Assembly: GCA_964461435.1 (NCBI GenBank) | Contig: CAYWUI010000015.1 | Location: 132-64,131, forward strand | Origin: an uncultured Bacteroidales bacterium | Lineage (GTDB): Bacteria; Bacteroidota; Bacteroidia; Bacteroidales; UBA10428 | Direction: 5' to 3' | Length of the DNA stretch: 64,000 nt | Shown here: positions 1-64,000 of the stretch, piece after piece | Layout: each line of letters starts with the position of its first letter | How positions within the stretch are numbered: position 1 is the stretch's first letter | The notes under the pieces: model-generated | Seen by the model: the letters and a program-made list of their open reading frames with translations, nothing else | What the model was told of the DNA's origin: nothing | Databases searched by the model: none | Program-made: the position numbers and the translations under genes

Positions 1-1068
1 CCTCCAAGGGCCAGACATCAAATTGCATATGCTCTTTCAAAAAAGGATTCCGTAGAATTCATATCAGCAAATAAATTCGGATTTCCTAAAATAAGAAAAA
101 CAGAAGTATATAACAATCTGATACTTCTGCAACCTTACTTTCCAATTGATTACAGATTAAGATACCGGTTACCATTAATCAATGAATTTTATCAAAACTG
201 GCTGTTCAGAAAAATAATATCATTAGTAATTGAAGATATTGACAATTATAAAGTAATAAATACTGATTTTACTGCTGTTAAAATTTTTAAATATTTTAAG
301 AATATTGCATATTATTGTAATGATGATTTCACTGGTATCAGCGAACTTATCAATCCGATATCGCTTATAGTAAGATTTCACAGGAAATGGGAAAATGAAA
401 TAGTCAGAAATTCTTTATTTTGTGTCTCCACTTCAGATTTTTTAACAAAAAAAATAAAAGAAAAAAATAATAATGTATATGAGATACATCTTGGAGCACC
501 AAATATTAAGGATTTCGGAGTTGAAGCCAATTTAAGCATTAATAAAAATGAATTCATTAATGCAGGGCTGGTTGGATTTATAAATTGCCACTATACTTCA
601 ACAAAAATTATAAATAACTTATTGGAACATCCTGAGATATATATTACACTTATAGGTCCTGTCAGCAAAAAATTCCTAAAAAGAATTAATAGAAAAGATA
701 AAATTATATTGAAAGGAATATTAACAGGGAAAGAGCTTTACAAAGAAATTAATAATTTTGATGTCGCCATTATTCCATACGATTTAGAGAGATTTAAAAT
801 AAATAAAGGCATTACCCCTAACAAACTCTGGCAATATCTTGCGTTAGGTAAACCGGTTGTAGTAACTGATTTTCACAATATAAAAAGCTGGAAATTCCCT
901 GATGATTGTGTTTATAAAGTTTCAGAAGGGAAATTCGTGGAATTCGTATTTAAAGCTTATGAAAGAAATACAACAGATCTGATAAAAAAGAGAATTTCTA
1001 TTGCTGCCAATAACACGTGGGATAAAAGAGTTGAAGATATAATTAGAATATTTAATAAATATGTTTAA
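1..1068 (+). CDS. Glycosyltransferase (GT-B, TuaH/GT4-like), 5'-truncated by window edge
   Basis: Frame 1 reads open from base 1 (PPRARHQIAYALSK...YYCNDDF...) into the tracked ORF at 622. C-terminal FDVAIIPY...TPNKLWQYLALGKPVV...NTWDKR is typical of GT-B. Confidence 0.8.
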   Translation, partial: PPRARHQIAYALSKKDSVEFISANKFGFPKIRKTEVYNNLILLQPYFPIDYRLRYRLPLINEFYQNWLFRKIISLVIEDIDNYKVINTDFTAVKIFKYFKNIAYYCNDDFTGISELINPISLIVRFHRKWENEIVRNSLFCVSTSDFLTKKIKEKNNNVYEIHLGAPNIKDFGVEANLSINKNEFINAGLVGFINCHYTSTKIINNLLEHPEIYITLIGPVSKKFLKRINRKDKIILKGILTGKELYKEINNFDVAIIPYDLERFKINKGITPNKLWQYLALGKPVVVTDFHNIKSWKFPDDCVYKVSEGKFVEFVFKAYERNTTDLIKKRISIAANNTWDKRVEDIIRIFNKYV

Positions 1069-1135
1069 TAATTTTCTGCAATATTTTTTTTCTACTTGCT
1101 GCATCATAAAATATTAACTTCTTTTTCATTCTTAA

Positions 1136-1894
1136 ATGAAGATTATAATAAATGCGGATGATTTCGGGCTTTCCAACAACATAAATGAAAGCACTATATT
1201 TTGTTATAAAAACGGCTGTATAACCAGCGCAACATTACTGGCCTATGGGGAAGCATTTGATAATGCTGTAAAAATGGCTAAAGAAAATCCCGGTCTGGGT
1301 ATCGGGGCTCACTTAACTCTGGACGGGCCGTTCTATATTCCTTATTTTCAATCAACTGTAACTGATCCTGAAAACAAGTCTTTTTTCCCAAAGGAAATAA
1401 TTTTAAAAAAAATAAAAAATCATAAAATCAAACATAACGACCTTGTAAGAATTTATTCTATGCAAATCGAGAAGATTCTTGACAATAATATTAATATTTC
1501 GCATATTGACCATCATCATCATTTTCATTTATATTTTCCGGTATTAAATGCATTAATTGATGTAGCAAAAAAATATAAGCTTAAATATATCAGGTCTCAA
1601 AATATATTGTTACATATAAATAAGTCTATTACAAATAAGATTTACAGGTATATTCATCAATTCTATTTAAAACGAAAACTTAATACTACAGATGGATATT
1701 TTGAAATTGCTCCTGATAATCTTGAAATTGTTATAAAAAGACTTGCCAATTTACTAAAAATGAAAAAATATATAGTCGAAATTGAATCACATCCCAAAGA
1801 TTTAAATGATCTGGATTCACGATTTTTACTGGACAAGAGGGTAAATGAATTACTTAAACAGCATTATTTGATAAATTATAATAACCTTACATAA
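1136..1894 (+). CDS. ChbG/HpnK (YdjC) family carbohydrate deacetylase
   Basis: IINADDFG, G.HL.L and SHIDHHHH motifs. Confidence 0.85.
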   Translation: MKIIINADDFGLSNNINESTIFCYKNGCITSATLLAYGEAFDNAVKMAKENPGLGIGAHLTLDGPFYIPYFQSTVTDPENKSFFPKEIILKKIKNHKIKHNDLVRIYSMQIEKILDNNINISHIDHHHHFHLYFPVLNALIDVAKKYKLKYIRSQNILLHINKSITNKIYRYIHQFYLKRKLNTTDGYFEIAPDNLEIVIKRLANLLKMKKYIVEIESHPKDLNDLDSRFLLDKRVNELLKQHYLINYNNLT

Positions 1895-1977
1895 ACTAAG
1901 TATTAACTTTATATCATAAATAAACATAATTTCTAATATATTAATAAATTAAAATAATTATAGAAACATAAAAAAAG

Positions 1978-4125
1978 ATGAAACAATTTATACAGGATTT
2001 TAAGACAGGAAAATTACAAGTTTATGAAGTCCCGAAACCTCAGCTATCAAAAGGAATGGTACTGATTGAAAATAAGTTCTCACTGATTAGTGCCGGTACA
2101 GAAAGAACAACAGTAAGTACTGGCCAGGCATCACTTCTTGGCAAAGCTAAAAAACGACCAGACCTTGTACAGCAGGTTTTAAGTAATGTGAAAAAGGAGG
2201 GACTAAAGGCAACAATAGAAAAAGTGAGAACAAGATTAAGTTCATTAAAGTCATTGGGATATAGTTCAGCCGGAGCAGTTCTTGCTTCAATGGATGCCCA
2301 TAATAAGTTTAAACCCGGTGACAGAGTAGCTTGTGGAGGATTAAATTATGCAACTCATGCTGAAATTGTAACAGTACCTCATAACCTCGTCGCCAAAATA
2401 CCGGATAATGTATCTTATGAAGATGCCGCATATACTACTCTCGGAGCAATTGCACTTCAGGGGGTCAGGCAGGCAGATCCTAAAATTGGTGAAAATATTT
2501 GCGTTATAGGCCTGGGCCTTCTCGGACAGATAACCTGTCAGATTCTTAAAGCTAATGGTTGCAATGTTTTTGGTATAGATATTTCAAAGAATATGGTTCA
2601 TCTTGCCAATCAATTAAATGCTGCAAAAGCCCTTGCCAGAGATGATAGTGGCCTAACATCGGCCGTTGAAGCATTTACAAATGGATATGGATTTGATAAA
2701 GTTATATTAACAGTAGCCACAAAATCAAGTGAACCGATTGATTTTGCCGGTGAGATACTACGCCATAAAGGAACTGTTGTTGTTGTGGGAGGTGTTAAAA
2801 TGGATATTCCAAGAAATCCCAATTACTATCCTAAGGAACTTGAATTGAAATTATCCTGTTCCTATGGTCCGGGAAGATATGATCCAAGCTACGAAGAGGA
2901 AGGTGTTGATTACCCTTATGGTTATGTAAGATGGACTGAACAGAGAAATATGGAAGCATTTCTTAACTTGTTGTCCCAAAGAGTAATAGATCTGAAACCC
3001 CTGACAACTCATATATATGATATTGATGAGGCTGAAAAAGGATATGACTTAATTCTCGGCAAGATAGATGAACCATATATAGGAATCTTACTTAGGTATC
3101 CCGGTAAGGGAAAAGACAATAAAACACTTGTTAAAGTCAATGATAAACCGGCTGAGAATATAAATATTGGATTTATTGGCGCAGGCAACTTTGCACAAAG
3201 TTATTTAATACCAACTGCAAAGAAACTTGGTACACTGGATACAATAGTTAACAGGACAGGTATAAGTTCCAGAAGTGTAGCAGAAAAATTCGGATTCAAT
3301 AATTCGTCTACTTCTGCAGATGATATTTTAAAAAATAATAAAATTAATACCCTGTTTATTGCAACTAATCACGATACACATGCTGAATATGTAGTAAAAG
3401 GACTTAAAGCCGGCAAAAATGTGTTTGTGGAAAAACCTTTGGCTATAAATTATGAAGAAGTTGAAGAAATTGTAAAAACTTACAATAAATGCAAAAATCC
3501 AAAGTTAATGGTGGGTTTTAACAGACGCTTTGCGCCTGTATCAGTAAAATGCAACGAAATATTTAAAAACTCCGGTGAACCAATAATTATGAACTTTCGC
3601 GTAAATACCGGCAGTTCCAAAAAAGTATACAGAACACAGAATGATCCCGGATTGGGCAGAGTAGTTGGGGAAATATGCCATTTCATAGATCTGATGCAAT
3701 ATCTTGCCGGAAGTAATCCGGTTAAAGTATTTGCAGAGTGTATCGACATGGATCATGCACAAATCAGGAATGACGACAATATATGTATCGGCGTAAAGTT
3801 TCAAAACGGATCGATTGGTAATCTAACATATGTTGCCAATGGAGATAGCGGGATGCCTAAGGAATATTTTGAAATCTTTGGTGGGCGGACTTCATTTGTA
3901 ATTGATAACTTTAAACAGGGAGTGTTATACCATAAAAATAAGATCAGGAAGATTAAAAACTCCGGGAAAGGCCATAAACAGGAAATCGAATGTTTTATCA
4001 AATCAATAGCTGAGGGCAGCAGTTCACCAATATCATTTGAATCTATACTTTATACAACAATAACCACATTTAAAATACTCGATAGCCTCGGGACAGGATT
4101 GCCCCAGAAAATTGAATTGTTATGA
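1978..4125 (+). CDS. Bi-domain oxidoreductase (Zn-ADH-like + Gfo/Idh/MocA) of polysaccharide loci
   Basis: SLISAGTE, GLGLLG and SCSYGPGRYD in the N-half; GFIGAGNFA, VFVEKP and VGFNRRF in the C-half. Confidence 0.9.
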   Translation: MKQFIQDFKTGKLQVYEVPKPQLSKGMVLIENKFSLISAGTERTTVSTGQASLLGKAKKRPDLVQQVLSNVKKEGLKATIEKVRTRLSSLKSLGYSSAGAVLASMDAHNKFKPGDRVACGGLNYATHAEIVTVPHNLVAKIPDNVSYEDAAYTTLGAIALQGVRQADPKIGENICVIGLGLLGQITCQILKANGCNVFGIDISKNMVHLANQLNAAKALARDDSGLTSAVEAFTNGYGFDKVILTVATKSSEPIDFAGEILRHKGTVVVVGGVKMDIPRNPNYYPKELELKLSCSYGPGRYDPSYEEEGVDYPYGYVRWTEQRNMEAFLNLLSQRVIDLKPLTTHIYDIDEAEKGYDLILGKIDEPYIGILLRYPGKGKDNKTLVKVNDKPAENINIGFIGAGNFAQSYLIPTAKKLGTLDTIVNRTGISSRSVAEKFGFNNSSTSADDILKNNKINTLFIATNHDTHAEYVVKGLKAGKNVFVEKPLAINYEEVEEIVKTYNKCKNPKLMVGFNRRFAPVSVKCNEIFKNSGEPIIMNFRVNTGSSKKVYRTQNDPGLGRVVGEICHFIDLMQYLAGSNPVKVFAECIDMDHAQIRNDDNICIGVKFQNGSIGNLTYVANGDSGMPKEYFEIFGGRTSFVIDNFKQGVLYHKNKIRKIKNSGKGHKQEIECFIKSIAEGSSSPISFESILYTTITTFKILDSLGTGLPQKIELL

Positions 4126-4142
4126 ACGCCCATTAATGACAA

Positions 4143-5039
4143 ATGTTAGACTACTTAATATCAATAATAAAATATCTTACCCCTGAAAAACTTAAAAGGA
4201 GCATTAGAAAGTATAAACGCTCTTTTAAGAGGATCTCCTTGAAAAAAAACAGGGAATCTTTAAACAGGTTGGCTATTAAAGACTTTAAGGATATTATTGA
4301 AAACAAGCTGAAAATAAAAAAAGGTGATACAATTATTGTACACTCCAGTTTTGGCAACCTTTATGCCGATTTCTCACCTGAAGAGGCCATTAAGTGTTTA
4401 ATGTCTGTGGTTACTGAAAGTGGAAATATTATTATGCCCTTTTATCCGACCGGACATGCATATCACTGGTTAAAGAATAACAACGTATTTGACGTATTTT
4501 CCAGCAAATCCAAAATGGGCATATTAACTCAGACTTTTTCCGAATTCAGGGATGTAAAAATAAGTACGCATCCGGTAAAAGCTGTTGTGGCCTGGGGGAA
4601 AGACAGGGATTTTCTTATTTCCGAACATCATAAATCATTATATCCTTATGATGATAAAAGTCCGTATTATAAAACTCTGTTTTTAAATAACAGTAAAACC
4701 GTAGGATTAGGTATAGAAATAAATTCATTTTTTCATTCATGCGAAGATATTTTCTGGAAAGATAAGGGTAAGATATATTCAAAAAGAACATTTGATGGAA
4801 AATTCAGGACTTATGAAGGAAAGACGGTAGTAGTTAAAACATACGTACATGTTCCTAAAAAAATACAGAACCTTATCTCAAATTGTGAATTTCTTAAAAG
4901 AACAAAATGCCCAACATATTTAAGATTTGAAAATGATAAATGCGTTTTTTATAGTGCTAATAATCAAACTGTTGTAGAACACTCAAAAAAACAATTCGAA
5001 AATAATATTGACAGGATACTGTTATCAAAAAATATTTAG
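4143..5039 (+). CDS. AAC(3)-family N-acetyltransferase homolog
   Basis: IKKGDTIIVHSSF, IIMPFY, STHPV and SFFHSCE motifs. Confidence 0.75.
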   Translation: MLDYLISIIKYLTPEKLKRSIRKYKRSFKRISLKKNRESLNRLAIKDFKDIIENKLKIKKGDTIIVHSSFGNLYADFSPEEAIKCLMSVVTESGNIIMPFYPTGHAYHWLKNNNVFDVFSSKSKMGILTQTFSEFRDVKISTHPVKAVVAWGKDRDFLISEHHKSLYPYDDKSPYYKTLFLNNSKTVGLGIEINSFFHSCEDIFWKDKGKIYSKRTFDGKFRTYEGKTVVVKTYVHVPKKIQNLISNCEFLKRTKCPTYLRFENDKCVFYSANNQTVVEHSKKQFENNIDRILLSKNI

Positions 5040-5041
5040 AT

Positions 5042-6115
5042 ATGCATTTGCTGTTAACTTTTGATTACGAATTATATGGCGATGGCTCAGGAAATGTGTT
5101 CCAGTCGATAATTGAACCAACAAATGATTTTCTATCAATTTGCAATAAATATGATATTAAAACAACAATTTTCTTTGAGGTTGCCGAATACTGGAAGCTT
5201 AAGAAGGAATTTGAAAAGGGCAATAAAATGGGTTATGACACTAACCCGGCAATGGCAATGGAAAAACAGCTCAAAAAAGCAATTTCCGAAGGTCATGACA
5301 TACAATTACATATACATCCGCAATGGTTAACGGCAAAATATGAGAATAACAGGTGGATTATTGATGAGAGAAGATGGAGATTAGCTGAGGTTCCGATGAT
5401 TAACGACAGGGCCCCTAATGTGAATCTGGAAAATCTTATATTAAGAGGAAAAAGCACGATTGAGAATATTCTCAGGCCGGCGGATAATAATTATTCCTGC
5501 AATGTTCTTCGTGCCGGCGGATTTAATATTTATCCTTCTCAGAATGTAGTTAAAGTTATGAAAAAACTGGGTTTTATTGCAGATTCATCTGTTTTTCCGG
5601 GAGGATATGCCGATAGCCGGACATCATTTTTTGATTATAAGAATATTGATAATAAGGATCCCTTCTGGTACAGTGACCATAGAGTAAGGGAAAAGTCCCC
5701 CCCAGGAAAATCAAAAATAATTGAGTTTCCTGTTTTTGCGGATTATATAAAACGATATAAGAAATATGATCTCACCAGAATTAAGATAGCCTTAAAAAAC
5801 AAAAATGCCAACATTGATAAAATAAAAAACAAAATATCATCAAAATCATTTTTCGGCAAGGTGAAATATTTATTTCAAACTGAAGCATTAACATGGGATT
5901 TCTGCTTATTTTCATTTAAAAAAATGAAATCTTTTCTAAAAGCGGCTAAAAAAATTCAATCAATGGCAAATAACGACTTTCATCCTTTTGTATTAATCGG
6001 ACATTCTAAAGAATTTGTATATCCCGGGCAATTTGAAAAATTTATTAGACATACAATAAACGATGTTGAATATCTCACAATGAACCAGGCTATAGAAAAA
6101 ATCAAATCATTATAA
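5042..6115 (+). CDS. Polysaccharide deacetylase-like protein (NodB/CE4-type barrel)
   Basis: LTFDYE, GHDIQLHIHPQW, RAGGF and DSSV motifs. Confidence 0.75.
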   Translation: MHLLLTFDYELYGDGSGNVFQSIIEPTNDFLSICNKYDIKTTIFFEVAEYWKLKKEFEKGNKMGYDTNPAMAMEKQLKKAISEGHDIQLHIHPQWLTAKYENNRWIIDERRWRLAEVPMINDRAPNVNLENLILRGKSTIENILRPADNNYSCNVLRAGGFNIYPSQNVVKVMKKLGFIADSSVFPGGYADSRTSFFDYKNIDNKDPFWYSDHRVREKSPPGKSKIIEFPVFADYIKRYKKYDLTRIKIALKNKNANIDKIKNKISSKSFFGKVKYLFQTEALTWDFCLFSFKKMKSFLKAAKKIQSMANNDFHPFVLIGHSKEFVYPGQFEKFIRHTINDVEYLTMNQAIEKIKSL

Positions 6116-6124
6116 GTGTATTTT

Positions 6125-7297
6125 ATGGGCTTTGTCGAATTAGTTGAAAGCAGTATTAAAAAACTTGAAAGTTACTGTTTATCTGAGGATTACAAGGGTT
6201 GGGATCCATATGATGGGCTGAACAGCAGACTTTTTAAAGGAATTCCTGTTTTGAAAAACAATAAGCTGGCTCAGCTTGCATGGATACAATTCTTTAAACG
6301 CAGTCCGGTTAACTTCCGAAGACTAGCCCTTATTGAAAAAGATTATAATCCAAAAGGATTGGCACTGTTTCTGGCAGGTTATTGCAACTTATACAAAACA
6401 AAACAAAGAGATGAGTATTTAGAAAAAATTAATTATCTGGTTAAAAGAATTATATCTTTAAAAACTGAGGGTTATTCCGGTGCCTGCTGGGGTTATAATT
6501 TTGACTGGCAATCAAGGGCTTTTTATCAGCCAAAATATTTTCCTACAATAGTAGCTTCTGCCTATGTCGGATACTCTTTGCTGGATGCATATGATATAAC
6601 CAAAAATGCCGATATACTGCAAATGGCTTTATCAATTGCTGATTTTATTTTAAATGATTTAAATAAAACATATGATAAAGATGGTAACTATGTATTTTCT
6701 TACTCCCCATTAGACAAGACTGAAGTATTTAATGCCTCTCTGTTGGGTTCAAGGTTGATTTCCCGTTTATTTTATTATTCAAAAAATGAAAATCTGATTA
6801 AAGCAGCTAAAAAATCTGTGGAATTCTGCTGTAAATATCAAAAAAATGATGGTTCGTGGACTTACAGCACTTTACCTTTTCATCAATGGATTGATAGCTT
6901 TCATACAGGATATAATATTGAATGCATCCATGAGTATCAAAAATATTCTGATGACGGTTCTTTCAAGAGCCATCTTGAAAAAGGATTAAAGTATTATCTT
7001 GATACTTTTTTCACCGATGAAGGTAAACCAAAATATTATAATAATTCATTGTATCCGATAGACGTACATGCTCCTGCACAACTAATAATTACTTTAAGCA
7101 GACTGGGAATTCTGCAAAAAAATATTGATCTTTCCAATAAAGTATTAAAATGGACAATTGAGAATATGCAGGCTTTAAAAGGTTATTTTTACTATCAGAT
7201 TAAGAAAAGATATAAAATAAAGATTCCTTACATGAGATGGTCTCAGGCATGGATGTTTTATGCACTTACTGAGTATCTTGCAAATATTAATAAATAA
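6125..7297 (+). CDS. Conserved (alpha/alpha)6-barrel-like protein of polysaccharide loci
   Basis: GWDPYDGLNS, GACWGYNFDWQSRAF, WIDSFHTGY and YMRWSQAWM. Tracked start is GTG 6116; ATG 6125 preferred. Confidence 0.6.
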   Translation: MGFVELVESSIKKLESYCLSEDYKGWDPYDGLNSRLFKGIPVLKNNKLAQLAWIQFFKRSPVNFRRLALIEKDYNPKGLALFLAGYCNLYKTKQRDEYLEKINYLVKRIISLKTEGYSGACWGYNFDWQSRAFYQPKYFPTIVASAYVGYSLLDAYDITKNADILQMALSIADFILNDLNKTYDKDGNYVFSYSPLDKTEVFNASLLGSRLISRLFYYSKNENLIKAAKKSVEFCCKYQKNDGSWTYSTLPFHQWIDSFHTGYNIECIHEYQKYSDDGSFKSHLEKGLKYYLDTFFTDEGKPKYYNNSLYPIDVHAPAQLIITLSRLGILQKNIDLSNKVLKWTIENMQALKGYFYYQIKKRYKIKIPYMRWSQAWMFYALTEYLANINK

Positions 7298-7412
7298 TTT
7301 AAATTACATAATTGATAAATTAGTCAAGAAAATTATACTGTACAACAAAAATTTTTGAAAGGTTGAAAAGTAGTATTTAACTTTATGTCCTTTAAATAAT
7401 AACCTGTATATA

Positions 7413-8423
7413 ATGAAAATATGGTTTGATTTGTCAAACTCTCCTCATATAAATCTTTTTGCAGAGCTGATAAGAGATTTGAAAAAAGAGAATGAAGTTA
7501 TTATAACCTGCAGGCCACTGGCAAACACCATTGAACTTCTTGAGTTGCACAGCTTTGATTTTGAAGTTGTAGGCAAACATTATGGGGGAAAATTGTTTTA
7601 TAAGATTTTCGGTTATCCAATCAGAGTATTGCAACTTAGAAAATTCTTAAAAAAACATAACCCGGATATAGCAGTATCACAAAGTTCATTTCATAGCCCT
7701 TTAACGGCATGGTTATTGGGAGTGCCATCTATCTATATGAATGATAATGAATATGCAGCAGGAAATATTCCTTCATTTATATTTGCTACACAAATCCTTA
7801 TACCTGAATTTCTGGATATAAAAAAAGTGAGAAAGCAATTTGCCAGGAAATCAAAGATTATGCAATATCCTGGTGTTAAGGAAGGCATTTATTTGTGGAA
7901 TGCCGATATCAAGAGAAAAAAATCAAAAGACAAAAAAATATATGTGAGGCCTGAACCATGGATTGCACAATATTATAAAGGAGCCCTTAATTTTATGGAT
8001 GATATGCTAAAATATTTAAAAACCAGGGCAAATGTAATTGTTCTACCCAGGGGAAAAGACCAGGCAATACATTATAAAAAACCGGAATTTTCAGGTATTA
8101 AAGTGCTTGACAAACCTTTAACTCTTAAAGAAATAGCATCAGATTGCAGTTTATTTATAGGTGCCGGTGGTACAATGACAAGGGAAATGGCTGTTTTAGG
8201 AATACCCACAATATCTGTATATCAGGATGAACTCCTTGATGTGGATAAATATCTTATTGAAATAGGAATGATGATTCACAAGCCAGATTTGACCGGTGAA
8301 TTTGCATTTGAATATCTTGAATCTACTGCTGAAAAATCACCCAATAATGAATTGCTCGTTAAAGGTAAAGAAACCTATAATCTTATAAAATCATATATTA
8401 GTAAATTAACCAAAAAGAATTAA
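7413..8423 (+). CDS. DUF354 family protein (GT-B-like)
   Basis: MKIWFDLSNSPHIN, GKHYG and IGAGGTMTREMAVLGIPTIS. Confidence 0.8.
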   Translation: MKIWFDLSNSPHINLFAELIRDLKKENEVIITCRPLANTIELLELHSFDFEVVGKHYGGKLFYKIFGYPIRVLQLRKFLKKHNPDIAVSQSSFHSPLTAWLLGVPSIYMNDNEYAAGNIPSFIFATQILIPEFLDIKKVRKQFARKSKIMQYPGVKEGIYLWNADIKRKKSKDKKIYVRPEPWIAQYYKGALNFMDDMLKYLKTRANVIVLPRGKDQAIHYKKPEFSGIKVLDKPLTLKEIASDCSLFIGAGGTMTREMAVLGIPTISVYQDELLDVDKYLIEIGMMIHKPDLTGEFAFEYLESTAEKSPNNELLVKGKETYNLIKSYISKLTKKN

Positions 8424-8434
8424 ATTAAGTATCT

Positions 8435-9451
8435 ATGATTCGTACCGGAATAATCGGACTTGGTAAAATGGGGCTGTCGCACTGTTCAATACTGGGAGCT
8501 CATCCCGAAGTTGATTTGGTTGCTGCCTGTGATACTTCAGGTCTTATTTTAGAAGCAATGAGCAAATATTCGCCTATAAAAGTCTATACCGACTACAAAA
8601 AAATGATAGGTGAAAATGAGCTCAATTGCGTATTTGTTGCCACGCCCACCAAATATCATGCTGAAATGGTAATTTACAGTCTTGAAAACAATCTGCATGT
8701 TTTCTGTGAAAAACCTTTTAGTCTGCATATTAATGATGGGGAAAAAATGGTGAGGCTTGCCAAAGAAAAAAAACGCATAACCCAGGTAGGTTATCATAAC
8801 AGGTTTTTAGGAACTTTTAATGAAATTAAAAGACTAATAGAATTCCAGGTTCTCGGAGATATCTATCATTTTTTGGGAGAGGCGTATGGTCCTGTGGTCT
8901 TAAAGAAAAAAGGAGGGACATGGCGTTCTGAGACTTCCGAAGGAGGAGGGTGCTTATTTGACTATGCCTCGCATGTGATTAACCTTATTAATTATATTTT
9001 GGGTAATATTACGAATGCAGAAGGTACCTTATTAAAAAAAATATATTCAAAAAGTGTTGAAGATGCGGTTTATTCAACCTTATTCCTTAAAAACGGACTG
9101 AGTGGTATTTTATCTGTTAACTGGAGTGACGAAACATATAGAAAAATGTCAACGCAAATAACTGTCATGGGAACCGAAGGTAAAATTATTTCAGATGCAC
9201 AGGAATTAAGAATCTATCTGAAAAAGGAGAATAAAAAACTTAAACTTGAGAAGGGATGGACAATAAAGTATGTTACTGATTTAACCGCTCCGGTTAATTT
9301 CTATTTAAGAGGGGAGGAATATTCCGCACAGATAGACTATTTTATAAATTGCATTAAGGAAAATGAATTAAACAACAGAAGTTCATTTGAATCAGCGCTG
9401 CAAACCGATTATGTAATTGAACTTTTAAAGAAAGATGCTGAAAGGAGGTAA
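8435..9451 (+). CDS. Gfo/Idh/MocA family oxidoreductase
   Basis: GIIGLGKMG, HVFCEKP, QVGYHNRF and GGCLFDYASH. Confidence 0.9.
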   Translation: MIRTGIIGLGKMGLSHCSILGAHPEVDLVAACDTSGLILEAMSKYSPIKVYTDYKKMIGENELNCVFVATPTKYHAEMVIYSLENNLHVFCEKPFSLHINDGEKMVRLAKEKKRITQVGYHNRFLGTFNEIKRLIEFQVLGDIYHFLGEAYGPVVLKKKGGTWRSETSEGGGCLFDYASHVINLINYILGNITNAEGTLLKKIYSKSVEDAVYSTLFLKNGLSGILSVNWSDETYRKMSTQITVMGTEGKIISDAQELRIYLKKENKKLKLEKGWTIKYVTDLTAPVNFYLRGEEYSAQIDYFINCIKENELNNRSSFESALQTDYVIELLKKDAERR

Positions 9452-9455
9452 TATT

Positions 9456-10313
9456 ATGGATAGAATATTATTTGGTGACAACCAGTTTTTTGCAGTAAAT
9501 CACTTGTCTGATGAAAAATCAAGGGCACAATCGATAAGATTTAAAGATAACAAGGCTATTATTGATGTACTTGATACGGCTATTGAACTGGGGATTATGA
9601 CTTTTATGTGCACCACCCATGATCGCATTGCAGATATCTGTAAACATATACGTGCAAATAATACAAGGTATAAAGATTTTAAAATCTATCCTTGTATGCC
9701 TTATGCCCATAAATATGCTAATGCTGTGACAGAATTGGGAATATTAGGAACACTAAAAGCTTATTTGCCCGGTAATATTTTCAGCACTCTGGCCAAAGGA
9801 GGAATAGCTTTTGCCAAAAAGGATTTTATCTCCATGATGGAATTACTGGTTGATGTAGAGATGAAAATGTTCAAAGGTATAAATACTCCCGTAATCTTCA
9901 TCCAGAATGTGGTAACAGATTTAATTCTGGGCCTGGGAATGAAGGAATTTTTTATTGCGTTTAATAATTATATTAAAAATAAATATAATGCTGAAGCTGG
10001 TTACATAACAATGAATATGCCCATGCTACTTGATACGCTGGAAAGTTGTGGATTGAAAAATCCTATTATCTGCAGTTCAATTAATAAAATTGGTTTCAGA
10101 ATGTCGGGAGGCATTAAACTCTATGAAAAAACAATCAGGGAAAAAAAAATCAGGCCAATTGCAATGCAGGTATTGGCAGCCGGGGCTATACCTCCGGCAG
10201 AGGCATTTGAATATGTTTGCAGGCAAAAAAATATTGAATCAATACTTTTTGGTGCGTCATCCAGAGCACATATTAAACAATCAAGAGATTACATATCAAT
10301 GTATGGCAATTGA
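9456..10313 (+). CDS. Conserved hypothetical protein (possible aldo-keto-reductase-like barrel)
   Basis: MDRILFGDNQFF...AMQVLAAGAI...SILFGAS. ATG 9456 follows GAAAGGAGG. Confidence 0.55.
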   Translation: MDRILFGDNQFFAVNHLSDEKSRAQSIRFKDNKAIIDVLDTAIELGIMTFMCTTHDRIADICKHIRANNTRYKDFKIYPCMPYAHKYANAVTELGILGTLKAYLPGNIFSTLAKGGIAFAKKDFISMMELLVDVEMKMFKGINTPVIFIQNVVTDLILGLGMKEFFIAFNNYIKNKYNAEAGYITMNMPMLLDTLESCGLKNPIICSSINKIGFRMSGGIKLYEKTIREKKIRPIAMQVLAAGAIPPAEAFEYVCRQKNIESILFGASSRAHIKQSRDYISMYGN

Positions 10314-10345
10314 TTAATTATAAATTTTAAGAATAAATATTATAA

Positions 10346-11551
10346 ATGGAAAAAATTTGTATTATGGGTCTTGGCTATATTGGTCTGCCCACTGCCGCCC
10401 TGCTGGCAACAAAAGGATATTATGTACATGGTGTAGATGTAAAAACTGAAGTTGTCGATATAATAAATCGTGGGAAAATACATATTGTTGAACCCGCGTT
10501 AGATGCCTTTGTTAAATCAGCGGTACAGTCTGGCAATCTGAAAGCATCTTCACAGCCTGATTATGCTGACATATTTATAATAACTGTACCAACCCCAATT
10601 GATAAGGACAACAATCCGGATATAGGATATGTGCTGGAAGCAACAAAAGCGATTGCCCCTTACCTTAAACCCGGTAACCTGTTTATCCTTGAATCAACAT
10701 CGCCTGTTGGTACAACAGAGTATTTAGTTGAATTACTAAGAGAATTAGGTGTCAATACCGATAAAATCCATGTTGCATATTCACCCGAACGTGTTCTGCC
10801 CGGACAAACAATGAAAGAACTTGTGGAAAATGACCGGGTAGTTGGGGGTATAACAAAAGAAGCAGCATTAAATGTTATGCTCTTTTATGAATCATTTGTC
10901 CAGGGGGAAGTCCTTATTACAAATGCCAGAACAGCTGAAATGTCCAAATTAACGGAAAATGCATGCAGGGATGTAAATATTGCTTTTGCAAATGAATTAT
11001 CTATAATCTGCGAAAAGTTTGACGTTGATGTCTGGGAATTAATCACTCTTGCCAACAGGCATCCCAGAATTAATATATTAAAACCAGGAAGTGGTGTCGG
11101 AGGTCATTGTATAGCTATCGACCCCTGGTTTTTAGTAGCCAAAGCAAAAGAGGAGGCAAGAATAATAAAAACAGCCAGAGAGATAAATAATTTCAAACCC
11201 AAATGGGTTATTAATAAAACAGAGGAATTAATAAAAAGCTATAAAGAAAAAAATAAAAAAATGCCTTTGATAGCCTGTATGGGTATTGCTTTTAAACCGG
11301 ATATTGATGATTTAAGAGAGTCTCCCTCACTTGAAATTGTGCATGAATTGATAAACAAAGAATATAATATTGTAGTTGCAGAACCTAATATAAAGGAATA
11401 TAAAAATCTGAAACTAATGAATTATGCGGAGGCTGTAAAAAAAGCCGATATAATTGTTTTTCTTGTAGCTCACAAAGAATTCAAAAGTTTAAAAGTAGAT
11501 GAAAATAAATTAATTATAGATATATGCGGGGTAAAAAGCAGATTTAATTAA
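10346..11551 (+). CDS. wecC: UDP-N-acetyl-D-mannosamine dehydrogenase
   Basis: GLGYIGLPTA, LESTSPVGTTE, SPERVLPG, GVGGHCIAIDPWF and FKPDIDDLRESP. Confidence 0.92.
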   Translation: MEKICIMGLGYIGLPTAALLATKGYYVHGVDVKTEVVDIINRGKIHIVEPALDAFVKSAVQSGNLKASSQPDYADIFIITVPTPIDKDNNPDIGYVLEATKAIAPYLKPGNLFILESTSPVGTTEYLVELLRELGVNTDKIHVAYSPERVLPGQTMKELVENDRVVGGITKEAALNVMLFYESFVQGEVLITNARTAEMSKLTENACRDVNIAFANELSIICEKFDVDVWELITLANRHPRINILKPGSGVGGHCIAIDPWFLVAKAKEEARIIKTAREINNFKPKWVINKTEELIKSYKEKNKKMPLIACMGIAFKPDIDDLRESPSLEIVHELINKEYNIVVAEPNIKEYKNLKLMNYAEAVKKADIIVFLVAHKEFKSLKVDENKLIIDICGVKSRFN

Positions 11552-11574
11552 ATCTGCTTAAACGGAAATTTCAT

Positions 11575-12720
11575 ATGAAGAAAATTCTAATAGTCTTCGG
11601 AACAAGGCCGGAAGCTATAAAGATGGCATCGGTCGTGAAAGAATTTGAAAAGTGCAAAGACAAATTTGAATCCAGGGTATGCATCTCTGCACAACACAGG
11701 GAAATGCTGGACCAGGTTTTATCAATTTTTGAGATCGAACCTGATTTTGATCTTAACATTATGAAAGAAAGTCAGGATCTTTATGATATAACAAATGGCG
11801 TTCTGTCAGGTATAAAGGAAGTATTATTGAAATATAATCCCCATCTGGTATTGGTACAGGGTGATACTACAACTTCCACATTTGCTGCCCTGGCTTCATT
11901 CTACCAGAAGATCCCGGTGGGGCATATCGAAGCCGGGTTAAGAACAGGAAATATATATTCCCCCTGGCCTGAAGAAATGAATAGAATGTTGACGCGTTGT
12001 TTGACACTATATCATTTTGCCCCTACTGAAACATCCAGAAGAAATCTTTTAAAAGAAAATGTAGATGAGAAAAGTATCCTGGTAACAGGAAATACGGTCA
12101 TTGATTCACTATATTTCATAATCAACAAAATCAGGGGAAATAATCAGCTCCAGCAAGATTTAAATGAATATATCAGGAAAAGAGGATATCATGTAAATCA
12201 GGGAAAAAAATTTATATTGATAACCGGACATAGAAGGGAAAATTTCGGGGAAGGATTTATCAATATATGTAATGCTATTAAAGAAATAGCTTTTAAATAT
12301 CCGCAGTTCGATTTATTATATCCCGTACATTTAAATCCGAATGTTCAAAAACCGGTATATGATATACTAAATAACATTAATAATGTTTTTTTAATTGAAC
12401 CTATAGAATACCTTCCTTTTGTTTATATAATGAATAATTCATACATAATTTTAACCGATAGCGGAGGAATACAGGAAGAAGCTCCTAGTCTTGGCAAACC
12501 GGTGCTGGTGATGAGAGACACAACCGAAAGACCTGAAGCAGTTGAAGCAGGTACAGTTAAAATTGTTGGAACGGAAGAGAAGAAAATTGTTGATGAATTA
12601 TCGCTATTAATAGACAATAACGAGGAATATCAAAAGATGTCACGTGCACATAATCCTTACGGAGATGGAAATGCAGCGGCCAGAATTGTTAAATTCCTTA
12701 TCAATAACCTGTCAGATTAA
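11575..12720 (+). CDS. wecB: UDP-N-acetylglucosamine 2-epimerase (non-hydrolysing)
   Basis: FGTRPEAIKMA, VQGDTTT, HIEAGLRT, TDSGGIQEEAPSLGKP and NPYGDG. Confidence 0.95.
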   Translation: MKKILIVFGTRPEAIKMASVVKEFEKCKDKFESRVCISAQHREMLDQVLSIFEIEPDFDLNIMKESQDLYDITNGVLSGIKEVLLKYNPHLVLVQGDTTTSTFAALASFYQKIPVGHIEAGLRTGNIYSPWPEEMNRMLTRCLTLYHFAPTETSRRNLLKENVDEKSILVTGNTVIDSLYFIINKIRGNNQLQQDLNEYIRKRGYHVNQGKKFILITGHRRENFGEGFINICNAIKEIAFKYPQFDLLYPVHLNPNVQKPVYDILNNINNVFLIEPIEYLPFVYIMNNSYIILTDSGGIQEEAPSLGKPVLVMRDTTERPEAVEAGTVKIVGTEEKKIVDELSLLIDNNEEYQKMSRAHNPYGDGNAAARIVKFLINNLSD

Positions 12721-13091
12721 TTTCATAAAACCTGCACATCTGGAATAACATAAAATAAATTTAATCAATATTTTAAGTTAATTAATCAATTTTAATGAAT
12801 TTAATTAGCTGAAATACTTGATTTTATGTAATTTTATAGTTAATTTTTCGCCTATATAATAAAAAGTAGTTATAAAATAATAATTGTTGATAATCGTATC
12901 TGTATATTAAGTGTCTGGTTGATATTATTATTATGAAAATATCAATAGATATGATTGAAATACATACATAGTTTTTGTATACTGGTGATCAACATCATCA
13001 TAACTTTTGTCAATAAATTTCGTATATTAATCTATAAAAATTAATATTTCGTCAAAAACTACTTTCATTTCAAACATTAAATCTCAGGGCC

Positions 13092-16000
13092 ATGAAAAAA
13101 ATAGCACTATCTTTCTTTTTCACAATTGCTACTCTGGCAGGTATCTATTCTCAATCTACAGATACATTTAATATTGCTTTCAAGCACGATTTTGAAAATA
13201 ATACTCTTGGAACATACGATTATGATGAATGGTTAAAAGACTGGAACTATCCTGATTGGGCAAACAGACAAGTTCCTCCGACCATTGAACAAAATACTGA
13301 TCCGGAAAATGGCAGTAAAGTTATGAGATGGCATTATCCTAATGGTTCACTTGGGCCCAGCGAAGGAGGCGGACAATGGTTTGCAGAACTGGATAAATCT
13401 TATGATGAATTATACTTTTCTTTCAGAATGAAATTAAAGCCGGGTTTTGTATGGGTTCTGGGAGGAAAAATACATGGATTAATAGCAGAACCGTTTAAAG
13501 GCTTTGAGATTCCTGAATGGGATGAAGGGGCAATGGTATTATTAATGTGGAGAGAAAACAAACCAACATTTTATTACTATCACCAGGATCAGGATCATTA
13601 TTATGGCAATAGTGAAGCATGGAATTATAGTTTAGAATCAGGTAAATGGTATACGGTTACTATTAGAATGGTTATGAATACTCTTAATGAAAATGGTGGG
13701 AATAATGATGGTATCCTGGAAGGATTTATAGACGGCAAATTAGTTTGTCAGATGGGTAATATGCGTTTCAGAAATTTAGAAAGTATAAAAATAAATGTAT
13801 TGGAGATTACTTCATTCTTTGGAGGAGGTGATGATAATTGGAGGGCACAAAGAGATGAATGGATGGATGTTGATGATTTTATTGCTTTTAATTATACAGA
13901 TGCTGTTAATGTACCCAGAGGAAATACTTTAAGCCCAAAGGGCAGAGTGTTATTATTGCCTGGTCATGATGTAAAGCAAACGGTTTTACCTGAAGTTCCC
14001 CAGGATACCAGCGGAACAATCAAAGTCAAAGCATACGGCACTGAAGCAGATGGTGAAAATGCTCATTTCAAATTACTTGTTAATAATAAGTATGTTGGTG
14101 AAACATTTGTTACTTCTGATGTACAAACATATTCATTTGAACCGGATTATGAAATCAATGATGATGATACTATTTATATAGTTTTTGATAATGACAAGTA
14201 TATCTCAAGTGACGAAGACAGAAATTTAGTCATACAGTCGCTGATAATTAATAATAAAAATTATGACCCGGATAGTAAAAATGTAGTATTTACTTATGAT
14301 GCAGCTGAAGGTACTGAAGTAGAATACGGTTCAAATTACCTTTCCTGGAACGGACAACTTGTTTTCTTTATTGGCGAGGATGAAGTCACATTAGATAATA
14401 TATACAGTTTATTTAATCCGGAAGTAGCAGCAGCAAATGACCCGCCGGTTGTTGAAAACAAAAACTTCCTTATCCCGGATAACCTGCAAACAGGAGTTAC
14501 CTTTGGAACAATTAAAGCGACAGATCCGGATATATCTCAGCAATTATCTTATTCAATAATAGGAGGTAATCTTAATAATACATTTATAATTAATTCATCG
14601 GATGGCAAGCTTTCAGTTAATAATTCAGCAGGTTTAAAATCAGCTGATTTATTTAGTGTGCTCATAGAAGCTAAAGATAATGGACCGGGTAACTTGTCAG
14701 ATACAGGGTTAGCAACAATAAATATTCAGCATATTGACACCACTCTCATTAACAACCAGCCTATAATTAGCAGCCAGGAATTCAGTATCAGGGAGGATGA
14801 TGATTTAAGCAGTTTGGCAATAGAAATAGCTGCAATTGATCCTGATATTGATCAAAGTCTGACATATTCAATACTTTCAGGTAACGAGAAAGGTGCCTTT
14901 TATCTTAATCCGTTATCCGGACAACTTACCGTAAGTAATGCATCAAAACTGGATTTTAAGGACCAGGCAGCAATTAATTTAAATGTCCAGGTACAGGATG
15001 ACGGAGAAGGATTTTTAAAGAATTCAGCTGTTGTAACAATTAATCTTATACCTGATATAACAACATTTTATATTGATCCCCAAAATACAAACGATCCGCA
15101 GGAAGATGGCTCTATCGGGCATCCATATGATTCATGGACTGATATATACTGGGAAGAAGGTAACAGCTATTTACAAAAAAAAGGTACAACTGCAAATGAG
15201 GGCAAAATAAATATCTATGCAAGTAACGTGACTCTGGGTGCATACGGACAGGGTGAAAGTCCGGTTATCAACAGCTCGGCAACCGATTTTGCAATCAGGG
15301 CATTTGAAAAATCCGGTGTAACAATTCGGGACCTTAAAATAATAGCTAATGAAGCTATTAGCTGTATTTATTTTTTAGGTGCATCATGTGATAATAACCT
15401 TGTTGAAAAATGCTACCTCGAAGGTGCTGATAACGGACTGAGAATCATAGATGGTAAAACTATAACATTGAGATATAATACTTTCTCTGGCAATAGTGAT
15501 GCCATATATTCTTATGCAGAGACCACTAAAATTTATTATAATGTATTCAAAGAAAATGATACAGGCATCAACATAAGCAGTTACTTATCCAGTACAGAGA
15601 TATACAATAACGTTTTCTATGATAATACAAAAGGTGTGTCTACCTCCTATTCTTCACTGACTATTTATAACAATATATTCTATTTATTAGACAAGGGGGA
15701 TCAGGCAATAAACCATCAGATGGACAACCTGGTTTCGGATAATAATATCTTTTATCCTGAACAGGACGGTTTCCTTGATATCGGTAATAAAAAATATTCA
15801 ACCCTTTATGAATATCAGCAATCAAAGGGATTGGATTTAAATTCATATACTTCCGATCCTTTATTTAAGGATATATACAATGATAATTTCAGCGTAGAAC
15901 AGGAATCTCCTGCAATTAATGGTGGCCGTGATGTCGGATTATTAATGGATTTTTATGGATATAGTGTCCCTTACGGAGGAAAGGCTGACATTGGCCTTAT

Positions 16001-16310
16001 TGAATCACTGGAAGATAATATTATAAGCTCAACTGACCCGTTTGGAATGGGTAGTTCTGATGAATCTCCCCTCATTTTTCCGAATCCTTCGGATGGCAGA
16101 TTCAAAATTTCTTTTGCCAGTACAAATTTTCTGACTTCCGAACTGCAAATTAAGGATATATCAGGAAATTTAATATACAGAGATTATATATCTTCTGATG
16201 ATATTGATCCTACAACTCAAATAGATATTTCAAACGTGCCGAATGGAATCTACCTGCTCCTGCTTGCAATTGATGATAAAGTCTATACACAAAGAATAAT
16301 AATAAATTAA
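13092..16310 (+). CDS. T9SS cargo: PL14-like domain + CBM60-like module + 2 cadherin-like domains + right-handed beta-helix + CTD
   Basis: Signal peptide; LGGKIHGL, LMWR, YYYH and SFFGG; DRNLV module; ATDPD and IDPD cadherin motifs; YNNVFYDN and YNNIF helix rungs; LIFPNPSDGRF...GIYLL CTD. Confidence 0.75.
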   Translation: MKKIALSFFFTIATLAGIYSQSTDTFNIAFKHDFENNTLGTYDYDEWLKDWNYPDWANRQVPPTIEQNTDPENGSKVMRWHYPNGSLGPSEGGGQWFAELDKSYDELYFSFRMKLKPGFVWVLGGKIHGLIAEPFKGFEIPEWDEGAMVLLMWRENKPTFYYYHQDQDHYYGNSEAWNYSLESGKWYTVTIRMVMNTLNENGGNNDGILEGFIDGKLVCQMGNMRFRNLESIKINVLEITSFFGGGDDNWRAQRDEWMDVDDFIAFNYTDAVNVPRGNTLSPKGRVLLLPGHDVKQTVLPEVPQDTSGTIKVKAYGTEADGENAHFKLLVNNKYVGETFVTSDVQTYSFEPDYEINDDDTIYIVFDNDKYISSDEDRNLVIQSLIINNKNYDPDSKNVVFTYDAAEGTEVEYGSNYLSWNGQLVFFIGEDEVTLDNIYSLFNPEVAAANDPPVVENKNFLIPDNLQTGVTFGTIKATDPDISQQLSYSIIGGNLNNTFIINSSDGKLSVNNSAGLKSADLFSVLIEAKDNGPGNLSDTGLATINIQHIDTTLINNQPIISSQEFSIREDDDLSSLAIEIAAIDPDIDQSLTYSILSGNEKGAFYLNPLSGQLTVSNASKLDFKDQAAINLNVQVQDDGEGFLKNSAVVTINLIPDITTFYIDPQNTNDPQEDGSIGHPYDSWTDIYWEEGNSYLQKKGTTANEGKINIYASNVTLGAYGQGESPVINSSATDFAIRAFEKSGVTIRDLKIIANEAISCIYFLGASCDNNLVEKCYLEGADNGLRIIDGKTITLRYNTFSGNSDAIYSYAETTKIYYNVFKENDTGINISSYLSSTEIYNNVFYDNTKGVSTSYSSLTIYNNIFYLLDKGDQAINHQMDNLVSDNNIFYPEQDGFLDIGNKKYSTLYEYQQSKGLDLNSYTSDPLFKDIYNDNFSVEQESPAINGGRDVGLLMDFYGYSVPYGGKADIGLIESLEDNIISSTDPFGMGSSDESPLIFPNPSDGRFKISFASTNFLTSELQIKDISGNLIYRDYISSDDIDPTTQIDISNVPNGIYLLLLAIDDKVYTQRIIIN
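13239..13993 (+). repeat. Direct repeat copy 1 (755 bp) of the PL14-like coding block
   Basis: Aligns to 16628-17382 at offset 3389. 12 mismatches by manual count; 13317-13895 is identical. Confidence 0.95.
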
Positions 16311-16348
16311 GCCTGTCTTACTTAATATAACGACTGCTAATCGTATAT

Positions 16349-16383
16349 GAGCAAAATCCCTTAGATTTTGCTCTTTTTTTTTT
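16349..16383 (+). terminator. Rho-independent terminator
   Basis: GAGCAAAATC-cctta-GATTTTGCTC followed by a T10 run. Confidence 0.85.
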
Positions 16384-16468
16384 AATTTTCATATATCTTT
16401 AAGGAATATATAACCGGGCAATTGTAAATGTTAAATGAGGATTAATAAAACATCAAATCAGAGCTGAT

Positions 16469-17368
16469 ATGAAAAAGGTGTTTGCTTTTTTATCACTTTT
16501 ATTGCTTTACTCCTGCACAAAAATTAAATATGGTACTATTGATACATTTAATATGTTCGATATACATTTTTATCAGGATTTTGAAGATAACACTATAGGA
16601 GAATATTTGGAATCGGAATGGGAAGAAGACTGGAACTATCCTGAGTGGTCAAACAGAGAAGTCCCTCCGACCATTGAACAAAATACTGATCCGGAAAATG
16701 GCAGCAAAGTTATGAGATGGCATTATCCTAATGGTTCACTTGGGCCCAGCGAAGGAGGCGGACAATGGTTTGCAGAACTGGATAAATCTTATGATGAATT
16801 ATACTTTTCTTTCAGAATGAAATTAAAGCCGGGTTTTGTATGGGTTCTGGGAGGAAAAATACATGGATTAATAGCAGAACCGTTTAAAGGCTTTGAGATT
16901 CCTGAATGGGATGAAGGGGCAATGGTATTATTAATGTGGAGAGAAAACAAACCAACATTTTATTACTATCACCAGGATCAGGATCATTATTATGGCAATA
17001 GTGAAGCATGGAATTATAGTTTAGAATCAGGTAAATGGTATACGGTTACTATTAGAATGGTTATGAATACTCTTAATGAAAATGGTGGGAATAATGATGG
17101 TATCCTGGAAGGATTTATAGACGGCAAATTAGTTTGTCAGATGGGTAATATGCGTTTCAGAAATTTAGAAAGTATAAAAATAAATGTATTGGAGATTACT
17201 TCATTCTTTGGAGGAGGTGATGATAATTGGAGGGCACAAAGAGATGAATGGATGGATGTTGATGATTTTATTGCTTTTAATTATGCAGATGATGTTAATG
17301 TACCCAGAGGAAATACTTTAAGCCCCAAGGGCAGAGTGTTATTATTGCCTGGTCATGATGCAGAGTAA
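16469..17368 (+). CDS. Lipoprotein with a single PL14-like domain
   Basis: Lipobox LLYSC (Cys16). Body nearly identical to the N-terminal domain of the 13092 ORF. Confidence 0.8.
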   Translation: MKKVFAFLSLLLLYSCTKIKYGTIDTFNMFDIHFYQDFEDNTIGEYLESEWEEDWNYPEWSNREVPPTIEQNTDPENGSKVMRWHYPNGSLGPSEGGGQWFAELDKSYDELYFSFRMKLKPGFVWVLGGKIHGLIAEPFKGFEIPEWDEGAMVLLMWRENKPTFYYYHQDQDHYYGNSEAWNYSLESGKWYTVTIRMVMNTLNENGGNNDGILEGFIDGKLVCQMGNMRFRNLESIKINVLEITSFFGGGDDNWRAQRDEWMDVDDFIAFNYADDVNVPRGNTLSPKGRVLLLPGHDAE

Positions 17369-17382
17369 ACAGTTTTACCTGA
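16628..17382 (+). repeat. Direct repeat copy 2 (755 bp), running past the lipoprotein stop codon
   Basis: Matches 13239-13993. TAA at 17366 corresponds to CAA at 13977. Confidence 0.95.
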
Positions 17383-17642
17383 TTCAGTTCCCCTTTCTTA
17401 ATATTGTCTATAAAATTTTTCTATTTCATAATTTTTCATTTTCATGAATAATTCAATATATTTAAAAAAATATATTAATACTGACATTACTTTTTACCTT
17501 AAAAAGAATAAAAAGAAAATTTTATTAATAGATGGTCACAAATAAGACAATAATGCCTTGCATATTAGATAATCATGATATAAAATCGTGTACCCGGTAA
17601 ACTGGTATTAGTTAATCAAATAATTTTGAGATTAAAAATCAA

Positions 17643-18494
17643 ATGGATATGGAAAATTTAGAACACATTAATTGTCCGTTTTGCAATGAAAATAGCTATA
17701 CTGACTGGGCAAGTGAAAATAATTTTACAGCAGTTAAATGCAATAATTGTGGCTTTGTTTATGTTAATCCTCGCCCGACTATGAATTCAATTTCTGAGGC
17801 CAATAAAATCGGTGAACATAAATCGAAAGCAGATAGAAAGAATAGAATCAGAAACTTAAGGAGTTACAAAATATTCAATATTTTTAAAATTAATAGTTTT
17901 AAAAAAAGAATAAAACAATTTTTTACAGAAGATGAAATAAAAAACAAAGTTATTTCATGGCTGGATGTTGGTGCCGGTTATGGTGAATTTATTCAGGCAT
18001 TAGGAAAATTAACTTCAAAAAAATCGCATATAAAAGGAATAGAGCCAAGTCTGCCTAAAGCAAAGGTTGCACAAAAGCTAGGTTTGGATATTGAAGATAA
18101 AAAATTAGATGAAATAACAGAATTATTTGAATATATTTCTTTAATTAACGTCTTTTCCCATTTACCTAATCCTGTCGAATTTATTTTGGATTTAAGTAAA
18201 AAGCTTACTCCAAATGGAAAGATCCTTATTGTTACAGGTAATGGAGCAGATATTGCTCCTGAAGATTATCCTGATAATTATAATTTCCCGGATCATTTGG
18301 TATTTACAGGGGAGAGGCATTTATCAGAAATATTGGAAAGAGCTGGTTTTAATATTATAAGAATCAAGAAATATAAAAGTTTTATACCTGAGAATATATT
18401 AGTAAAGTTTATTAAAATGTTATTATCCCGGGATTCAGCAGTAAACAAGGGACCTTTTCGTTCATTATGGGTATTTGCCCAATCTAAAAATTAA
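17643..18494 (+). CDS. Class I SAM-dependent methyltransferase with N-terminal Zn ribbon
   Basis: CPFC...CNNCGFVYVNPRP, WLDVGAGYG, GIEPS and NVFSHL. Confidence 0.85.
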   Translation: MDMENLEHINCPFCNENSYTDWASENNFTAVKCNNCGFVYVNPRPTMNSISEANKIGEHKSKADRKNRIRNLRSYKIFNIFKINSFKKRIKQFFTEDEIKNKVISWLDVGAGYGEFIQALGKLTSKKSHIKGIEPSLPKAKVAQKLGLDIEDKKLDEITELFEYISLINVFSHLPNPVEFILDLSKKLTPNGKILIVTGNGADIAPEDYPDNYNFPDHLVFTGERHLSEILERAGFNIIRIKKYKSFIPENILVKFIKMLLSRDSAVNKGPFRSLWVFAQSKN

Positions 18495-18885
18495 AGCCTC
18501 ACTTTTCTGTAATAAAGCAAGGGGGATTTCTATAACAAACATTCTTTGACCTCCAATAATTTAAATTTATATTTTTTAATATTCCCTTTGGCTCTTAGTT
18601 AAATCAAGCCTTTTCAGATTTTTTCATCTTTCCCGGGTATCTTTATATCCCACAAACCTGCAGGAAAATAAGAGACTATTCATATAGTTAATTGACCAAC
18701 AAAGATTTAGTGGTTCTTATATAAAATGATAAAATAGGACTGGTATAACAATATAATTAAATATTAGAACATTTTTGAAAATTAAAATATTTGCATATTT
18801 TTGTAGCCCCTAATGTGGTTAAAAAAGGGTTAACACCGGGTATTACGTTTATTTTAAAGACATCTATTACTAACTAAACCGAAAA

Positions 18886-21800
18886 ATGTTAAAATTCTCG
18901 TCAGGGGCTTTTATACTATATTTAATATGTATAAGTTTTTCAATCTCTGCCCAGACTACTAACTTCAATGATATTTTTAACATTTATTTCGAACAGGATT
19001 TTGAAAATAATACCTTAGGAACTTATTCCGAAAGCGAGTGGAAAGAAGACTGGAATCACCCTGAATGGTCGAATAGGCAGGTCCCGCCTGAAATTTTAAA
19101 TGACAGTGACATAGTAAATGGTACCAAGGTTATGAGATGGTTATTCCCTGAGGGTTCCGTTGGTCCCGCAGAGGGTGGAGGTCAGTGGTTGGCACCTCTG
19201 AATTCAGCGTTTGATGAGCTTTATTTCTCCTATAGAATAAAATTTAAACCCGGCTTTGAGTGGGTCCTGGGCGGGAAAATACCAGGATTACTGGCAGAGC
19301 CATTTAAAGGTTTTGATCCTCCTGAATGGGATGAAGGGGCAATGATATTATTAATGTGGAGAAGTGACCACAAAATAACATTTTATTACTATCACCATAA
19401 TCAGGATCATATATATGGTGACAGCGAAGGTTGGAATTATAATATAGAACCAGGCATATGGTATACAATTACTATCAGAATTGTGATGAATACTATTAAT
19501 GAAAATGGGGGGAATAATGATGGTATACTGGAAGGATATATAAATGACAAACTTTATTGCCAGGTATCAAATCTTCTCTTTAGAAATTTAAGCAGCATAG
19601 GGATAGATCATTTGCAGATTACATCTTTTTTCGGTGGTGACGGTGAAGAATGGGCTGCAAAAAGAGACGAATGGATTGATGTTGATGATTTTGTTGTTTT
19701 TTCTTACAAGGATGATGTAATAGTACCAAGAGGCAATACTCCCAGCCCTTCAGACAGAGTTTTATTACATCCATATATGTATATTAAAGATTCTTTATGG
19801 AGGGTAAGTTTATCTGCCATGCCCCTGTCAAGCAAAACAATTGAATTAAAATGGAATCATTACCCCATACCTGCAGGTTATGTTATTCAGAGAAAAATAG
19901 CTTCGGATACGGTTTTTACAACAATTGCCAGTCTCCCTTATAAAAATATCACCTATACTGACAAAGAATTACAGCCTTCAACACAGTATGAATACAGGAT
20001 ATTGGCAAACAATATTTATTCGGATACAATTAATGTTACAACATTTCCACCAAATCCTCCTGATCCGCCATCGAATTTATATGCCACTGCTGTACAAAAA
20101 AGGCAAATAAATATTTCATGGACAGATAATTCTGTCAACGAACTGGGTTTTAAGATTGAAAGATCAGTAAGCCCAAATATAAATTTTGTTAATATAGTTA
20201 GCGTAAACTATAATATTCGCAATTATTCAGATATAAACCTTACGCCCAATACAACTTACTATTACCGTGTGTATGCTCATAATGAAGATGGCATTTCAGG
20301 CTATTCCAACGTTTTGGAAGCCAAAACATTGCCACTTGAACCTCCGGCCGCACCAACAGGACTTTCAGCATCTGATATTACAAAAAACTCATTACGTTTA
20401 TCATGGATTGATAACTCCAATAATGAAAACGGATTCGCAATTATGTCTTCATCTACATCAGGCATAGGTTTTGTCCAGGTAGCTACTGTTGGTCCTAACA
20501 CAACTTCATATAACTATGAAGGATTATTCCCGGATTACGGATGTTATTATATTGTAAGAGCTTTTAACAATGACGGGAATTCAGGGTACTCTAACGAATT
20601 GTATGCTAAGACTCTTCCCCTTAATCCTCCTGCTGCTCCTGCGGAATTACACACATCGGATATAACAAAGCATTCAATTAACCTTGTATGGACAGATAAT
20701 TCCGATAATGAGGATGGTTTTATTATTGAACGTTCCATTTCATTGACAGGTGGTTTTACTCAGGTTGCAAATGTTGAATCGAACATCGCCGCTTATACGG
20801 ACAATGATTTGACTCCTGGTTATACTTATTATTATAGAATTAAGGCATTTAATGAAGATGGAACTTCTGATTATTCCAATATTTTGGAAATAAAAACCTT
20901 ATCCCTGAATCCCCCTGATGCTCCTTCTTCTTTGAAAGCAGATACTATTAATTATAATTGGTTAACTATTGTCTGGTCAGATAATTCAACTAATGAATCT
21001 GGATTCAGAATAGAAAGAACCCTGGATACAAACAATGTTTTTATTTTTTTAGCTGATGTTGATGGCCCTGACATAACGGAATTTACGGATACGGGATTAA
21101 TTGATAATACGACTTACTACTATAGAGTACAAGCATATAATGATGACGGATTTTCGGAGTTTTCAATTATATTGAAAACTGTAACTCCGAAATTGAACCC
21201 CCCGCAGCCACCGTCTTTGCTTTCACCATCGCAAGTCACGCTAAATACAATTACATTAAACTGGAAAGATAACTCAAGCGATGAGACAGGATTTATTATT
21301 AAAAGAGCTGCCGCACCTTATATAACATTTGAAACAATAAAGACAGCAAGTGCTAATGCTACAAGTTTTATTGATGAAAATCTGAATCCCAGTACAACTT
21401 ACCATTACCAGGTTAATGCGATAAATAAGGCCGGTAACTCTGACAATAGCAATACAGCAATTGCATCAACCTTGTCCGTTTCTGAATCTAATAGAATCTG
21501 GGACGGAATTATAGCATACTATAATTTTAACTTTAGTTCAGACAATATTATATATGATTATTCAAACTATGATAAACCTTTGAATTTGGCAATAGGAGAC
21601 ACATCAGGAATAATATGGAATGCAAATAATAAACTTGAACTGGTATCAAACAATTATGTTAAATCAATAAATCCGGCAACAAAAATAGTCAATGCCTGCA
21701 AAAATACCAATGAAATTACTGTTGAATGCTGGATTAAGCCGTCCTTGTTCAGCTCATCAAATCCTGAAAATATTTTAAGTATCTCAAATAATAATAATGA

Positions 21801-22473
21801 TATTTGTGCTAACCTGGCCCAGGAGCATATATCCGTAAATGATAATAAGTCATATAAATATTTAATAAGTCTGAGGACCCGGGCCACAGCTTCAAATGGT
21901 TCACCAAATCTATATACCAGGGATGAGTTAACATACCTTTCACTGCATCATATTGTATATTTTAAGAATGACAATGGTATTGAAAAGCTTTTTATAAATG
22001 GCAAAGAAGCAGCCAGCAGTATCCGGCCCCATGATTTTGAAAACTGGGATAATAATTCTTACTTAATATTGGGGAATGACCCGGATTTAAATTCCCCCTG
22101 GAATGGTACATATTACACTGTTGCTATATATAATACAGCCCTTTCAAAAGATCAGATAATTACTAATTATAATGCCGGCCCCAAAGACAATCTGGCAAAA
22201 TCAGTTATTAATTACGACATTGAGATTTCTCCAAATCCTTCTGAAGGTATTATAAATTTGAGAATAGTTCCGCTGTCTGCAGATGAATATGCCGGTAAAA
22301 CAATGATTCAGATCTGTGATATGATGGGTGATATAAAATTTTCTGAAATAATTGAAGATCCAAACAGGGAACTGACAAAATCCTTTGACTTTTCTGAATT
22401 CAAAAAAGGTATCTATATATTACGAGTCATTACAAATGATCATTTTAACTCCGGAAAATTCGTAATTCAATAA
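18886..22473 (+). CDS. T9SS cargo: PL14-like domain + 6 FN3 repeats + LamG-like domain + CTD
   Basis: LGGKIPGL and LMWR; six FN3 units, five carrying W.DNS.NE.GF-like motifs; TVECWIKP and VAIYNTALS jelly-roll; ISPNPSEG...KGIYILRV CTD. Confidence 0.8.
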   Translation: MLKFSSGAFILYLICISFSISAQTTNFNDIFNIYFEQDFENNTLGTYSESEWKEDWNHPEWSNRQVPPEILNDSDIVNGTKVMRWLFPEGSVGPAEGGGQWLAPLNSAFDELYFSYRIKFKPGFEWVLGGKIPGLLAEPFKGFDPPEWDEGAMILLMWRSDHKITFYYYHHNQDHIYGDSEGWNYNIEPGIWYTITIRIVMNTINENGGNNDGILEGYINDKLYCQVSNLLFRNLSSIGIDHLQITSFFGGDGEEWAAKRDEWIDVDDFVVFSYKDDVIVPRGNTPSPSDRVLLHPYMYIKDSLWRVSLSAMPLSSKTIELKWNHYPIPAGYVIQRKIASDTVFTTIASLPYKNITYTDKELQPSTQYEYRILANNIYSDTINVTTFPPNPPDPPSNLYATAVQKRQINISWTDNSVNELGFKIERSVSPNINFVNIVSVNYNIRNYSDINLTPNTTYYYRVYAHNEDGISGYSNVLEAKTLPLEPPAAPTGLSASDITKNSLRLSWIDNSNNENGFAIMSSSTSGIGFVQVATVGPNTTSYNYEGLFPDYGCYYIVRAFNNDGNSGYSNELYAKTLPLNPPAAPAELHTSDITKHSINLVWTDNSDNEDGFIIERSISLTGGFTQVANVESNIAAYTDNDLTPGYTYYYRIKAFNEDGTSDYSNILEIKTLSLNPPDAPSSLKADTINYNWLTIVWSDNSTNESGFRIERTLDTNNVFIFLADVDGPDITEFTDTGLIDNTTYYYRVQAYNDDGFSEFSIILKTVTPKLNPPQPPSLLSPSQVTLNTITLNWKDNSSDETGFIIKRAAAPYITFETIKTASANATSFIDENLNPSTTYHYQVNAINKAGNSDNSNTAIASTLSVSESNRIWDGIIAYYNFNFSSDNIIYDYSNYDKPLNLAIGDTSGIIWNANNKLELVSNNYVKSINPATKIVNACKNTNEITVECWIKPSLFSSSNPENILSISNNNNDICANLAQEHISVNDNKSYKYLISLRTRATASNGSPNLYTRDELTYLSLHHIVYFKNDNGIEKLFINGKEAASSIRPHDFENWDNNSYLILGNDPDLNSPWNGTYYTVAIYNTALSKDQIITNYNAGPKDNLAKSVINYDIEISPNPSEGIINLRIVPLSADEYAGKTMIQICDMMGDIKFSEIIEDPNRELTKSFDFSEFKKGIYILRVITNDHFNSGKFVIQ

Positions 22474-22764
22474 AATCTCCTCTGACATAAATATAAAAAT
22501 TATAAGAATCCCCACCAGATTATCTTGAGCTTATTTAATAGATCCCATATATATTATTACTTTCAGTACTTAGCAGTTAATAATACCTAATTTATTCATG
22601 CTTATTTGAATTACTTGTGACCCTAAATTGATGTAAAACTAACTTCTGTGTAACAAAATCATCAGTTAATCAAAATGTCAGAAAATAACAGGCTAAATAT
22701 TAGAATCTATCGTATTTATAGTATTATTTTTGAATCATTAATTATTAAAATTTTAATTAATAAT

Positions 22765-24234
22765 ATGTCTCAAACACTAAAAACAGATATGAATTCATAC
22801 AACCAGCTTAAGGATACTAAAAACCCGAAAAAAAGAAAAAATCGTAAAGATATAAATCCGTTATTTTCAGTACTTGATATCGTTGTCACAATACTTTCTT
22901 ATTTCTTTGCATATTTTTTAACAAATCTTTTGCATACAAATTATTTCAGGTTCACACAGGAATATGTTATAATGCTTATGCTTATTATACCGACATGGGC
23001 TATTCTGCTCCAGATACTGAATCTTACAAAAATTCCGAGAACTCACTCATATATGTCTATTTTCTTTAGTTTTTTAAACTTTAATGCTATCGGATTCGCT
23101 TTAATATTCTTGTACAAACATTTATTTCATTTAACTGTTTTCAGCCATTATTTCATAATATCTTTCTCGTTAATAAATCTCTTCTCCCTCTATATTTTCA
23201 GAATGTTAACCTACAAGGTATTTAAGTATTACAGATCTACAGGTCATAATATTCATAACGTATTAATTTTTGCAGATGGAAATTCCGATAAGTTTATTGA
23301 TAACATAATTAATCATAAGGAATGGGGATTCAGGATATTAATGATTTTAACCAATTCAGAAAACATAAAAAATAAATATAGCAATAGTATTAAAATCTTA
23401 CCTGATAAAATATCAATAAAAAATCTGCTTAATATTGATATTATTGATGAAGTAATTTATTGTAAGAGCAGCATAGAGGAAGAAAGACTCAGAGATTTAA
23501 TTGAAACTTGCCAGGAAGTTGGGGTTACCTTCAGGATGCAGTCCGATCTTAATCCTGTAACAATAGCAAATACGCATCTGACACATTTCGAAAACATACC
23601 TTTTATAACCTTTATGAATACTCCTAAAAACAGGTTAGCTCTTGCCTGGAAATCTTTTAGCGAATTCTGGATTTCATTCGTAATAATTTTTCTTTTATCA
23701 CCTTTTCTTTTAATTATTTCACTTTTAATAAAGCTCTCAAGTCAGGGTCCGGTGATATTTAAGCAGGAAAGAGTAGGCTTAAGGGGCAGAAAGTTTTACA
23801 TCTACAAGTTCAGAACAATGGTTTATAATGCTGAAACCCTTAAATCATCTTTGCTGGATCAAAATGAAACTGACGGGCCCGTATTCAAGATAAAAAATGA
23901 TCCACGCATAACCAGGATTGGAAAGTTTTTGAGAAAAACCGGACTGGATGAATTACCTCAATTATTCAATGTTCTTAAGGGTGAGATGTCACTTATAGGA
24001 CCTCGTCCGCCGTTACCCCAGGAAGTTGAAAAATATGAAAGATGGCAGTTAAAAAGACTGTCCATGAAGCCTGGCATTACCTGTACATGGCAGGTTATAC
24101 CCAACAGGAATAATGTAATGTTTGAGAAATGGATGAAACTGGATATTCAATATATCGAAAACTGGTCAATAAAAAAGGATTTTATGCTTTTTTTCAAAAC
24201 ATTAAGAACTTTAATTAGCGGTTCTGGTCATTAA
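22765..24234 (+). CDS. Undecaprenyl-phosphate sugar phosphotransferase (WcaJ/WbaP-like)
   Basis: N-terminal TM helices; FKQERVG, KFRTM, DPRITRIG, LDELPQLFNVLKGEMSLIGPRP. Start uncertain (22675, 22765 or 22789). Confidence 0.9.
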   Translation: MSQTLKTDMNSYNQLKDTKNPKKRKNRKDINPLFSVLDIVVTILSYFFAYFLTNLLHTNYFRFTQEYVIMLMLIIPTWAILLQILNLTKIPRTHSYMSIFFSFLNFNAIGFALIFLYKHLFHLTVFSHYFIISFSLINLFSLYIFRMLTYKVFKYYRSTGHNIHNVLIFADGNSDKFIDNIINHKEWGFRILMILTNSENIKNKYSNSIKILPDKISIKNLLNIDIIDEVIYCKSSIEEERLRDLIETCQEVGVTFRMQSDLNPVTIANTHLTHFENIPFITFMNTPKNRLALAWKSFSEFWISFVIIFLLSPFLLIISLLIKLSSQGPVIFKQERVGLRGRKFYIYKFRTMVYNAETLKSSLLDQNETDGPVFKIKNDPRITRIGKFLRKTGLDELPQLFNVLKGEMSLIGPRPPLPQEVEKYERWQLKRLSMKPGITCTWQVIPNRNNVMFEKWMKLDIQYIENWSIKKDFMLFFKTLRTLISGSGH

Positions 24235-24282
24235 GGATTATTCCCCTTTCTAAATATGTGAACTGTAATTTATTTAATAAGT

Positions 24283-24318
24283 ATGCTCTAAATAATATTA
24301 TAAGTTTAGAGCATTTTC
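24283..24318 (+). terminator. Probable terminator hairpin
   Basis: ATGCTCTAAA-N12-TTTAGAGCAT followed by TTTC, downstream of the sugar transferase. Confidence 0.55.
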
Positions 24319-24443
24319 GTTATAATTTTAAATAATTTAAAAAAGAATTTAATAATTTAGAATATTAAAAGGCTTTGTAAATAAAAAACCAGTAAGCATT
24401 AATTTACTATTATTTTAATTAAAACATTAAATAATTATCTGAA

Positions 24444-25214
24444 ATGGCCAAACTTAAGTTTAACAAAATCAAAATAATTGCATACTTATCAATTTTAATT
24501 TCTGCTGGCGCATGCACTCCTACATCCAAATTAACATATGTATTAAATAAAGGAGATGCTGCAAATAAGAACCAGTTCCATAATGATCGGTCTGAAAAGA
24601 CAATTCAGCCATATGATTACTTGTATATTAAAATTTACAGTTTGGATGAACAGACTAATTACGTGTTCAGAGAAGAAAGGTATTCCAGCTACGAAACCGA
24701 ACTGGTTAGTTATGCTGTTGATGATAAAGGGAATATAGATTTCCCGTTTATAGGAAGTATTAATGTAAAAGATCTTACGATTAACCAGGCCAAGGAAAGA
24801 ATTGAACAATCTTTAAACCGTCAGCTAAATAATGTTTCGGTAAGAGTGAGATTTGTCAGTAATAAAATCACTATTTTGGGGGAAGTAGGTCGCCCGGGCG
24901 ATTATTCATTTTATGATGAAAAAATAAATATCTTCCAGACTATAGGATTAGCCAATGGTATTACACCTTATGGCAATAAAACCAATATAACACTGATTCG
25001 TGAAAAAGATAATACTATAAAGTATTACTATTTGGATCTTACCGATAAAAAGATTGTGGAGTCAGAAAATTACTATCTTCTGCCCAATGATATTGTTATA
25101 GTAAATCCGATTAGTGCTAAATACAGAGAACTCAGAACTTATTCGTTATCCCTGACATCAGCAATTGTATCGACCTTACTTAGCACGGTAACTTTAATAT
25201 ATGTATTTAAATAA
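24444..25214 (+). CDS. wza: Polysaccharide export outer-membrane lipoprotein
   Basis: Lipobox SAGAC; IQPYDYL, GNIDFPFIG, ITILGEV and YLLPNDIV. Confidence 0.85.
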   Translation: MAKLKFNKIKIIAYLSILISAGACTPTSKLTYVLNKGDAANKNQFHNDRSEKTIQPYDYLYIKIYSLDEQTNYVFREERYSSYETELVSYAVDDKGNIDFPFIGSINVKDLTINQAKERIEQSLNRQLNNVSVRVRFVSNKITILGEVGRPGDYSFYDEKINIFQTIGLANGITPYGNKTNITLIREKDNTIKYYYLDLTDKKIVESENYYLLPNDIVIVNPISAKYRELRTYSLSLTSAIVSTLLSTVTLIYVFK

Positions 25215-25233
25215 TAAATAAAAAAGCTTAAGA

Positions 25234-27693
25234 ATGAACAATTCAGATAAAATCTTCCAGAGCAATATTAACTACAAAAAGATATTCAAGAAGTTATTGA
25301 ATTATAAGAAACAATGCCTGTTCATTATTATTATATTTCTGATTTTAACTTTCCTTGTAAATAAATTTTCACCTGCAAAATATGCAAACTATACTACCTT
25401 GTATATTGGCGATAACCAGCAGAATTCATTTATGAGCGGTACTGATGATATAATGAAGGGATTTGGATTATTTACAGGGAAAAACAATATTGATAATGAA
25501 ATAGAGATATTGCAATCATTTACGCTAATAAAAAATGTAATTAAGGACCTGGACCTAAAAACAACCTATGTAACTTTTAATAACTCTACCCTGTCTGGCT
25601 TTTTATTCAATACCCCATTGTGCAAAAAGTATGATATCTATACTGATTCTCCCATCAAAGTTGTTATAGATCAGTCAGTTCCTCAGACAGTCTACTTAAA
25701 CTTCAGGGTTGTGTTTTTAAATGACAATGAGTTTTATCTTGAAACCACAGGCAAGGATGTCAGACTGTATAATTTTATTGATGATAATATTGTATCAATT
25801 GAAAAGAATATATCTTTCAGAGGCAGGTTTAAATTTGGAGATGAAATAAAAACAAGAGCTTTCTGTTTCAGGATAATTAAAAAGGAAAATTTCGATCCTT
25901 CCTTTACTAAAGAAAACAATCTATATTTCTTTTTCAATGACATTAACGCATTGACCTCACGATACCAGGCTATTTTAAACGCTGAAGCCACGTCACAAAC
26001 ATCTTCATTAATAAAAATCAGTTTCAAAGGGAAAAATCCTTATATGGTCACAGACTTTCTAAATAGCCTGACTGCGTTATATTTAGAGAGAAATATAGAA
26101 AGAAAAAACAGAATAGCTTTAAGTACAGTTAACTTTATTGATTCACAGATTTCCAATATTGCTGATTCGCTAAGCTCTGCTGAATTCAGGCTTAAAAGTT
26201 TCAGGTCGGCTCACAATGTAATGGATTTAAGTTTCCAGGGACAACAAATAGTTGAAAAGATGAGTGAAATGGAAACTGAAAAAGAAAATTTAAATGTGCA
26301 AAAACAGTATTATTCATATCTTAAAACCTATCTGTCTAATAGTATGGAGGTTAGTGATTTATTAGCCCCGCCGTCATCAATGAGGGTATCTGATCCCATT
26401 TTAACAAATCTTATATCTCAGATGCTTACATTAAGTTCCAAAAGAGCAAGTTTACTTAGAACTAATGCGAATAAAGACAATCTGTATTTATCGGATATTA
26501 ATATTCAGATCGATAATATAAGGAAGACCATAAGCGAAAATGTAAATAATACATTAAATACAATTGATAATAGCATCAAGGAAATTAACTACAGGATTGC
26601 AGGCCTTTCAAATCAAATATCTCAAATGCCAAAAACCGAGTTGCAGCTCAAGGGGATAGAAAGAAAATTTAAGCTTAACGATAATATATACACTTTTCTT
26701 CTTCAGAAGCGCTCCGAAGCCCAAATTGCCAGGGCATCAAGTATGCCTGACTATGAAATAATCGATCCTGCGCGTATTTCAGTTGCTGAAATGGTATCTC
26801 CTAAAAAGAAATTAAATTACATCGTTGCATTATTCCTGGGCTTGTTATTACCAACATCAGTGGTTATGTTAAGAGACTTCCTTAATAATAAAATTACGGA
26901 TCCTGAGCAAGTGGAATCTGGAACGAAATTTCCGATTATTGGCCGCGTATTTCACAACTTCAGGAGAACAAAGCTTGTTGTTAATGATCGTCCAAACTCA
27001 TCTGTCACAGAATCATTCCGGGCAGTAAGAACCAATTTTGAATTTTTCTCGGATGGCGGGAAAAAACAGGTTTTGCTGATTACATCGGCCACAAGTGGTG
27101 AGGGAAAGACGTTCTGTTCAATTAATCTTGCATCTGTATTTGCCTTAAACGGTCACAAAACGGTGTTACTGGAGTTTGATCTGAGGCGTCCCAAGATTCA
27201 TGAAGAATTTGGCTCAAGTAACATGATTGGCATAAATTCATATCTTATAGAAAAAGCTATTATTGAAGATATAATCATGCCTACACAAATTGAGAATCTT
27301 GATCTGATATCTGCAGGACCTGCGGCACCAAATCCTGCTGAATTGATAAGTTCGCAGAGAACCGGGGAATTTATTGAGAAATTAAAGGAAATGTACGATT
27401 ATATTATTATCGACTCGGCTCCTGCAGGAATTATTGCTGAGACATTCGTATTAATGAAATATTCGGATATTAACATTTTTGTTGTAAGGATGGACAAAAC
27501 TATCAGAGAAGCCTTTGTCAATACATCAAAAGCATTTGAAAATAACAAATTCACTAATGTGTCTATTCTGTTAAATGATATTAATATCAAAAGGGAATCA
27601 TACAAGTATGGCTATGATAATAAGTATTATACCGATGATAGAAGGAGAGGTATAATAGCCAGATTATTCACCGGTAAAAGAAAAGCTTCCTGA
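25234..27693 (+). CDS. wzc: Polysaccharide copolymerase / BY-kinase
   Basis: Two TM segments; ESFRAVRTN, Walker A SGEGKT, IIIDSAP and Tyr-rich tail YKYGYDNKYY. Confidence 0.9.
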   Translation: MNNSDKIFQSNINYKKIFKKLLNYKKQCLFIIIIFLILTFLVNKFSPAKYANYTTLYIGDNQQNSFMSGTDDIMKGFGLFTGKNNIDNEIEILQSFTLIKNVIKDLDLKTTYVTFNNSTLSGFLFNTPLCKKYDIYTDSPIKVVIDQSVPQTVYLNFRVVFLNDNEFYLETTGKDVRLYNFIDDNIVSIEKNISFRGRFKFGDEIKTRAFCFRIIKKENFDPSFTKENNLYFFFNDINALTSRYQAILNAEATSQTSSLIKISFKGKNPYMVTDFLNSLTALYLERNIERKNRIALSTVNFIDSQISNIADSLSSAEFRLKSFRSAHNVMDLSFQGQQIVEKMSEMETEKENLNVQKQYYSYLKTYLSNSMEVSDLLAPPSSMRVSDPILTNLISQMLTLSSKRASLLRTNANKDNLYLSDINIQIDNIRKTISENVNNTLNTIDNSIKEINYRIAGLSNQISQMPKTELQLKGIERKFKLNDNIYTFLLQKRSEAQIARASSMPDYEIIDPARISVAEMVSPKKKLNYIVALFLGLLLPTSVVMLRDFLNNKITDPEQVESGTKFPIIGRVFHNFRRTKLVVNDRPNSSVTESFRAVRTNFEFFSDGGKKQVLLITSATSGEGKTFCSINLASVFALNGHKTVLLEFDLRRPKIHEEFGSSNMIGINSYLIEKAIIEDIIMPTQIENLDLISAGPAAPNPAELISSQRTGEFIEKLKEMYDYIIIDSAPAGIIAETFVLMKYSDINIFVVRMDKTIREAFVNTSKAFENNKFTNVSILLNDINIKRESYKYGYDNKYYTDDRRRGIIARLFTGKRKAS

Positions 27694-27701
27694 CATAGTT
27701 G

Positions 27702-28445
27702 CTAAAACAGCCATGCCACTTCGGCAAAACTTTTTATTATAGAGGGATTTTTTTCAATAGCAGAACCAACGACTATTATATCCGCACCTGCCTGAAATAT
27801 ATCTCTGATATCATCGCGGGTTTTTATGCCTCCCCCTACTATTAAAGGCACTGATATATTCTTCTTTACTTCAGATATTGTATCTCTTTTAATTATCTGA
27901 CTGGAACCACTTCCTGCTTCAAGGTATATTATCTTATTGCCCATCAGTTCACCTGCTATGGCTGTTGCCACAATTAACTCGGTTTTGTCTGCTGGAACAG
28001 GTTTTGTATTGCTTATATATTCTACTGATGAAGTACATTGAGTATCAATAAGTATATATCCTGTCGGTATTATTTCAAGCCCGCATTTTTTAAGATAGGG
28101 GGCTGCAAGCACCTGGTTACCTATAAGATAATCCGGATTGCGCCCCGATATCAGGGAAAGGAGCAAAATGCCATCTGCATTATCTGACAGTTGCATAAGA
28201 TTTCCGGGAAATAAAATTACTGGTATACCGGTGCTTTTTTTGATAATTTCAACAACATCACCCACAAAACCCGTTACCAGGCTGCCCCCCACAAGAATAA
28301 AGTCAACCCTGGACTGATTTGCAATCTTTATTGTTTCGGTTAACGATTCATCATTCTGCTTTCCAGGATCTATAAGTATTGCAAGTTTCCTGTTATTCTT
28401 TAAAATTACAGAATTATAAACAGACTTTTTTACCTTATTGTCCAT
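27702..28445 (-). CDS. Geranylgeranylglyceryl/heptaprenylglyceryl-phosphate synthase (PcrB/GGGPS family)
   Basis: ILIDPGK, VGGS, LFPG, SLISGRNPDYLIG, YLEAGSG and VGGGI. Confidence 0.9.
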   Translation of the reverse strand: MDNKVKKSVYNSVILKNNRKLAILIDPGKQNDESLTETIKIANQSRVDFILVGGSLVTGFVGDVVEIIKKSTGIPVILFPGNLMQLSDNADGILLLSLISGRNPDYLIGNQVLAAPYLKKCGLEIIPTGYILIDTQCTSSVEYISNTKPVPADKTELIVATAIAGELMGNKIIYLEAGSGSSQIIKRDTISEVKKNISVPLIVGGGIKTRDDIRDIFQAGADIIVVGSAIEKNPSIIKSFAEVAWLF

Positions 28446-29062
28446 ACAATTATATAGTTCTTAATAGTAAAATAATACAACCGGAATTTCTCATTCATAT
28501 ATTTATTATTAACCCATCCTGTGATATATCCTTTTTCTTCAGGCGCAAATGGTTCTATCGTCAGATTTTTCCTGAAATTAATATCCTGTTTGTTACAAAT
28601 CTTATACAGTGCTTCTTTGGCACACCAGTGTATATACAAATGATACTTCTTTCTGGATTTGTTCCTGGTGATTACTTCATTTTCATTAATGAATTTTGAC
28701 TCTATATTACTTATTCTATGTGACATATATTCCAGATCAATGCCAACTTTTCTTTTTTTACTAAGTAGTACGGATGTAAAATCCCTGGAATGGGAAATAC
28801 TGACATTGTATGAATTGCCTCTAATAAAAGGTTTGCGATTTCCATTATAATATACCGACAAACTTTTACCGGCAATTTCTTTGAGCAAGACCCTTACACT
28901 TAGCCATTCAATGCTTCTCAAATGATTCTGAAAGCTGTTTAAAGTCTTTATTTCTTCAGGCAATAATGACAGTCTTGAGAATAAATAATCATAATCCTCT
29001 TTAACTTCCCAGATTCCAAGGACACAATCATCTTCAATATATTGTTTTATAAGCAGCCCCAT
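28430..29062 (-). CDS. 4'-phosphopantetheinyl transferase (Sfp-type)
   Basis: VSISHS, VGIDLE and WCAKEALYK. Confidence 0.88.
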   Translation of the reverse strand: MGLLIKQYIEDDCVLGIWEVKEDYDYLFSRLSLLPEEIKTLNSFQNHLRSIEWLSVRVLLKEIAGKSLSVYYNGNRKPFIRGNSYNVSISHSRDFTSVLLSKKRKVGIDLEYMSHRISNIESKFINENEVITRNKSRKKYHLYIHWCAKEALYKICNKQDINFRKNLTIEPFAPEEKGYITGWVNNKYMNEKFRLYYFTIKNYIIVWTIR

Positions 29063-29094
29063 TTCTAATAAAAAACTCTAATTTGATAATTTTT

Positions 29095-29706
29095 TTAGTT
29101 CCATTCAAATGTTTCAATTAAATGTTGCATATCCTTTTTAAAAAAATTAATTACCGGGGATAAAGAATCACTATTGGGCCTGACACTAAAATATAGTGCT
29201 GCGCTGAGAAAATTATCGGTGCTGTCTGTAATAAAAAAACTGGCCGATGATGCTGTATTACCTTTTATAGTATAAAAGATTCCAAAAACATTTCTTTCGG
29301 GAAATATAATCGGACTCTCAATTATATCATCAGCTTTAATTATATGCTTATATGCCAGACTCCTTACATCTTCAATATGCTCGTCCAGGTTGTTTTTAAG
29401 AGCCCAGTAGGTTATGTGTATTTTACCTTTATAGGAAGGAAATTCTATGTTAATCCAGCAAGGCCTGGTATTATAATTATCGTATCCGGCTATCTTCCCG
29501 TAAACAGGATACTCAAAAGTGTACCCGCAGTCGCTTTTATATTTCTGATATTGCTTTTCGGGAAAATCTATCCTGAAATATCCTCTTGGTTTTGGCAAGT
29601 ACTTTTTTTTACATGCCGCGAGAGATAAAATAATAATAAAAAAAAACAAGCTGCTGCCTATTAAGAAATTAAATGTATTATGTATAGTTTTTGGACTCAA
29701 CTGCAT
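29095..29706 (-). CDS. gldD: Gliding motility lipoprotein GldD
   Basis: LAAC lipobox, PKPRGYFRID, GNTAS..F..TDS..NFL.AALYF. Confidence 0.9.
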   Translation of the reverse strand: MQLSPKTIHNTFNFLIGSSLFFFIIILSLAACKKKYLPKPRGYFRIDFPEKQYQKYKSDCGYTFEYPVYGKIAGYDNYNTRPCWINIEFPSYKGKIHITYWALKNNLDEHIEDVRSLAYKHIIKADDIIESPIIFPERNVFGIFYTIKGNTASSASFFITDSTDNFLSAALYFSVRPNSDSLSPVINFFKKDMQHLIETFEWN

Positions 29707-29709
29707 TGA

Positions 29710-31032
29710 CTATTTCCTGGTTACTGTAACATGAATTTTTATAATCCTGCGCTTATCGACAGAAATAACCTTAAAAACAAAATTCTTATACGATATTATC
29801 TCATCCTTTAATGGTATCTCACCACGTAATTCAAGTATAAGGCCAGCCAGGGTATCAGCCTCGCCTTTAACATCATTAAAAATGTTTTCGTCAACATTAA
29901 AGATTTTATAGAAATCATTCAGAAGTATTTTGCCTTCAACAATGTACTGGTTATCATCAATTTTTGTATATATACTCTCTTCATCATCATATTCATCAGT
30001 AATTTCCCCTACAATTTCTTCAAGAATATCTTCAAGTGTAATGATGCCTGAGGAACCCCCGTATTCATCAATCACTATGGCCATATGGATTTTATTAACC
30101 TGAAACTCCTTTAATAAATCATTTATTTTTTTGCTTTCAGGAATATAGTATGGTGGTCTTATTAAAGACTGCCACTTAAAGAATCCTGATTTGTGAATAT
30201 GGGGAAGAAGATCTTTAATATATAATATTCCTTTTATGTTATCAAAAGTGCCTTCATATACGGGTATCCTTGAATACCCCGAATTATTAATTACCGACAT
30301 TAAATTTTTAAATTTCATGGATATATCAACACCAATAGCATCTACCCTTGATTTCATAATTTCTTTTACATATATATTGCCAAATTTCACAATACCTTTC
30401 AGGATTCTTTTATCCTCTGATATATCATGCTGGGTTAGTTCCAAAGCATCAGACAGCTCGGCTATAGATATGTTTTTTCTTTTCTGCATAAACCTTCTGT
30501 TTACAATTGATGTCGAATAAATTAAAAAGGAATTGATGGGTCTGAATACTCTTTCAGAAATATCCAAAGGCTTTGCCATGAGTTTGGAAAATTTAACGGC
30601 ATACCGGCTTGCGTAAACTTTAGGTAATATTTCTCCGAAAAACAACAATAAAAAAGTTATTATTACAACCTGCATTATAAATCCGACAGCCATTGATCCT
30701 GAAAACTCAAATAATTTTGAAGTAACATATGTTGAGATTATTACTATGCCAATATTTATGAATGTATTGGCCACCAGTATTGTGGCTAGTAACCTGTCGG
30801 GTATTCCTAAAAGTCTGATGACAGCCTGGTCAATTTTAAATTTTGATCTTTTCAGTTTATTCAGCTCAGCCGGTGACAGAGAAAAATATGCAACCTCTGA
30901 GCCCGATATCAGGGCAGATGATATAAGCAAAAAAATAACAACAACCAGGGCAATGAATACCTCAAAGGAAAATTGCTTTAAGGTAATTCCAAAACTAGCA
31001 AATAATGCCGGATAATAAGGTTCTGCTTCCAA
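29710..31032 (-). CDS. gldE: GldE / CNNM-CBS-CorC domain protein
   Basis: SGSEVAYFSL, FGEILPK, YSRIPVY, VIDEYGG and LEDILEEIVGEI; adjacent to gldD. Confidence 0.88.
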   Translation of the reverse strand: MEAEPYYPALFASFGITLKQFSFEVFIALVVVIFLLISSALISGSEVAYFSLSPAELNKLKRSKFKIDQAVIRLLGIPDRLLATILVANTFINIGIVIISTYVTSKLFEFSGSMAVGFIMQVVIITFLLLFFGEILPKVYASRYAVKFSKLMAKPLDISERVFRPINSFLIYSTSIVNRRFMQKRKNISIAELSDALELTQHDISEDKRILKGIVKFGNIYVKEIMKSRVDAIGVDISMKFKNLMSVINNSGYSRIPVYEGTFDNIKGILYIKDLLPHIHKSGFFKWQSLIRPPYYIPESKKINDLLKEFQVNKIHMAIVIDEYGGSSGIITLEDILEEIVGEITDEYDDEESIYTKIDDNQYIVEGKILLNDFYKIFNVDENIFNDVKGEADTLAGLILELRGEIPLKDEIISYKNFVFKVISVDKRRIIKIHVTVTRK

Positions 31033-31065
31033 AATAGACAGGTGTATATTTAAAGAAAGTATGCC

Positions 31066-31497
31066 TTAGAACGGGAGATCATCTGATTCTTCAGTTTCAG
31101 GACCATTATCCTCTTTATCTTCCAAAGAACTTGTTTTCTCTTGTTTCAGAGACTCGGGAGGTTCATCAGTTCTTTTACCCAGCATTTGCATATTGTCAGC
31201 TATGATTTCAGTAGTGTACCGTTTGTTGCCTTCTTTATCATCCCATGAGCGGGTTTTAATTCTGCCCTCAACATATAGCTGAGTTCCTTTCTTAACATAT
31301 TTCTCAGCCAGTTCTGCCAAACCCCTCCATAATACAATATTATGCCATTCAGTATTTGTTACTCTCTCTCCATTTTTATTTTTGTAAACTTCACTTGTTG
31401 CCAGACGAAAATTACAGACCGGAGTACCACTATCTAAATACCGCACTTCAGGATCAGCACCAACGAATCCTACTAAAATAGCTTTGTTTACAGACAT
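31066..31497 (-). CDS. ssb: Single-stranded DNA-binding protein
   Basis: SVNKAILVG, TEWHNIV, YVEGRIKTRSW and C-terminal DDLPF. Confidence 0.95.
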   Translation of the reverse strand: MSVNKAILVGFVGADPEVRYLDSGTPVCNFRLATSEVYKNKNGERVTNTEWHNIVLWRGLAELAEKYVKKGTQLYVEGRIKTRSWDDKEGNKRYTTEIIADNMQMLGKRTDEPPESLKQEKTSSLEDKEDNGPETEESDDLPF

Positions 31498-31742
31498 ATT
31501 AAATTCAGATTTAAATTAGATGTAAAAATACAAAAAAATAAATTTATATAAATATTTCTAATATTTTAAACTTTGTATTTATCAATAATCCAAATATATC
31601 AGGCACCATGAAAGATCAAAAAAAAGAGCAAGTGGCAGTATGAGGGAGACTATATGAAACTCTTTTAACGTTAATATTGTAAGAAATTTACAAATAATAT
31701 TAAAATTAATGTATTTGTATTTTATTTATCGGAGAAAGTATA

Positions 31743-31750
31743 TATATTTG
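31743..31750 (+). promoter_or_regulatory. Bacteroidetes -7 promoter element for HU
   Basis: TATATTTG followed by CAAC about 55 nt before the HU start; the -33 element is not at canonical spacing. Confidence 0.5.
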
Positions 31751-31803
31751 CAACTCAGAATTGTAAACTAATGTAAATTATTGATAATTAAAGATTTTTA
31801 AAA

Positions 31804-32088
31804 ATGACGAAAGCAGATATTGTAAACGAAATCTCAAAAAACACTGGAATAGAAAAAATTACTGTTCAAAAAACAGTCGAAGCTTTAATGGAAGCAGTTA
31901 AAAACTCTTTAGTAAATAACAAAAATGTCTACTTAAGAGGATTTGGTAGTTTTATAGTTAAGAAAAGAGCTAAAAAAACTGCAAGGAATATTTCCAAGAA
32001 CACCACAATCATCATTCCTGAACACTTTATTCCTGCATTTAAGCCAGCTAAATCTTTTGTTAATAAAGTAAAATCAAAAGTTAAATAA
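31804..32088 (+). CDS. hup: HU / integration host factor family DNA-binding protein
   Basis: MTKADIV, VYLRGFGSF, KTARNISK and PAFKPAK. Confidence 0.9.
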   Translation: MTKADIVNEISKNTGIEKITVQKTVEALMEAVKNSLVNNKNVYLRGFGSFIVKKRAKKTARNISKNTTIIIPEHFIPAFKPAKSFVNKVKSKVK

Positions 32089-32109
32089 TTCTCAACAATA
32101 CAAATTAAA

Positions 32110-32202
32110 ATGCCGAGCGGAAAGAAGCGTAAGAGACATAAAATGTCTACGCACAAACGAAAGAAACGTTTAAGAAAGAACAGGCATAAGAAAAAGAAAT
32201 AA
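32110..32202 (+). CDS. 30S ribosomal protein bS22 (AURKAIP1/COX24-like), 30 aa, absent from the ORF track
   Basis: Manual translation: MPSGKKRKRHKMSTHKRKKRLRKNRHKKKK*. Confidence 0.85.
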   Translation: MPSGKKRKRHKMSTHKRKKRLRKNRHKKKK

Positions 32203-32233
32203 TTATTATATAATTAATTGTTTAGCTTGCTTG

Positions 32234-32271
32234 AATAAACCTAAAGTCCTTTTCAATACTTTAGGTTTATT
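32234..32271. terminator. 14-bp hairpin after HU-bS22
   Basis: AATAAACCTAAAGT-N10-ACTTTAGGTTTATT. Confidence 0.7.
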
Positions 32272-32322
32272 GTGTTTATCTGTATACTCTTTTGCCGACA
32301 TTAAATCTAATCAGACGGAGTA

Positions 32323-33873
32323 GTGAATAAAGAGCTTATCATTAATGTTGCATCCTCAGACATAAATATCGCCCTGCTTGAAGATAAAAAACTTATTGAG
32401 CTAAATAAAGAGAAAAGCAATATTCGATTTTCAGTTGGTGATATTTATCTGGGTAAGATTAAAAAACTAATGCCCGGACTGAATGCTGCGTTTGTTGATA
32501 TAGGCTATGAAAGGGATGCATTTCTTCATTATCACGACCTGGGGCCACAGTTCAAATCACTTCATAACTATTTAAATCTGGCATACAGACGCAAGGGAAA
32601 ACTCCCTCCCATGGAGAAATTCAGGCGTGACAGAGATATTGATAAAAATGGCAGGATAACAAAAGTATTATCAGTCGGACAGGTAGTAATAACCCAGATA
32701 GCAAAAGAACCTATTTCAACCAAGGGCCCAAGGTTAACCTCAGAGATATCACTTGCCGGCAGAAATCTTGTAATTATGCCATTTAATGATAAAGTCTCGG
32801 TTTCTCAAAAAATATCCTCCCTTGAAGAAAGAAACAGGCTGAAAACATTACTGCAAAGCATCAAACCGGGCAATTATGGTGTCATAATAAGGACAGTGGC
32901 CGAAGGAAGAAAAGTCAAAGATCTCGATAATGAGCTAAGACACCTGGTAAGAAAGTGGGAGTCTTCTTTTGAATATCTTAAATCCATAAAGCCGCCTCAC
33001 ATGCTGATAAGTGAACTTAAGAGAACATCAGCTATTTTAAGGGATATGCTTAATGTTACTTTTAATAATATTCATGTGGATAATGAGACAATATTCACGG
33101 AGATTACAGATTATATCAGTACTATTGCGCCCGAAAAAGAAAAAATAGTTAAACTGTACAAAGGTAATATTCCCATATTTGAACATTTCGGGATTGACAA
33201 GCAGATAAAATCCTCCTTTGGTAAGACTGTCTCATTCAAAAACGGTGCATATATAATTATTGAACATACTGAAGCATTACATGTAATAGATGTTAATAGC
33301 GGGAACCGTGCTAAATCTGCCGGTGATCAGGAAACAAATGCACTTGAGGTTAACCTGGCTGCAGCTGATGAAATAGCCCGTCAACTTAAACTCAGGGATA
33401 TGGGAGGTATAATTGTTATAGATTTTATAGATATGCAATCAAGCAAACATAAGCAGATGGTTAATGAGAAGATGAAAGATGCAATGACTGCTGACCGTGC
33501 AAAACATACAATACTCCCCCTCAGTAAATTCGGATTGATGCAAATAACGAGACAGAGAGTAAGGCCTGAAATGAATATAAGTACTACCGAAATATGTCCC
33601 GCATGCAAAGGAACAGGTGAAATTTCTCCCAGTATACTCTTTGTCGATAACATAAGAAATCAAATAGCTTTCTTATTGCAAACCAGCAAACATAAGAAGC
33701 TTTTATTAAAAGTGCATCCCTATATTGCTGCATACCTTAATAAGGGAATATGGCCAATTCATTTGAGATGGCGGTTTCAGTTCAACTGTAAGTTCAAAAT
33801 TATCCCTGTTTCCTCATTTAATTTTCTTGAATATCATATCTTTGACGCATATGGTGAGGAAATAATATTATAA
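32323..33873 (+). CDS. rng: Rne/Rng family ribonuclease
   Basis: VGDIYLG, AAFVDIG...AFLHY, KEPISTKGPRLT, IDVNSG, GGIIVIDFIDM and CPAC. Confidence 0.9.
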   Translation: MNKELIINVASSDINIALLEDKKLIELNKEKSNIRFSVGDIYLGKIKKLMPGLNAAFVDIGYERDAFLHYHDLGPQFKSLHNYLNLAYRRKGKLPPMEKFRRDRDIDKNGRITKVLSVGQVVITQIAKEPISTKGPRLTSEISLAGRNLVIMPFNDKVSVSQKISSLEERNRLKTLLQSIKPGNYGVIIRTVAEGRKVKDLDNELRHLVRKWESSFEYLKSIKPPHMLISELKRTSAILRDMLNVTFNNIHVDNETIFTEITDYISTIAPEKEKIVKLYKGNIPIFEHFGIDKQIKSSFGKTVSFKNGAYIIIEHTEALHVIDVNSGNRAKSAGDQETNALEVNLAAADEIARQLKLRDMGGIIVIDFIDMQSSKHKQMVNEKMKDAMTADRAKHTILPLSKFGLMQITRQRVRPEMNISTTEICPACKGTGEISPSILFVDNIRNQIAFLLQTSKHKKLLLKVHPYIAAYLNKGIWPIHLRWRFQFNCKFKIIPVSSFNFLEYHIFDAYGEEIIL

Positions 33874-33948
33874 TAACAATACAAACTTATTTAACAGATA
33901 CTTGTTTATTGATATAATAATTGCCCTGTACTATTAATTTACAAGCAA

Positions 33949-35898
33949 GTGAAAAAATATATCCTATTATTAATCGGAGTAACTGCCCTGCTTAATACAA
34001 AAGCTATCTCACAGATTTTAAATCCTGTAAAATGGACATTCGGATCAGAAAAAATAAATGAGAGGAATGTTAACCTGGTATTTGAAGCAACAATTGATGA
34101 GGGCTGGCATCTATACGGTTTAAACATTCCTGAAAACGGTCCGATAGCAACATCCATAATATTTAAAGACACTAACGGATTTAAAATAAAAGGCAATCCG
34201 GTTTCATCAATAAAACCTGCAATAAAGTTCGATTCAATTTTTGGAATAGACCTGGAATTATACAGCCATAAAGCAACGTTTAAGCAACAAATAGAAAAGA
34301 CATCAAAAGAAGATTTTATAGTAACCGGCTACGTTGAATTTATGTCATGTGATGATCAGAGGTGCCTTCCTCCCAACGAAGTTGAATTCGAGTTGCCGGT
34401 TAAGGGTACCGGGACTGGCTGGATGAATAATTCTCTTATCGGGATCCTTTTTATCTCAATAATTGCCGGATTGGGGGCATTGCTTACCCCTTGTGTTTAC
34501 CCTATGATCCCTTTAACTGTTACCTTTTTTATGAGGGGGAAAAAATCAAGGCTAAAATCAATTTCTGAAGCATTTGTATTTGGAATCTCAATTATCTTTA
34601 TTTATACGGTTATCGGAATAGCCGTTGCCTTATTAAAAAATCCCAATGCAGTAAGCTCAATAAATACTCACTGGATCCCCAATGTTATCTTTTTCTTAAT
34701 ATTTGTTGTTCTGTCTGCATCTTTTTTTGGAGCCTTTGAGATTGTCCTTCCTGCCGGATTGACGGGTAAAATTGACAGACAGGCAGATAAAGGGGGTTAT
34801 ATTGGAGCATTTTTTATGGCTCTTGCGATGGCCTTATTATCATTTTCCTGCACAGGCCCCATTGTTGCATCATTATTAATAAAAGCATCACAAGGTGAGG
34901 TACTGGAACCGGTTGTTGGCATGTTTGGCTTTTCACTGATATTTGCTATTCCATTTACTTTGCTTGCAATATTCCCCTCCTGGCTCAAAAATATGCCCAA
35001 ATCAGGTGGATGGTTAAATTCTGTTAAGATCTTCCTCGCATTTATTATGCTTGCATTGTCTCTCTATTTCATAAGCAGGATTGAGCAGGCTTATCATCTT
35101 AAATTATTAAGCAGGCATTTATTTATTGCTATCTGGATAGTTATATTTACACTCCTGGGATTTTATTTCCTGGGAAAAATCAAGTTTCCTCACGACAGCG
35201 ACATTAAAAGCATAAATGTGCCCCGCCTTTTACTGTCGGTAATAACTTTTTCTTTCGTTGTGTACATGATACCGGGACTATTCGGAGCCGGGCTGGAAGG
35301 AATCTCCGTTCTCCTCCCTCCCATGGAAACCCGGAAATCTCTTATGACAGGACGGGAATCATCAACTCCCGGATCATTATATATTCGGGAACCGGAAGCC
35401 GTGAATCCGTTATGCAACACCCCCAGGTATTCTGACTTTTTGCACCTGCCGCATGAATTAAACGGATATTTTGACTACGATGAAGCATTGTCATGCGCCA
35501 GGCAGCAAAACAAACCTCTTTTTATTGATTTTGCCGGACATTCATGCACTAATTGTAAAAAAATGTATAACAAGGTATGGTCAGATCCAAAGGTGCTTAA
35601 TATTTTAAAAAATGATTTTGTCATAGTAGCACTCTACGTTGATGATAAAACTAAACTACCTGAGAATGAATGGATTACTTCTTCCTATGATAGAAAAGTA
35701 AAGAACACGATAGGCAAGAAAAATGCGGATTTCCAGGTATCGAGATTTAAATCAAATGCCCTTCCTCTTTATGCAATTGTTGATGATAAAGGGAATATGC
35801 TGACTCAAAGACTTTATACTTACAACCCGAGTGTTCCTGATTTTATTAATTGGCTTCAGAAAGGCAAAGAAAATTTCAGGACTCCCGCAGGAAGATAA
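33949..35898 (+). CDS. dsbD: Thiol:disulfide interchange protein DsbD family
   Basis: N-domain GWHLY and CDDQRC; TM TPCVYP and SCTGP; C-terminal thioredoxin CTNC. Confidence 0.88.
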   Translation: MKKYILLLIGVTALLNTKAISQILNPVKWTFGSEKINERNVNLVFEATIDEGWHLYGLNIPENGPIATSIIFKDTNGFKIKGNPVSSIKPAIKFDSIFGIDLELYSHKATFKQQIEKTSKEDFIVTGYVEFMSCDDQRCLPPNEVEFELPVKGTGTGWMNNSLIGILFISIIAGLGALLTPCVYPMIPLTVTFFMRGKKSRLKSISEAFVFGISIIFIYTVIGIAVALLKNPNAVSSINTHWIPNVIFFLIFVVLSASFFGAFEIVLPAGLTGKIDRQADKGGYIGAFFMALAMALLSFSCTGPIVASLLIKASQGEVLEPVVGMFGFSLIFAIPFTLLAIFPSWLKNMPKSGGWLNSVKIFLAFIMLALSLYFISRIEQAYHLKLLSRHLFIAIWIVIFTLLGFYFLGKIKFPHDSDIKSINVPRLLLSVITFSFVVYMIPGLFGAGLEGISVLLPPMETRKSLMTGRESSTPGSLYIREPEAVNPLCNTPRYSDFLHLPHELNGYFDYDEALSCARQQNKPLFIDFAGHSCTNCKKMYNKVWSDPKVLNILKNDFVIVALYVDDKTKLPENEWITSSYDRKVKNTIGKKNADFQVSRFKSNALPLYAIVDDKGNMLTQRLYTYNPSVPDFINWLQKGKENFRTPAGR

Positions 35899-36007
35899 AT
35901 ATTCAACAATTATTCTACTCCCTTTTTAACATTTTATGTAGTATCATTGTTGCTACCTTCTTATCAGAAGCACTGAAGCAGCCTTTTGCACCATTGCTGA
36001 TTACAAA

Positions 36008-36646
36008 CTAAAACTTGCCGAATTTAAAATCAACACCAAAAGAAAATCCGTTAAGTACATCCTTTTCAGTATTTAACAAATCAATCCCGGAAGTATATCT
36101 GTAATAACCTCCCATTGCAAACCTGAAAAATTGTGTTATGTTCATCTCCAGTTCCACGCCTGGCTCCACAATCAGAAAAGTCTCGGAATCTTCAACAAAA
36201 TATTGATCATTCACTGCTCTCCTTTCCACACTTGTATATGCCACTCCGCCAATACCAACTAATACCGGCACAGACAGATGAACCGGAAATTTAGGAAGGA
36301 TTATCGGTTCAAAGAACATACCTCCATAACCTCCTGTAAGACTGACATTTCTATCCAATGTGTTATCATAATGGGAATCATTCACAAATCCTGCTCCTCC
36401 AATACCCATAGCGAACATATGTCCCATTATCAGTCCTCCCCTGGCACCGAATACAACAGCATCTTTTGCATCTATCTGTGAATACAGTACTGATAATCCT
36501 CCGTATCCTCCTATGTCATTACTTCCACCTATTAATGTTTTTATTTCATCATCTTTCTTTTTCCTGGTATCCTCATCCTCCGCAATTTGTGAAAACATAT
36601 TGATACTCAGAGAGAATATTGCCAATAATAATACTATTATTTTCAT
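36008..36646 (-). CDS. Hypothetical outer-membrane beta-barrel protein
   Basis: Signal peptide, Gly/aromatic strands and C-terminal FKFGKF. Confidence 0.55.
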   Translation of the reverse strand: MKIIVLLLAIFSLSINMFSQIAEDEDTRKKKDDEIKTLIGGSNDIGGYGGLSVLYSQIDAKDAVVFGARGGLIMGHMFAMGIGGAGFVNDSHYDNTLDRNVSLTGGYGGMFFEPIILPKFPVHLSVPVLVGIGGVAYTSVERRAVNDQYFVEDSETFLIVEPGVELEMNITQFFRFAMGGYYRYTSGIDLLNTEKDVLNGFSFGVDFKFGKF

Positions 36647-36669
36647 TTTACATATTTTTTATTATTCAG

Positions 36670-37164
36670 TTAAAATCTAAATTTAAGAGACAGGGCCGTA
36701 TCATCCAGGAAGATATAAAAGAAACGGCTTGTTGAAAACTCAAAAAAGGGTTTTATGTCAATACCTATAACAAAAGGGAATTCCCTGAATTCATACTCAA
36801 GGCCCAGATAACCATCCAGTCCGAAAACCGGTGAATAACGCCATTCATAGAGTTTATATGATTTATTTAAAATTTTATATTTGTTTGTATAGTATACTCC
36901 GACATGTGCTCCATAGCCATAAATAAAATTTAAATTGTCAGAGATCTCATAAAATGCAGGCCTGTAATATTGTTTCAAAGCGGTAAGACGCAATCCGCCT
37001 TTTGTATAATTAATGATAGCTTCAAAAGCGCTCTCTTTGTCAATATATTGCCGGTAAGTTAATCCTGTGGCATTACCAATCCTAAGTCCGGCATTCCTCG
37101 TATAATTCTGTGAGCATATATATGGACATAATAAAATAAATCCGAGAATAGTAAAATACTTCAT
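36670..37164 (-). CDS. Hypothetical outer-membrane beta-barrel protein
   Basis: Signal peptide, AGLRIG, GLDGYLGLEY and C-terminal LKFRF. Confidence 0.6.
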   Translation of the reverse strand: MKYFTILGFILLCPYICSQNYTRNAGLRIGNATGLTYRQYIDKESAFEAIINYTKGGLRLTALKQYYRPAFYEISDNLNFIYGYGAHVGVYYTNKYKILNKSYKLYEWRYSPVFGLDGYLGLEYEFREFPFVIGIDIKPFFEFSTSRFFYIFLDDTALSLKFRF

Positions 37165-37194
37165 ATGGTTTTTTGTTTTTCGTTTTGATATTAT

Positions 37195-37914
37195 TTACCT
37201 CCTTCTGACATCACCCGAACCCTCAATACGCTCCCTGACAACCGGATTGCCTTCATAGTACACTATCCCGCTGCCTTCAATATAAACATCAAGCAAATCC
37301 CATACAAAAACATACACATCACCTGAACCATAAATATCCACGTAACATTCATCAGATTCAAAATCAAATGCCCTGATTCTTCCTGAACCGTCTATTCTCA
37401 TATAAGAATTATTACAGGAACCGGTTAGTCTTATTTCCCCTGAGCCGCCAATATCGGCCTTAAGCTCGTCACAGTCAACGTCAATATATATGTCACCTGA
37501 ACCATTAAGTTCTATATCTAGCGAGGAAGTATTAAAATAATTGCAGTTGATAAATCCCGATCCATCAAGATTCAGGTAATCAAGTGCCGGAGTATTTACT
37601 GTTATCACAATAGGGTAACCGGACTCAAGGCATCGACGGCTGCTTGTACCGATCTCCAGTATATTTCCTTTAGTATACGTAGTGATAAAGTCTAACAGAT
37701 TTTCATCACCTTCGACATAAACACTGGTTACCGTATCATAATTCACATAAACATCAAAATAACCATCAAGTTCAATACCAGAAAAATTTCCGGTTACTCT
37801 TTCTTCCGAGGCGAAAATATTATCCCCCTCTATACAATTATATCTCTCACAAGAGTTATGTATCATAGCTAATAACACTGTCAGAGAAACTATTAAGTGT
37901 CTGAAAATTTTCAT
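37195..37914 (-). CDS. DUF2807 / GIN-domain lipoprotein
   Basis: HNSC lipobox, VEGDENLL and repeated GSG.I motifs. Confidence 0.85.
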   Translation of the reverse strand: MKIFRHLIVSLTVLLAMIHNSCERYNCIEGDNIFASEERVTGNFSGIELDGYFDVYVNYDTVTSVYVEGDENLLDFITTYTKGNILEIGTSSRRCLESGYPIVITVNTPALDYLNLDGSGFINCNYFNTSSLDIELNGSGDIYIDVDCDELKADIGGSGEIRLTGSCNNSYMRIDGSGRIRAFDFESDECYVDIYGSGDVYVFVWDLLDVYIEGSGIVYYEGNPVVRERIEGSGDVRRR

Positions 37915-37937
37915 GTTTTCATATTTTTATATTTAAA

Positions 37938-37963
37938 GACAAAAAAAAGTATTTGTAGTTGCA
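37938..37963 (-). promoter_or_regulatory. Putative ECF-sigma promoter (internal)
   Basis: Minus strand TGCAAC-N17-GTC upstream of the DUF2807 gene; same spacing as the motif at 40228-40253. Confidence 0.6.
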
Positions 37964-37975
37964 AATTATTTAATC

Positions 37976-39070
37976 TTACTTATGCACAATATTAACAATA
38001 CATTTCTTGGGGACATTAATCTTGACTTTGGATACAGGATTCCCGTAGCCTATTGTCCCGTAAGTTGACAGCAATTTCTGATCTTCATCAACGACCTTAA
38101 GTTCAGTTTTTGCCAATTGAGCAGGCAAGTTTAAAAGTACATCCTGATGATGTAAAATATCAATAATGTATGCCGAACCTTTTTCAAAAATAAGATCGAT
38201 ATCAGTATATTCCGAATTAATATTAATAAAAGAAAATCCCCTGTCAATAAGTCCGATTGAAAAATTACCATATTTAAAATTATAATTCAATTCATTGTTT
38301 AGCTTGTGTACTGTAAAATCAGAGAAATAGCTATCCCCGTACAAATCATTTATTATCTGGAAATATAACCTGTCTCTCCTGGATATTAACTTAAGGTAGT
38401 CGGCTTCATCAATATATATCTTTGATGATCTGCTGTCAATATGAAGCTTGTTAGCAGTTTTTACGGTAAGATCGGAGTATGAAACCGTTACTTTGCCGTC
38501 ACGCATATAATTAATCACGCCGTCACCTGAACTTAAACTAATTACTGCATTTCCATTCAGGTTGTTTGCTTTCAAGTCACCATTGGAAAGATTTATGTTA
38601 ACACTCCCGTCAAGATCATCGGTATAAATATCCCCGAATTTATTCTCAATTTTGATACTTGCATACCTGGGCACATATACAAGGTAATCAATAGTAACCT
38701 GGTTTTCAGAAGATATTATTGTTCCCGCTATATCCATCAGGTCAGTAAACACACCTCCTGACTTCTTGCCCAGCGTTGTTTTGGCTATAATATAATAATC
38801 CGTGCCGGTAAAGTCAAAGCCTATACTTTCTTTCAACTTTGTAAGCCGTGGCTCACTGTTGGTTTTTATGGTAAGATTGACTTTAAATTTTACTGAGTCG
38901 TTATCCCAGGTTACAACATGCACCTTGCCGTATTTGTTAAAAATATCAATAGTTGTTGAACTATTTACCCTATACGACTTTGACACCTTCCTGGTATAGA
39001 CCTGGGCTGTCAATGCCGATGTAATATACAGGGCAAGCAACAGAATAAAAACAGTTTTTTTATAATTCAT
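37976..39070 (-). CDS. DUF4097-like beta-strand repeat protein
   Basis: Signal peptide; INKYGKV-, NKFGDI- and KYGNF-type repeats; start MNYKK preferred. Confidence 0.7.
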   Translation of the reverse strand: MNYKKTVFILLLALYITSALTAQVYTRKVSKSYRVNSSTTIDIFNKYGKVHVVTWDNDSVKFKVNLTIKTNSEPRLTKLKESIGFDFTGTDYYIIAKTTLGKKSGGVFTDLMDIAGTIISSENQVTIDYLVYVPRYASIKIENKFGDIYTDDLDGSVNINLSNGDLKANNLNGNAVISLSSGDGVINYMRDGKVTVSYSDLTVKTANKLHIDSRSSKIYIDEADYLKLISRRDRLYFQIINDLYGDSYFSDFTVHKLNNELNYNFKYGNFSIGLIDRGFSFININSEYTDIDLIFEKGSAYIIDILHHQDVLLNLPAQLAKTELKVVDEDQKLLSTYGTIGYGNPVSKVKINVPKKCIVNIVHK

Positions 39071-39608
39071 AACAATTGTATTTTTTATCACTCCCATCTT
39101 TGTCAGGTTTTATCTCTGATGATATTTCTTCTAAAATTGAAATTCTTAATCTGTAGTTTTGAATCATCGCATCAATAACTTCCTGATTTGCAATATTATC
39201 TTTCAAATCATTTTTAAGCTCCCTATAGAGGCTGTCAAGTTGATTCAGATCATAATTTAGTTCCTCTTCCAAAGCGGGACAGGCGGCAAGTATCGGTTTT
39301 ATTTCGTTTAGCTTTTCGTTAAGCACACCTGTATAGTAATTTTCAGCCTCTTTAAGTTCAGGAATTTCAATCTCTTTACTCCTGGAGAATGAAATCTTTG
39401 GAAAACCTTCATAAATAAATTTATTTATCATGTAGGATATCACAAAGATTAGCAATACAGCAGCAGCCCTGCTTAAAATGAATTTAAACCTGATTGTTTT
39501 TCGGGGTCTGATACCGGACTTAATTTTATTCCACATTCCTGGATCAGGCTCCCTGAAATCAAATGCTTCCCGGTTATTTAGAATAAATTTTTCAAGTTTA
39601 TCTTTCAT
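39060..39608 (-). CDS. Putative anti-sigma factor
   Basis: D.LEKFI..NREAFD..EP...W..I N-terminus, one TM helix, AMIQNYRLRI; overlaps the sigma stop codon. Confidence 0.7.
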   Translation of the reverse strand: MKDKLEKFILNNREAFDFREPDPGMWNKIKSGIRPRKTIRFKFILSRAAAVLLIFVISYMINKFIYEGFPKISFSRSKEIEIPELKEAENYYTGVLNEKLNEIKPILAACPALEEELNYDLNQLDSLYRELKNDLKDNIANQEVIDAMIQNYRLRISILEEISSEIKPDKDGSDKKYNCYEL

Positions 39609-40159
39609 GATCCTGATTTTATTAGTAATTCCTTAATTTTTTGCCTGGCTCTTGAATACTGAGATTTCGAGGTTGATTCTGAAACACCCATAATTTGGGC
39701 TATCTCCGAATGATCGTATCCCTCAAGCAAATAAAGGGAGAAGATCACTCGATACCCCTGCGGCAACATTTCCATAGCTTTTTGCACATCTTTTACTTTC
39801 AGAGTGCGAGTATCAAGATTATCTTCTCCGTTATTTGTGTCATCCATATCAGGTAAATTGTCAGTTAATATCAGTTCAGCTTTTTTGCGTTTTAATGAAT
39901 TAATGCATTTATTTATTACAATTCGTTTTAACCACACGCCAAAGGCCGACTCATACCTGAACGTATCCAGTTTCATGAATGCCTCGGCGAACGATTCCTG
40001 CAACATGTCTTCAGCTTCCTCTTTACTGCTCATCATTCTATAGCATATATTGTACATTGCCTTAGCATATAATTTGTATAGCTGATATTGAGATTTTGAG
40101 TCACCTGCCTTACATAACTCAATTATTTCCTCGTGTATGTTAATATAAGCTGCCGCCAA
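39605..40159 (-). CDS. ECF RNA polymerase sigma factor
   Basis: QYQLYKLY, AEDMLQESF, WLKRIVINKCI and GYDHSEIAQIMGVSESTSKSQYSRA. Confidence 0.92.
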   Translation of the reverse strand: MAAAYINIHEEIIELCKAGDSKSQYQLYKLYAKAMYNICYRMMSSKEEAEDMLQESFAEAFMKLDTFRYESAFGVWLKRIVINKCINSLKRKKAELILTDNLPDMDDTNNGEDNLDTRTLKVKDVQKAMEMLPQGYRVIFSLYLLEGYDHSEIAQIMGVSESTSKSQYSRARQKIKELLIKSGS

Positions 40160-40227
40160 TTTTCAAGCAAATTACCGTAAGAGATTGCTTTAAATTACTA
40201 CATATTCTTCGTAATTCCCTTTATAAT

Positions 40228-40253
40228 GACAATAAAGTTATAGCAGGGTTGCA
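40228..40253 (-). promoter_or_regulatory. Putative autoregulatory ECF promoter
   Basis: Minus strand TGCAAC-N17-GTC about 70 nt upstream of the sigma gene. Confidence 0.6.
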
Positions 40254-40379
40254 TTACCCGTATAAAAAGATATAAATAATTGATGTTATAATAAACTTTG
40301 CAAAAATTCTCTGCAAAGAGTAATAACTATAAATTATCTTTGAACATATATTTACAGCAATTTAAACTATAAGAGATAT

Positions 40380-41879
40380 ATGAGCAAATATAAGTTTTGG
40401 GCAGCATATGTACTCATTTTCATGGGCTTTCAGTCTTGTGTCTGCAATATATTCAGCCAGATTGACACAAGCGAAGTACGCATCAAAAACGGAGACAGGC
40501 ATATTGCCAGCCGCACCTCGGAATTTGAAAAAATTATCGGTTGCGATGAAACAGGCTTTTACGTTCTGAGGAAAGAGTTCAGATATGCACTCGAGCATTA
40601 CGACAATGATCTTAACCTTACAAAAGCAGTGTATCCCAAGTTATTCCAGGGGCTAACAACATTTGAACTTGAATGTGCCGTCCTGTTTCACGGAGAGTTA
40701 TATTTATTTACATCCACCCAGAATTTTAAAAAGAAGGTCCTGTATGTAGAAACTGTAAATAAAAGTACATTGGAGCAAAATGGTGACAGGCATGTTTTTG
40801 CTGAGTTTCCAAATTTCTCGGGTAACTGGGCCGATTTTCATTTTATGCTTTCAAAAAGGGAACAAAAACTTATGATCTGTGGCCAGATTCTGGCATTCTG
40901 GAGAAGATCAATAATTCAGGAAATATTTGTCCTTGATAAGGATCTGGCAACCGACTGGCATATAAGAAAGACGATGTTCTTTGATCACAGGTTGCCATCT
41001 GAAAGAAAATTTCATATAGATGACAGCGGCAATGTATATTTGCTTGGACAAACATACCAGGTAGGCCTGTTCAACTTCGAGCTCGACCAGAGAAATCAGT
41101 TCGTTATTATCTCATATACAAATAAAGGAAATAATATAAACAGGTATTATATAAAACTTACCGGCAAATTTGTAAGGGAGTTATTAATGGAAACCGGGAA
41201 TGACAATAATCTTTTCTGTGCAGGTTTATATTCCGAAAGGGCCAGGTACGGGGTGTCAGGTGTTATATGCTTTACCGTAAACAATAATATCAATCAGATC
41301 ACCGGACAAAATTTTGTGCATCTTGATCCTGAAACAGGCGGAAACGTTCTGATGCCGGATGACGGATCAAAACAAATACATGTAAGTCATAAAGCTAACT
41401 ACCTGCAGGTTAGAAAAAACGGCAATTTTATCCTTGGTGTCGAACAGCAGATAGACCAAAGCTATGATAATTTTAATGAAATCCTTTTGTTTTGTTTCGG
41501 ACAAAACGGGACCCTGGCATGGAGGCAGACCATTTATAAGAAACAAACTTACAATGATCCTAGTGAATATAACTATTGTTCCTATGCACTTTTTGCCCCC
41601 CTTGATGAGAACAGAATTGAGGTCCTGTATAATGATAATGCAAAGAATTACATCGGTGAAGAGTATAAAAGGTTAAAGACATTTCATACATCAACAAAAT
41701 CTTACCTTGTTCAGGTGGAGGTTAACGAAAACGGACAGGCCAGCACCTATATTATTATGTCACGCCGCCGCCGTGATCCTGTCCCCTATGTACTTGGATT
41801 CTATGATACAAAAAAGAATGCTGTAATTCTTTTAAATAAAAAAAATATTAAATATAAGTATAGCATGCTTGAGTTTTAG
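40380..41879 (+). CDS. Hypothetical exported protein (beta-rich, possibly propeller-like)
   Basis: 499-aa ORF with signal-like N-terminus; no catalytic motif recognised. Confidence 0.5.
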   Translation: MSKYKFWAAYVLIFMGFQSCVCNIFSQIDTSEVRIKNGDRHIASRTSEFEKIIGCDETGFYVLRKEFRYALEHYDNDLNLTKAVYPKLFQGLTTFELECAVLFHGELYLFTSTQNFKKKVLYVETVNKSTLEQNGDRHVFAEFPNFSGNWADFHFMLSKREQKLMICGQILAFWRRSIIQEIFVLDKDLATDWHIRKTMFFDHRLPSERKFHIDDSGNVYLLGQTYQVGLFNFELDQRNQFVIISYTNKGNNINRYYIKLTGKFVRELLMETGNDNNLFCAGLYSERARYGVSGVICFTVNNNINQITGQNFVHLDPETGGNVLMPDDGSKQIHVSHKANYLQVRKNGNFILGVEQQIDQSYDNFNEILLFCFGQNGTLAWRQTIYKKQTYNDPSEYNYCSYALFAPLDENRIEVLYNDNAKNYIGEEYKRLKTFHTSTKSYLVQVEVNENGQASTYIIMSRRRRDPVPYVLGFYDTKKNAVILLNKKNIKYKYSMLEF

Positions 41880-41915
41880 AATAGATTTTTTCAGGCTAAG
41901 ATGAGGTGGTTATTT

Positions 41916-44900
41916 CTATACGCGTATTCCCATAACCAGAATATCATCAATCTGATCATATTTACCCTTCCAGCCTGCAAATGACTCTTCAAGGATATTT
42001 TTTTGCTCGCCCAGCTGCTTATGATGAATTTCCAAAAGCAATTCTCTGAAACGGCGGGCTCCGAATTTTTTCTTGTGCTCACCTCCAAACTGGTCCATAT
42101 ACCCGTCTGAAAAAATATATAACATATCATTCTTTTGCAGTTGGATTTTATGATTGCTGAACGGTTTATCATACCTGGCTGATATTCCTATAGGCATTTT
42201 ATCCGCCTTTACCTCCCGGAGCTTTTTATCTCTTATTATGTATAATGAATTATGTGCTCCTGAATACTGAAGCATTTTTGATTCAAGATTAATAATAATC
42301 AAAGCAATATCCATACCGTCCTTGGCTTCATCTTCCCTGCCTGTTTGATGTAACGAGCTCATTATATTATTTCTGAGTTGCCCCAGTATCTCGTGTGATC
42401 TTGCCGTAGCAGTCTTATTTACTATTTCGTTCAGAAATGCAATTCCAAGCATGCTCATAAATGCGCCGGGCACACCGTGACCCGTGCAATCAGCTACTGC
42501 AATTATGCTCTCATCCTCTCTCTGGGTAGTCCAATAATAGTCACCGCTGACAATATCCCTGGGTATATTTAAAATAAAATGCTGGGGTACAATCCTTGTA
42601 ACATACTCTTCCGGGGGAAGGACTGCTTTCTGTATTCTGCTTGCATATCTGATGCTGTCAGTAATTTGTTGTTTCTGGTAAGAAATAACCTTATTCTTTG
42701 CAATAAGTTCGGTGTTTGCTTTTTTCTTCTGAACATACTGTTTGTAAATCATGCAAATAAAGATGATTAGTATTATTAATCCCATTAAACCTGCCAGTAT
42801 GATAAATCGCTGTCGTTTTGTTCTTTCTTTTTCATTTGATAATTCAAGGTTTTTTATTTCCAGCTCCTTTTGTCTTCTGATAGACTCATATTCAGCCAAA
42901 AGTTTCTGTTTCTGAATTTGTCTCCTCAGAGCAGCTATCAGTACCCCCTTGTCTTCTTCTCTTTCTTTTGATATACCTTCAAAAATCTGGGTTTTCTCAT
43001 CCTGAATAGTATGCTTTAAGTCAGCAAAAAGCTTCTCATATTCATAAGCTTTTTTATAATCGTTGAGTAAAGAATAAACCTCTGAGAATGCCCTGTTGTT
43101 TCTTGCAACAACTTCGGGATAATTAATTTCACCAGCCAGCTCACTACTCTGTTTGTAGTATTCTATAGCCTGGTTATATTCCTTTAATCCTTTATATGCA
43201 TTGCCAATATTATGTAAGGAAGCTGCTATACCCCTTTTGTAACCTATACCCTGCTTAATCTCTATCGACTGTTTATAAAAATCTATGGCTTTTCTGTATT
43301 TGTTCCAGTCATAATTAATGTTTCCAATATTATTGAGTGCTATGGAAACCTGTTTTTGGTCACCTATCTTCCTGGTAACATCAAGTGACTGTTCATATAA
43401 CTCTTTTGCATCATTATATTCTCCCAGGTTATAATACATACTGCCCATGTTATTCAGGGTGGCAGCAACATTCTCCTCCCTGTTAAGATCCTTATCTATC
43501 TCAAGCGATTTTTGATAATTCTCAATAGCTTTGCCAGGATCATTTTGTTCAATATATATGTTTGCTATTTTATCGTACATTAATGATTCTTCTTCCTTTT
43601 CATTCAGGTTTTTTGAAATATCCAGGGATTGTTCATAAAATTTAACAGCTTTCTCATACTGATAAGTGTTTTCATATACCTGTCCGATATTATCCAGAAT
43701 TACTGCAGATACTTTTTTATTTCCCAGTTCTTCGCTTATTTTATATGATTCTTCATAATTCTCTACCGCTGTTTCGTATCTTCCTGAATCATAATAAGTT
43801 ACAGCTATGTCGTTCAGGATTATTGATGCTCCTTCAAGATCACCTGTTTCCTTTTTTAGATTAAGTGATTTATTATAGTATTCCAATGCTTTGCCCAACT
43901 GGTTATCATCATGATATAAATTGCCAATTTTACTTGATATTTCGCCTGCTCCTTTCTTATCACCGGACCTCTCTCTATCCTTCATTGCATTCAAATATTT
44001 GCTTATTTTTTCTTTGCTGAATTCTTCCACAACTCCTGAATCCCTGATAACAGCATCTTCCTCTGATTTTCCTGCAGCCTCTTCTTTTTTTTCTTCAGCT
44101 GAGCTGAGTGTAAGATCTAATTCCTTTGCTTTTTTTGACGGATATTTTTCTTTCTCTTTCTGCTGCTCTTTCTCCTGCGCTTTATTTTTCTCAATCTGCA
44201 ATTTAGCAGCTTCCCTTGCTGCCTCCTCAGCCACGACGGTTTCCTGTACTTTATTGTAGCGAGGTTCTTCTTTTGTTTGTGCAAGAAGCCTACTTATTTC
44301 TTCAATTTTGGTTTTTGGAGACTGCTCGTCAGGCAGAATATTAAGTGCCTTAGTAAGATTCGACTTTGCATTTTCATAATCACCGTTTCTCATATTTTCA
44401 TCTGCTGACGATAATAGCCTGTCAAATGCATTTTTCTTCTCAATAAAAATCTGAGTATAAATAGAATCAATAGCATTAATCATGGTGAGTGAATAACTAT
44501 CCTCAGGCCTGTATAACATAGCTTTCTTATAAAATTCTGCTGCCTGTTTAAAGTTCTCGTTACTGTAATAATAATCACCCTTTTCCACTGAGTTTTTATA
44601 ATTATCTTCAGTCGATTTTTCTACTTTTATTATTTTATTAATTTTTTTAATCTGCGATTTTGGGTATTGTTCATCCGGAAAGTACTGTAATGCATTATCA
44701 TACGCTATCCATGCATCTTCGTAATTTGAACTTTTCATTAAATTATCGGCTGCTATTACCTGTTTGTTATATTCCTTTTGTTTTAATACTGACAGTTGAT
44801 TGATTATTTCTTCAATTTGTTCATCTATCCCGGCCTCAAATTCCCTGACCGGATAAAACAGCCAGCTGCTCCTTTCAAATACATATTTTTTTACAGGTTG

Positions 44901-45293
44901 ATTAAATACGGTTGTATTCAGGCCCTGAACCATCTCAATCATCTCTATCTGCAGGTCAAAAAAACCTTCAGTAATGCCCCCTGCCTTAATAATATCTTCA
45001 TCAATCCTGGTTGAAATAATTATCTTCTTTGTTATATAACCTTCTTTGGAAGTCTCCATAATATAATCCTCGCCATAGTCCAGTAAAAAACCGAACCTTC
45101 CGTTTCTTTTTGAAATAACTTGTGACTCCATACGTGAATCTAAGAGGACATTAATTACGGCTCCGCTTAACGTTTTGCCATTATGCAAAACAACACCCTC
45201 GACTTCCAGTTGAGGAGAGTTTTGTGCATATGAGCCAGAAGTGACGATAAAAATTGAAGCAAAAAAAACAGAGATATAAGTATTAAATTTCAT
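41916..45293 (-). CDS. TPR-repeat transmembrane SpoIIE/PP2C phosphatase
   Basis: Signal peptide, prealbumin-like fold, many TPRs, one TM, then VSGDYY, VADCTGHGVPGA, DGMD, SDGYMDQFGG and DDILV. Confidence 0.85.
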   Translation of the reverse strand: MKFNTYISVFFASIFIVTSGSYAQNSPQLEVEGVVLHNGKTLSGAVINVLLDSRMESQVISKRNGRFGFLLDYGEDYIMETSKEGYITKKIIISTRIDEDIIKAGGITEGFFDLQIEMIEMVQGLNTTVFNQPVKKYVFERSSWLFYPVREFEAGIDEQIEEIINQLSVLKQKEYNKQVIAADNLMKSSNYEDAWIAYDNALQYFPDEQYPKSQIKKINKIIKVEKSTEDNYKNSVEKGDYYYSNENFKQAAEFYKKAMLYRPEDSYSLTMINAIDSIYTQIFIEKKNAFDRLLSSADENMRNGDYENAKSNLTKALNILPDEQSPKTKIEEISRLLAQTKEEPRYNKVQETVVAEEAAREAAKLQIEKNKAQEKEQQKEKEKYPSKKAKELDLTLSSAEEKKEEAAGKSEEDAVIRDSGVVEEFSKEKISKYLNAMKDRERSGDKKGAGEISSKIGNLYHDDNQLGKALEYYNKSLNLKKETGDLEGASIILNDIAVTYYDSGRYETAVENYEESYKISEELGNKKVSAVILDNIGQVYENTYQYEKAVKFYEQSLDISKNLNEKEEESLMYDKIANIYIEQNDPGKAIENYQKSLEIDKDLNREENVAATLNNMGSMYYNLGEYNDAKELYEQSLDVTRKIGDQKQVSIALNNIGNINYDWNKYRKAIDFYKQSIEIKQGIGYKRGIAASLHNIGNAYKGLKEYNQAIEYYKQSSELAGEINYPEVVARNNRAFSEVYSLLNDYKKAYEYEKLFADLKHTIQDEKTQIFEGISKEREEDKGVLIAALRRQIQKQKLLAEYESIRRQKELEIKNLELSNEKERTKRQRFIILAGLMGLIILIIFICMIYKQYVQKKKANTELIAKNKVISYQKQQITDSIRYASRIQKAVLPPEEYVTRIVPQHFILNIPRDIVSGDYYWTTQREDESIIAVADCTGHGVPGAFMSMLGIAFLNEIVNKTATARSHEILGQLRNNIMSSLHQTGREDEAKDGMDIALIIINLESKMLQYSGAHNSLYIIRDKKLREVKADKMPIGISARYDKPFSNHKIQLQKNDMLYIFSDGYMDQFGGEHKKKFGARRFRELLLEIHHKQLGEQKNILEESFAGWKGKYDQIDDILVMGIRV

Positions 45294-45468
45294 CAAACTT
45301 ATATTCAACAGGATAATTATAAAGTCTGTGTAAATGTCAATTTACAACGTTTTTAGTAAAATCTCAAATTGTAAATTGTTAATATCTGATTAAAATTAGT
45401 TAATTACGAATAAAATTCAGTATAGAAAAAGAATAATACAGTCAATAAAAATATTTGGCAGCATATCT

Positions 45469-46746
45469 TCAGTATAAAAGAACCTTCTCACTGAATATCT
45501 TATTGTCAGATAAAAAAACCAGAAAGTATATTCCAGGTAACAGGTTACCTGTATTTAAAATAAGTTGCCTGTTCCCCGGGGGTGCAATTTTTTCAACCCC
45601 GATAATACTGCCTTGCATATCAACCAGGTACACCTTATTAATAAACCCATCATTTATTTTTATTTGCAGCAAATTAGCGGTATGATCCTGAAGTATCTCA
45701 ACCTCCTGTAATTGTTGTTCTTCAGTTGTTGCCGAAAAATAATCATATCCGCAGCCTTTAAGCATAAGTCCGGTTGCCTGCCTGATATAAGTCAATTCAT
45801 TATACAGGGAGTCACCCGGACAAAGGGTGCTGCATCCGTCCCTGTGGCCGGCAATGACATGTAATTCTGGATTCAGGGGATGCGGATTGATACCATATGG
45901 ATTCAGGCTGTCTCTGGCTGTTTTCCATGCCAGTAAATTAATTAAGGCACTCACTGACTCCTGCGTTGGCTTTACATCCATATAATTACCCAGTATGCAG
46001 ATACCCATAGTCCCTGTATTACTGCTGCAGAAATGCGCTCCCATAACATTATCCTGCTCATACATACCGGGATCTCTGCCTTTGAATATTGTCCCGTCCT
46101 GAGCAATCAAATAGTTGTAACCGATATCTGACCATCCGTTAACAAGGGTATGACTTAAATATATGTTCCTTACCACATTAGTATAATCGGTGAGATCGTT
46201 GGATGTTGCCGAATGGTGAATTATGATATTGCGAACCTCCTGTATGATGCGCTCATAGTCCGGTTCAGGGAGGCCTTCACGCCATATATCCTGATCAGTC
46301 ATCTCCGGTTCTGAACAGTCTGAAGCTTTTTTTTTTCGTCTTTCTTTTCTTAAGACTTTCTTTGACGGTGAAGCATTGATGCAATTAAACTCAGCTTCTT
46401 TTTTAATAGCACCCGGATAAAAAAGGAACTCAGATATCTTATGTTTAAATACAATTAAATTGCCTGTTAAAAATCCGGTTGTATCTTTTACATGTTCTTC
46501 CTTTATAAGCATGAAGGTGTCATTTTCAGCAACAATATATGAATTGTCAAAACTGCCGGAAGTATCTATTCTCACCACCAGGGCTGTCATAGGAAATTCA
46601 GGGGAAATTAAAATCAATGTGTCAGCAGTTGACTTGGTTTCATTTACGGAGGGAATACCGAGCTTCATTTTCTTAATATATTGCCCGTATCCGCTTAACG
46701 CCAGAAAACACATTATTAGCAGTCCGGTTGCTCTTATTCTATTCAT
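45469..46746 (-). CDS. PGRP-type N-acetylmuramoyl-L-alanine amidase with T9SS CTD
   Basis: IIIHHSA, WSDIGYNYLI, GAHF and GHRD..STLCPG; C-terminal LLPGIYFL. Confidence 0.85.
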   Translation of the reverse strand: MNRIRATGLLIMCFLALSGYGQYIKKMKLGIPSVNETKSTADTLILISPEFPMTALVVRIDTSGSFDNSYIVAENDTFMLIKEEHVKDTTGFLTGNLIVFKHKISEFLFYPGAIKKEAEFNCINASPSKKVLRKERRKKKASDCSEPEMTDQDIWREGLPEPDYERIIQEVRNIIIHHSATSNDLTDYTNVVRNIYLSHTLVNGWSDIGYNYLIAQDGTIFKGRDPGMYEQDNVMGAHFCSSNTGTMGICILGNYMDVKPTQESVSALINLLAWKTARDSLNPYGINPHPLNPELHVIAGHRDGCSTLCPGDSLYNELTYIRQATGLMLKGCGYDYFSATTEEQQLQEVEILQDHTANLLQIKINDGFINKVYLVDMQGSIIGVEKIAPPGNRQLILNTGNLLPGIYFLVFLSDNKIFSEKVLLY

Positions 46747-46937
46747 ACAACTGCCTGTCCTGATTCTTAAGTTTAAAATTTTTATAAACACCTGGCTTAA
46801 GTTTCAATATTTTAACAAATTTAAGGATACTGACTAAATAAACAGTGTCTTAATTTAATTATTGTTTATTATCTTGTTTAATTGTAACTTATGATTTAAA
46901 TATATTTGATAAGGATTTGTAAGATCAAAAATAAAAA

Positions 46938-49268
46938 ATGTTAAGATCCGGTATTTTATTTCTGTATTTTATTATCGCATATGCCCCAGACATAGTATCA
47001 CAGGATTTTTCCTATAAAGAGAAAAAGGAATTTAAATCATTCGGTGATTATGTGATGCAGGCTGAATATTCTCCGTTCAGAAATTATTTCGCTATAACAG
47101 CAGGAGATAATTCAATTGAAATATATGATAAAAACTGGAATAAAATTTTCACTCATCAGGGCAATCCCGATTCCAGGGGAGGACACTTTGCATTCTCGCC
47201 GAATGAAAAATACCTGGCTTATGCCAAATATAAAAGTGATAATGATGTTGCCATTATAGATCTGGGTGATAAGAAGGTAATACAGGTATTAACCGGTCAT
47301 TCAGATGATATAAATGACATCACATACAGTAACAACGGGAACTACCTTGCTACCTGCAGCCAGGATAATACGATAAGAGTCTGGAAACGGGAAAACGATA
47401 TTTTCGTGCCAGGCCAGGTTCTTACAGAACACAATAACGTGGTGACCGGAATCAGTTTCAGTTTTGATAATACATTGCTGGCATCTTCGGGATTTGACAG
47501 TAAGATAGTTATCCGTGAGCTAAAAGGGGGCAAATTTGTCGTTTTGCAGGAATTAACGGATTTCAAAGGATACATTAATGATGTGGTCTTTCATCCCCAA
47601 AAATATGAACTTTTAGTAGCTACATACCAGGGGCCTGTTATCCTGAAAAAGTCAGGTAATAAATTTTTTAGCAGGGAGTTACCTGCCAACGACATAAAAA
47701 CGAACAGTAAAATAGAATATAGTCCCGATGGCAGATACATAGTATTCGGACAAAATACAAGATTAAAGATATATGAAGATACAGGTGCTGATCTTAAGGA
47801 GGTTGAAACAATTTACAGGCACAGTGATTATGTTTTCGGGGGCATTTTCAGCATGGACGGAAAATTTCTTACTTCTTTCAGCTCGGATAAAACTGCTGTT
47901 ATCTGGGAGGTGACGGGCGTGGAGCCGTCGGGAAAATCACTGATAGTAAGTTACCTTGGGGATGAGCTCTCTTCGGCACAAAAAGAAGTTCTTACTTCAG
48001 AAGTTGTCAATGAAATACTGGATAAGCTAAGCACTAATCTTACAAGTCCCCGTGATGAATTTGAAACAACGGCCGAGTTCACTGAAAGGCGAAAACAACT
48101 TTCTGGGTCAGTTTTACTGGAGTTACAGAAACAAATTGAATCAAATTATAATATTGATTATGACAGTAAAACAGGAACAGTGCAAATACCTGTACAATCT
48201 TTAATCGGGTATAATGCGGATATTGAAATATATAAAATAAGATTCCTGGAGACAGAAGCAGGGATTAATATACCGGTGGCAGATGCAATGGCATTTAAAA
48301 AACACTGGGATAAATCATATATTAATGCCACAAAAAAAATAAGGGCGGACGGACTGTGTTTTGAATATTCAGATTTTAAACTTATTCCTTATAACTCATC
48401 TTCCCGTTTTAAAGTCATTCCATCTGAGAATCCTTTTCATCTAAAAGTGAACGGGAGCAGAAACAGGATGTACGGTTATACGGAGGCAAATGTTCAGGCT
48501 CCGGATACTGTTATAAATAAATCCGGAAAAAAGGGAGATCAAGGTATAACAATGGCTCTGTTCTTTGCCAATAGCATATACGATTCATTTTCCGATCTTA
48601 TTAATCCGGTTATTGACATGAATACAATTGCGGAAGAGCTGCGCAATAATTATGGTGTCAGTACTGAAGTCATTGAAAATGCAAATCTGAATGAAATTTT
48701 AAATAAACTCCGCAGCTATGCAAAATATGACTATTCGGAAAATGATAACCTTTTGATATTTTTTGCAGGGCATGGCAATTATGATGAAATATTCCATGAA
48801 GGATATGTAATAGCAAGTGATTCAAAGCTCGATGATGAACCAAAAATAACATGCCTGTCGCATTCAAATCTCAGGACTATCATAAATAACATACCTTGTA
48901 ACCATATCCTGCTTGTAATGGATGTATGTTTCGGCGGGACATTCGATCCGGTTATTGCCGGACGAAGCAGGGCTGCTGATATTTATGCAGACATCTCCGA
49001 TGAAGAGTTTATATCGCGTAAAAAGAAATACAAAACCCGCCTTTACATAACTTCAGGTGGCAAGGAATATGTTCCTGATGGAAGGCCGGGCCACCATTCA
49101 CCCTTTGCAAGGAGATTCATCGAAGCTTTAAGAAATTATGGAGGCACGGATAAAATACTGACTGTAAATGAATTGCTGCTTTTCATCGAAAAAGTTGAGC
49201 CCCAGCCTTGCTACGGTGAGTTTGGAGATAATGAACCCGGCAGTGATTTTTTGTTGATTTCTAAATAA
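46938..49268 (+). CDS. WD40-repeat + caspase-like (peptidase C14) protein
   Basis: GHSDDIN, DNTIRVW and DKTAVIW WD repeats; FFAGHG (His) and MDVCFGG (Cys); HSPFA. Confidence 0.85.
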   Translation: MLRSGILFLYFIIAYAPDIVSQDFSYKEKKEFKSFGDYVMQAEYSPFRNYFAITAGDNSIEIYDKNWNKIFTHQGNPDSRGGHFAFSPNEKYLAYAKYKSDNDVAIIDLGDKKVIQVLTGHSDDINDITYSNNGNYLATCSQDNTIRVWKRENDIFVPGQVLTEHNNVVTGISFSFDNTLLASSGFDSKIVIRELKGGKFVVLQELTDFKGYINDVVFHPQKYELLVATYQGPVILKKSGNKFFSRELPANDIKTNSKIEYSPDGRYIVFGQNTRLKIYEDTGADLKEVETIYRHSDYVFGGIFSMDGKFLTSFSSDKTAVIWEVTGVEPSGKSLIVSYLGDELSSAQKEVLTSEVVNEILDKLSTNLTSPRDEFETTAEFTERRKQLSGSVLLELQKQIESNYNIDYDSKTGTVQIPVQSLIGYNADIEIYKIRFLETEAGINIPVADAMAFKKHWDKSYINATKKIRADGLCFEYSDFKLIPYNSSSRFKVIPSENPFHLKVNGSRNRMYGYTEANVQAPDTVINKSGKKGDQGITMALFFANSIYDSFSDLINPVIDMNTIAEELRNNYGVSTEVIENANLNEILNKLRSYAKYDYSENDNLLIFFAGHGNYDEIFHEGYVIASDSKLDDEPKITCLSHSNLRTIINNIPCNHILLVMDVCFGGTFDPVIAGRSRAADIYADISDEEFISRKKKYKTRLYITSGGKEYVPDGRPGHHSPFARRFIEALRNYGGTDKILTVNELLLFIEKVEPQPCYGEFGDNEPGSDFLLISK

Positions 49269-49281
49269 TATTAACCGGAAG

Positions 49282-50092
49282 TTAAGTTTCCCGGCCTTCA
49301 ATTTTTTTCAGGTAGTACTTTTTGTTTTTATACCCGGTTTCCACAAGCTCTCCCTTTGCAATAAGGTTATCTATAACGGCAAACGATTTTTTGGATTTTT
49401 TTAGAAGTGCGTATACTGTATCCTGTCCCATGGGATGAACAGCAGTAATGCTTAAGATATCATCCTCGATATTACCGGTAAAGGCAAACTCATTACCCTC
49501 ATTACCGGTTAAACACCCGACATTCTTTATCTTCTCCTTAAATATCTGATAACATTCATTTGTAACCTGTGCATCAGGAGGTCTCACAGACTTTAATGCC
49601 GGAGGCCTTAAGGGGATAGTAAGGTATGCAGCATCGGGATTCAGAACATTAATAAACCCGGCAATATCATTTATATTACTGGAATTATCATTAATATTCC
49701 TTACAAGCATAGTCTCTGTAATATATTTTCCCCTGAAAATATCCCTGAATGCAAGTAACCCATCCAGCACTGAAGAATGCTCAATAGCTTTATTGGGACG
49801 ATTTAAGGAGGTTAATGGCTTTGCCGGGGTTTATATCCAGGGTAGGCTCGCCATCAGGCACAAAAGTCAAATAATCAATATGCTCATCGTGATCTCCGGC
49901 TTTCTCAATCTTATCACTGACGATCTTAAAAATTAATTCAGGAGCATAAAATTCACGCCTTGTGACACAATTGTTTAAAGTCTTGCCTGGCTGGCAATAA
50001 ACGCATGAATAAGAACAGTACTTGGGAGGTATATTATTTATTCCAAGGCTTTTTCCTAACCTGCGCGATGGTATTGGTCCGAATGCTATCAT
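49282..50092 (-). pseudogene. Radical SAM protein pseudogene (internal deletion with frameshift)
   Basis: N-part FGPIPSRRLG...CSYSCVYC...DGEPTL stops at 49790. C-part (N)RPNK...TETMLV is in another frame. The family segment between LLK and NRP is missing. Confidence 0.75.
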
Positions 50093-50143
50093 TATTTAAA
50101 TATTAATCCTGATTTAAAAAATCATTACAAAATTAAAAAAAAA

Positions 50144-50175
50144 TTTGGATTATGAACATATGTTCATTATATTTG
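50144..50175 (+). promoter_or_regulatory. Bacteroidetes primary-sigma promoter
   Basis: TTTG (50144-47), N20, TATATTTG (50168-75). Confidence 0.75.
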
Positions 50176-50190
50176 TGAACCCATGTTCAT
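50152..50190. promoter_or_regulatory. Tandem palindromic operator sites
   Basis: ATGAACATATGTTCAT (perfect, 50152-67) and GTGAACCCATGTTCAT (13/16, 50175-90) flank the -7 element. Confidence 0.7.
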
Positions 50191-50204
50191 AATTATTTAA
50201 TAAT

Positions 50205-50777
50205 ATGTCGCCCAGACGAAAGAGATTCAGGAGATTAGGATCTCCGCCCGTACTAAGAGGATTAAAACCTATTGGTGTACCTTTTATTGAAACAGGCATA
50301 ATATCTATACTTTTTGATGAGTACGAAGCATTAAGATTAGTGGACTATGAAAACCTGCATCATGAGGAAGCGGCAAATCTTATGAATGTGTCGAGGCCTA
50401 CATTCACAAGAATTTACAATAGCTGCCTGAAAAAAATTGCACGCGGGTTTGCAGAAGGAAAATCAATAATAGTCGAAGGCGGCAATGTTGAGTTTGACAG
50501 GCAATGGTACAGATGCAACGATTGCAATATTACTTTTCACTATTCCAGGAACAAAAATCCTGAATGCGCAAATTGCGGTTCGCAAAACGTCGAACACATA
50601 AACAGAAGCATAAGGGAATGGAAAGAAAAAAGACCTGACACCAAAAATGAAATTGAAACCAGGGAGTGTTGCGTCTGTACAAACTGTAATTATAAGGAGC
50701 CTCATGAACGTGGTGTACCCTGTTTCACAAGAATATGTCCTGTATGTAAAACACCACTGGTAAGACAGGACAGGTAA
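50205..50777 (+). CDS. DUF134 (UPF0251) HTH protein with two C-terminal Zn-ribbon-like modules
   Basis: MSPRRKR, EYEALRLVD, AA..MNVSRPTFTRI; CNDC/CANC and CTNC/CPVC. Confidence 0.88.
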   Translation: MSPRRKRFRRLGSPPVLRGLKPIGVPFIETGIISILFDEYEALRLVDYENLHHEEAANLMNVSRPTFTRIYNSCLKKIARGFAEGKSIIVEGGNVEFDRQWYRCNDCNITFHYSRNKNPECANCGSQNVEHINRSIREWKEKRPDTKNEIETRECCVCTNCNYKEPHERGVPCFTRICPVCKTPLVRQDR

Positions 50778-50832
50778 GAAGGATTGTTTATTAAAAATTT
50801 ATATATTATGTCTAACTTTAAAATTTATTATT

Positions 50833-51168
50833 ATGCCCAAAGGTGATAAAACAGGCCCTGAAGGACAAGGTCCGATGACGGGCAGAGGACTTGGATATTG
50901 TGCCGGATATCATGCACCTGGTTATGTCAGCAATATGTATGGAAGAGGAGCAGGCCGCGGATTAGGTATGGGAAGAGGAATGGGACTGGGATTTCGCGGC
51001 GGAAGAAGACACGGATATTATCCTTTTGCATTCAGACAACCGGCATATACGGCTCCTGTGAAAGAGGAAGAGCTTTATTTACTTAAAGCCCAGGCCGAAG
51101 CACTTAAAAAAGAGCTGGAAGAAATACAAAATCGTATTTCTGAACTTGACACTAAAAAAAGTGATTAG
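50833..51168 (+). CDS. DUF5320 family protein
   Basis: MPKGDKTGPEGQGPMTGRGLGYC, Gly/Arg-rich region and C-terminal coiled coil. Confidence 0.85.
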   Translation: MPKGDKTGPEGQGPMTGRGLGYCAGYHAPGYVSNMYGRGAGRGLGMGRGMGLGFRGGRRHGYYPFAFRQPAYTAPVKEEELYLLKAQAEALKKELEEIQNRISELDTKKSD

Positions 51169-51214
51169 TTATCAAAGCACATATTTATTTTGTTTAACTT
51201 AAAATTATAAAGCT

Positions 51215-51400
51215 ATGCCGAACAGAAATGGCACAGGCCCTTCAGGAAAAGGCCCGCGCACAGGCAAAGGTATGGGCAGGTGCAAAAAAGGAAAACAAAA
51301 AGATACGTATTACACTGAATCCACCCAAGGAAGAGGTGCTGGGAAAGGGAAAGGACAAGGGAAAGGTGAAGGACAAGGGAAAGGTGAAGGATTCAGATAA
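51215..51400 (+). CDS. Short DUF5320-like protein
   Basis: MPNRNGTGPSGKGPRTGKGMGRC. Confidence 0.65.
   Translation: MPNRNGTGPSGKGPRTGKGMGRCKKGKQKDTYYTESTQGRGAGKGKGQGKGEGQGKGEGFR
51353..51388 (+). repeat. 18-bp tandem repeat x2 (GQGKGE)
   Basis: GGACAAGGGAAAGGTGAA twice, with partial flanking units. Confidence 0.85.
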
Positions 51401-51428
51401 AAATAAATAAAACCTAAAATCATAAGAA

Positions 51429-52283
51429 ATGAATAGCGAAAAAAAGCAGGAAGAAAAATATCTTCCCGGGGTAAAGAATATTATTGCCATTGCTTCCGGT
51501 AAAGGGGGTGTGGGAAAATCAACGATAGCTGTAAACCTTGCGCTGGCTATTGCGCAGGAAGGACATAAAGTAGGTATTCTCGATGCTGATATTTTTGGCC
51601 CCTCAGTACCTAAAATGTTTGGTATTGAAGATATAAGGCCGCAAGTGACAAGGCTGGAAAATAAAGATATAATAATACCTGTTCAAAAGTATGGGATTAA
51701 AATCCTGTCCATAGGTCTGTTTATTTCAAGGTTTGATGCAACGGTCTGGAGAGGGCCCATGGCATCTAAAGTGCTGCAGCAGCTAATAAGAGATGGTGAC
51801 TGGGGAGAACTGGACTATATGTTTTTTGATCTGCCCCCGGGGACAAGTGACATACATCTCACACTGGTACAGACCCTGCCTGTAACAGGAGCTATTATAG
51901 TAAGCACTCCGCAGGATGTAGCACTTGCTGATGCAATAAAGGGAATCAGCATGTTTACGGGAAAATCTATAGATGTGCCGATACTCGGACTGGTTGAGAA
52001 TATGTCATGGTTCACTCCTGAAGAACTGCCGGATAAGAAATACTATATATTCGGTAAAGATGGATGTAAAAAGATCGCAGAAAAATTTAACGTTCCTGTA
52101 TTAGGACAAATTCCGATTATACAGGGAATTAGAGAAGGAGGAGATTCAGGAATACCGCCAGTGCTGGAAAACAAGGTAACAGGACAAAACTTCAGGGAAC
52201 TGGCCAAAAATGTTATAAAACGTGTAGAGTACAGGAACAAACATATTAAACCTACCAGGGTGGTGGAAATAACAAGAAAATAA
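51429..52283 (+). CDS. mrp: Mrp/NBP35 (ApbC) Fe-S carrier ATPase
   Basis: ASGKGGVGKST, DADIFGPS, WRGPM, DLPPGT and ENMS. Confidence 0.9.
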   Translation: MNSEKKQEEKYLPGVKNIIAIASGKGGVGKSTIAVNLALAIAQEGHKVGILDADIFGPSVPKMFGIEDIRPQVTRLENKDIIIPVQKYGIKILSIGLFISRFDATVWRGPMASKVLQQLIRDGDWGELDYMFFDLPPGTSDIHLTLVQTLPVTGAIIVSTPQDVALADAIKGISMFTGKSIDVPILGLVENMSWFTPEELPDKKYYIFGKDGCKKIAEKFNVPVLGQIPIIQGIREGGDSGIPPVLENKVTGQNFRELAKNVIKRVEYRNKHIKPTRVVEITRK

Positions 52284-52291
52284 ATAATAAA

Positions 52292-52627
52292 ATGAAAAGA
52301 ATTGCAATTCCGGTTTCCAATGGCATATTAAGTCCGCATTTCGGGCACTGTGAGAAATTTTATATATGCGAAGTCGAGGATAAAAAGGTTCATAGTGAAA
52401 CTTTTTTATCATCACCCCCTCATGAGCCTGGCATGTTACCCCAATGGTTAAACAGCCAGGGAGTTACGGATGTAATAGCAGGAGGTATGGGCCACAGGGC
52501 AATAAGCCTTTTTAATCAATCCAATATCAATGTATTTGTTGGTGCTCCCCAAAAAGAACCCGCAGCAATAATCAGCGAATTTCTTGACGGGACCCTGTTG
52601 TTAACTGACAATTATTGTGATCATTAA
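52292..52627 (+). CDS. NifB/NifX family Fe-Mo cofactor-binding protein
   Basis: HFGHC, PPHEPG, IAGGMG and NYCDH. Confidence 0.88.
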   Translation: MKRIAIPVSNGILSPHFGHCEKFYICEVEDKKVHSETFLSSPPHEPGMLPQWLNSQGVTDVIAGGMGHRAISLFNQSNINVFVGAPQKEPAAIISEFLDGTLLLTDNYCDH

Positions 52628-52638
52628 ACAATGCCATA

Positions 52639-53505
52639 TTGATGGATAATGAATGTAAGCTCTGCCTGGTAAAATCATTTGAAAAACTTTTAGAAGAAAA
52701 AGCTGGCAGTAATACCATTAAAAATGAACTCTCGGGGAGGATACGCGAATACGTTTACGGAGTTAATTCGGAGCTTAAAACACCTGAAGTTGCTAGAGAA
52801 ATTCATAAGATGCTGGCTGAAACATTACATATTTATGACCTCCATAAGGAAGAGAAACAGAGAAGCAATAACATCGTATTAAACAATTATGCAAGGTATA
52901 AGGAAATTGTTTTAAAATCGGCTAATCCTTTTGAGGCGGCATTAAGATTGTCAATTGCAGGTAATATAATGGATTTTGCAGCCTGTCCTGAATTTTTTAC
53001 GAACAGCGAACAGTACTTTAATAACATTGTAAATGACGTTCTTACAGTAAATTTTGCTATTGACAATTCAAAAGAACTGGAAGAAAGAATCTACTGTTCG
53101 AAAACATTATTGTTTCTTGGCGATAATGCCGGTGAAATAGTATTGGATAAACTACTGCTCGAGACTATCGGCCACCCGAACGTGTTTTATGCGGTAAGGG
53201 ATAAACCTGTCATTAATGATGTTACTGTCGAAGATGCTGATTATACAGGCATGGGAGGTGTAGCCAGGGTGATTTCCAATGGATATGATGCACCTTCAAC
53301 AATAATTGAAAAAGCATCCGTGGAGTTTATAAATATTTATAACAAATCCGACCTTATTATATCCAAAGGACAGGGAAATTTTGAGGGCTTAATTAACAAT
53401 AAAAGGGAAGATTTATTTTTCCTGTTGATAGTAAAGTGCGACGTCATAGCTCGGCTATTGGATGTAAAAAAGGGTGATTACGTGGTTAAGAAAAATATTT
53501 CATGA
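52639..53505 (+). CDS. ARMT1-like / DUF89 metal-dependent phosphatase
   Basis: ECKLC, IAGNIMDF, DNAGEIVLD and SKGQGNFE. Confidence 0.88.
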   Translation: MMDNECKLCLVKSFEKLLEEKAGSNTIKNELSGRIREYVYGVNSELKTPEVAREIHKMLAETLHIYDLHKEEKQRSNNIVLNNYARYKEIVLKSANPFEAALRLSIAGNIMDFAACPEFFTNSEQYFNNIVNDVLTVNFAIDNSKELEERIYCSKTLLFLGDNAGEIVLDKLLLETIGHPNVFYAVRDKPVINDVTVEDADYTGMGGVARVISNGYDAPSTIIEKASVEFINIYNKSDLIISKGQGNFEGLINNKREDLFFLLIVKCDVIARLLDVKKGDYVVKKNIS

Positions 53506-53557
53506 CTATTTAACATTACGAGCATATAATTTTTCATTCATAAATTCTATAAAAAGG

Positions 53558-54010
53558 ATGAATAATATTATTCTTAAGCCTATAGGCATAATTCGCACTC
53601 CTTACATTAATGTTGAAAATATCCCGATACAGGGAATTTTTGGAAATAATATAGAAGGTTACATTGAATTAGATGATAAATACAGGGATGGTCTGGCTGA
53701 TTTGGACAAATTCAGCCATGCTATACTTATATATTACTTCCATTGTTCATCAAGGGAAGATACTGTAAGTCGCCCCTTCCTTGAGAGTACCGAACATGGG
53801 ATATTTGCAATAAGAAGTCCGCACAGGCCCAATCATCTGGGTGTGTCTACAGTGAAGATTAAGGAAATAACCGGCAACAAAATGTATTTTACTGATGTGG
53901 ATATGCTTGACCAGACGCCTTTATTGGACATTAAACCGTATATCAAATATTTTGACCAGCGCAACGATGTCGTATCAGGATGGGTGGATTCCCATTTTAA
54001 GGATAAATAA
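53558..54010 (+). CDS. tsaA: TsaA/TrmO tRNA (m6t6A37) methyltransferase family
   Basis: LKPIGIIRTP, GIFAIRSPHRPN and DQTPLLDIKPY; start MNNII preferred. Confidence 0.85.
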   Translation: MNNIILKPIGIIRTPYINVENIPIQGIFGNNIEGYIELDDKYRDGLADLDKFSHAILIYYFHCSSREDTVSRPFLESTEHGIFAIRSPHRPNHLGVSTVKIKEITGNKMYFTDVDMLDQTPLLDIKPYIKYFDQRNDVVSGWVDSHFKDK

Positions 54011-54107
54011 TTCAAAAAATGATAAATGATACTATGCAATAATTAAGGAATTTGACGTCAATTATTAATAGTATCAGAATTTTAAATTTTTAAGAGATTT
54101 TAGTCAG

Positions 54108-54992
54108 ATGAAAATAGCTATAGCCAGCGGTAAAGGAGGAACAGGAAAAACCACGGTTTCTGTGAATCTTGCTCATATGCTAAGCAGGAAAAACGGTAAG
54201 GATGTGGTTCTGGCCGATCTGGATGTTGAAGAACCTGATTCAGCATTCTTTATAAAGGGAGAAATGCAATACAGGGAAGATAAATACAGGGCTGTCCCTG
54301 AATGGAATTATAAAAACTGCACCTTTTGCAACCAGTGCAGAACACTCTGCAAATTCAACGCAATAGTCCGGTTACCCGAACAAATATTAATATTTCCGGA
54401 GCTCTGCCACTCATGTTATATATGCGCTGATCTTTGCCCCGGGGAAGCTCTGAGAATGAAGGGTGAAAAAACGGGCACCCTTACTTATTTTAAATCAGGA
54501 CAGATTAACCTTGTTGAAAGCAGACTTGAAATTGGCGAGCCCTCAGCCGTACCTCTCATTCGGCAGACAAAAGAATGGCTGGATATCCATTTCCCCGGCA
54601 AAGAAATATTAATTTTTGACTGCCCCCCGGGCAACTCATGCTCCTTTACTGAAGCTGTTGAAAACACGGATTTCGTTATTTTAGTAACCGAGCCTACCCA
54701 TTTTGGCCTGCATGATTTAAAAATAGCAGTTGAAACGGTTAGAAAGCTGCGATTACTGTTTGGAGTGGTAATAAATAAATACGGAACAGGAAACAAAGAT
54801 GTTGAGATATACTGTGAAGATAATAATATCCCTGTACTGGGGAAAATATACTTTCAAAGGGAAATAGCAGAAGCTTATTCAAAAGGAGAACTATTGTATG
54901 CCAAATACCACGAATTCAGGTCTGAATTGATCCATATATATAAGTATCTGACAAGCCTGGTTTTTCAAACACATAAAATTAATTATACATAA
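54108..54992 (+). CDS. MinD-like P-loop ATPase with 2x[4Fe-4S] ferredoxin insert
   Basis: SGKGGTGKTT, DLDVEEP, CTFCNQC...C, CHSCYIC...CP, DCPPG and TEPT. Confidence 0.88.
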   Translation: MKIAIASGKGGTGKTTVSVNLAHMLSRKNGKDVVLADLDVEEPDSAFFIKGEMQYREDKYRAVPEWNYKNCTFCNQCRTLCKFNAIVRLPEQILIFPELCHSCYICADLCPGEALRMKGEKTGTLTYFKSGQINLVESRLEIGEPSAVPLIRQTKEWLDIHFPGKEILIFDCPPGNSCSFTEAVENTDFVILVTEPTHFGLHDLKIAVETVRKLRLLFGVVINKYGTGNKDVEIYCEDNNIPVLGKIYFQREIAEAYSKGELLYAKYHEFRSELIHIYKYLTSLVFQTHKINYT

Positions 54993-55038
54993 TATATTAA
55001 ATACACGAACAAGGGACTATAACGGCGGGGAAACAGTC

Positions 55039-55905
55039 ATGAAAGAAATAGTGCTAATATCGGGCAAGGGAGGTACGGGGAAAACAAGCATAACAGCCTC
55101 CCTGGCAAAGATCTCCGGCAACAGGACTGTCATTGCAGACTGCGATGTGGACGCTTCCAACCTGCATTTGCTTCTTAATCCTGATTATTCCCAATCAGAG
55201 GATTTCTTCAGTGGCTACCTGGCCTTTATTGATAAAAATAAATGTACGAAGTGTGATAAATGTAAAGATGTTTGCAGGTTTAAAGCTATTGATAATTACT
55301 TCATAAATGAATTGCGCTGTGAAGGTTGTGGATATTGTGAAATTGTCTGCCCTGAAAATGCAATAGAATTGAAAAAGGCATACAGGGGTAAAATATATAT
55401 TTCAGGCACACGCATGGACAAGGTGCTGGTTCATGCAGAAATGGAAACTGGTGCACAAAACTCAGGGAAGCTCGTAGCTTCAATAAGATCAGCTGCAAAA
55501 AAAATTGCTGCGGATAATAATGCAGAGTATATCCTTATTGACGGATCTCCCGGTATCGGCTGTCCCGTTATTGCATCATTAACCGGAGCTGACCTGGCAA
55601 TAATTGTAACCGAACCTTCTGTTTCAGGGAAAAATGATATGATCAGGATTCACAAGCTTATTAATAAAATGCCCGTGAAGGCTGCGGTCATTGTCAACAA
55701 ATCAGATATAAATAAGAAGATACTTGCAGAAATAAAAAGTTACTCTGCAGATAACAACATTGCAATTCTTGAAGATATACCGTTCAGCAATTTGTTCCAT
55801 GAGGCCCTGGCTGAAAAAAAAGCCGTTGTTGAATTAAAGGAAAATGCTATAGCAGACAAAATCAATAATTCCTGGATAAAAATTAATAACCTTATAAATT
55901 TATAA
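55039..55905 (+). CDS. Second MinD-like P-loop ATPase with ferredoxin insert
   Basis: SGKGGTGKTS, DCDVDASN, CTKCDKC, CEGCGYC...CP and DGSPGIGCP. Confidence 0.88.
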   Translation: MKEIVLISGKGGTGKTSITASLAKISGNRTVIADCDVDASNLHLLLNPDYSQSEDFFSGYLAFIDKNKCTKCDKCKDVCRFKAIDNYFINELRCEGCGYCEIVCPENAIELKKAYRGKIYISGTRMDKVLVHAEMETGAQNSGKLVASIRSAAKKIAADNNAEYILIDGSPGIGCPVIASLTGADLAIIVTEPSVSGKNDMIRIHKLINKMPVKAAVIVNKSDINKKILAEIKSYSADNNIAILEDIPFSNLFHEALAEKKAVVELKENAIADKINNSWIKINNLINL

Positions 55906-55909
55906 AACA

Positions 55910-56236
55910 ATGAAAATAATATTTTCGTCAACAGGAAAAAACTGGGAAGATAACATAGACGATAGATTTGGCCGTGCCAAAGGATTTGTGCTTTATGATG
56001 AAGATAATGACAAGCTTAGCTGGCTTTCCAATGATAAAAACATGAATGCCGGACATGGTGCGGGCATTCAGGCAGCCCAGCTCGTTTTAAATACCGGTGC
56101 TGAAATATTAATAACCGGAAGGATTGGACCCAAAGCCCGCGAAGTTTTAGAAAAAACAAACATTAAAATATATGAAACCGCTAATGTTAGTATAAAACAA
56201 GCTTATAAAAATTTTAAGGAAGGACTTTTAAAATAA
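55910..56236 (+). CDS. NifB/NifX family protein
   Basis: IDDRFGRA, GHGAGIQAAQ and ITGRIGPKA. Confidence 0.88.
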   Translation: MKIIFSSTGKNWEDNIDDRFGRAKGFVLYDEDNDKLSWLSNDKNMNAGHGAGIQAAQLVLNTGAEILITGRIGPKAREVLEKTNIKIYETANVSIKQAYKNFKEGLLK

Positions 56237-56261
56237 TATGCATAATTAAAATTTATATAAG

Positions 56262-56459
56262 ATGAAAATTATCAGGGGAGTATTAGTTAAAATAGCTATA
56301 TTATTATTAATAGTAGCAACAACTTCATGCGCTGTTACTTCAAAGTATAAATACAGGAAAAGAAGAAAAATCAAACCCTGTGATTGCCCGCAGTTCGGTA
56401 AAAGTTCCGCTGAAATTAATTACACGGCAACATCACTCTTTTCCTATAAGACAGATTAA
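56262..56459 (+). CDS. Small basic lipoprotein with CxCP motif
   Basis: Lipobox TTSC, KYKYRKRRK and PCDCPQF. Confidence 0.55.
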   Translation: MKIIRGVLVKIAILLLIVATTSCAVTSKYKYRKRRKIKPCDCPQFGKSSAEINYTATSLFSYKTD

Positions 56460-56461
56460 TA

Positions 56462-57385
56462 TTATAATATAAAATCACCGGCCACATTTAATATTATTCC
56501 GAATTTTGTTGCCAGCTGTATACCGTTAAAATACTGATATACTGGAATGCTTCCCATAAGCGATATATTCCATTTCTCTTTTATGGTAAAGTTTATTTGC
56601 GGCACAGCAAGCAGTGAGTAGCCCCCCGTATATTCGACAGTACGATCATTAATCCTGTCCCTTCCCCTGAATTCATTTCTCAGCTGTAAAATGGTTGTCC
56701 AGTCACCTTTTAACCTGTTATACATAAGATGTTTGGACAGGTATGCTGAGGCTGCAAAATAATTGCCATACCTGTAGCCAGCATTATTTTTATAATTATG
56801 CTCACCCCGTGCTATAAAAAAGTACCTCAATCCTCTGAATGAATTTTCCTTAACGATAAAACCCTGTAAAACATAGCCAAATGCATGGGTTGAAGGCTGC
56901 AGTTCATGCGGCACCTCAACCATGTCAACTTTTTGCAGCTCCCTGGTAAGAGGCAGTTTTATGCCTGCACTCCCGGAACAATAAAATCTTTTATCATGAT
57001 TTGTAACCAAACTGAATTTGGGAGAGATAACAATATTATTAAACCCGTATCCCTTACTCGTTGTATTCTCAAATTCATAGGTTTTGTTCAAAAAATAGCC
57101 TATTTCGGATTCCAGGGTAAATTTGTTAAAAAATCCATATGCCAGAATGGCAGCCAGGTAATTATAATCAGCCTTTTTCACCAGTGAATAATCCGTTCTT
57201 TTATTTCCCTCAAAATATTCATCCATAAGCCCATAATTATATGTACCAATAAATTTAAATGTATTTTTCTCAAGGACCAGCAGATTGGATATTCCGCCAA
57301 CAGGATTGAGTGATGAAAAACATTGTGCCTGCGATTGAATATATAATGAAAAAATAAAAATTATTAAGGCCGAATAATATCTCAT
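56462..57385 (-). CDS. Hypothetical outer-membrane protein (beta-barrel-like)
   Basis: Signal peptide, mature N-terminus QCF and alternating aromatic strands. Confidence 0.55.
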   Translation of the reverse strand: MRYYSALIIFIFSLYIQSQAQCFSSLNPVGGISNLLVLEKNTFKFIGTYNYGLMDEYFEGNKRTDYSLVKKADYNYLAAILAYGFFNKFTLESEIGYFLNKTYEFENTTSKGYGFNNIVISPKFSLVTNHDKRFYCSGSAGIKLPLTRELQKVDMVEVPHELQPSTHAFGYVLQGFIVKENSFRGLRYFFIARGEHNYKNNAGYRYGNYFAASAYLSKHLMYNRLKGDWTTILQLRNEFRGRDRINDRTVEYTGGYSLLAVPQINFTIKEKWNISLMGSIPVYQYFNGIQLATKFGIILNVAGDFIL

Positions 57386-57386
57386 C

Positions 57387-57746
57387 TCATATTACTTGGA
57401 TTGTTAATGTCATGGATTCCGAATTACCACAAACATCAATTACTTTACAGGTAACCTCAATTTCTCCTGTTGCACAAGGTGTGGCAATATAAACCACTGA
57501 AGATCCCGAACCATTAATTACACCCAGTGTTTTTGTCCACTCGTATACGAGTCCGTCCCCCTGGGCCTCAGCGGTAACAGCAGTCTCTCCTCCCGACTCT
57601 ATCGTATCATTTTCTGCTGTGAGACTATAAAAGTATATAGGATTACAGTTTTCAGGTTTATTCTTTTCTTTATCACATGCAAGAAATAATGGGGACAAAA
57701 GGGAAAAAGTGATTAACAGAATTCTTATACATTTCATGATTTTCAT
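57387..57746 (-). CDS. PKD/Ig-like lipoprotein
   Basis: LAC lipobox, GDGLVYEW and EVTCKVID. Confidence 0.6.
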   Translation of the reverse strand: MKIMKCIRILLITFSLLSPLFLACDKEKNKPENCNPIYFYSLTAENDTIESGGETAVTAEAQGDGLVYEWTKTLGVINGSGSSVVYIATPCATGEIEVTCKVIDVCGNSESMTLTIQVI

Positions 57747-58639
57747 TTTCTGTCTTTAATACATCTGATTGAAAAAGCATATGTTTTCGGGAAAGTGTTC
57801 CATCTACCTACCCTGCTGTCAGCTATGTTCAGACAACGGCGCCATGCATAAGAGCCATCTTCAGTTTCAGTTGAAGTCCATGCATATTCAAAAACTGCCA
57901 GAAAATTATATACGCCGCTTGAAGACCTCCCTCCTGACAGCATAGCTTCATAACCTGATGTTCCTCCTTTTATTAGCGCTGTGCCCACACCATCCCCTCT
58001 CCAGTCATTTTCCATATCAGCTTCTTCCTGTGTCATACCAAGGTATAACTCAAGGGTTTTCCATTCTCCGTCAGATGGTATGTGCCAGCCATCCGGACAA
58101 ATACCCTGGGACATTTCAGTCACAGAACCGTTCATTGCCGCATCCCATGTATATAATCTCCCGTAAGTGTCTTCATATAACGTATCATCATTAAAGCAAT
58201 AGCTTGTTATAGCTGATCCGTCAGGGGCTTTCGTTACCCTTAGATTTTCCCCCATCCATTTTTGGGTACCTATCAAAACAACAGGGTAACTATTACCTTC
58301 TATATCAATGACCATATTAACAGAATCAGGCTGCTCTACCACCATACTGTCAGTAGCTGCTGAATCAACCGCATCGGTTACGGTGACCTTATATGTTCCT
58401 GCAGTCAGACTGTCAATATCTTCTTTGGCAGAACCGTTGGACCAGCTATACTGATAGGGAGTAACTCCTCCTGATACCGATATATCAATTGAGCCGTCAT
58501 TCTCTCCATATGCTGAAACATCCCTCACCGCATAGTCAATTTTTAACATATCAGGTACGGGTTTATCTTCCTCACAGTACGTCAACAGAAAACTGCCAGT
58601 GACAAGAAAATATATACCGGATTTGTAAATTCCAGGCAC
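57743..58639 (-). CDS. SprB-repeat + FISUMP (Fib_succ_major) lipoprotein
   Basis: GGVTPYQYSWSNG, IGTQKWMGENL, YGRLYTW, CPDGWHIP and FSIRC. Confidence 0.85.
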   Translation of the reverse strand: MPGIYKSGIYFLVTGSFLLTYCEEDKPVPDMLKIDYAVRDVSAYGENDGSIDISVSGGVTPYQYSWSNGSAKEDIDSLTAGTYKVTVTDAVDSAATDSMVVEQPDSVNMVIDIEGNSYPVVLIGTQKWMGENLRVTKAPDGSAITSYCFNDDTLYEDTYGRLYTWDAAMNGSVTEMSQGICPDGWHIPSDGEWKTLELYLGMTQEEADMENDWRGDGVGTALIKGGTSGYEAMLSGGRSSSGVYNFLAVFEYAWTSTETEDGSYAWRRCLNIADSRVGRWNTFPKTYAFSIRCIKDRK

Positions 58640-58755
58640 AAGATTAAAATTTTATTCCTTAAAAATCATTTATTAATCGCAGCACACAAAAATATAGAAA
58701 ATCTTTAGCACATTGAACGCGAGTTCGTTATTTTTAATACTTAATAATTTAATAT

Positions 58756-59001
58756 AATATAGTTATGTGGATTCCTGAAGAAAAAATTCTGTTCGGCGGA
58801 TGTATGGTAAGAGCCTTATCTTCAACTACGCCTGGGAATATTAGTGATACTGACATGGACAGCTGGCCCTCAACAATAGGGAAGATTATAGGCAGGTTCG
58901 GACATGCCCTTATAGTTGTTCCGGTGCACGGTGTTTACGGGGGACCGGAGCTTCTGACACATACATTAAACCTGGTTAAGCAGTTTACAGAAGATCAATA
59001 A
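58756..59001 (+). pseudogene. C-terminal remnant of a subclass B1 metallo-beta-lactamase
   Basis: NIVMWIPEEKILFGGCMV...GN...WP.TI...VVPVHG..GG.ELLTHT. In-frame TAA at 58750; no HxHxD N-half upstream. Confidence 0.75.
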
Positions 59002-59048
59002 GGCCTGTCATTTAATCTGTCAGTAAATCCATTTTAGTTTTCAACTAT

Positions 59049-59564
59049 TTATAAATTTATGTTTTTAAACATTTCTTTTATGATACATGCCGGATTGCAT
59101 AAAAGCATAGGTACTTCTTTCTTATACTTCCTGTATTCATCTCCAAACTTTTCCAGGCATTCTTTTTCTTCAATGAATATTACAAAAATTAATACCCATA
59201 GCCATTGGCTAATTATGATTATTAAGAATGTTATCGGGTATCCTACCAGTAATCCCAGGAAGGTCATAAATAATCCTACTCCCAGATGATGCGGATGCCT
59301 TACACATTTATATACATTTCTTATAATAAGTTTGGTAGACCATCCCCAAAGCTCACATTCACCATACATCCTTAATAATTTGCCGGTTCTTTTTAAAAGG
59401 AAATGTGCAAGGAACATTCCCGTAAATCCGGTTATTCTGACATAAACAGGAAAATTCCTTGTTCCTGAATAAATCAAATCCAACAATAATCCAATAATAA
59501 TACTAATCATGGTAAGAGATATCCATATAATCAATCTTTTACGGCATTTGCTGCATATTGCCAT
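59049..59564 (-). CDS. PEMT/ICMT-family membrane methyltransferase
   Basis: TM helices, YKCVRHP..LG and EE..C.EKFG.EY..YKK.VP. Confidence 0.75.
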   Translation of the reverse strand: MAICSKCRKRLIIWISLTMISIIIGLLLDLIYSGTRNFPVYVRITGFTGMFLAHFLLKRTGKLLRMYGECELWGWSTKLIIRNVYKCVRHPHHLGVGLFMTFLGLLVGYPITFLIIIISQWLWVLIFVIFIEEKECLEKFGDEYRKYKKEVPMLLCNPACIIKEMFKNINL

Positions 59565-59680
59565 TTCACTGTCCTTTAATTATATTATAAACATAAAGAT
59601 TATTAATGATAAAATTATATTATGTAATATCACGACAAGTCAGTCTTAAGGCATACTTTTTCTTATTTATAATATTACAT

Positions 59681-59863
59681 TCTGCAATTGAGCTGAAAGG
59701 AAGTACAGGGGAACTTGATTTGTATGGAAATCCCCGCAAGTATATCAGGATTATGGATAAAGAAAGTGCGTACAAAGAATATAAAAGATGCGGAACCAGG
59801 ATTATAAAAGTGAATATTCCTGGTTCCTCAACATATTTTAGTCCTGCATGTCAGAAGATTTGA
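59681..59863 (+). pseudogene. C-terminal remnant of an Fpg/Nei-family DNA glycosylase (degenerate Zn finger)
   Basis: AIELKG..ELDLYGNP.KY..IMDK...KEYKRCGTRIIK.....TYFSPACQK; two of four Zn-finger Cys are lost. Confidence 0.6.
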
Positions 59864-59892
59864 AGATTATTTGTTTTAAAAACTGATTCCTA

Positions 59893-60405
59893 TTACAACT
59901 TCAGTTTCTTTAAATCTTCCTTCATTCTTTGAATATCATTGATCCAGTCTTCAATATCCTGCTCATGCTCAAGCTCTTCATTCAGTATTGTAGTGGCCAT
60001 CTGGTGTGTAGCATGATCCTTGCCCGATGTATAGTTCGCTATATCTTCATATCTTTGTATAGCACACCTTTCCCCGTTCAGATTCTGGTTAAGGATAGCT
60101 TCAACATAAGGATCTGTGGGTGCATCATAATCACACCTGCTTAACTTAGTCCACTCCGAAGGATTTAAAACAGGTGTGCCCCCCAGCTGGATAATCCTGT
60201 TAACAACCATAACGGCATGGTTTAACTCCTGGTCGGCATGAACCAGCAGCTCGGGCTCAATCTCACTCCGCATGGGTCCTTCCATGACCCTCGCTCCTAC
60301 CCAGTACTGGTAGTAAGCAAGCCATTCTTCCGACAAGGCCGCATTAAGCATCTTAATCAGCTCTTTTACATCGACTTTTAAAATTTCAATACCATGTTTT
60401 CCCAT
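59893..60405 (-). CDS. DpsL / ferritin-like DNA protection protein
   Basis: ALSEEWLAYYQY, H..QE..HA, RIIQLGG, GERCAI and EELEHE; Cys pair present. Confidence 0.88.
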   Translation of the reverse strand: MGKHGIEILKVDVKELIKMLNAALSEEWLAYYQYWVGARVMEGPMRSEIEPELLVHADQELNHAVMVVNRIIQLGGTPVLNPSEWTKLSRCDYDAPTDPYVEAILNQNLNGERCAIQRYEDIANYTSGKDHATHQMATTILNEELEHEQDIEDWINDIQRMKEDLKKLKL

Positions 60406-60534
60406 ATTTTAAATTTTTAATGTTATTATTATTTATAAAGATATGTAATTATTTAAAAATTTTGGTAAAATAAAAGCCAATTGAATTTTATATATTTCTA
60501 AATTGTTTATTTTTGAAATATTGTTATAAGTGTT

Positions 60535-60915
60535 ATGCAATATTTCCGCAAATACTCCAAATATATCCTGATACTGCTTTTCCCGTTTATATGCTGGTAT
60601 TTTATTAACTCATTTATTAACGGGCATTATCATAAACTAAGCAACGGGGAAATTATTTATCATTGCCATCCATTCAAACATAATAAAAATAATACTTCTC
60701 CTTTTGAAGACCATCATCATGCAAAATCTGAATTCTTTATTCTTGCCCAAATTTCAAATCCTGTATTTTTATTATTAGTCATTCTTATATTAATAGGTCA
60801 GTTCATCCATTCATGCCATGAAATAATAATTTCCAGAAATTTATATTTTTTATTAAGAAGTTACTTCTATAATAAAAATTATAGAAGCCCGCCTGTTCCT
60901 GACTATCTTCGATAG
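60535..60915 (+). CDS. His-rich membrane leader ORF ending in RSPP, upstream of a TonB receptor
   Basis: Hydrophobic N-terminus, HYH...HCHPF...HHH, second hydrophobic segment and C-terminal YRSPPVP. Confidence 0.7.
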   Translation: MQYFRKYSKYILILLFPFICWYFINSFINGHYHKLSNGEIIYHCHPFKHNKNNTSPFEDHHHAKSEFFILAQISNPVFLLLVILILIGQFIHSCHEIIISRNLYFLLRSYFYNKNYRSPPVPDYLR

Positions 60916-60941
60916 TAGCAGTTACTTTTATTATTTAAACC

Positions 60942-60978
60942 TCCGGGTATCGTAAAAAATTATACCTGGATATTTTCT
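60942..60978 (+). promoter_or_regulatory. Stem-loop between the leader ORF and the receptor gene
   Basis: TCCGGGTAT-N11-ATACCTGGA (one G:U pair) followed by TATTTTCT. Confidence 0.5.
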
Positions 60979-61026
60979 ATAAGCAATTTACACTTATATA
61001 AACTCTTTCTAAAAATATATTCTCTC

Positions 61027-63435
61027 ATGAAAAATATCATATCCATATTAGCTATTAACTTATTTCTGTTTCTTAGCATAACTGCAATATCACAAGTAAA
61101 AACAAATGCTATTTTATCTGGAAATGTAAAATCAGGCGGAAAACATATTCCTTTTGTAAATATTATTATAAAAGGTACGAATATAGGAACCATAACAGAT
61201 GCAACCGGGCATTATAAACTGGCAAATCTGCCAACAGGAAAAGTTACTGTAATTGCACAGGCACTAGGTTATAAAACCAGGGAGGAAGAAGTTGAAATGA
61301 AAACGGGGCAGGTAACAGAGCTGTTTTTTGAATTGGAAGTAGATGTTCTGCAACTGGAACAAGTAGTTGTTACAGGAACAATGACAAAACACCATATAAA
61401 AGATGTGCCGGTTAGAACAGAAGTAATTACTTCAAAGGAAATTGAAACAAAAAATGCATATAATCTCTTCCAGGCTTTGGAAGGCACGCCAGGTATAAGG
61501 GTAGAACAACAATGCCAGTTTTGTAATTTTACAATGATCAGGATGCAGGGATTAGGAGCTGAACATACACAGGTCTTAATAAATGGACAGCCTTTGTATT
61601 CAAGTTTGGCTGCGGTTTATGGATTACAGCAAATAGGCACAATAGATATCGACAGGATAGAAGTAGTTAAAGGAGCCGGCTCGGCTCTTTATGGAAGCAG
61701 TGCTGTTGCAGGAGCAATAAATATTATTACCAAAGAGCCCTCATTTGAACCATCGATAAAAGCAAGCTTACAATTCGGAAAGTATAATACAAACAAATAT
61801 GATATTTCATCTTCAATCAGAAATGAAAATGGAAATACAGGACTGAGTGTTTTTGCTCAAAAGCTAACGGGCAATGTAATTGATGAAACTTCTGACGGGA
61901 TGACCCCGGATGATGTTAAAAAGAAAGACGGTATTTCCGACAGGGTAGCTACTAATTTGAATAATGCCGGATTTTGCTTATATATGAGGGATATATTTCT
62001 AAATAATGATAAATTAATTATCAGGGGAAGATATTTATATGAAAAAAGACAGGGCGGCATTTTAGAGGATGATTATTATAAGAATCCTTTTACAGATGGT
62101 ACCGAATGCATTACTACCGAAAGGTATGAATCGGAACTTTCATACAATAAAAATTTTAAAAATAATTCTGATCTTAACCTCTCCCTGGCTTATGTAAATC
62201 ATAAACGCGATGCCACAAATGATTCATACCTTGTAGATTATATGGAAATACATAATGATAGTTTGCCTGATTTGAGAAATATGAGGCCCTATCTTGCGGG
62301 TGAAAACTCTTTAACTGTTACATTAACTTATGGAATAGGTATAAAAAATCATCATTTACTTGTTGGTGCACAGAGCTATTATAATAAACTTGAGGAATCA
62401 GGTATGTATGTTGTTGTAAATGCCGGGTCTGATTATTCAGGTGAATCTTACAGATCGGTTAGTAATAAAGCGGCATCGGAATTTGGAACTTTTCTCCAGG
62501 ATGAATGGTTAATAACCAAAAAATTTATACTTGTTCCGGGTGCCAGATTGGATATCCATAATTCAGAGGAAGAATATAAGGCAGACAGACAGGTTTTTGA
62601 GACTACCTTGTTCCCTAAAACAAAATTCGATGAAACGAGCATAAATCCTAGAATTGCTGCAAAATATGAACTTTCGGAAAAAATTACTTTACGTATAAAT
62701 ACGGGAACTGGCTTCCGTGCACCATATGGTTTCTCAGAAGATTTACATTTATGCAGTGGTTCTCCCCGTATATGGAAATCATCCGGTTTGAAACCGGAAA
62801 CGTCGATAAGCTATAATTTTTCTGCTGATTATTATGGTAAGAAGATTAGAATTAGTACTAATATTTTTCGAACAGACTTAAAAGACAATATTGCTTTTGT
62901 TAATGCAGAAGAAAATATAAGTGCCATGGGTTATGACTATCAGTGGGAAAATATTGATGATGCATTTGTGCAAGGGATAGAGTTATCATTTATGGCTGAA
63001 CTGATCAATGATCTGGAATCAGGTGTTGATTTTACTTACAATCAGGGTAAATATGACAATGTGCGTGAAGACTGGAAAGAAACACCCTATGCAGAAAATA
63101 GCAGGTATATTTCACGTTTCCCTATGACAACAGCAAGTATAAAAATAGAGTATAGTCCGAAAAACTGGAGTTTCGTATTAGCAGGAAATTACCAGGGCAA
63201 AATGTATATCGATTATTTTGGAGATGTAACCCGCAAGATAAAGGAAACATCTCCTTTTATGCTTTTTAATTTAAGGGTTTCGAAAAAACTTAACATATTT
63301 AAATTATATGCAGGAGCAGATAACATTTTCAATCATATTCAGGATGAGAAGCATACTGACGATGCAGCATTTATGTATGCCCCGGTTTATGGTACCATGT
63401 ATTATGGAGGAATTGCAGTTGATTTAACAAAATGA
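61027..63435 (+). CDS. TonB-dependent receptor with carboxypeptidase-like N-domain
   Basis: GTITDATGHY, EQVVVTGT, plug CQFC, IDRIEVVKGAGSALYGSSAVAGAINIITK and AGADNIFN. Confidence 0.92.
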   Translation: MKNIISILAINLFLFLSITAISQVKTNAILSGNVKSGGKHIPFVNIIIKGTNIGTITDATGHYKLANLPTGKVTVIAQALGYKTREEEVEMKTGQVTELFFELEVDVLQLEQVVVTGTMTKHHIKDVPVRTEVITSKEIETKNAYNLFQALEGTPGIRVEQQCQFCNFTMIRMQGLGAEHTQVLINGQPLYSSLAAVYGLQQIGTIDIDRIEVVKGAGSALYGSSAVAGAINIITKEPSFEPSIKASLQFGKYNTNKYDISSSIRNENGNTGLSVFAQKLTGNVIDETSDGMTPDDVKKKDGISDRVATNLNNAGFCLYMRDIFLNNDKLIIRGRYLYEKRQGGILEDDYYKNPFTDGTECITTERYESELSYNKNFKNNSDLNLSLAYVNHKRDATNDSYLVDYMEIHNDSLPDLRNMRPYLAGENSLTVTLTYGIGIKNHHLLVGAQSYYNKLEESGMYVVVNAGSDYSGESYRSVSNKAASEFGTFLQDEWLITKKFILVPGARLDIHNSEEEYKADRQVFETTLFPKTKFDETSINPRIAAKYELSEKITLRINTGTGFRAPYGFSEDLHLCSGSPRIWKSSGLKPETSISYNFSADYYGKKIRISTNIFRTDLKDNIAFVNAEENISAMGYDYQWENIDDAFVQGIELSFMAELINDLESGVDFTYNQGKYDNVREDWKETPYAENSRYISRFPMTTASIKIEYSPKNWSFVLAGNYQGKMYIDYFGDVTRKIKETSPFMLFNLRVSKKLNIFKLYAGADNIFNHIQDEKHTDDAAFMYAPVYGTMYYGGIAVDLTK

Positions 63436-63561
63436 AGACTGAAAATCTCCAATTCGGCATTCTATAATCAGCTAAAAAATTATTACTCCACCAATCAATT
63501 AATAAGTATAAAATAACGATTACAGATAAGTAAATACTGTAACAATAAAACATCTAAAATC

Positions 63562-64000
63562 ATGAAGAAACTCTCTAATATAGTCATCTTATTCTTAATA
63601 AGCTATTCAATTTTTGCACAGAATCATTTAACAGGTGTTATTACCGATAAAGTTACCGGCATGCCGTTAACGGGTGCAGAAATTTACCTGTTGGACCAGA
63701 ATACAGGCACAATTTCAAATGATAAAGGTGAATATAAACTCAATAACCTGCCTAATGGCGAATTAAAAGTTCAATATTCTTATTTAAGTTATAAAACAGT
63801 AGTGAAGACTATTTTTATGAAAAATAATGATCAAAACATAAATATATCGCTTGAGCCAACCGTTATTCATACGCAGGAAGTTGTAATTTCAGGAGGCAGC
63901 ATTTCCTCTCAGCATGAAAATGCCATAAAAATTGAAACAATAAACGCCAAAGAAATTAATTCGGTCGGATCACCCGATTTCATGGAAACATTGGCTTCAG
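63562..64000 (+). CDS. Second TonB-dependent receptor (3'-truncated by window edge)
   Basis: Manual translation MKKLSNIVILFLISYSIFAQ...TGMPLTGAEIY...GTISNDKGEY...QEVVISG; open to window end. Confidence 0.8.
   Translation, partial: MKKLSNIVILFLISYSIFAQNHLTGVITDKVTGMPLTGAEIYLLDQNTGTISNDKGEYKLNNLPNGELKVQYSYLSYKTVVKTIFMKNNDQNINISLEPTVIHTQEVVISGGSISSQHENAIKIETINAKEINSVGSPDFMETLAS

Follow-up and report, generated by a model that had tools for sequence, protein, structure and literature searches.

The three genes of a polysaccharide-synthesis locus that each open with a Polysacc_lyase_14 domain (PF21294) are, with a probability of about 50%, dedicated processing proteins for the locus's own ManNAcA-containing polysaccharide, a reading in which we infer substrate, chemistry, localisation and physiological role. 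It is based on the recurrence of the linkage in about 11 loci and on the lack of a PUL or uronate-catabolism context. The DNA originates from salt-marsh metagenomes and belongs to an uncultured member of the Bacteroidota, and the window, i.e. the whole stretch of 64 kb that was analysed, contains exactly three PL14-like copies according to tblastn. The three ORFs are 13092-16310 (gene A, 1072 aa), 16469-17368 (gene B, 299 aa) and 18886-22473 (gene C, 1195 aa), exactly the coordinates given in a preliminary description of this DNA. Like all features reported here, they lie on the forward strand.

The placement of the three genes, with wecC/wecB upstream and the initiating transferase, wza and wzc downstream, was also borne out. 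A wecC-like gene (10346-11551; NCBIfam NF008286, 537 bits, cut-off 459) encodes a UDP-N-acetyl-D-mannosamine dehydrogenase with the N-terminal, central and C-terminal UDPG_MGDP_dh domains of Pfam, the product of which is UDP-ManNAcA. It is followed by wecB (11575-12720), which encodes a non-hydrolysing UDP-GlcNAc 2-epimerase (TIGR00236, 502 bits, cut-off 210; Pfam Epimerase_2, E 9e-117). Because both scored above the curated cut-offs, the uronic-acid precursor is made, which agrees with the ManNAcA-containing polymer postulated earlier. On the other side, genes were found for an initiating polyprenyl-phosphate sugar-phosphate transferase (22675-24234; Pfam Bac_transf/EPS_sugtrans; TIGR03025, 379 bits, cut-off 296), a Wza-like outer-membrane polysaccharide export protein (24444-25214; Pfam Poly_export and SLBB_2) and a Wzc-like polysaccharide co-polymerase/tyrosine autokinase (25234-27693; Pfam Wzz, GNVR and AAA_31). 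ManNAcA, the 2-acetamido analogue of mannuronate, would thus be present in the polymer of this Wzx/Wzy-Wza/Wzc locus, in which it need not be 4-linked. Between genes B and C lies a gene for a cytoplasmic SAM-dependent methyltransferase with an N-terminal Cys4 zinc-ribbon (17643-18494; Pfam Methyltransf_23).

Linkage of the domain to polysaccharide-synthesis loci, as postulated for relatives, was observed in about 11 independent loci, some of them from outside the Bacteroidota. The order gene A, gene B and methyltransferase behind wecC-wecB is identical in L013/L014 and L016; orthologues of gene A with matching architecture are present in L013 and L016, and the methyltransferase has kept its position in L014 and L016. 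It has no orthology to the methyltransferases that adjoin PL14 genes in L025 and L001. PL14-FN3-LamG-CTD genes adjoin Bac_transf-wza-wzc or glycosyltransferases in five loci (L001, L003, L004, L005 and L024), and small PL14 genes lie within Wzx/Wzy loci of the distant lineages L020, L023 and L025. Family members outside EPS loci were found in L019 and L008.

This linkage bears on the improbable alternative that the three proteins are ordinary foraging enzymes for external polyuronides (alginate, glucuronan, plant or algal uronans), whose genes landed in a variable capsule locus by chance. The characterised homologues are all alginate or glucuronan lyases (PMC11890756), foraging Bacteroidota typically secrete multidomain CAZymes with CBMs through the T9SS, and a salt-marsh origin would fit as well. 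However, SusC/D and uronate catabolism genes are absent from the 64-kb window, transporter genes are absent nearby, the linkage to EPS genes is kept across diverged lineages and differing locus types, and a periplasm-facing lipoprotein would be of little use against a polymer whose size bars it from entry unless a Sus system is present.

The PL14/PL36-like heads comprise aa 72-258 of gene A (nt 13305-13865), aa 76-262 of gene B (nt 16694-17254) and aa 79-264 of gene C (nt 19120-19677). The motifs GGKI[H/P]GL, LMWR, YYYH and SFFGG were present in all three copies, as had been described. In the Pfam search, PF21294 (cut-off 27 bits) scored 73.8 bits for gene A, 78.5 bits for gene B and 91.2 bits for gene C. 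The family is rare, with about 8,100 of 1.84 billion cluster representatives, which speaks against a chance occurrence of three copies in 64 kb. The AF2 model of gene B (pLDDT 89) matched the fold of vAL-1 (PL14), the structure proposed for comparison, with a Foldseek TM of 0.73; the values were 0.73 for AkAly30 and 0.78 for Aly36B (PL36), and the best matches were uronate lyases only, with PL20 following these three. A single-sequence PDB search also had a PL36 top match, whereas the family profile found AkAly30 (PL14) best (E 6e-38), ahead of Aly36B (7e-21) and vAL-1 (2e-15). The label PL14 was therefore upheld by HMM and fold in part only: the PL36 enzyme Aly36B likewise reaches 71 bits with PF21294, so that the label has to be read as the PL14/PL36 superfamily. 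The heads share with the three solved enzymes the beta-jelly-roll and a common GGK...MW...YxY(H)...NT...FFGG framework; Aly36B is a polyM lyase from Chitinophaga, likewise a member of the Bacteroidota. In contrast, sequence identity is only 15-21%, and the known enzymes are catabolic, the viral one degrading cell walls, with none reported from an EPS biosynthetic locus.

The catalytic residues gave a mixed picture. The Aly36B residues K143, M171 and Y185, which were mutated in PDB entries 6kcv and 6kzk, align to K130, M156 and Y165 of gene B; K130 and Y165 are invariant in 23 homologues, and all three window copies retain the catalytic Lys, Met and Tyr-x-Tyr. The [S/T]-x-R of the solved enzymes (vAL-1 S219/R221, AkAly30 S126/R128, Aly36B T167/R169), whose two positions lie four and two residues ahead of the conserved Met-Trp, is replaced by Met-x-Leu in all three copies and in their closest relatives, while many relatives in polysaccharide-synthesis loci kept the canonical Ser-x-Arg. 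The Arg of this motif is reportedly needed for activity in vAL-1 and AkAly30. The Arg of LMWR was rejected as the catalytic Arg, because it sits four residues downstream of that position. The exchange of Ser-x-Arg makes lyase activity of the window heads uncertain as judged from sequence. Because we infer the lyase activity, the same applies to a function in clean-up or remodelling.

Genes A and C combine the head with a signal peptide and with different tails, as the preliminary description had stated, and both carry type-A T9SS C-terminal domains (Por_Secre_tail) above the Pfam cut-off. In gene A the head is followed by a CBM60-like domain (nt 14016-14291, 53 bits), two cadherin-like domains (nt 14463-15041), a right-handed beta-helix (NosD/beta-helix, about nt 15042-15911) and the sorting domain (nt 16074-16304, 48 bits). 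The AF2 model and Foldseek characterised this tail as a generic carbohydrate-active beta-helix, and the match to VexL (6fi2) was likewise generic, at rank 45. Gene C contains FN3 repeats (about nt 19798-21480), five of which were detected by Pfam versus six read from the repeated PPxxP...W.DNS units, a LamG/Laminin_G_3 domain (nt 21691-22158) and the sorting domain (nt 22225-22467, 34 bits). Its architecture recurs in L003, L004 (two copies), L005 and L024. EPS loci also hold T9SS proteins with tails of the same kind that lack the PL14 head, and thus the head is not obligatory for the function of the tails.

These tails and the loss of the Arg would also fit another, rather unlikely explanation, namely that the heads are former lyases that have become lectin-like, bind the own polyuronide and tether or organise the capsule. 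A and C would then be T9SS-anchored points of attachment or cohesion, and B a periplasmic polymer chaperone or sensor. Cadherin, FN3, LamG and CBM60 domains are adhesin-like, the headless T9SS proteins occur in the same loci, and the fold was retained although Ser and Arg were exchanged. WceF from the Pantoea stewartan cluster modifies the matrix outside the cell and agglutinates with its own EPS in a lectin-like manner (PMC7949094). On the other hand, the catalytic Lys and Tyr-x-Tyr-His are invariant, dN/dS values of the heads (0.14-0.29) indicate purifying selection, a 2019 paper by Dong et al. (listed in PMC8618178) names the Lys of Aly36B in its title as both base and acid, and Arg-bearing relatives at equivalent positions in EPS loci point to an ancestral enzymatic role.

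Very improbable is a third explanation, that the glycan of the locus is an anionic polymer that carries type-A T9SS cargo in covalent linkage, comparable to A-LPS of Porphyromonas, with A and C as major cargo encoded beside their anchor and the target of the head elsewhere, e.g. in a competitor's matrix. Cargo of P. gingivalis is held on the surface via A-LPS and is released in a wbaP mutant (PMC5445135); the window locus encodes WbpB-like GFO_IDH_MocA dehydrogenases in addition to the initiating transferase, and several differing T9SS cargo genes cluster in these EPS loci. However, this would leave unexplained both the lipoprotein copy and the small PL14 genes without T9SS in Wzx/Wzy loci of non-Bacteroidota, and Wza/Wzc points to an exported polymer of high molecular weight rather than to an LPS-type anchor.

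Gene B is the bare lipoprotein that had been claimed, with only the PL14/PL36-like domain behind a lipobox (LLLYS|C; Cys16, codon 16514-16516), the Cys of which is kept in 7 of 7 full-length orthologues. The export signal defined for surface lipoproteins of Bacteroidota (PMC5080379), K-(D/E)2 or Q-A-(D/E)2, is indeed missing after the Cys (C-TKIKYG), and K-(D/E)2 was found in none of the seven orthologues. The product is therefore predicted to face the periplasm, versus a surface location of A and C.

If the three proteins process the polymer of their own locus, one type of head would serve two compartments. The beta-jelly-roll would hold the polyuronide within its concave cleft, and would most likely cut 4-linked uronate by beta-elimination via Lys (K130 in B) and Tyr-x-Tyr (Y165/Y167). 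As a periplasm-facing outer-membrane lipoprotein, B may be a guard that clears or trims chains escaping the Wza/Wzc conduit, whereas A and C, exported by the T9SS to the surface or the medium, would present their heads on long spacers with carbohydrate-binding tails, and the capsule might be trimmed, released or reorganised. By analogy with AlgL, VexL and WceF, a locus-encoded depolymerase would be of a kind already known elsewhere. The role proposed for B is that of AlgL (PL5), a periplasmic lyase within the Pseudomonas/Azotobacter alginate operon that clears polymer escaping the export complex (PMC4444821); however, the fold of AlgL is an (alpha/alpha) toroid and thus unrelated, its pathway is synthase-dependent rather than of the Wzx/Wzy-Wza/Wzc type, and the protein is soluble instead of lipid-anchored and lacks paralogues delivered by the T9SS. 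In the Vi-antigen loci of Burkholderiales, VexL is a periplasmic endolyase specific for the N-acetyl-aminouronic acid polymer of its own cell, poly-GalNAcA (PMC6003464), the chemically closest analogue of a ManNAcA polymer, but is a single-copy, pectate-lyase-like beta-helix protein of an ABC-transporter pathway. For A and C, the proposed role resembles that of the EPS-cluster-encoded extracellular matrix modifiers WceF and RbmB (Vibrio VPS cluster), which differ in being beta-helix proteins (WceF a hydrolase, RbmB deposited as a lyase) without T9SS or jelly-roll head. A further comparison is RemA of Flavobacterium johnsoniae, a gliding adhesin with a lectin domain that the T9SS brings to the cell surface, where it probably interacts with the polysaccharide that the same cell exports via Wza/Wzc; it is not known to contain a lyase-like domain or to be encoded in an EPS locus.

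The heads of A and B are homogenised through gene conversion. The tract 13237-13993 is shared with 16626-17382 with 9 mismatches in 757 nt, has an exact core of 579 nt (13317-13895 = 16706-17284) and extends beyond the stop codon of B, where A reads CAA instead of TAA. Comparison with relatives suggests a conversion from A to B. Contigs of four independent salt-marsh metagenome runs break at both edges of each of the two repeat copies (13304/13942 and 16693/17331), and diverged relatives kept the gene order without the A/B identity; the repeat is therefore not an assembly artefact. Downstream of gene A lies an intrinsic-terminator-like hairpin with a 10-bp stem followed by T10 (16349-16383), and around it a strain variant in run X5 has 12 nt in place of 16323-16415.

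Between 13092 and 22473, four ORFs are encoded on the plus strand: gene A (13092-16310; 1072 aa), gene B (16469-17368; 299 aa), a methyltransferase gene (17643-18494) and gene C (18886-22473; 1195 aa). The Pfam domain Polysacc_lyase_14 (PF21294; Pfam cut-off 27 bits) was detected at the N-termini of A (73.8 bits) and C (91.2 bits) and in B (78.5 bits), and exactly three copies of this PL14-like domain, in the following called the head, are present within the 64 kb. In A, the head is followed by a CBM60, two cadherin domains, a NosD-type beta-helix and a Por_Secre_tail (Pfam), and in C by FN3 repeats (five according to Pfam, six by reading), Laminin_G_3 and also a Por_Secre_tail; B consists of the head alone behind the lipobox MKKVFAFLSLLLLYS and its Cys. 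Sugar-nucleotide genes lie on the 5' side of the three genes, including a UDP-ManNAc dehydrogenase gene and wecB, both above the NCBIfam equivalog cut-offs. The genes for UDP-ManNAcA synthesis score above curated cut-offs, and from these precursor genes the polymer is predicted to contain ManNAcA. On the 3' side, an initiating transferase gene, wza and wzc (Pfam) follow, and beyond wzc housekeeping genes are encoded on the opposite strand (PcrB, ACPS, GldD, CNNM). What the preliminary description had observed about the three PL14-like ORFs, their tails and their flanks was correct in every particular, and the ORFs, Pfam domains and flanking genes all agree with it.

Near-identical sequences are present in many salt-marsh metagenome runs, and the closest relatives in the genome collection, which was scanned with a nine-sequence alignment of the family, are uncultured Bacteroidales MAGs. 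Linkage to capsule loci in relatives, on which the proposal of self-polysaccharide remodelling had been made to depend beforehand, was found in about 11 loci. In the close metagenomic relatives L013/L014 (86% identity) and L016 (64% identity), the full gene order DUF354, GFO, unknown, wecC, wecB, A, B, methyltransferase is kept. In L003, L004 (two tandem copies) and L005, from Bacteroidales MAGs, PL14-FN3-LamG-CTD genes, with CTD denoting the T9SS C-terminal domain, adjoin Bac_transf-wza-wzc or sit among GT2/GT4 genes. A small PL14 gene is located directly upstream of Bac_transf-wza-wzc in L023, and three tandem PL14-headed T9SS genes lie among GT, WecG and Bac_transf genes in L024 (10001-19403). 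L020 and L025 contain PL14 genes within Wzx/Wzy loci, with signal sequences that look non-Bacteroidota, and L022, where the gene adjoins CE4, MBOAT and acyl-carrier genes, is ambiguous. Linkage to exopolysaccharide (EPS) genes was absent at L019 and at the Fibrobacteres locus L008. The orthologue of the PL14 lipoprotein gene in a Bacteroidales MAG (L001, 10001-10894) contains two in-frame stops at positions that are Gly and Ser in relatives; either the gene is a pseudogene, or the stops are errors in the MAG consensus. Methyltransferase genes adjoin PL14 genes in the window, L014, L016, L025 and L001; a conserved two-gene module was considered and dropped, as the distant methyltransferases are not orthologous.

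Depolymerases encoded in synthesis loci, such as AlgL, VexL, WceF and RbmB, control chain length, periplasmic safety, matrix viscosity and dispersal. The most economical reading, to which we assign a probability of about 0.5, is that A-C form a putative system, dedicated to this locus, that would process the ManNAcA-containing polymer made by the cell itself, with catalysis predicted to be retained. Analogues of such locus-encoded processing of a self-polysaccharide are AlgL (PMC4444821), VexL (PMC6003464) and WceF (PMC7949094). The likeness lies in being encoded within a biosynthesis/export locus, with a linkage that is conserved in relatives (the window and about 11 loci). The concept of a depolymerase in a biosynthetic locus is already known; what these proteins add to it is their fold family, the routing by T9SS as well as by a lipoprotein, a linkage that recurs broadly, and the Arg-less active site described below. 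A literature search for a PL14 or T9SS lyase described in a capsule locus found none, and to our knowledge no locus-encoded depolymerase has been described that belongs to a Bacteroidota Wza/Wzc capsule, has the jelly-roll fold of PL14/PL36, or is delivered by T9SS. In metagenome surveys, thousands of "PL14" matches are now counted as alginate-degrading potential; if the linkage is functional, these would instead be re-annotated as capsule-processing proteins. In another reading, A-C would be foraging enzymes. Neither a SusC/D pair nor a uronate-catabolic gene was seen within the 64-kb window, and beside the recurrent linkage to EPS genes foraging appears improbable.

The structure of B was modeled with AlphaFold (AF2) from a 23-sequence alignment (pLDDT 89, pTM 0.86). 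In a Foldseek comparison with the PDB, the best matches of the model were exclusively uronate lyases, including the PL36 enzyme Aly36B (TM 0.78), the PL14 enzymes AkAly30 (5gmt; TM 0.73, E 1e-13) and vAL-1 (3gne; TM 0.73, E 2e-12), and the PL20 glucuronan lyase of T. reesei (TM 0.58); generic lectin and glucanase jelly rolls ranked after them. The predicted beta-jelly-roll is superimposable on vAL-1 and AkAly30, in line with the fold that had been proposed. Searches with a single window protein yielded Aly36B as the best match (E 2e-5), and the family profile retrieved AkAly30 (E 6e-38, 134 bits) ahead of Aly36B (7e-21, 78 bits) and vAL-1 (2e-15, 60 bits). PF21294 also gives a fragment of the PL36 enzyme Aly36B 71 bits, compared with 74-91 bits for the window copies, and a survey found that PL14 and PL36 HMMs overlap and are hard to separate (PMC11890756). 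Therefore, the original designation PL14-like is right at the level of the PL14/PL36 superfamily only, and the Pfam match does not favor PL14 over PL36. The family is mostly uncharacterised and large: a cut-off of E <= 1e-3 yields 8,103 cluster representatives, and a good number of these proteins are 900-1,100 aa long and carry the domain at the N-terminus.

The three solved enzymes have the framework GGK ... [S/T]-x-R-x-M-W ... Y-x-Y in common. The corresponding residues are K197, S219, R221 and Y233/Y235 in vAL-1 and K99, S126, R128 and Y140/Y142 in AkAly30 (with no Met entry for either), and the spacing in the PDB sequences agrees with this numbering. In Aly36B, the positions are K143, T167, R169, M171 and Y185 (the first Tyr), of which K143, M171 and Y185 appear as mutated residues in the titles of the PDB entries 6kcv and 6kzk. 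These three align with K130, M156 and Y165 of B. The equivalent of the catalytic Lys is found in the GGKI motif of A, B and C, and K130 of B is invariant across 23 homologues; the Tyr-x-Tyr is represented in B by YYYH, with Y165 likewise invariant in the 23 homologues and Y167 at least 90% conserved. The window proteins retain Lys, Met and Tyr-x-Tyr-His.

The Ser-x-Arg before Met-Trp is absent from A, B and C. The sequence reads GAM[V/I]LLMW, so that in an ungapped alignment anchored on MW, Ser is replaced by Met (M152 in B) and Arg by Leu (L154). Compared with TLRMMW in Aly36B, the window motif [V/I]LLMW lacks the Arg two residues before M171, which by sequence spacing is R169 and is presumably required for activity, as is the canonical Arg in vAL-1 and AkAly30. 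The Arg of LMWR, a motif that had been highlighted initially, is located four positions beyond the canonical one toward the C-terminus, and the orthologues do not conserve it. Among 132 family motifs, the canonical position is occupied by Arg in 75, Gly in 19, Leu in 17 and Ser in 8, and Leu is common to the window, L013, L016 and L023. With dN/dS of 0.14-0.29, purifying selection acts on the heads, which indicates that the Arg-less active site is a maintained variant and not a result of decay. Many members of the EPS-linked set are Arg-bearing and canonical-looking, and thus the association belongs to the family and not merely to the Arg-less subclade. The trio of L024, with tails of FN3/LamG, FN3/NosD and FN3/LamG, has the canonical Ser-x-Arg in all three proteins and is a natural comparison set for A-C. 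If the missing Arg is read as a loss of cleavage, A-C would form a non-catalytic, lectin-like version of the locus-dedicated system; with the Lys and Tyr-x-Tyr-His kept under purifying selection, we regard this version as less likely. An explanation of the lost Arg by a methyl-esterified uronate was also considered, and its specific support was gone once the PL14-methyltransferase module had been dropped.

The suggestion that A and C are T9SS cargo was supported: Por_Secre_tail (PF18962) was found with 48.4 and 34.3 bits, respectively (cut-off 27), together with an N-terminal Sec signal. These are type-A T9SS CTDs above threshold, and the signal peptides were read from the sequence. GldD is the only component of the gliding/T9SS machinery that was seen in the window. 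The N-terminus of B contains LLLYS-C-TKIKYG, and all 7 full-length orthologues share the lipobox Cys. In Bacteroidota, K-(D/E)2 or Q-A-(D/E)2 after the Cys is the lipoprotein surface-export signal (LES) (PMC5080379). As had been noted, B lacks this signal, and neither motif follows the Cys in any of the seven orthologues; the best prediction is that B is a periplasm-facing outer-membrane lipoprotein. For the proposed processing system, this would mean that B holds the shared specificity module in the periplasm, and that A and C bring it to the surface or release it from there.

For the C-terminal region of A, a right-handed beta-helix is predicted (pLDDT 76). Each of the structural neighbours of this helix is a carbohydrate-active enzyme (GH136, PL9, CE8, PL6, VexL and RbmB), but a specific activity could not be assigned, as the similarity is generic only (TM about 0.5) and a PDB sequence search was uninformative. 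Headless cadherin/beta-helix/CTD and beta-helix/FN3/LamG/CTD proteins occupy equivalent positions in other EPS loci; one of the latter type is encoded just upstream of Bac_transf-wza-wzc in L001. These PL14-less proteins indicate that the tails are EPS-locus proteins in their own right and that the head is a modular addition. In L026 and L027, cadherin/beta-helix/T9SS-CTD homologues of the A tail adjoin Bac_transf-wza-wzc without a PL14 head, with gene calls that are fragmented, probably by frameshifts in the long-read assembly. An explanation in which the co-location is related to anchoring would leave the lipoprotein B unaccounted for, and we consider it improbable, too.

Genes A and B share a tract of 757 nt (13237-13993 = 16626-17382) with nine mismatches and an exact core of 579 nt, a product of gene conversion between the two heads. 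The tract extends beyond the stop codon of B (CAA in A, TAA in B). An assembly artefact was rejected as its cause. Each copy is bounded on both sides by breaks in independent contigs from four runs, the signature expected of a true repeat around a single-copy middle segment, and the same gene order is found in relatives without the A/B identity; together, this shows that the arrangement is real. Identity between the A head and B of L016 is 61%, which makes them old paralogues. The window B is 84% identical to the A head of L016, but only 64% to the B of L016, indicating that its core was overwritten by A-type sequence. The latest overwriting of B by A spans the 579 identical nt. For the A head (window 13092-13850 versus L016 6276-7030), dS was 0.23-0.29, whereas it was 0.6-1.15 for wecB, wecC and GFO and 1-3 for A's own tail. 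The value for the head is three- to fivefold below those of the flanking genes or the tail, which suggests that lineages have recently exchanged the head cassette.

A more far-reaching reading, which we regard as unlikely in its entirety, would combine four elements. A large, uncharacterised PL14/PL36 branch would be a dedicated accessory of Wzx/Wzy-type EPS loci in Bacteroidota and other phyla; the window subclade would have rebuilt its active-site strand, turning Ser-x-Arg into a Met-x-Leu hydrophobic stripe; this stripe would recognise or cleave a polymer of an N-acetylated or carboxyl-masked aminouronic acid by a mechanism independent of charge neutralisation; and the head would be a mobile cassette, spread by gene conversion between periplasmic lipoprotein and T9SS surface scaffolds and by exchange between lineages. 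If so, cassette copying would allow a single specificity to keep pace, across several compartments, with a capsule that evolves rapidly. A functional linkage would also provide enzymes or lectins that are already specific for polymers of the ManNAcA type, and would let nature show whether jelly-roll lyases can do without their canonical Arg.

Scans for sigma-70 and Bacteroidetes -7 (TAnnTTTG) promoters did not yield counts above those of shuffled sequences, and the only noteworthy signal was a strong terminator-like hairpin on the 3' side of A. In one marsh strain variant (metagenome run X5), 16323-16415 (93 nt) is replaced by 12 nt, and the hairpin falls within this segment; its loss may change the co-transcription of A and B.

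Within the sugar-nucleotide part, three conserved ORFs for cytoplasmic proteins (5042-7297 and 9435-10313) have orthologues in L016, and no Pfam or NCBIfam family was assigned to them. They encode proteins of 357 aa (starting with TFDYELYGDG, deacetylase-like), 393 aa (with sub-threshold similarity to GH88) and 292 aa. The second (6116-7297) was considered as a GH88-like unsaturated-uronyl hydrolase for lyase products, which was rejected because of its score (19 bits versus 26.6) and the lack of a signal peptide. At 1978-4125, a zinc-type alcohol dehydrogenase and a GFO_IDH_MocA oxidoreductase are fused in an unusual protein of 715 aa. Its gene adjoins YdjC-like and AAC(3)-like (Antibiotic_NAT) genes and is probably part of an uncommon amino-sugar pathway. 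Two further large proteins are unrelated to the finding on A-C, i.e. a 1129-aa TPR-SpoIIE (PP2C) phosphatase (41916-45308, minus strand) and a 776-aa WD40-caspase (Peptidase_C14) protein (46938-49268, plus strand).

Follow-up and report, generated by a model that had tools for sequence, protein, structure and literature searches.

A candidate metal-sensing arrest leader of the RAPP type, with three HxH pairs, precedes the gene for a TonB-dependent transporter in Bacteroidota

Does the small open reading frame (ORF) that precedes a TonB-dependent transporter (TBDT) gene in an uncultured Bacteroidales bacterium encode an ordinary protein, or a leader peptide that senses a metal while it is still being translated? 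To our knowledge, metal-responsive translation arrest is known for copper alone (CruR and CutF) and in Proteobacteria alone. The ORF in question specifies 126 aa from an ATG start (60535-60915, + strand) and lies in a 64,000-nt stretch of DNA, referred to below as the window. A first-pass annotation of the window had described this ORF with two hydrophobic stretches, His motifs, an RSPP tetrapeptide and a receptor start at 111 nt, and its coordinates have proved exact. It had also proposed that Bacteroidota have an analogue of CruR based on His, which is the reading best supported by the arrest motif, the HxH pairs, the synteny and the conserved spacing. Judging from sequence features and from analogy, we put the probability that the ORF is a RAPP-type, metal-sensing arrest leader, analogous to CruR and CutF and not a DUF2946 homologue, at roughly 0.6.

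The predicted product has a layout that would suit a candidate RAPP-type, His-triad arrest peptide. It starts with TM1, a putative signal anchor (residues 10-28; 60562-60618, +) that is preceded by R5, K6 and K9 and lies within a helix predicted by AF2 (residues 2-28). The N-terminal segment shows a positive-inside charge pattern (family means of 2.95 for K+R and 0.22 for D+E), with a mean TM1 hydrophobicity of 2.0. There follows a loop of 38 residues, acidic in net charge and predicted to face the periplasm (residues 29-66; 60619-60732, +). This His loop carries H31xH33, H43xH45-P46 and H60xH62, which read H31-Y-H33, H43-C-H45-P46-F and H60-H-H62 in the window, together with N29, G38, P56 and E66, all in columns that never vary or are conserved to at least 90%. 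AF2 places a beta-hairpin in it (30-34/40-44, pLDDT >90). The second hydrophobic helix, TM2 (residues 67-91; 60733-60807, +), corresponds to AF2 helices 64-73 and 76-91, and the family average for its best hydrophobicity window of 19 residues is 2.2. A linker predicted as coil (residues 92-116; 60808-60882, +; pLDDT 71-79) then leads to the RAPP-like motif R117-S-P-P120 (60883-60894, +), where a stalled ribosome is predicted to have P119 in its P site, the A site being occupied by the P120 codon. This position was transferred from the CruR toeprint in PMC12992588, a source cited here and below for particular passages and tables. Six variable codons and the stop complete the ORF (60895-60915, +), and the sequence of this tail is not conserved in the family.

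The RSPP tetrapeptide alone is not beyond chance. Three tetrapeptides of the R[AGSD]PP, RAGP or H[AG]PP kind occur in the six frames of the window, RSPP being the only one within a start-codon ORF. It is the invariance across the family that adds weight. The leader family is large, uncurated and from Bacteroidota, and comprises 1,419 representative clusters. No Pfam or NCBIfam model was matched by the leader ORF or by 150 of its relatives. Sub-threshold, His-rich matches to HypB_prefix_2 were obtained for 57 of these relatives and are probably a compositional effect, and the NCBIfam identity "HYC_CC_PP" was considered and dropped, since no such match was obtained.

The first-pass annotation had made its reading depend on whether RSPP is kept in homologs, and had called for HxHP to be compared too; its reading withstands this check. 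We have found Pro-Pro in 220/220 family sequences, preceded by a nearly invariant R[A/G/S]; the motif is [R/H/K]-[A/G/S/P]-P-P in all 220, down to about 23% identity. The first position is R in 189, H in 27 and K in 4, and the second is A in 143, G in 55, S in 19 and P in 3, so that RAPP-like forms are the majority and the RSPP of the window belongs to a minority of about 9%. HxHP and the two further HxH pairs are likewise invariant or nearly so: five His of the three pairs never vary, the sixth is kept in 99% of the sequences, and the pairs are spaced by 12 and about 17 residues. Of the "His/Cys cluster" named earlier, the His are thus conserved and the Cys is not, C44 being replaced by Ala in 66% of members and CxxC being absent from the family. 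The codons used for the motif are varied (Arg is encoded by six of them, Ser by members of both its families and Pro by all four), which indicates that selection acts at the amino-acid level.

The distance between the His cluster and the motif is also fixed. The P-site Pro lies 57 residues after the last His in 134/220 sequences and 53-59 residues after it in 219/220. This length is kept over a linker whose sequence is not: at residues 92-114 the majority residue reaches a frequency of 0.20, the random level, while occupancy is 0.99 and indels are very few. The end of TM2 lies a median of 28 residues from the P-site Pro. TM2 is not universal among more distant relatives, and those distant relatives that keep the third HxH have a spacing of 53-58 residues, including four without a clearly hydrophobic TM2. 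After Pro-Pro, the tail measures 1-14 residues (median 3; 6 in the window).

The gene that follows encodes an 802-aa TBDT, the presumed regulated cargo (61027-63435, +), with its ATG at 61027, 111 nt past the leader stop. It consists of CarboxypepD_reg, Plug and a 22-strand barrel, and it matches PF13715, PF07715 (E 4.5e-23) and PF00593 (E 2.4e-42). Its closest solved relatives are CirA, PfeA and BtuB, with weak E-values from which no substrate could be assigned; OprC and ZnuD were absent among the matches at E <= 0.001. The plug contains C163-Q-F-C166 (61513-61524, +), and this CxxC recurs in 17/18 leader-associated TBDTs, including some that are 28-31% identical. The 5' part of a second TBDT gene (63562-64000, +) runs off the window, and the same tandem is found in L005, L040 and L041. 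The next same-strand gene after the leader encodes a TBDT in 23/25 loci, the other flanking genes being unrelated. In the published RAPP/RGPP tables considered (PMC12992588), a TonB receptor follows 12/13 relatives. Genes for PepSY_TM, PCuAC, SCO or multicopper oxidase proteins were found in none of the roughly 25 loci examined.

In two lineages, recombination breakpoints fall within the TM1 codons, and the sensor-plus-arrest part has been exchanged together with its cargo, either a TBDT or a porin-like protein with a ZnuA/AztC-type ABC importer.

A promoter motif of the Bacteroidota -7 type, TAnnTTTG (TATTTTTG; 60508-60515, +), matches the consensus 27 nt 5' of the leader ATG. Such a motif precedes the leader in 17/23 loci and occurs within the leader-to-TBDT spacer in 2/22, from which we infer that leader and TBDT gene are co-transcribed. 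The promoter region, of 129 nt, is shared with a divergent Dps-like gene of ferritin fold (59893-60405, - strand), which matches Pfam Ferritin and, below threshold, NCBIfam DPS models. This gene adjoins the leader only in the close clade.

We have then considered whether the RNA between the two genes could act as a switch. The leader-to-TBDT spacers range from 62 to 357 nt across loci, 111 nt being the length in the window. The stem-loop reported earlier in this spacer (60942-60970, +) is present, with a 9-bp stem (4 G-C, 1 G-U), an 11-nt loop and UAUUUUCU following it; it is not a family-wide feature. Its folding energy is -11.7 kcal/mol, the surrounding 181-nt region folds with z = -1.21, and the hairpin alone is not exceptional. 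A terminator scan found no terminator, and the stem-loop fails the criteria of that scan. Orthologous stem-loops occur in L005, L040, L041 and L027, where 88.9% of the cells are paired and 3 pairs are compensatory; this covariation is not significant (equalled by 34-59 of 500 shuffles). The element is present only within a subclade, and the L008 lineage, which is 81% identical, has lost it by deletion. Most other spacers hold hairpins as well, unrelated in sequence and position and without consistent U-tails.

The stem-loop lies 40 nt past the footprint of a ribosome stalled at RSPP, and the predicted fold leaves the start of the TBDT gene unpaired; no conserved RNA element was found between the stall site and that start. 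Since Rfam covariance models gave no match at E<=1 on either strand of 59800-61400, and hence no riboswitch, an Rfam-type element cannot account for the regulation instead. As a proxy for Rho sites, the spacers show a mild skew of C over G (mean 0.11, 19/25 loci), to be read against an upstream control region that is similarly skewed.

Among known systems, the closest likeness is to CruR of Bordetella pertussis (Bp2923, DUF2946), which is encoded by the uORF of the cruR-bfrG(crtA)-bp2921 operon (Roy et al. 2022, PMC9426467) and for which a toeprint assay places the stall at RAPP (PMC12992588). Both CruR and the leader family are small and exported or membrane-anchored, stand first in the operon directly 5' of a TonB-dependent transporter, and conserve the distance between a motif of metal ligands and a C-terminal R-x-P-P, which is followed by a short variable tail; long untranslated spacers are common to both sets of operons. 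The ligand-to-motif spacing of CruR is experimentally important, which parallels the conserved sensor-to-arrest spacing described above. The two differ in the ligand motif (CxxC in CruR, three HxH pairs here), in the number of intervening residues (45 versus 54), in the second TM helix, found only in the leader clade, and in distribution, CruR being mainly from Proteobacteria and the leader family from Bacteroidota. They would differ also in the metal, which is copper for CruR and probably another for the leader family. Homology to DUF2946 was rejected: PF11162 was matched by 0/150 members (E<=0.01), and hhalign against 10 annotated DUF2946 proteins aligned 14 columns around RAPP with 3.2% probability. 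The likeness in fixed spacing to DUF2946/CruR is a resemblance in working and not homology.

CutF of Rhodobacter capsulatus, which is DUF2946-like, is the leader of cutFOG (bioRxiv 10.1101/2025.02.05.636593). Like the leader proposed here, it is a membrane-spanning nascent chain that senses a periplasmic metal, with a C-terminal proline motif in the ribosome tunnel. In CutF, copper induces stalling, which opens a stem-loop in which the ribosome-binding site of cutO is masked, whereas no conserved stem-loop covers the TBDT start at the leader loci; the cargo of CutF is a detoxifying oxidase and that of the leader family an importer. Bacteroidota are not known to rely on Shine-Dalgarno pairing.

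ApdA, ApdP, ApcA and SecM (RAGP) share with the leader family a C-terminal motif of the R-A/G-P-P type, an N-terminal localisation signal and the uORF position. They monitor Sec/YidC and control sec/yidC genes (PMC10951233, PMC10987492 and, in the passages considered, PMC12992588); sensing secretion or insertion, they differ from a family with an invariant His cluster and a proposed control of metal transporters. According to the same passages of PMC12992588, RAPP, RGPP and RSPP rank with the tetrapeptides that are most strongly depleted from bacterial proteomes, and RSPP is partially arrest-permissive in ApdA/ApdP mutants, on ribosomes that were not from Bacteroidota.

That source, a proteome-wide EMBO J survey of 2025, also defines a class of "TonB-related" RAPP/RGPP uORFs (PMC12992588, Fig. 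4 and source tables). In the parts considered, these uORFs are treated as one class with predicted signal sequences, the uORF lists covering RAPP and RGPP. Members of the leader family appear in its source tables as "hypothetical protein" 5' of "TonB-dependent receptor", and one entry, WP_132433697.1, matches the leader-family profile at 99.9%. In the passages considered, neither the His triad nor the fixed spacing was found described, nor were the layout with two TM helices and the RSPP/HAPP members, and a literature search for a zinc- or TBDT-related uORF in Bacteroidota found nothing relevant.

We have observed the motifs and how invariant they are, together with a fixed spacing, synteny, the position of the promoter motif and co-inheritance of modules. 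These point to a cis-acting uORF, co-transcribed with the TBDT gene or genes, whose nascent product would sense a metal. TM1 would direct the nascent chain to the inner membrane and the loop with the three HxH pairs would be exposed on the periplasmic side. The ribosome would stall at R117-S-P-P120 as it does in ApdA, ApdP, SecM and CruR; about 29 unconserved linker residues would then occupy the exit tunnel. TM2 would be placed where the tunnel opens or within the translocon, and a fixed stretch of about 57 residues would separate the His cluster from the peptidyl-transferase centre. A divalent metal bound by the His cluster may alter the folding of, or the pulling force on, the chain and so change the duration of the stall. 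The ribosome, stalled or released at the 3' end of the leader, would set how far the downstream cargo is expressed. Most probably it would do so as in CruR, where stalling keeps Rho-type termination from occurring prematurely in the long untranslated spacer; low metal would thus cause stalling and switch the transporter on. The indications for a metal other than copper (Ni, Co or Zn) are two, His chemistry and the alternative ZnuA/AztC-type cargo; Fe and Mn are further candidates, and zinc is our best guess.

The ORF might instead encode a stable two-helix inner-membrane protein, a chaperone or acceptor with a periplasm-facing His site that works with the transporter, RxPP being a structural or turnover motif without a regulatory role. 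AF2 gives residues 1-91 a confident fold, a helical hairpin with a beta-hairpin (pLDDT about 93, with a mean of 87.7), which makes a mature functional membrane protein plausible; the six conserved His with the conserved N, G38, P46, P56 and E66 resemble a real metal site, and the synteny with metal transporters is tight. We nevertheless regard this as unlikely, as it leaves unexplained why RxPP, a motif depleted in proteomes, is invariant and stands 1-14 residues before the C terminus, and why a cytoplasmic linker of 25 residues has a fixed length and no conserved sequence. Foldseek with the AF2 model found no structural relative in the PDB (best E 2.3). Moreover, the same His domain precedes both uptake and efflux cargo, and it occurs in relatives without TM2. 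In NLE36158.1 the His-loop domain heads an RND efflux operon (hhalign 97.3%), which a sensor fits better than does a TBDT-specific partner protein. A stable protein and an arrest leader are compatible with each other.

A pause at RxPP could also serve the biogenesis of the leader itself, giving time for targeting or hairpin insertion, or could tether the polycistronic mRNA at the membrane, in either case without a metal switch. The stall geometry, with TM2 at the tunnel exit, suits an insertion-assisting pause, and the failure to find a conserved RNA switch downstream is in keeping with one. We consider this quite improbable, because it gives no role to His triads that are invariant and keep a fixed distance to the site of the pause, because that spacing is kept where TM2 is missing, and because the studied analogues, CruR and CutF, respond to metal. 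An ordinary operon, with an unremarkable gene, a chance RSPP, a hairpin that is a terminator or stabiliser and a TBDT controlled by Fur or Zur at the promoter only, is scarcely credible: the hairpin and fold energy are indeed unexceptional and the divergent promoter common with the Dps-like gene could hold a repressor site, but family-wide RxPP invariance, fixed spacing and synteny rule out chance and refute this account for the motif. Regulation at the promoter could well operate alongside the leader, and it would leave these features unexplained.

The arrest-leader reading can be extended, tentatively, beyond this locus, and we hold the wider proposal to be possible and somewhat short of an even bet. 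Bacteroidota would then have phylum-wide nascent-chain metal sensors, independent of DUF2946, in which an HxH triad about 57 residues from R-x-P-P, a distance that would match the length of ribosome tunnel plus translocon, lets periplasmic zinc or another divalent metal switch TBDT/Znu-type uptake and RND efflux operons, the module being exchangeable together with its cargo by intra-leader recombination.

That RAPP/RGPP uORFs stand 5' of TonB receptors is known from the 2025 survey, whose tables, as considered here, contain undescribed members of this family (PMC12992588). If the wider proposal is true, the family would provide the first non-copper metal sensor that is an arrest peptide and, in Bacteroidota, the first regulation shown to act through such a peptide. 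It would cover at least 1,400 protein clusters now annotated as hypothetical, recognisable by the signature TM, HxH-12-HxHP-17-HxH, about 54 residues, R[AGS]PP, and the leader would flag a set of TBDTs, with a CxxC conserved in the plug, as putatively metal-regulated. The fixed spacing over an unconserved linker would offer a natural ruler for the passage of a ligand signal from outside the ribosome to the peptidyl-transferase centre. Metal-responsive arrest would thereby be extended to histidine-based sensing, probably of zinc, and to a phylum that differs from the model organisms in how it initiates translation and in its regulation at the RNA level.

The first-pass annotation had described a His-rich leader ORF followed by a hairpin and a TonB-dependent transporter (TBDT) gene, and this layout was present in the window. 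The ORF (60535-60915, + strand) has an ATG start and codes for 126 aa. Its basic N terminus (R5, K6, K9) precedes a first hydrophobic stretch (TM1, residues 10-28), a segment rich in His (H31-Y-H33, H43-C-H45-P46 and H60-H-H62), a second hydrophobic stretch (TM2, residues 67-91) and R117-S-P-P120 (60883-60894), six codons ahead of the stop. Next comes an inverted repeat of 9 bp that includes one G-U pair (60942-60970, dG -11.7 kcal/mol), and an 802-aa TBDT with CarboxypepD_reg, Plug and barrel domains starts on the same strand at 61027, 111 nt past the leader stop. A second + strand TBDT with a CarboxypepD_reg N terminus (63562-64000, extending past the window edge) follows the first after 126 nt; upstream, divergent to the leader, lies a Dps-like ferritin-fold gene (59893-60405).

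Several features of the neighborhood were also recorded. The tandem TBDT pair recurred at the leader loci L005, L040 and L041, being followed in L005 by two UbiE-type methyltransferases. What remains of a metallo-beta-lactamase-fold gene at 58765-59001 (+) is its 3′ end, a 78-aa ORF; the 5′ part was replaced in the window by an opposite-strand Fib_succ_major/SprB-repeat gene. At locus L007 the counterpart stretch (238 nt, 90% DNA identity) is part of a gene that codes for at least 213 aa and has a Lactamase_B match. Metal-related genes were among the neighbors of some leader loci: L001 carries a CbiX chelatase (9266-10156) downstream of its TBDT, and the upstream neighbors in the window's clade (L008/L041) comprise an AraC regulator, a PEMT-like methyltransferase, DUF134, a Nitro_FeMo-Co family protein and two CbiA/ParA-Fer4 ATPases. 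In the TBDT plug, C163-Q-F-C166 (61513-61524) corresponds to a CxxC found in 17 of 18 leader-associated TBDTs, including those only 28-31% identical to the window's; H574 is likewise conserved in 17/18, and C576 lies two residues further on. A metal site or a disulfide is conceivable for these residues.

A word-indexed search returned 20 leader relatives, all of 120-129 aa (40-98% identity), and 1,419 clusters were retrieved at E ≤ 1e-3, 554 of them at E ≤ 1e-10, when 1.84 billion cluster representatives were searched with a profile. The named matches, from Bacteroidales, Prolixibacteraceae, Marinilabilia rubra and unclassified Bacteroidota, were all annotated as “hypothetical protein,” and no Pfam or NCBIfam model matched the ORF or 150 relatives. 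The leader ORF is thus a real gene of a large unnamed family. One RAPP member with a TBDT 60% identical to the window's (L020) came from a 158-kb contig titled “uncultured Hyphomicrobiales” (CAZDXB010000004.1), reflecting either a mis-binned Bacteroidota contig or horizontal transfer.

Conservation was counted on a 150-sequence alignment reaching down to about 23% identity. H31, H43, H45, H60, H62, P119 and P120 were invariant, and N25, H33, G38, P46 and R117 were conserved in at least 90% of the sequences. The His/Cys cluster proposed initially did not hold, since C44 is replaced by Ala in two thirds of the members while the His columns are conserved; the putative sensor signature instead consists of three HxH pairs at intervals of 12 and about 17 residues. 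The His loop also showed sub-threshold similarity to the NCBIfam model HypB_prefix_2 (57/150 members, best E 9.4e-6), which covers a His-rich domain at the N terminus of HypB, a nickel-insertion protein; this is probably a compositional effect, with a pointer to Ni being possible.

At the C terminus, an R-x-P-P-type motif was found throughout the family (n = 220). The first residue was Arg in 189 sequences, His in 27 and Lys in 4 (HAPP/KAPP-type variants), the second was Ala (143), Gly (55), Ser (19) or Pro (3), and the Pro-Pro was followed by a tail of 1-14 unconserved residues (median 3). What had been anticipated as conservation of RSPP therefore stands for the motif type; RSPP itself is a minority variant in a family that mostly carries RAPP or RGPP. 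Across 27 loci, the motif was written with six Arg codons from both codon families, with AGY and TCN for Ser and with all four Pro codons, which places selection at the level of the peptide, not the RNA. The six frames of the 64-kb window contained three such tetrapeptides, and only that of the leader fell inside an ORF with a start codon. Passages of a 2025 proteome-wide survey of RAPP/RGPP arrest peptides (PMC12992588) rank RAPP and RGPP as the most depleted tetrapeptides in many phyla, including Bacteroidota, with RSPP depleted too; they also report that RSPP is arrest-permissive in ApdA/ApdP mutants and that RAPP's two Pro codons sit in the P and A sites in the stall of CruR, a copper-responsive Bordetella leader. 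Together with the sequence pattern, this supported that the C-terminal motif would behave like an arrest motif.

We have then compared the genes following the leader. At the 25 loci with enough downstream DNA, the next same-strand gene was a TBDT in 23, sharing 50-87% identity with the window's TBDT in a close set and 28-31% in distant members; flanking genes were otherwise unrelated. The Bacteroidota -7 promoter motif TAnnTTTG occurred upstream of the leader at 17/23 loci (60508-60515 in the window) and inside the leader-to-TBDT spacer at only 2/22, a placement that argues for co-transcription of the two genes. The spacers measured 62-357 nt, and CruR operons likewise have long spacers.

The exceptions, L007 (= L011) and L016, carried a different cargo, meaning the genes presumed to be regulated by the leader. 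One of its genes codes for a 431-aa porin-like protein with a signal peptide, beta-barrel-like when the translation was read by eye and matching nothing in Pfam or NCBIfam; the others specify a ZnuA-fold binding protein, whose best match, at a sub-threshold score, was the zinc protein AztC, and two ABC-3 permeases. The alternative alleles occupy the same chromosomal site as TBDT alleles in two lineages (window 59024-60600 vs. L007; L008 6766-6975 vs. L031/L016). In both, the alleles were 97-100% identical from the Dps-like gene across the promoter into the leader, as far as codon 17-26; identity fell abruptly to 50-70% beyond that point, and L016 regained the L008 flank (hemerythrin) past its cargo. 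The abrupt drop and the shared flanks indicate that recombination within the TM1 codons swapped the sensor, the arrest site and the cargo in one piece. Outside the window, NLE36158.1, taken from a published table (hhalign 97.3% to the family profile), has the His-loop domain and RAPP and heads an operon starting with an RND efflux adaptor, so that the module appears tied to export as well as import. Because it precedes two kinds of importer and an exporter, the His-loop domain resembles a sensor more than a subunit specific to TBDTs.

Between the last His (H62) and the P-site Pro, 134/220 sequences had a distance of 57 residues, and 219/220 fell within 53-59. Residues 92-114 were essentially random in sequence (majority-residue frequency 0.20) with 99% occupancy and almost no indels. 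Mean K+R vs. D+E counts were 2.95/0.22 at the N terminus, 2.95/3.75 in the loop and 4.29/1.39 in the C-terminal segment, a charge distribution that supports an N-in, loop-out, C-in topology. With a median of 28 residues between the TM2 end and the P-site Pro, the spacer of a stalled chain would fill the exit tunnel, leaving the His loop outside and TM2 either in the translocon or at the mouth of the tunnel. Distant relatives from published RAPP/RGPP tables kept 53-58 residues wherever the third HxH was locatable, and four of them had no clearly hydrophobic TM2. The constrained quantity thus looks like the spacing and not TM2 itself, a direct parallel to the sensor-to-arrest spacing of CruR.

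AlphaFold predicted a confident fold for residues 1-91 (helix 2-28, beta-hairpin 30-34/40-44, helices 64-73 and 76-91; pLDDT about 93) and coil for residues 92-126 (pLDDT 71-79). Such a fold would suit a stable two-helix metal-binding membrane protein in which RxPP is incidental. We consider this unlikely, given a spacer fixed in length but unconserved in sequence, the depleted motif and the efflux-linked relatives, although a stable-protein role may exist alongside the leader role. Less probable still is a pause serving solely the leader's own insertion, or mRNA tethering at the membrane, which would leave the His triad and the fixed distance unexplained. A chance ORF with control purely at the promoter level is excluded by the family statistics.

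As for the RNA between the two genes, no Rfam family matched within 59800-61400, a terminator scan found nothing, and a 181-nt region folded no better than shuffled sequences (z = -1.21), with the TBDT start predicted to be unpaired. The stem-loop that the first-pass annotation had pointed out has orthologues at L005, L040, L041 and L027 (88.9% of cells paired, three compensatory pairs), but 34-59 of 500 shuffles equaled this covariation among the five sequences. It is cleanly deleted in the L008 lineage (81% identical, 68-nt spacer), hairpins at other loci are unrelated and lack consistent U-tails, and it begins 40 nt past the edge expected for a ribosome that has stalled at Pro119. Hence, it appears to be an optional, clade-specific element and not the switch of the family. 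The block ACACTTATATAAA..CTTT.TAAAAATATAT (60990-61026 and orthologues), just 5′ of the TBDT ATG, is conserved in the clade even where the hairpin is missing and probably represents the A/U-rich region at which TBDT translation initiates. The spacers have a mild C>G skew (19/25 loci), as Rho loading would allow, but a control region was skewed as well, so that this does not discriminate.

In its features the family matches the RAPP-type arrest-peptide class at the sequence level throughout. It resembles the copper-responsive DUF2946 leaders CruR and CutF (Rhodobacter; bioRxiv 10.1101/2025.02.05.636593) in its proposed function without being a member: it lacks their CxxC and copper-gene synteny, and PF11162 matched 0/150 sequences. 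Membership was rejected by profile-profile comparison, which aligned the RAPP motif alone (3.2% probability). RAPP/RGPP uORFs upstream of TonB-dependent receptors were already reported across Gram-negative phyla in 2025 (PMC12992588), whose source tables include family members as hypothetical proteins (WP_132433697.1 matches at 99.9%). The passages of that survey covered here gave no account of the His triad or the 57-residue ruler, nor of the two-TM layout, the RSPP/HAPP variants and the cassette exchange; our literature search found no other paper on them.

Altogether, we favor, with a probability of roughly 0.6, an arrest leader that regulates its cargo in response to a metal. Zinc specifically is a tentative choice, favored by ligands that are all His, by the alternative cargo of AztC/ZnuA type and by the lack of copper genes; the sensed metal may also be Fe, Mn, Ni or Co, considering the neighboring Dps-like gene, the CbiX after the L001 TBDT and the catecholate-siderophore receptors to which the window's TBDT is nearest. 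We infer that metal bound on the membrane's trans side by the His triad would tune the duration of the stall, and that the ribosome parked at the leader 3′ end would govern expression of the downstream transporter. In a CutF-like alternative, metal would induce the stall, melting a structure that hides the start site; the leader loci share no conserved structure of this kind, which makes this logic the poorer fit. By the CruR-like route, the stalled ribosome would block Rho and let RNA polymerase read through, and metal would free the stall and turn the importer off, a polarity that would suit an uptake system.
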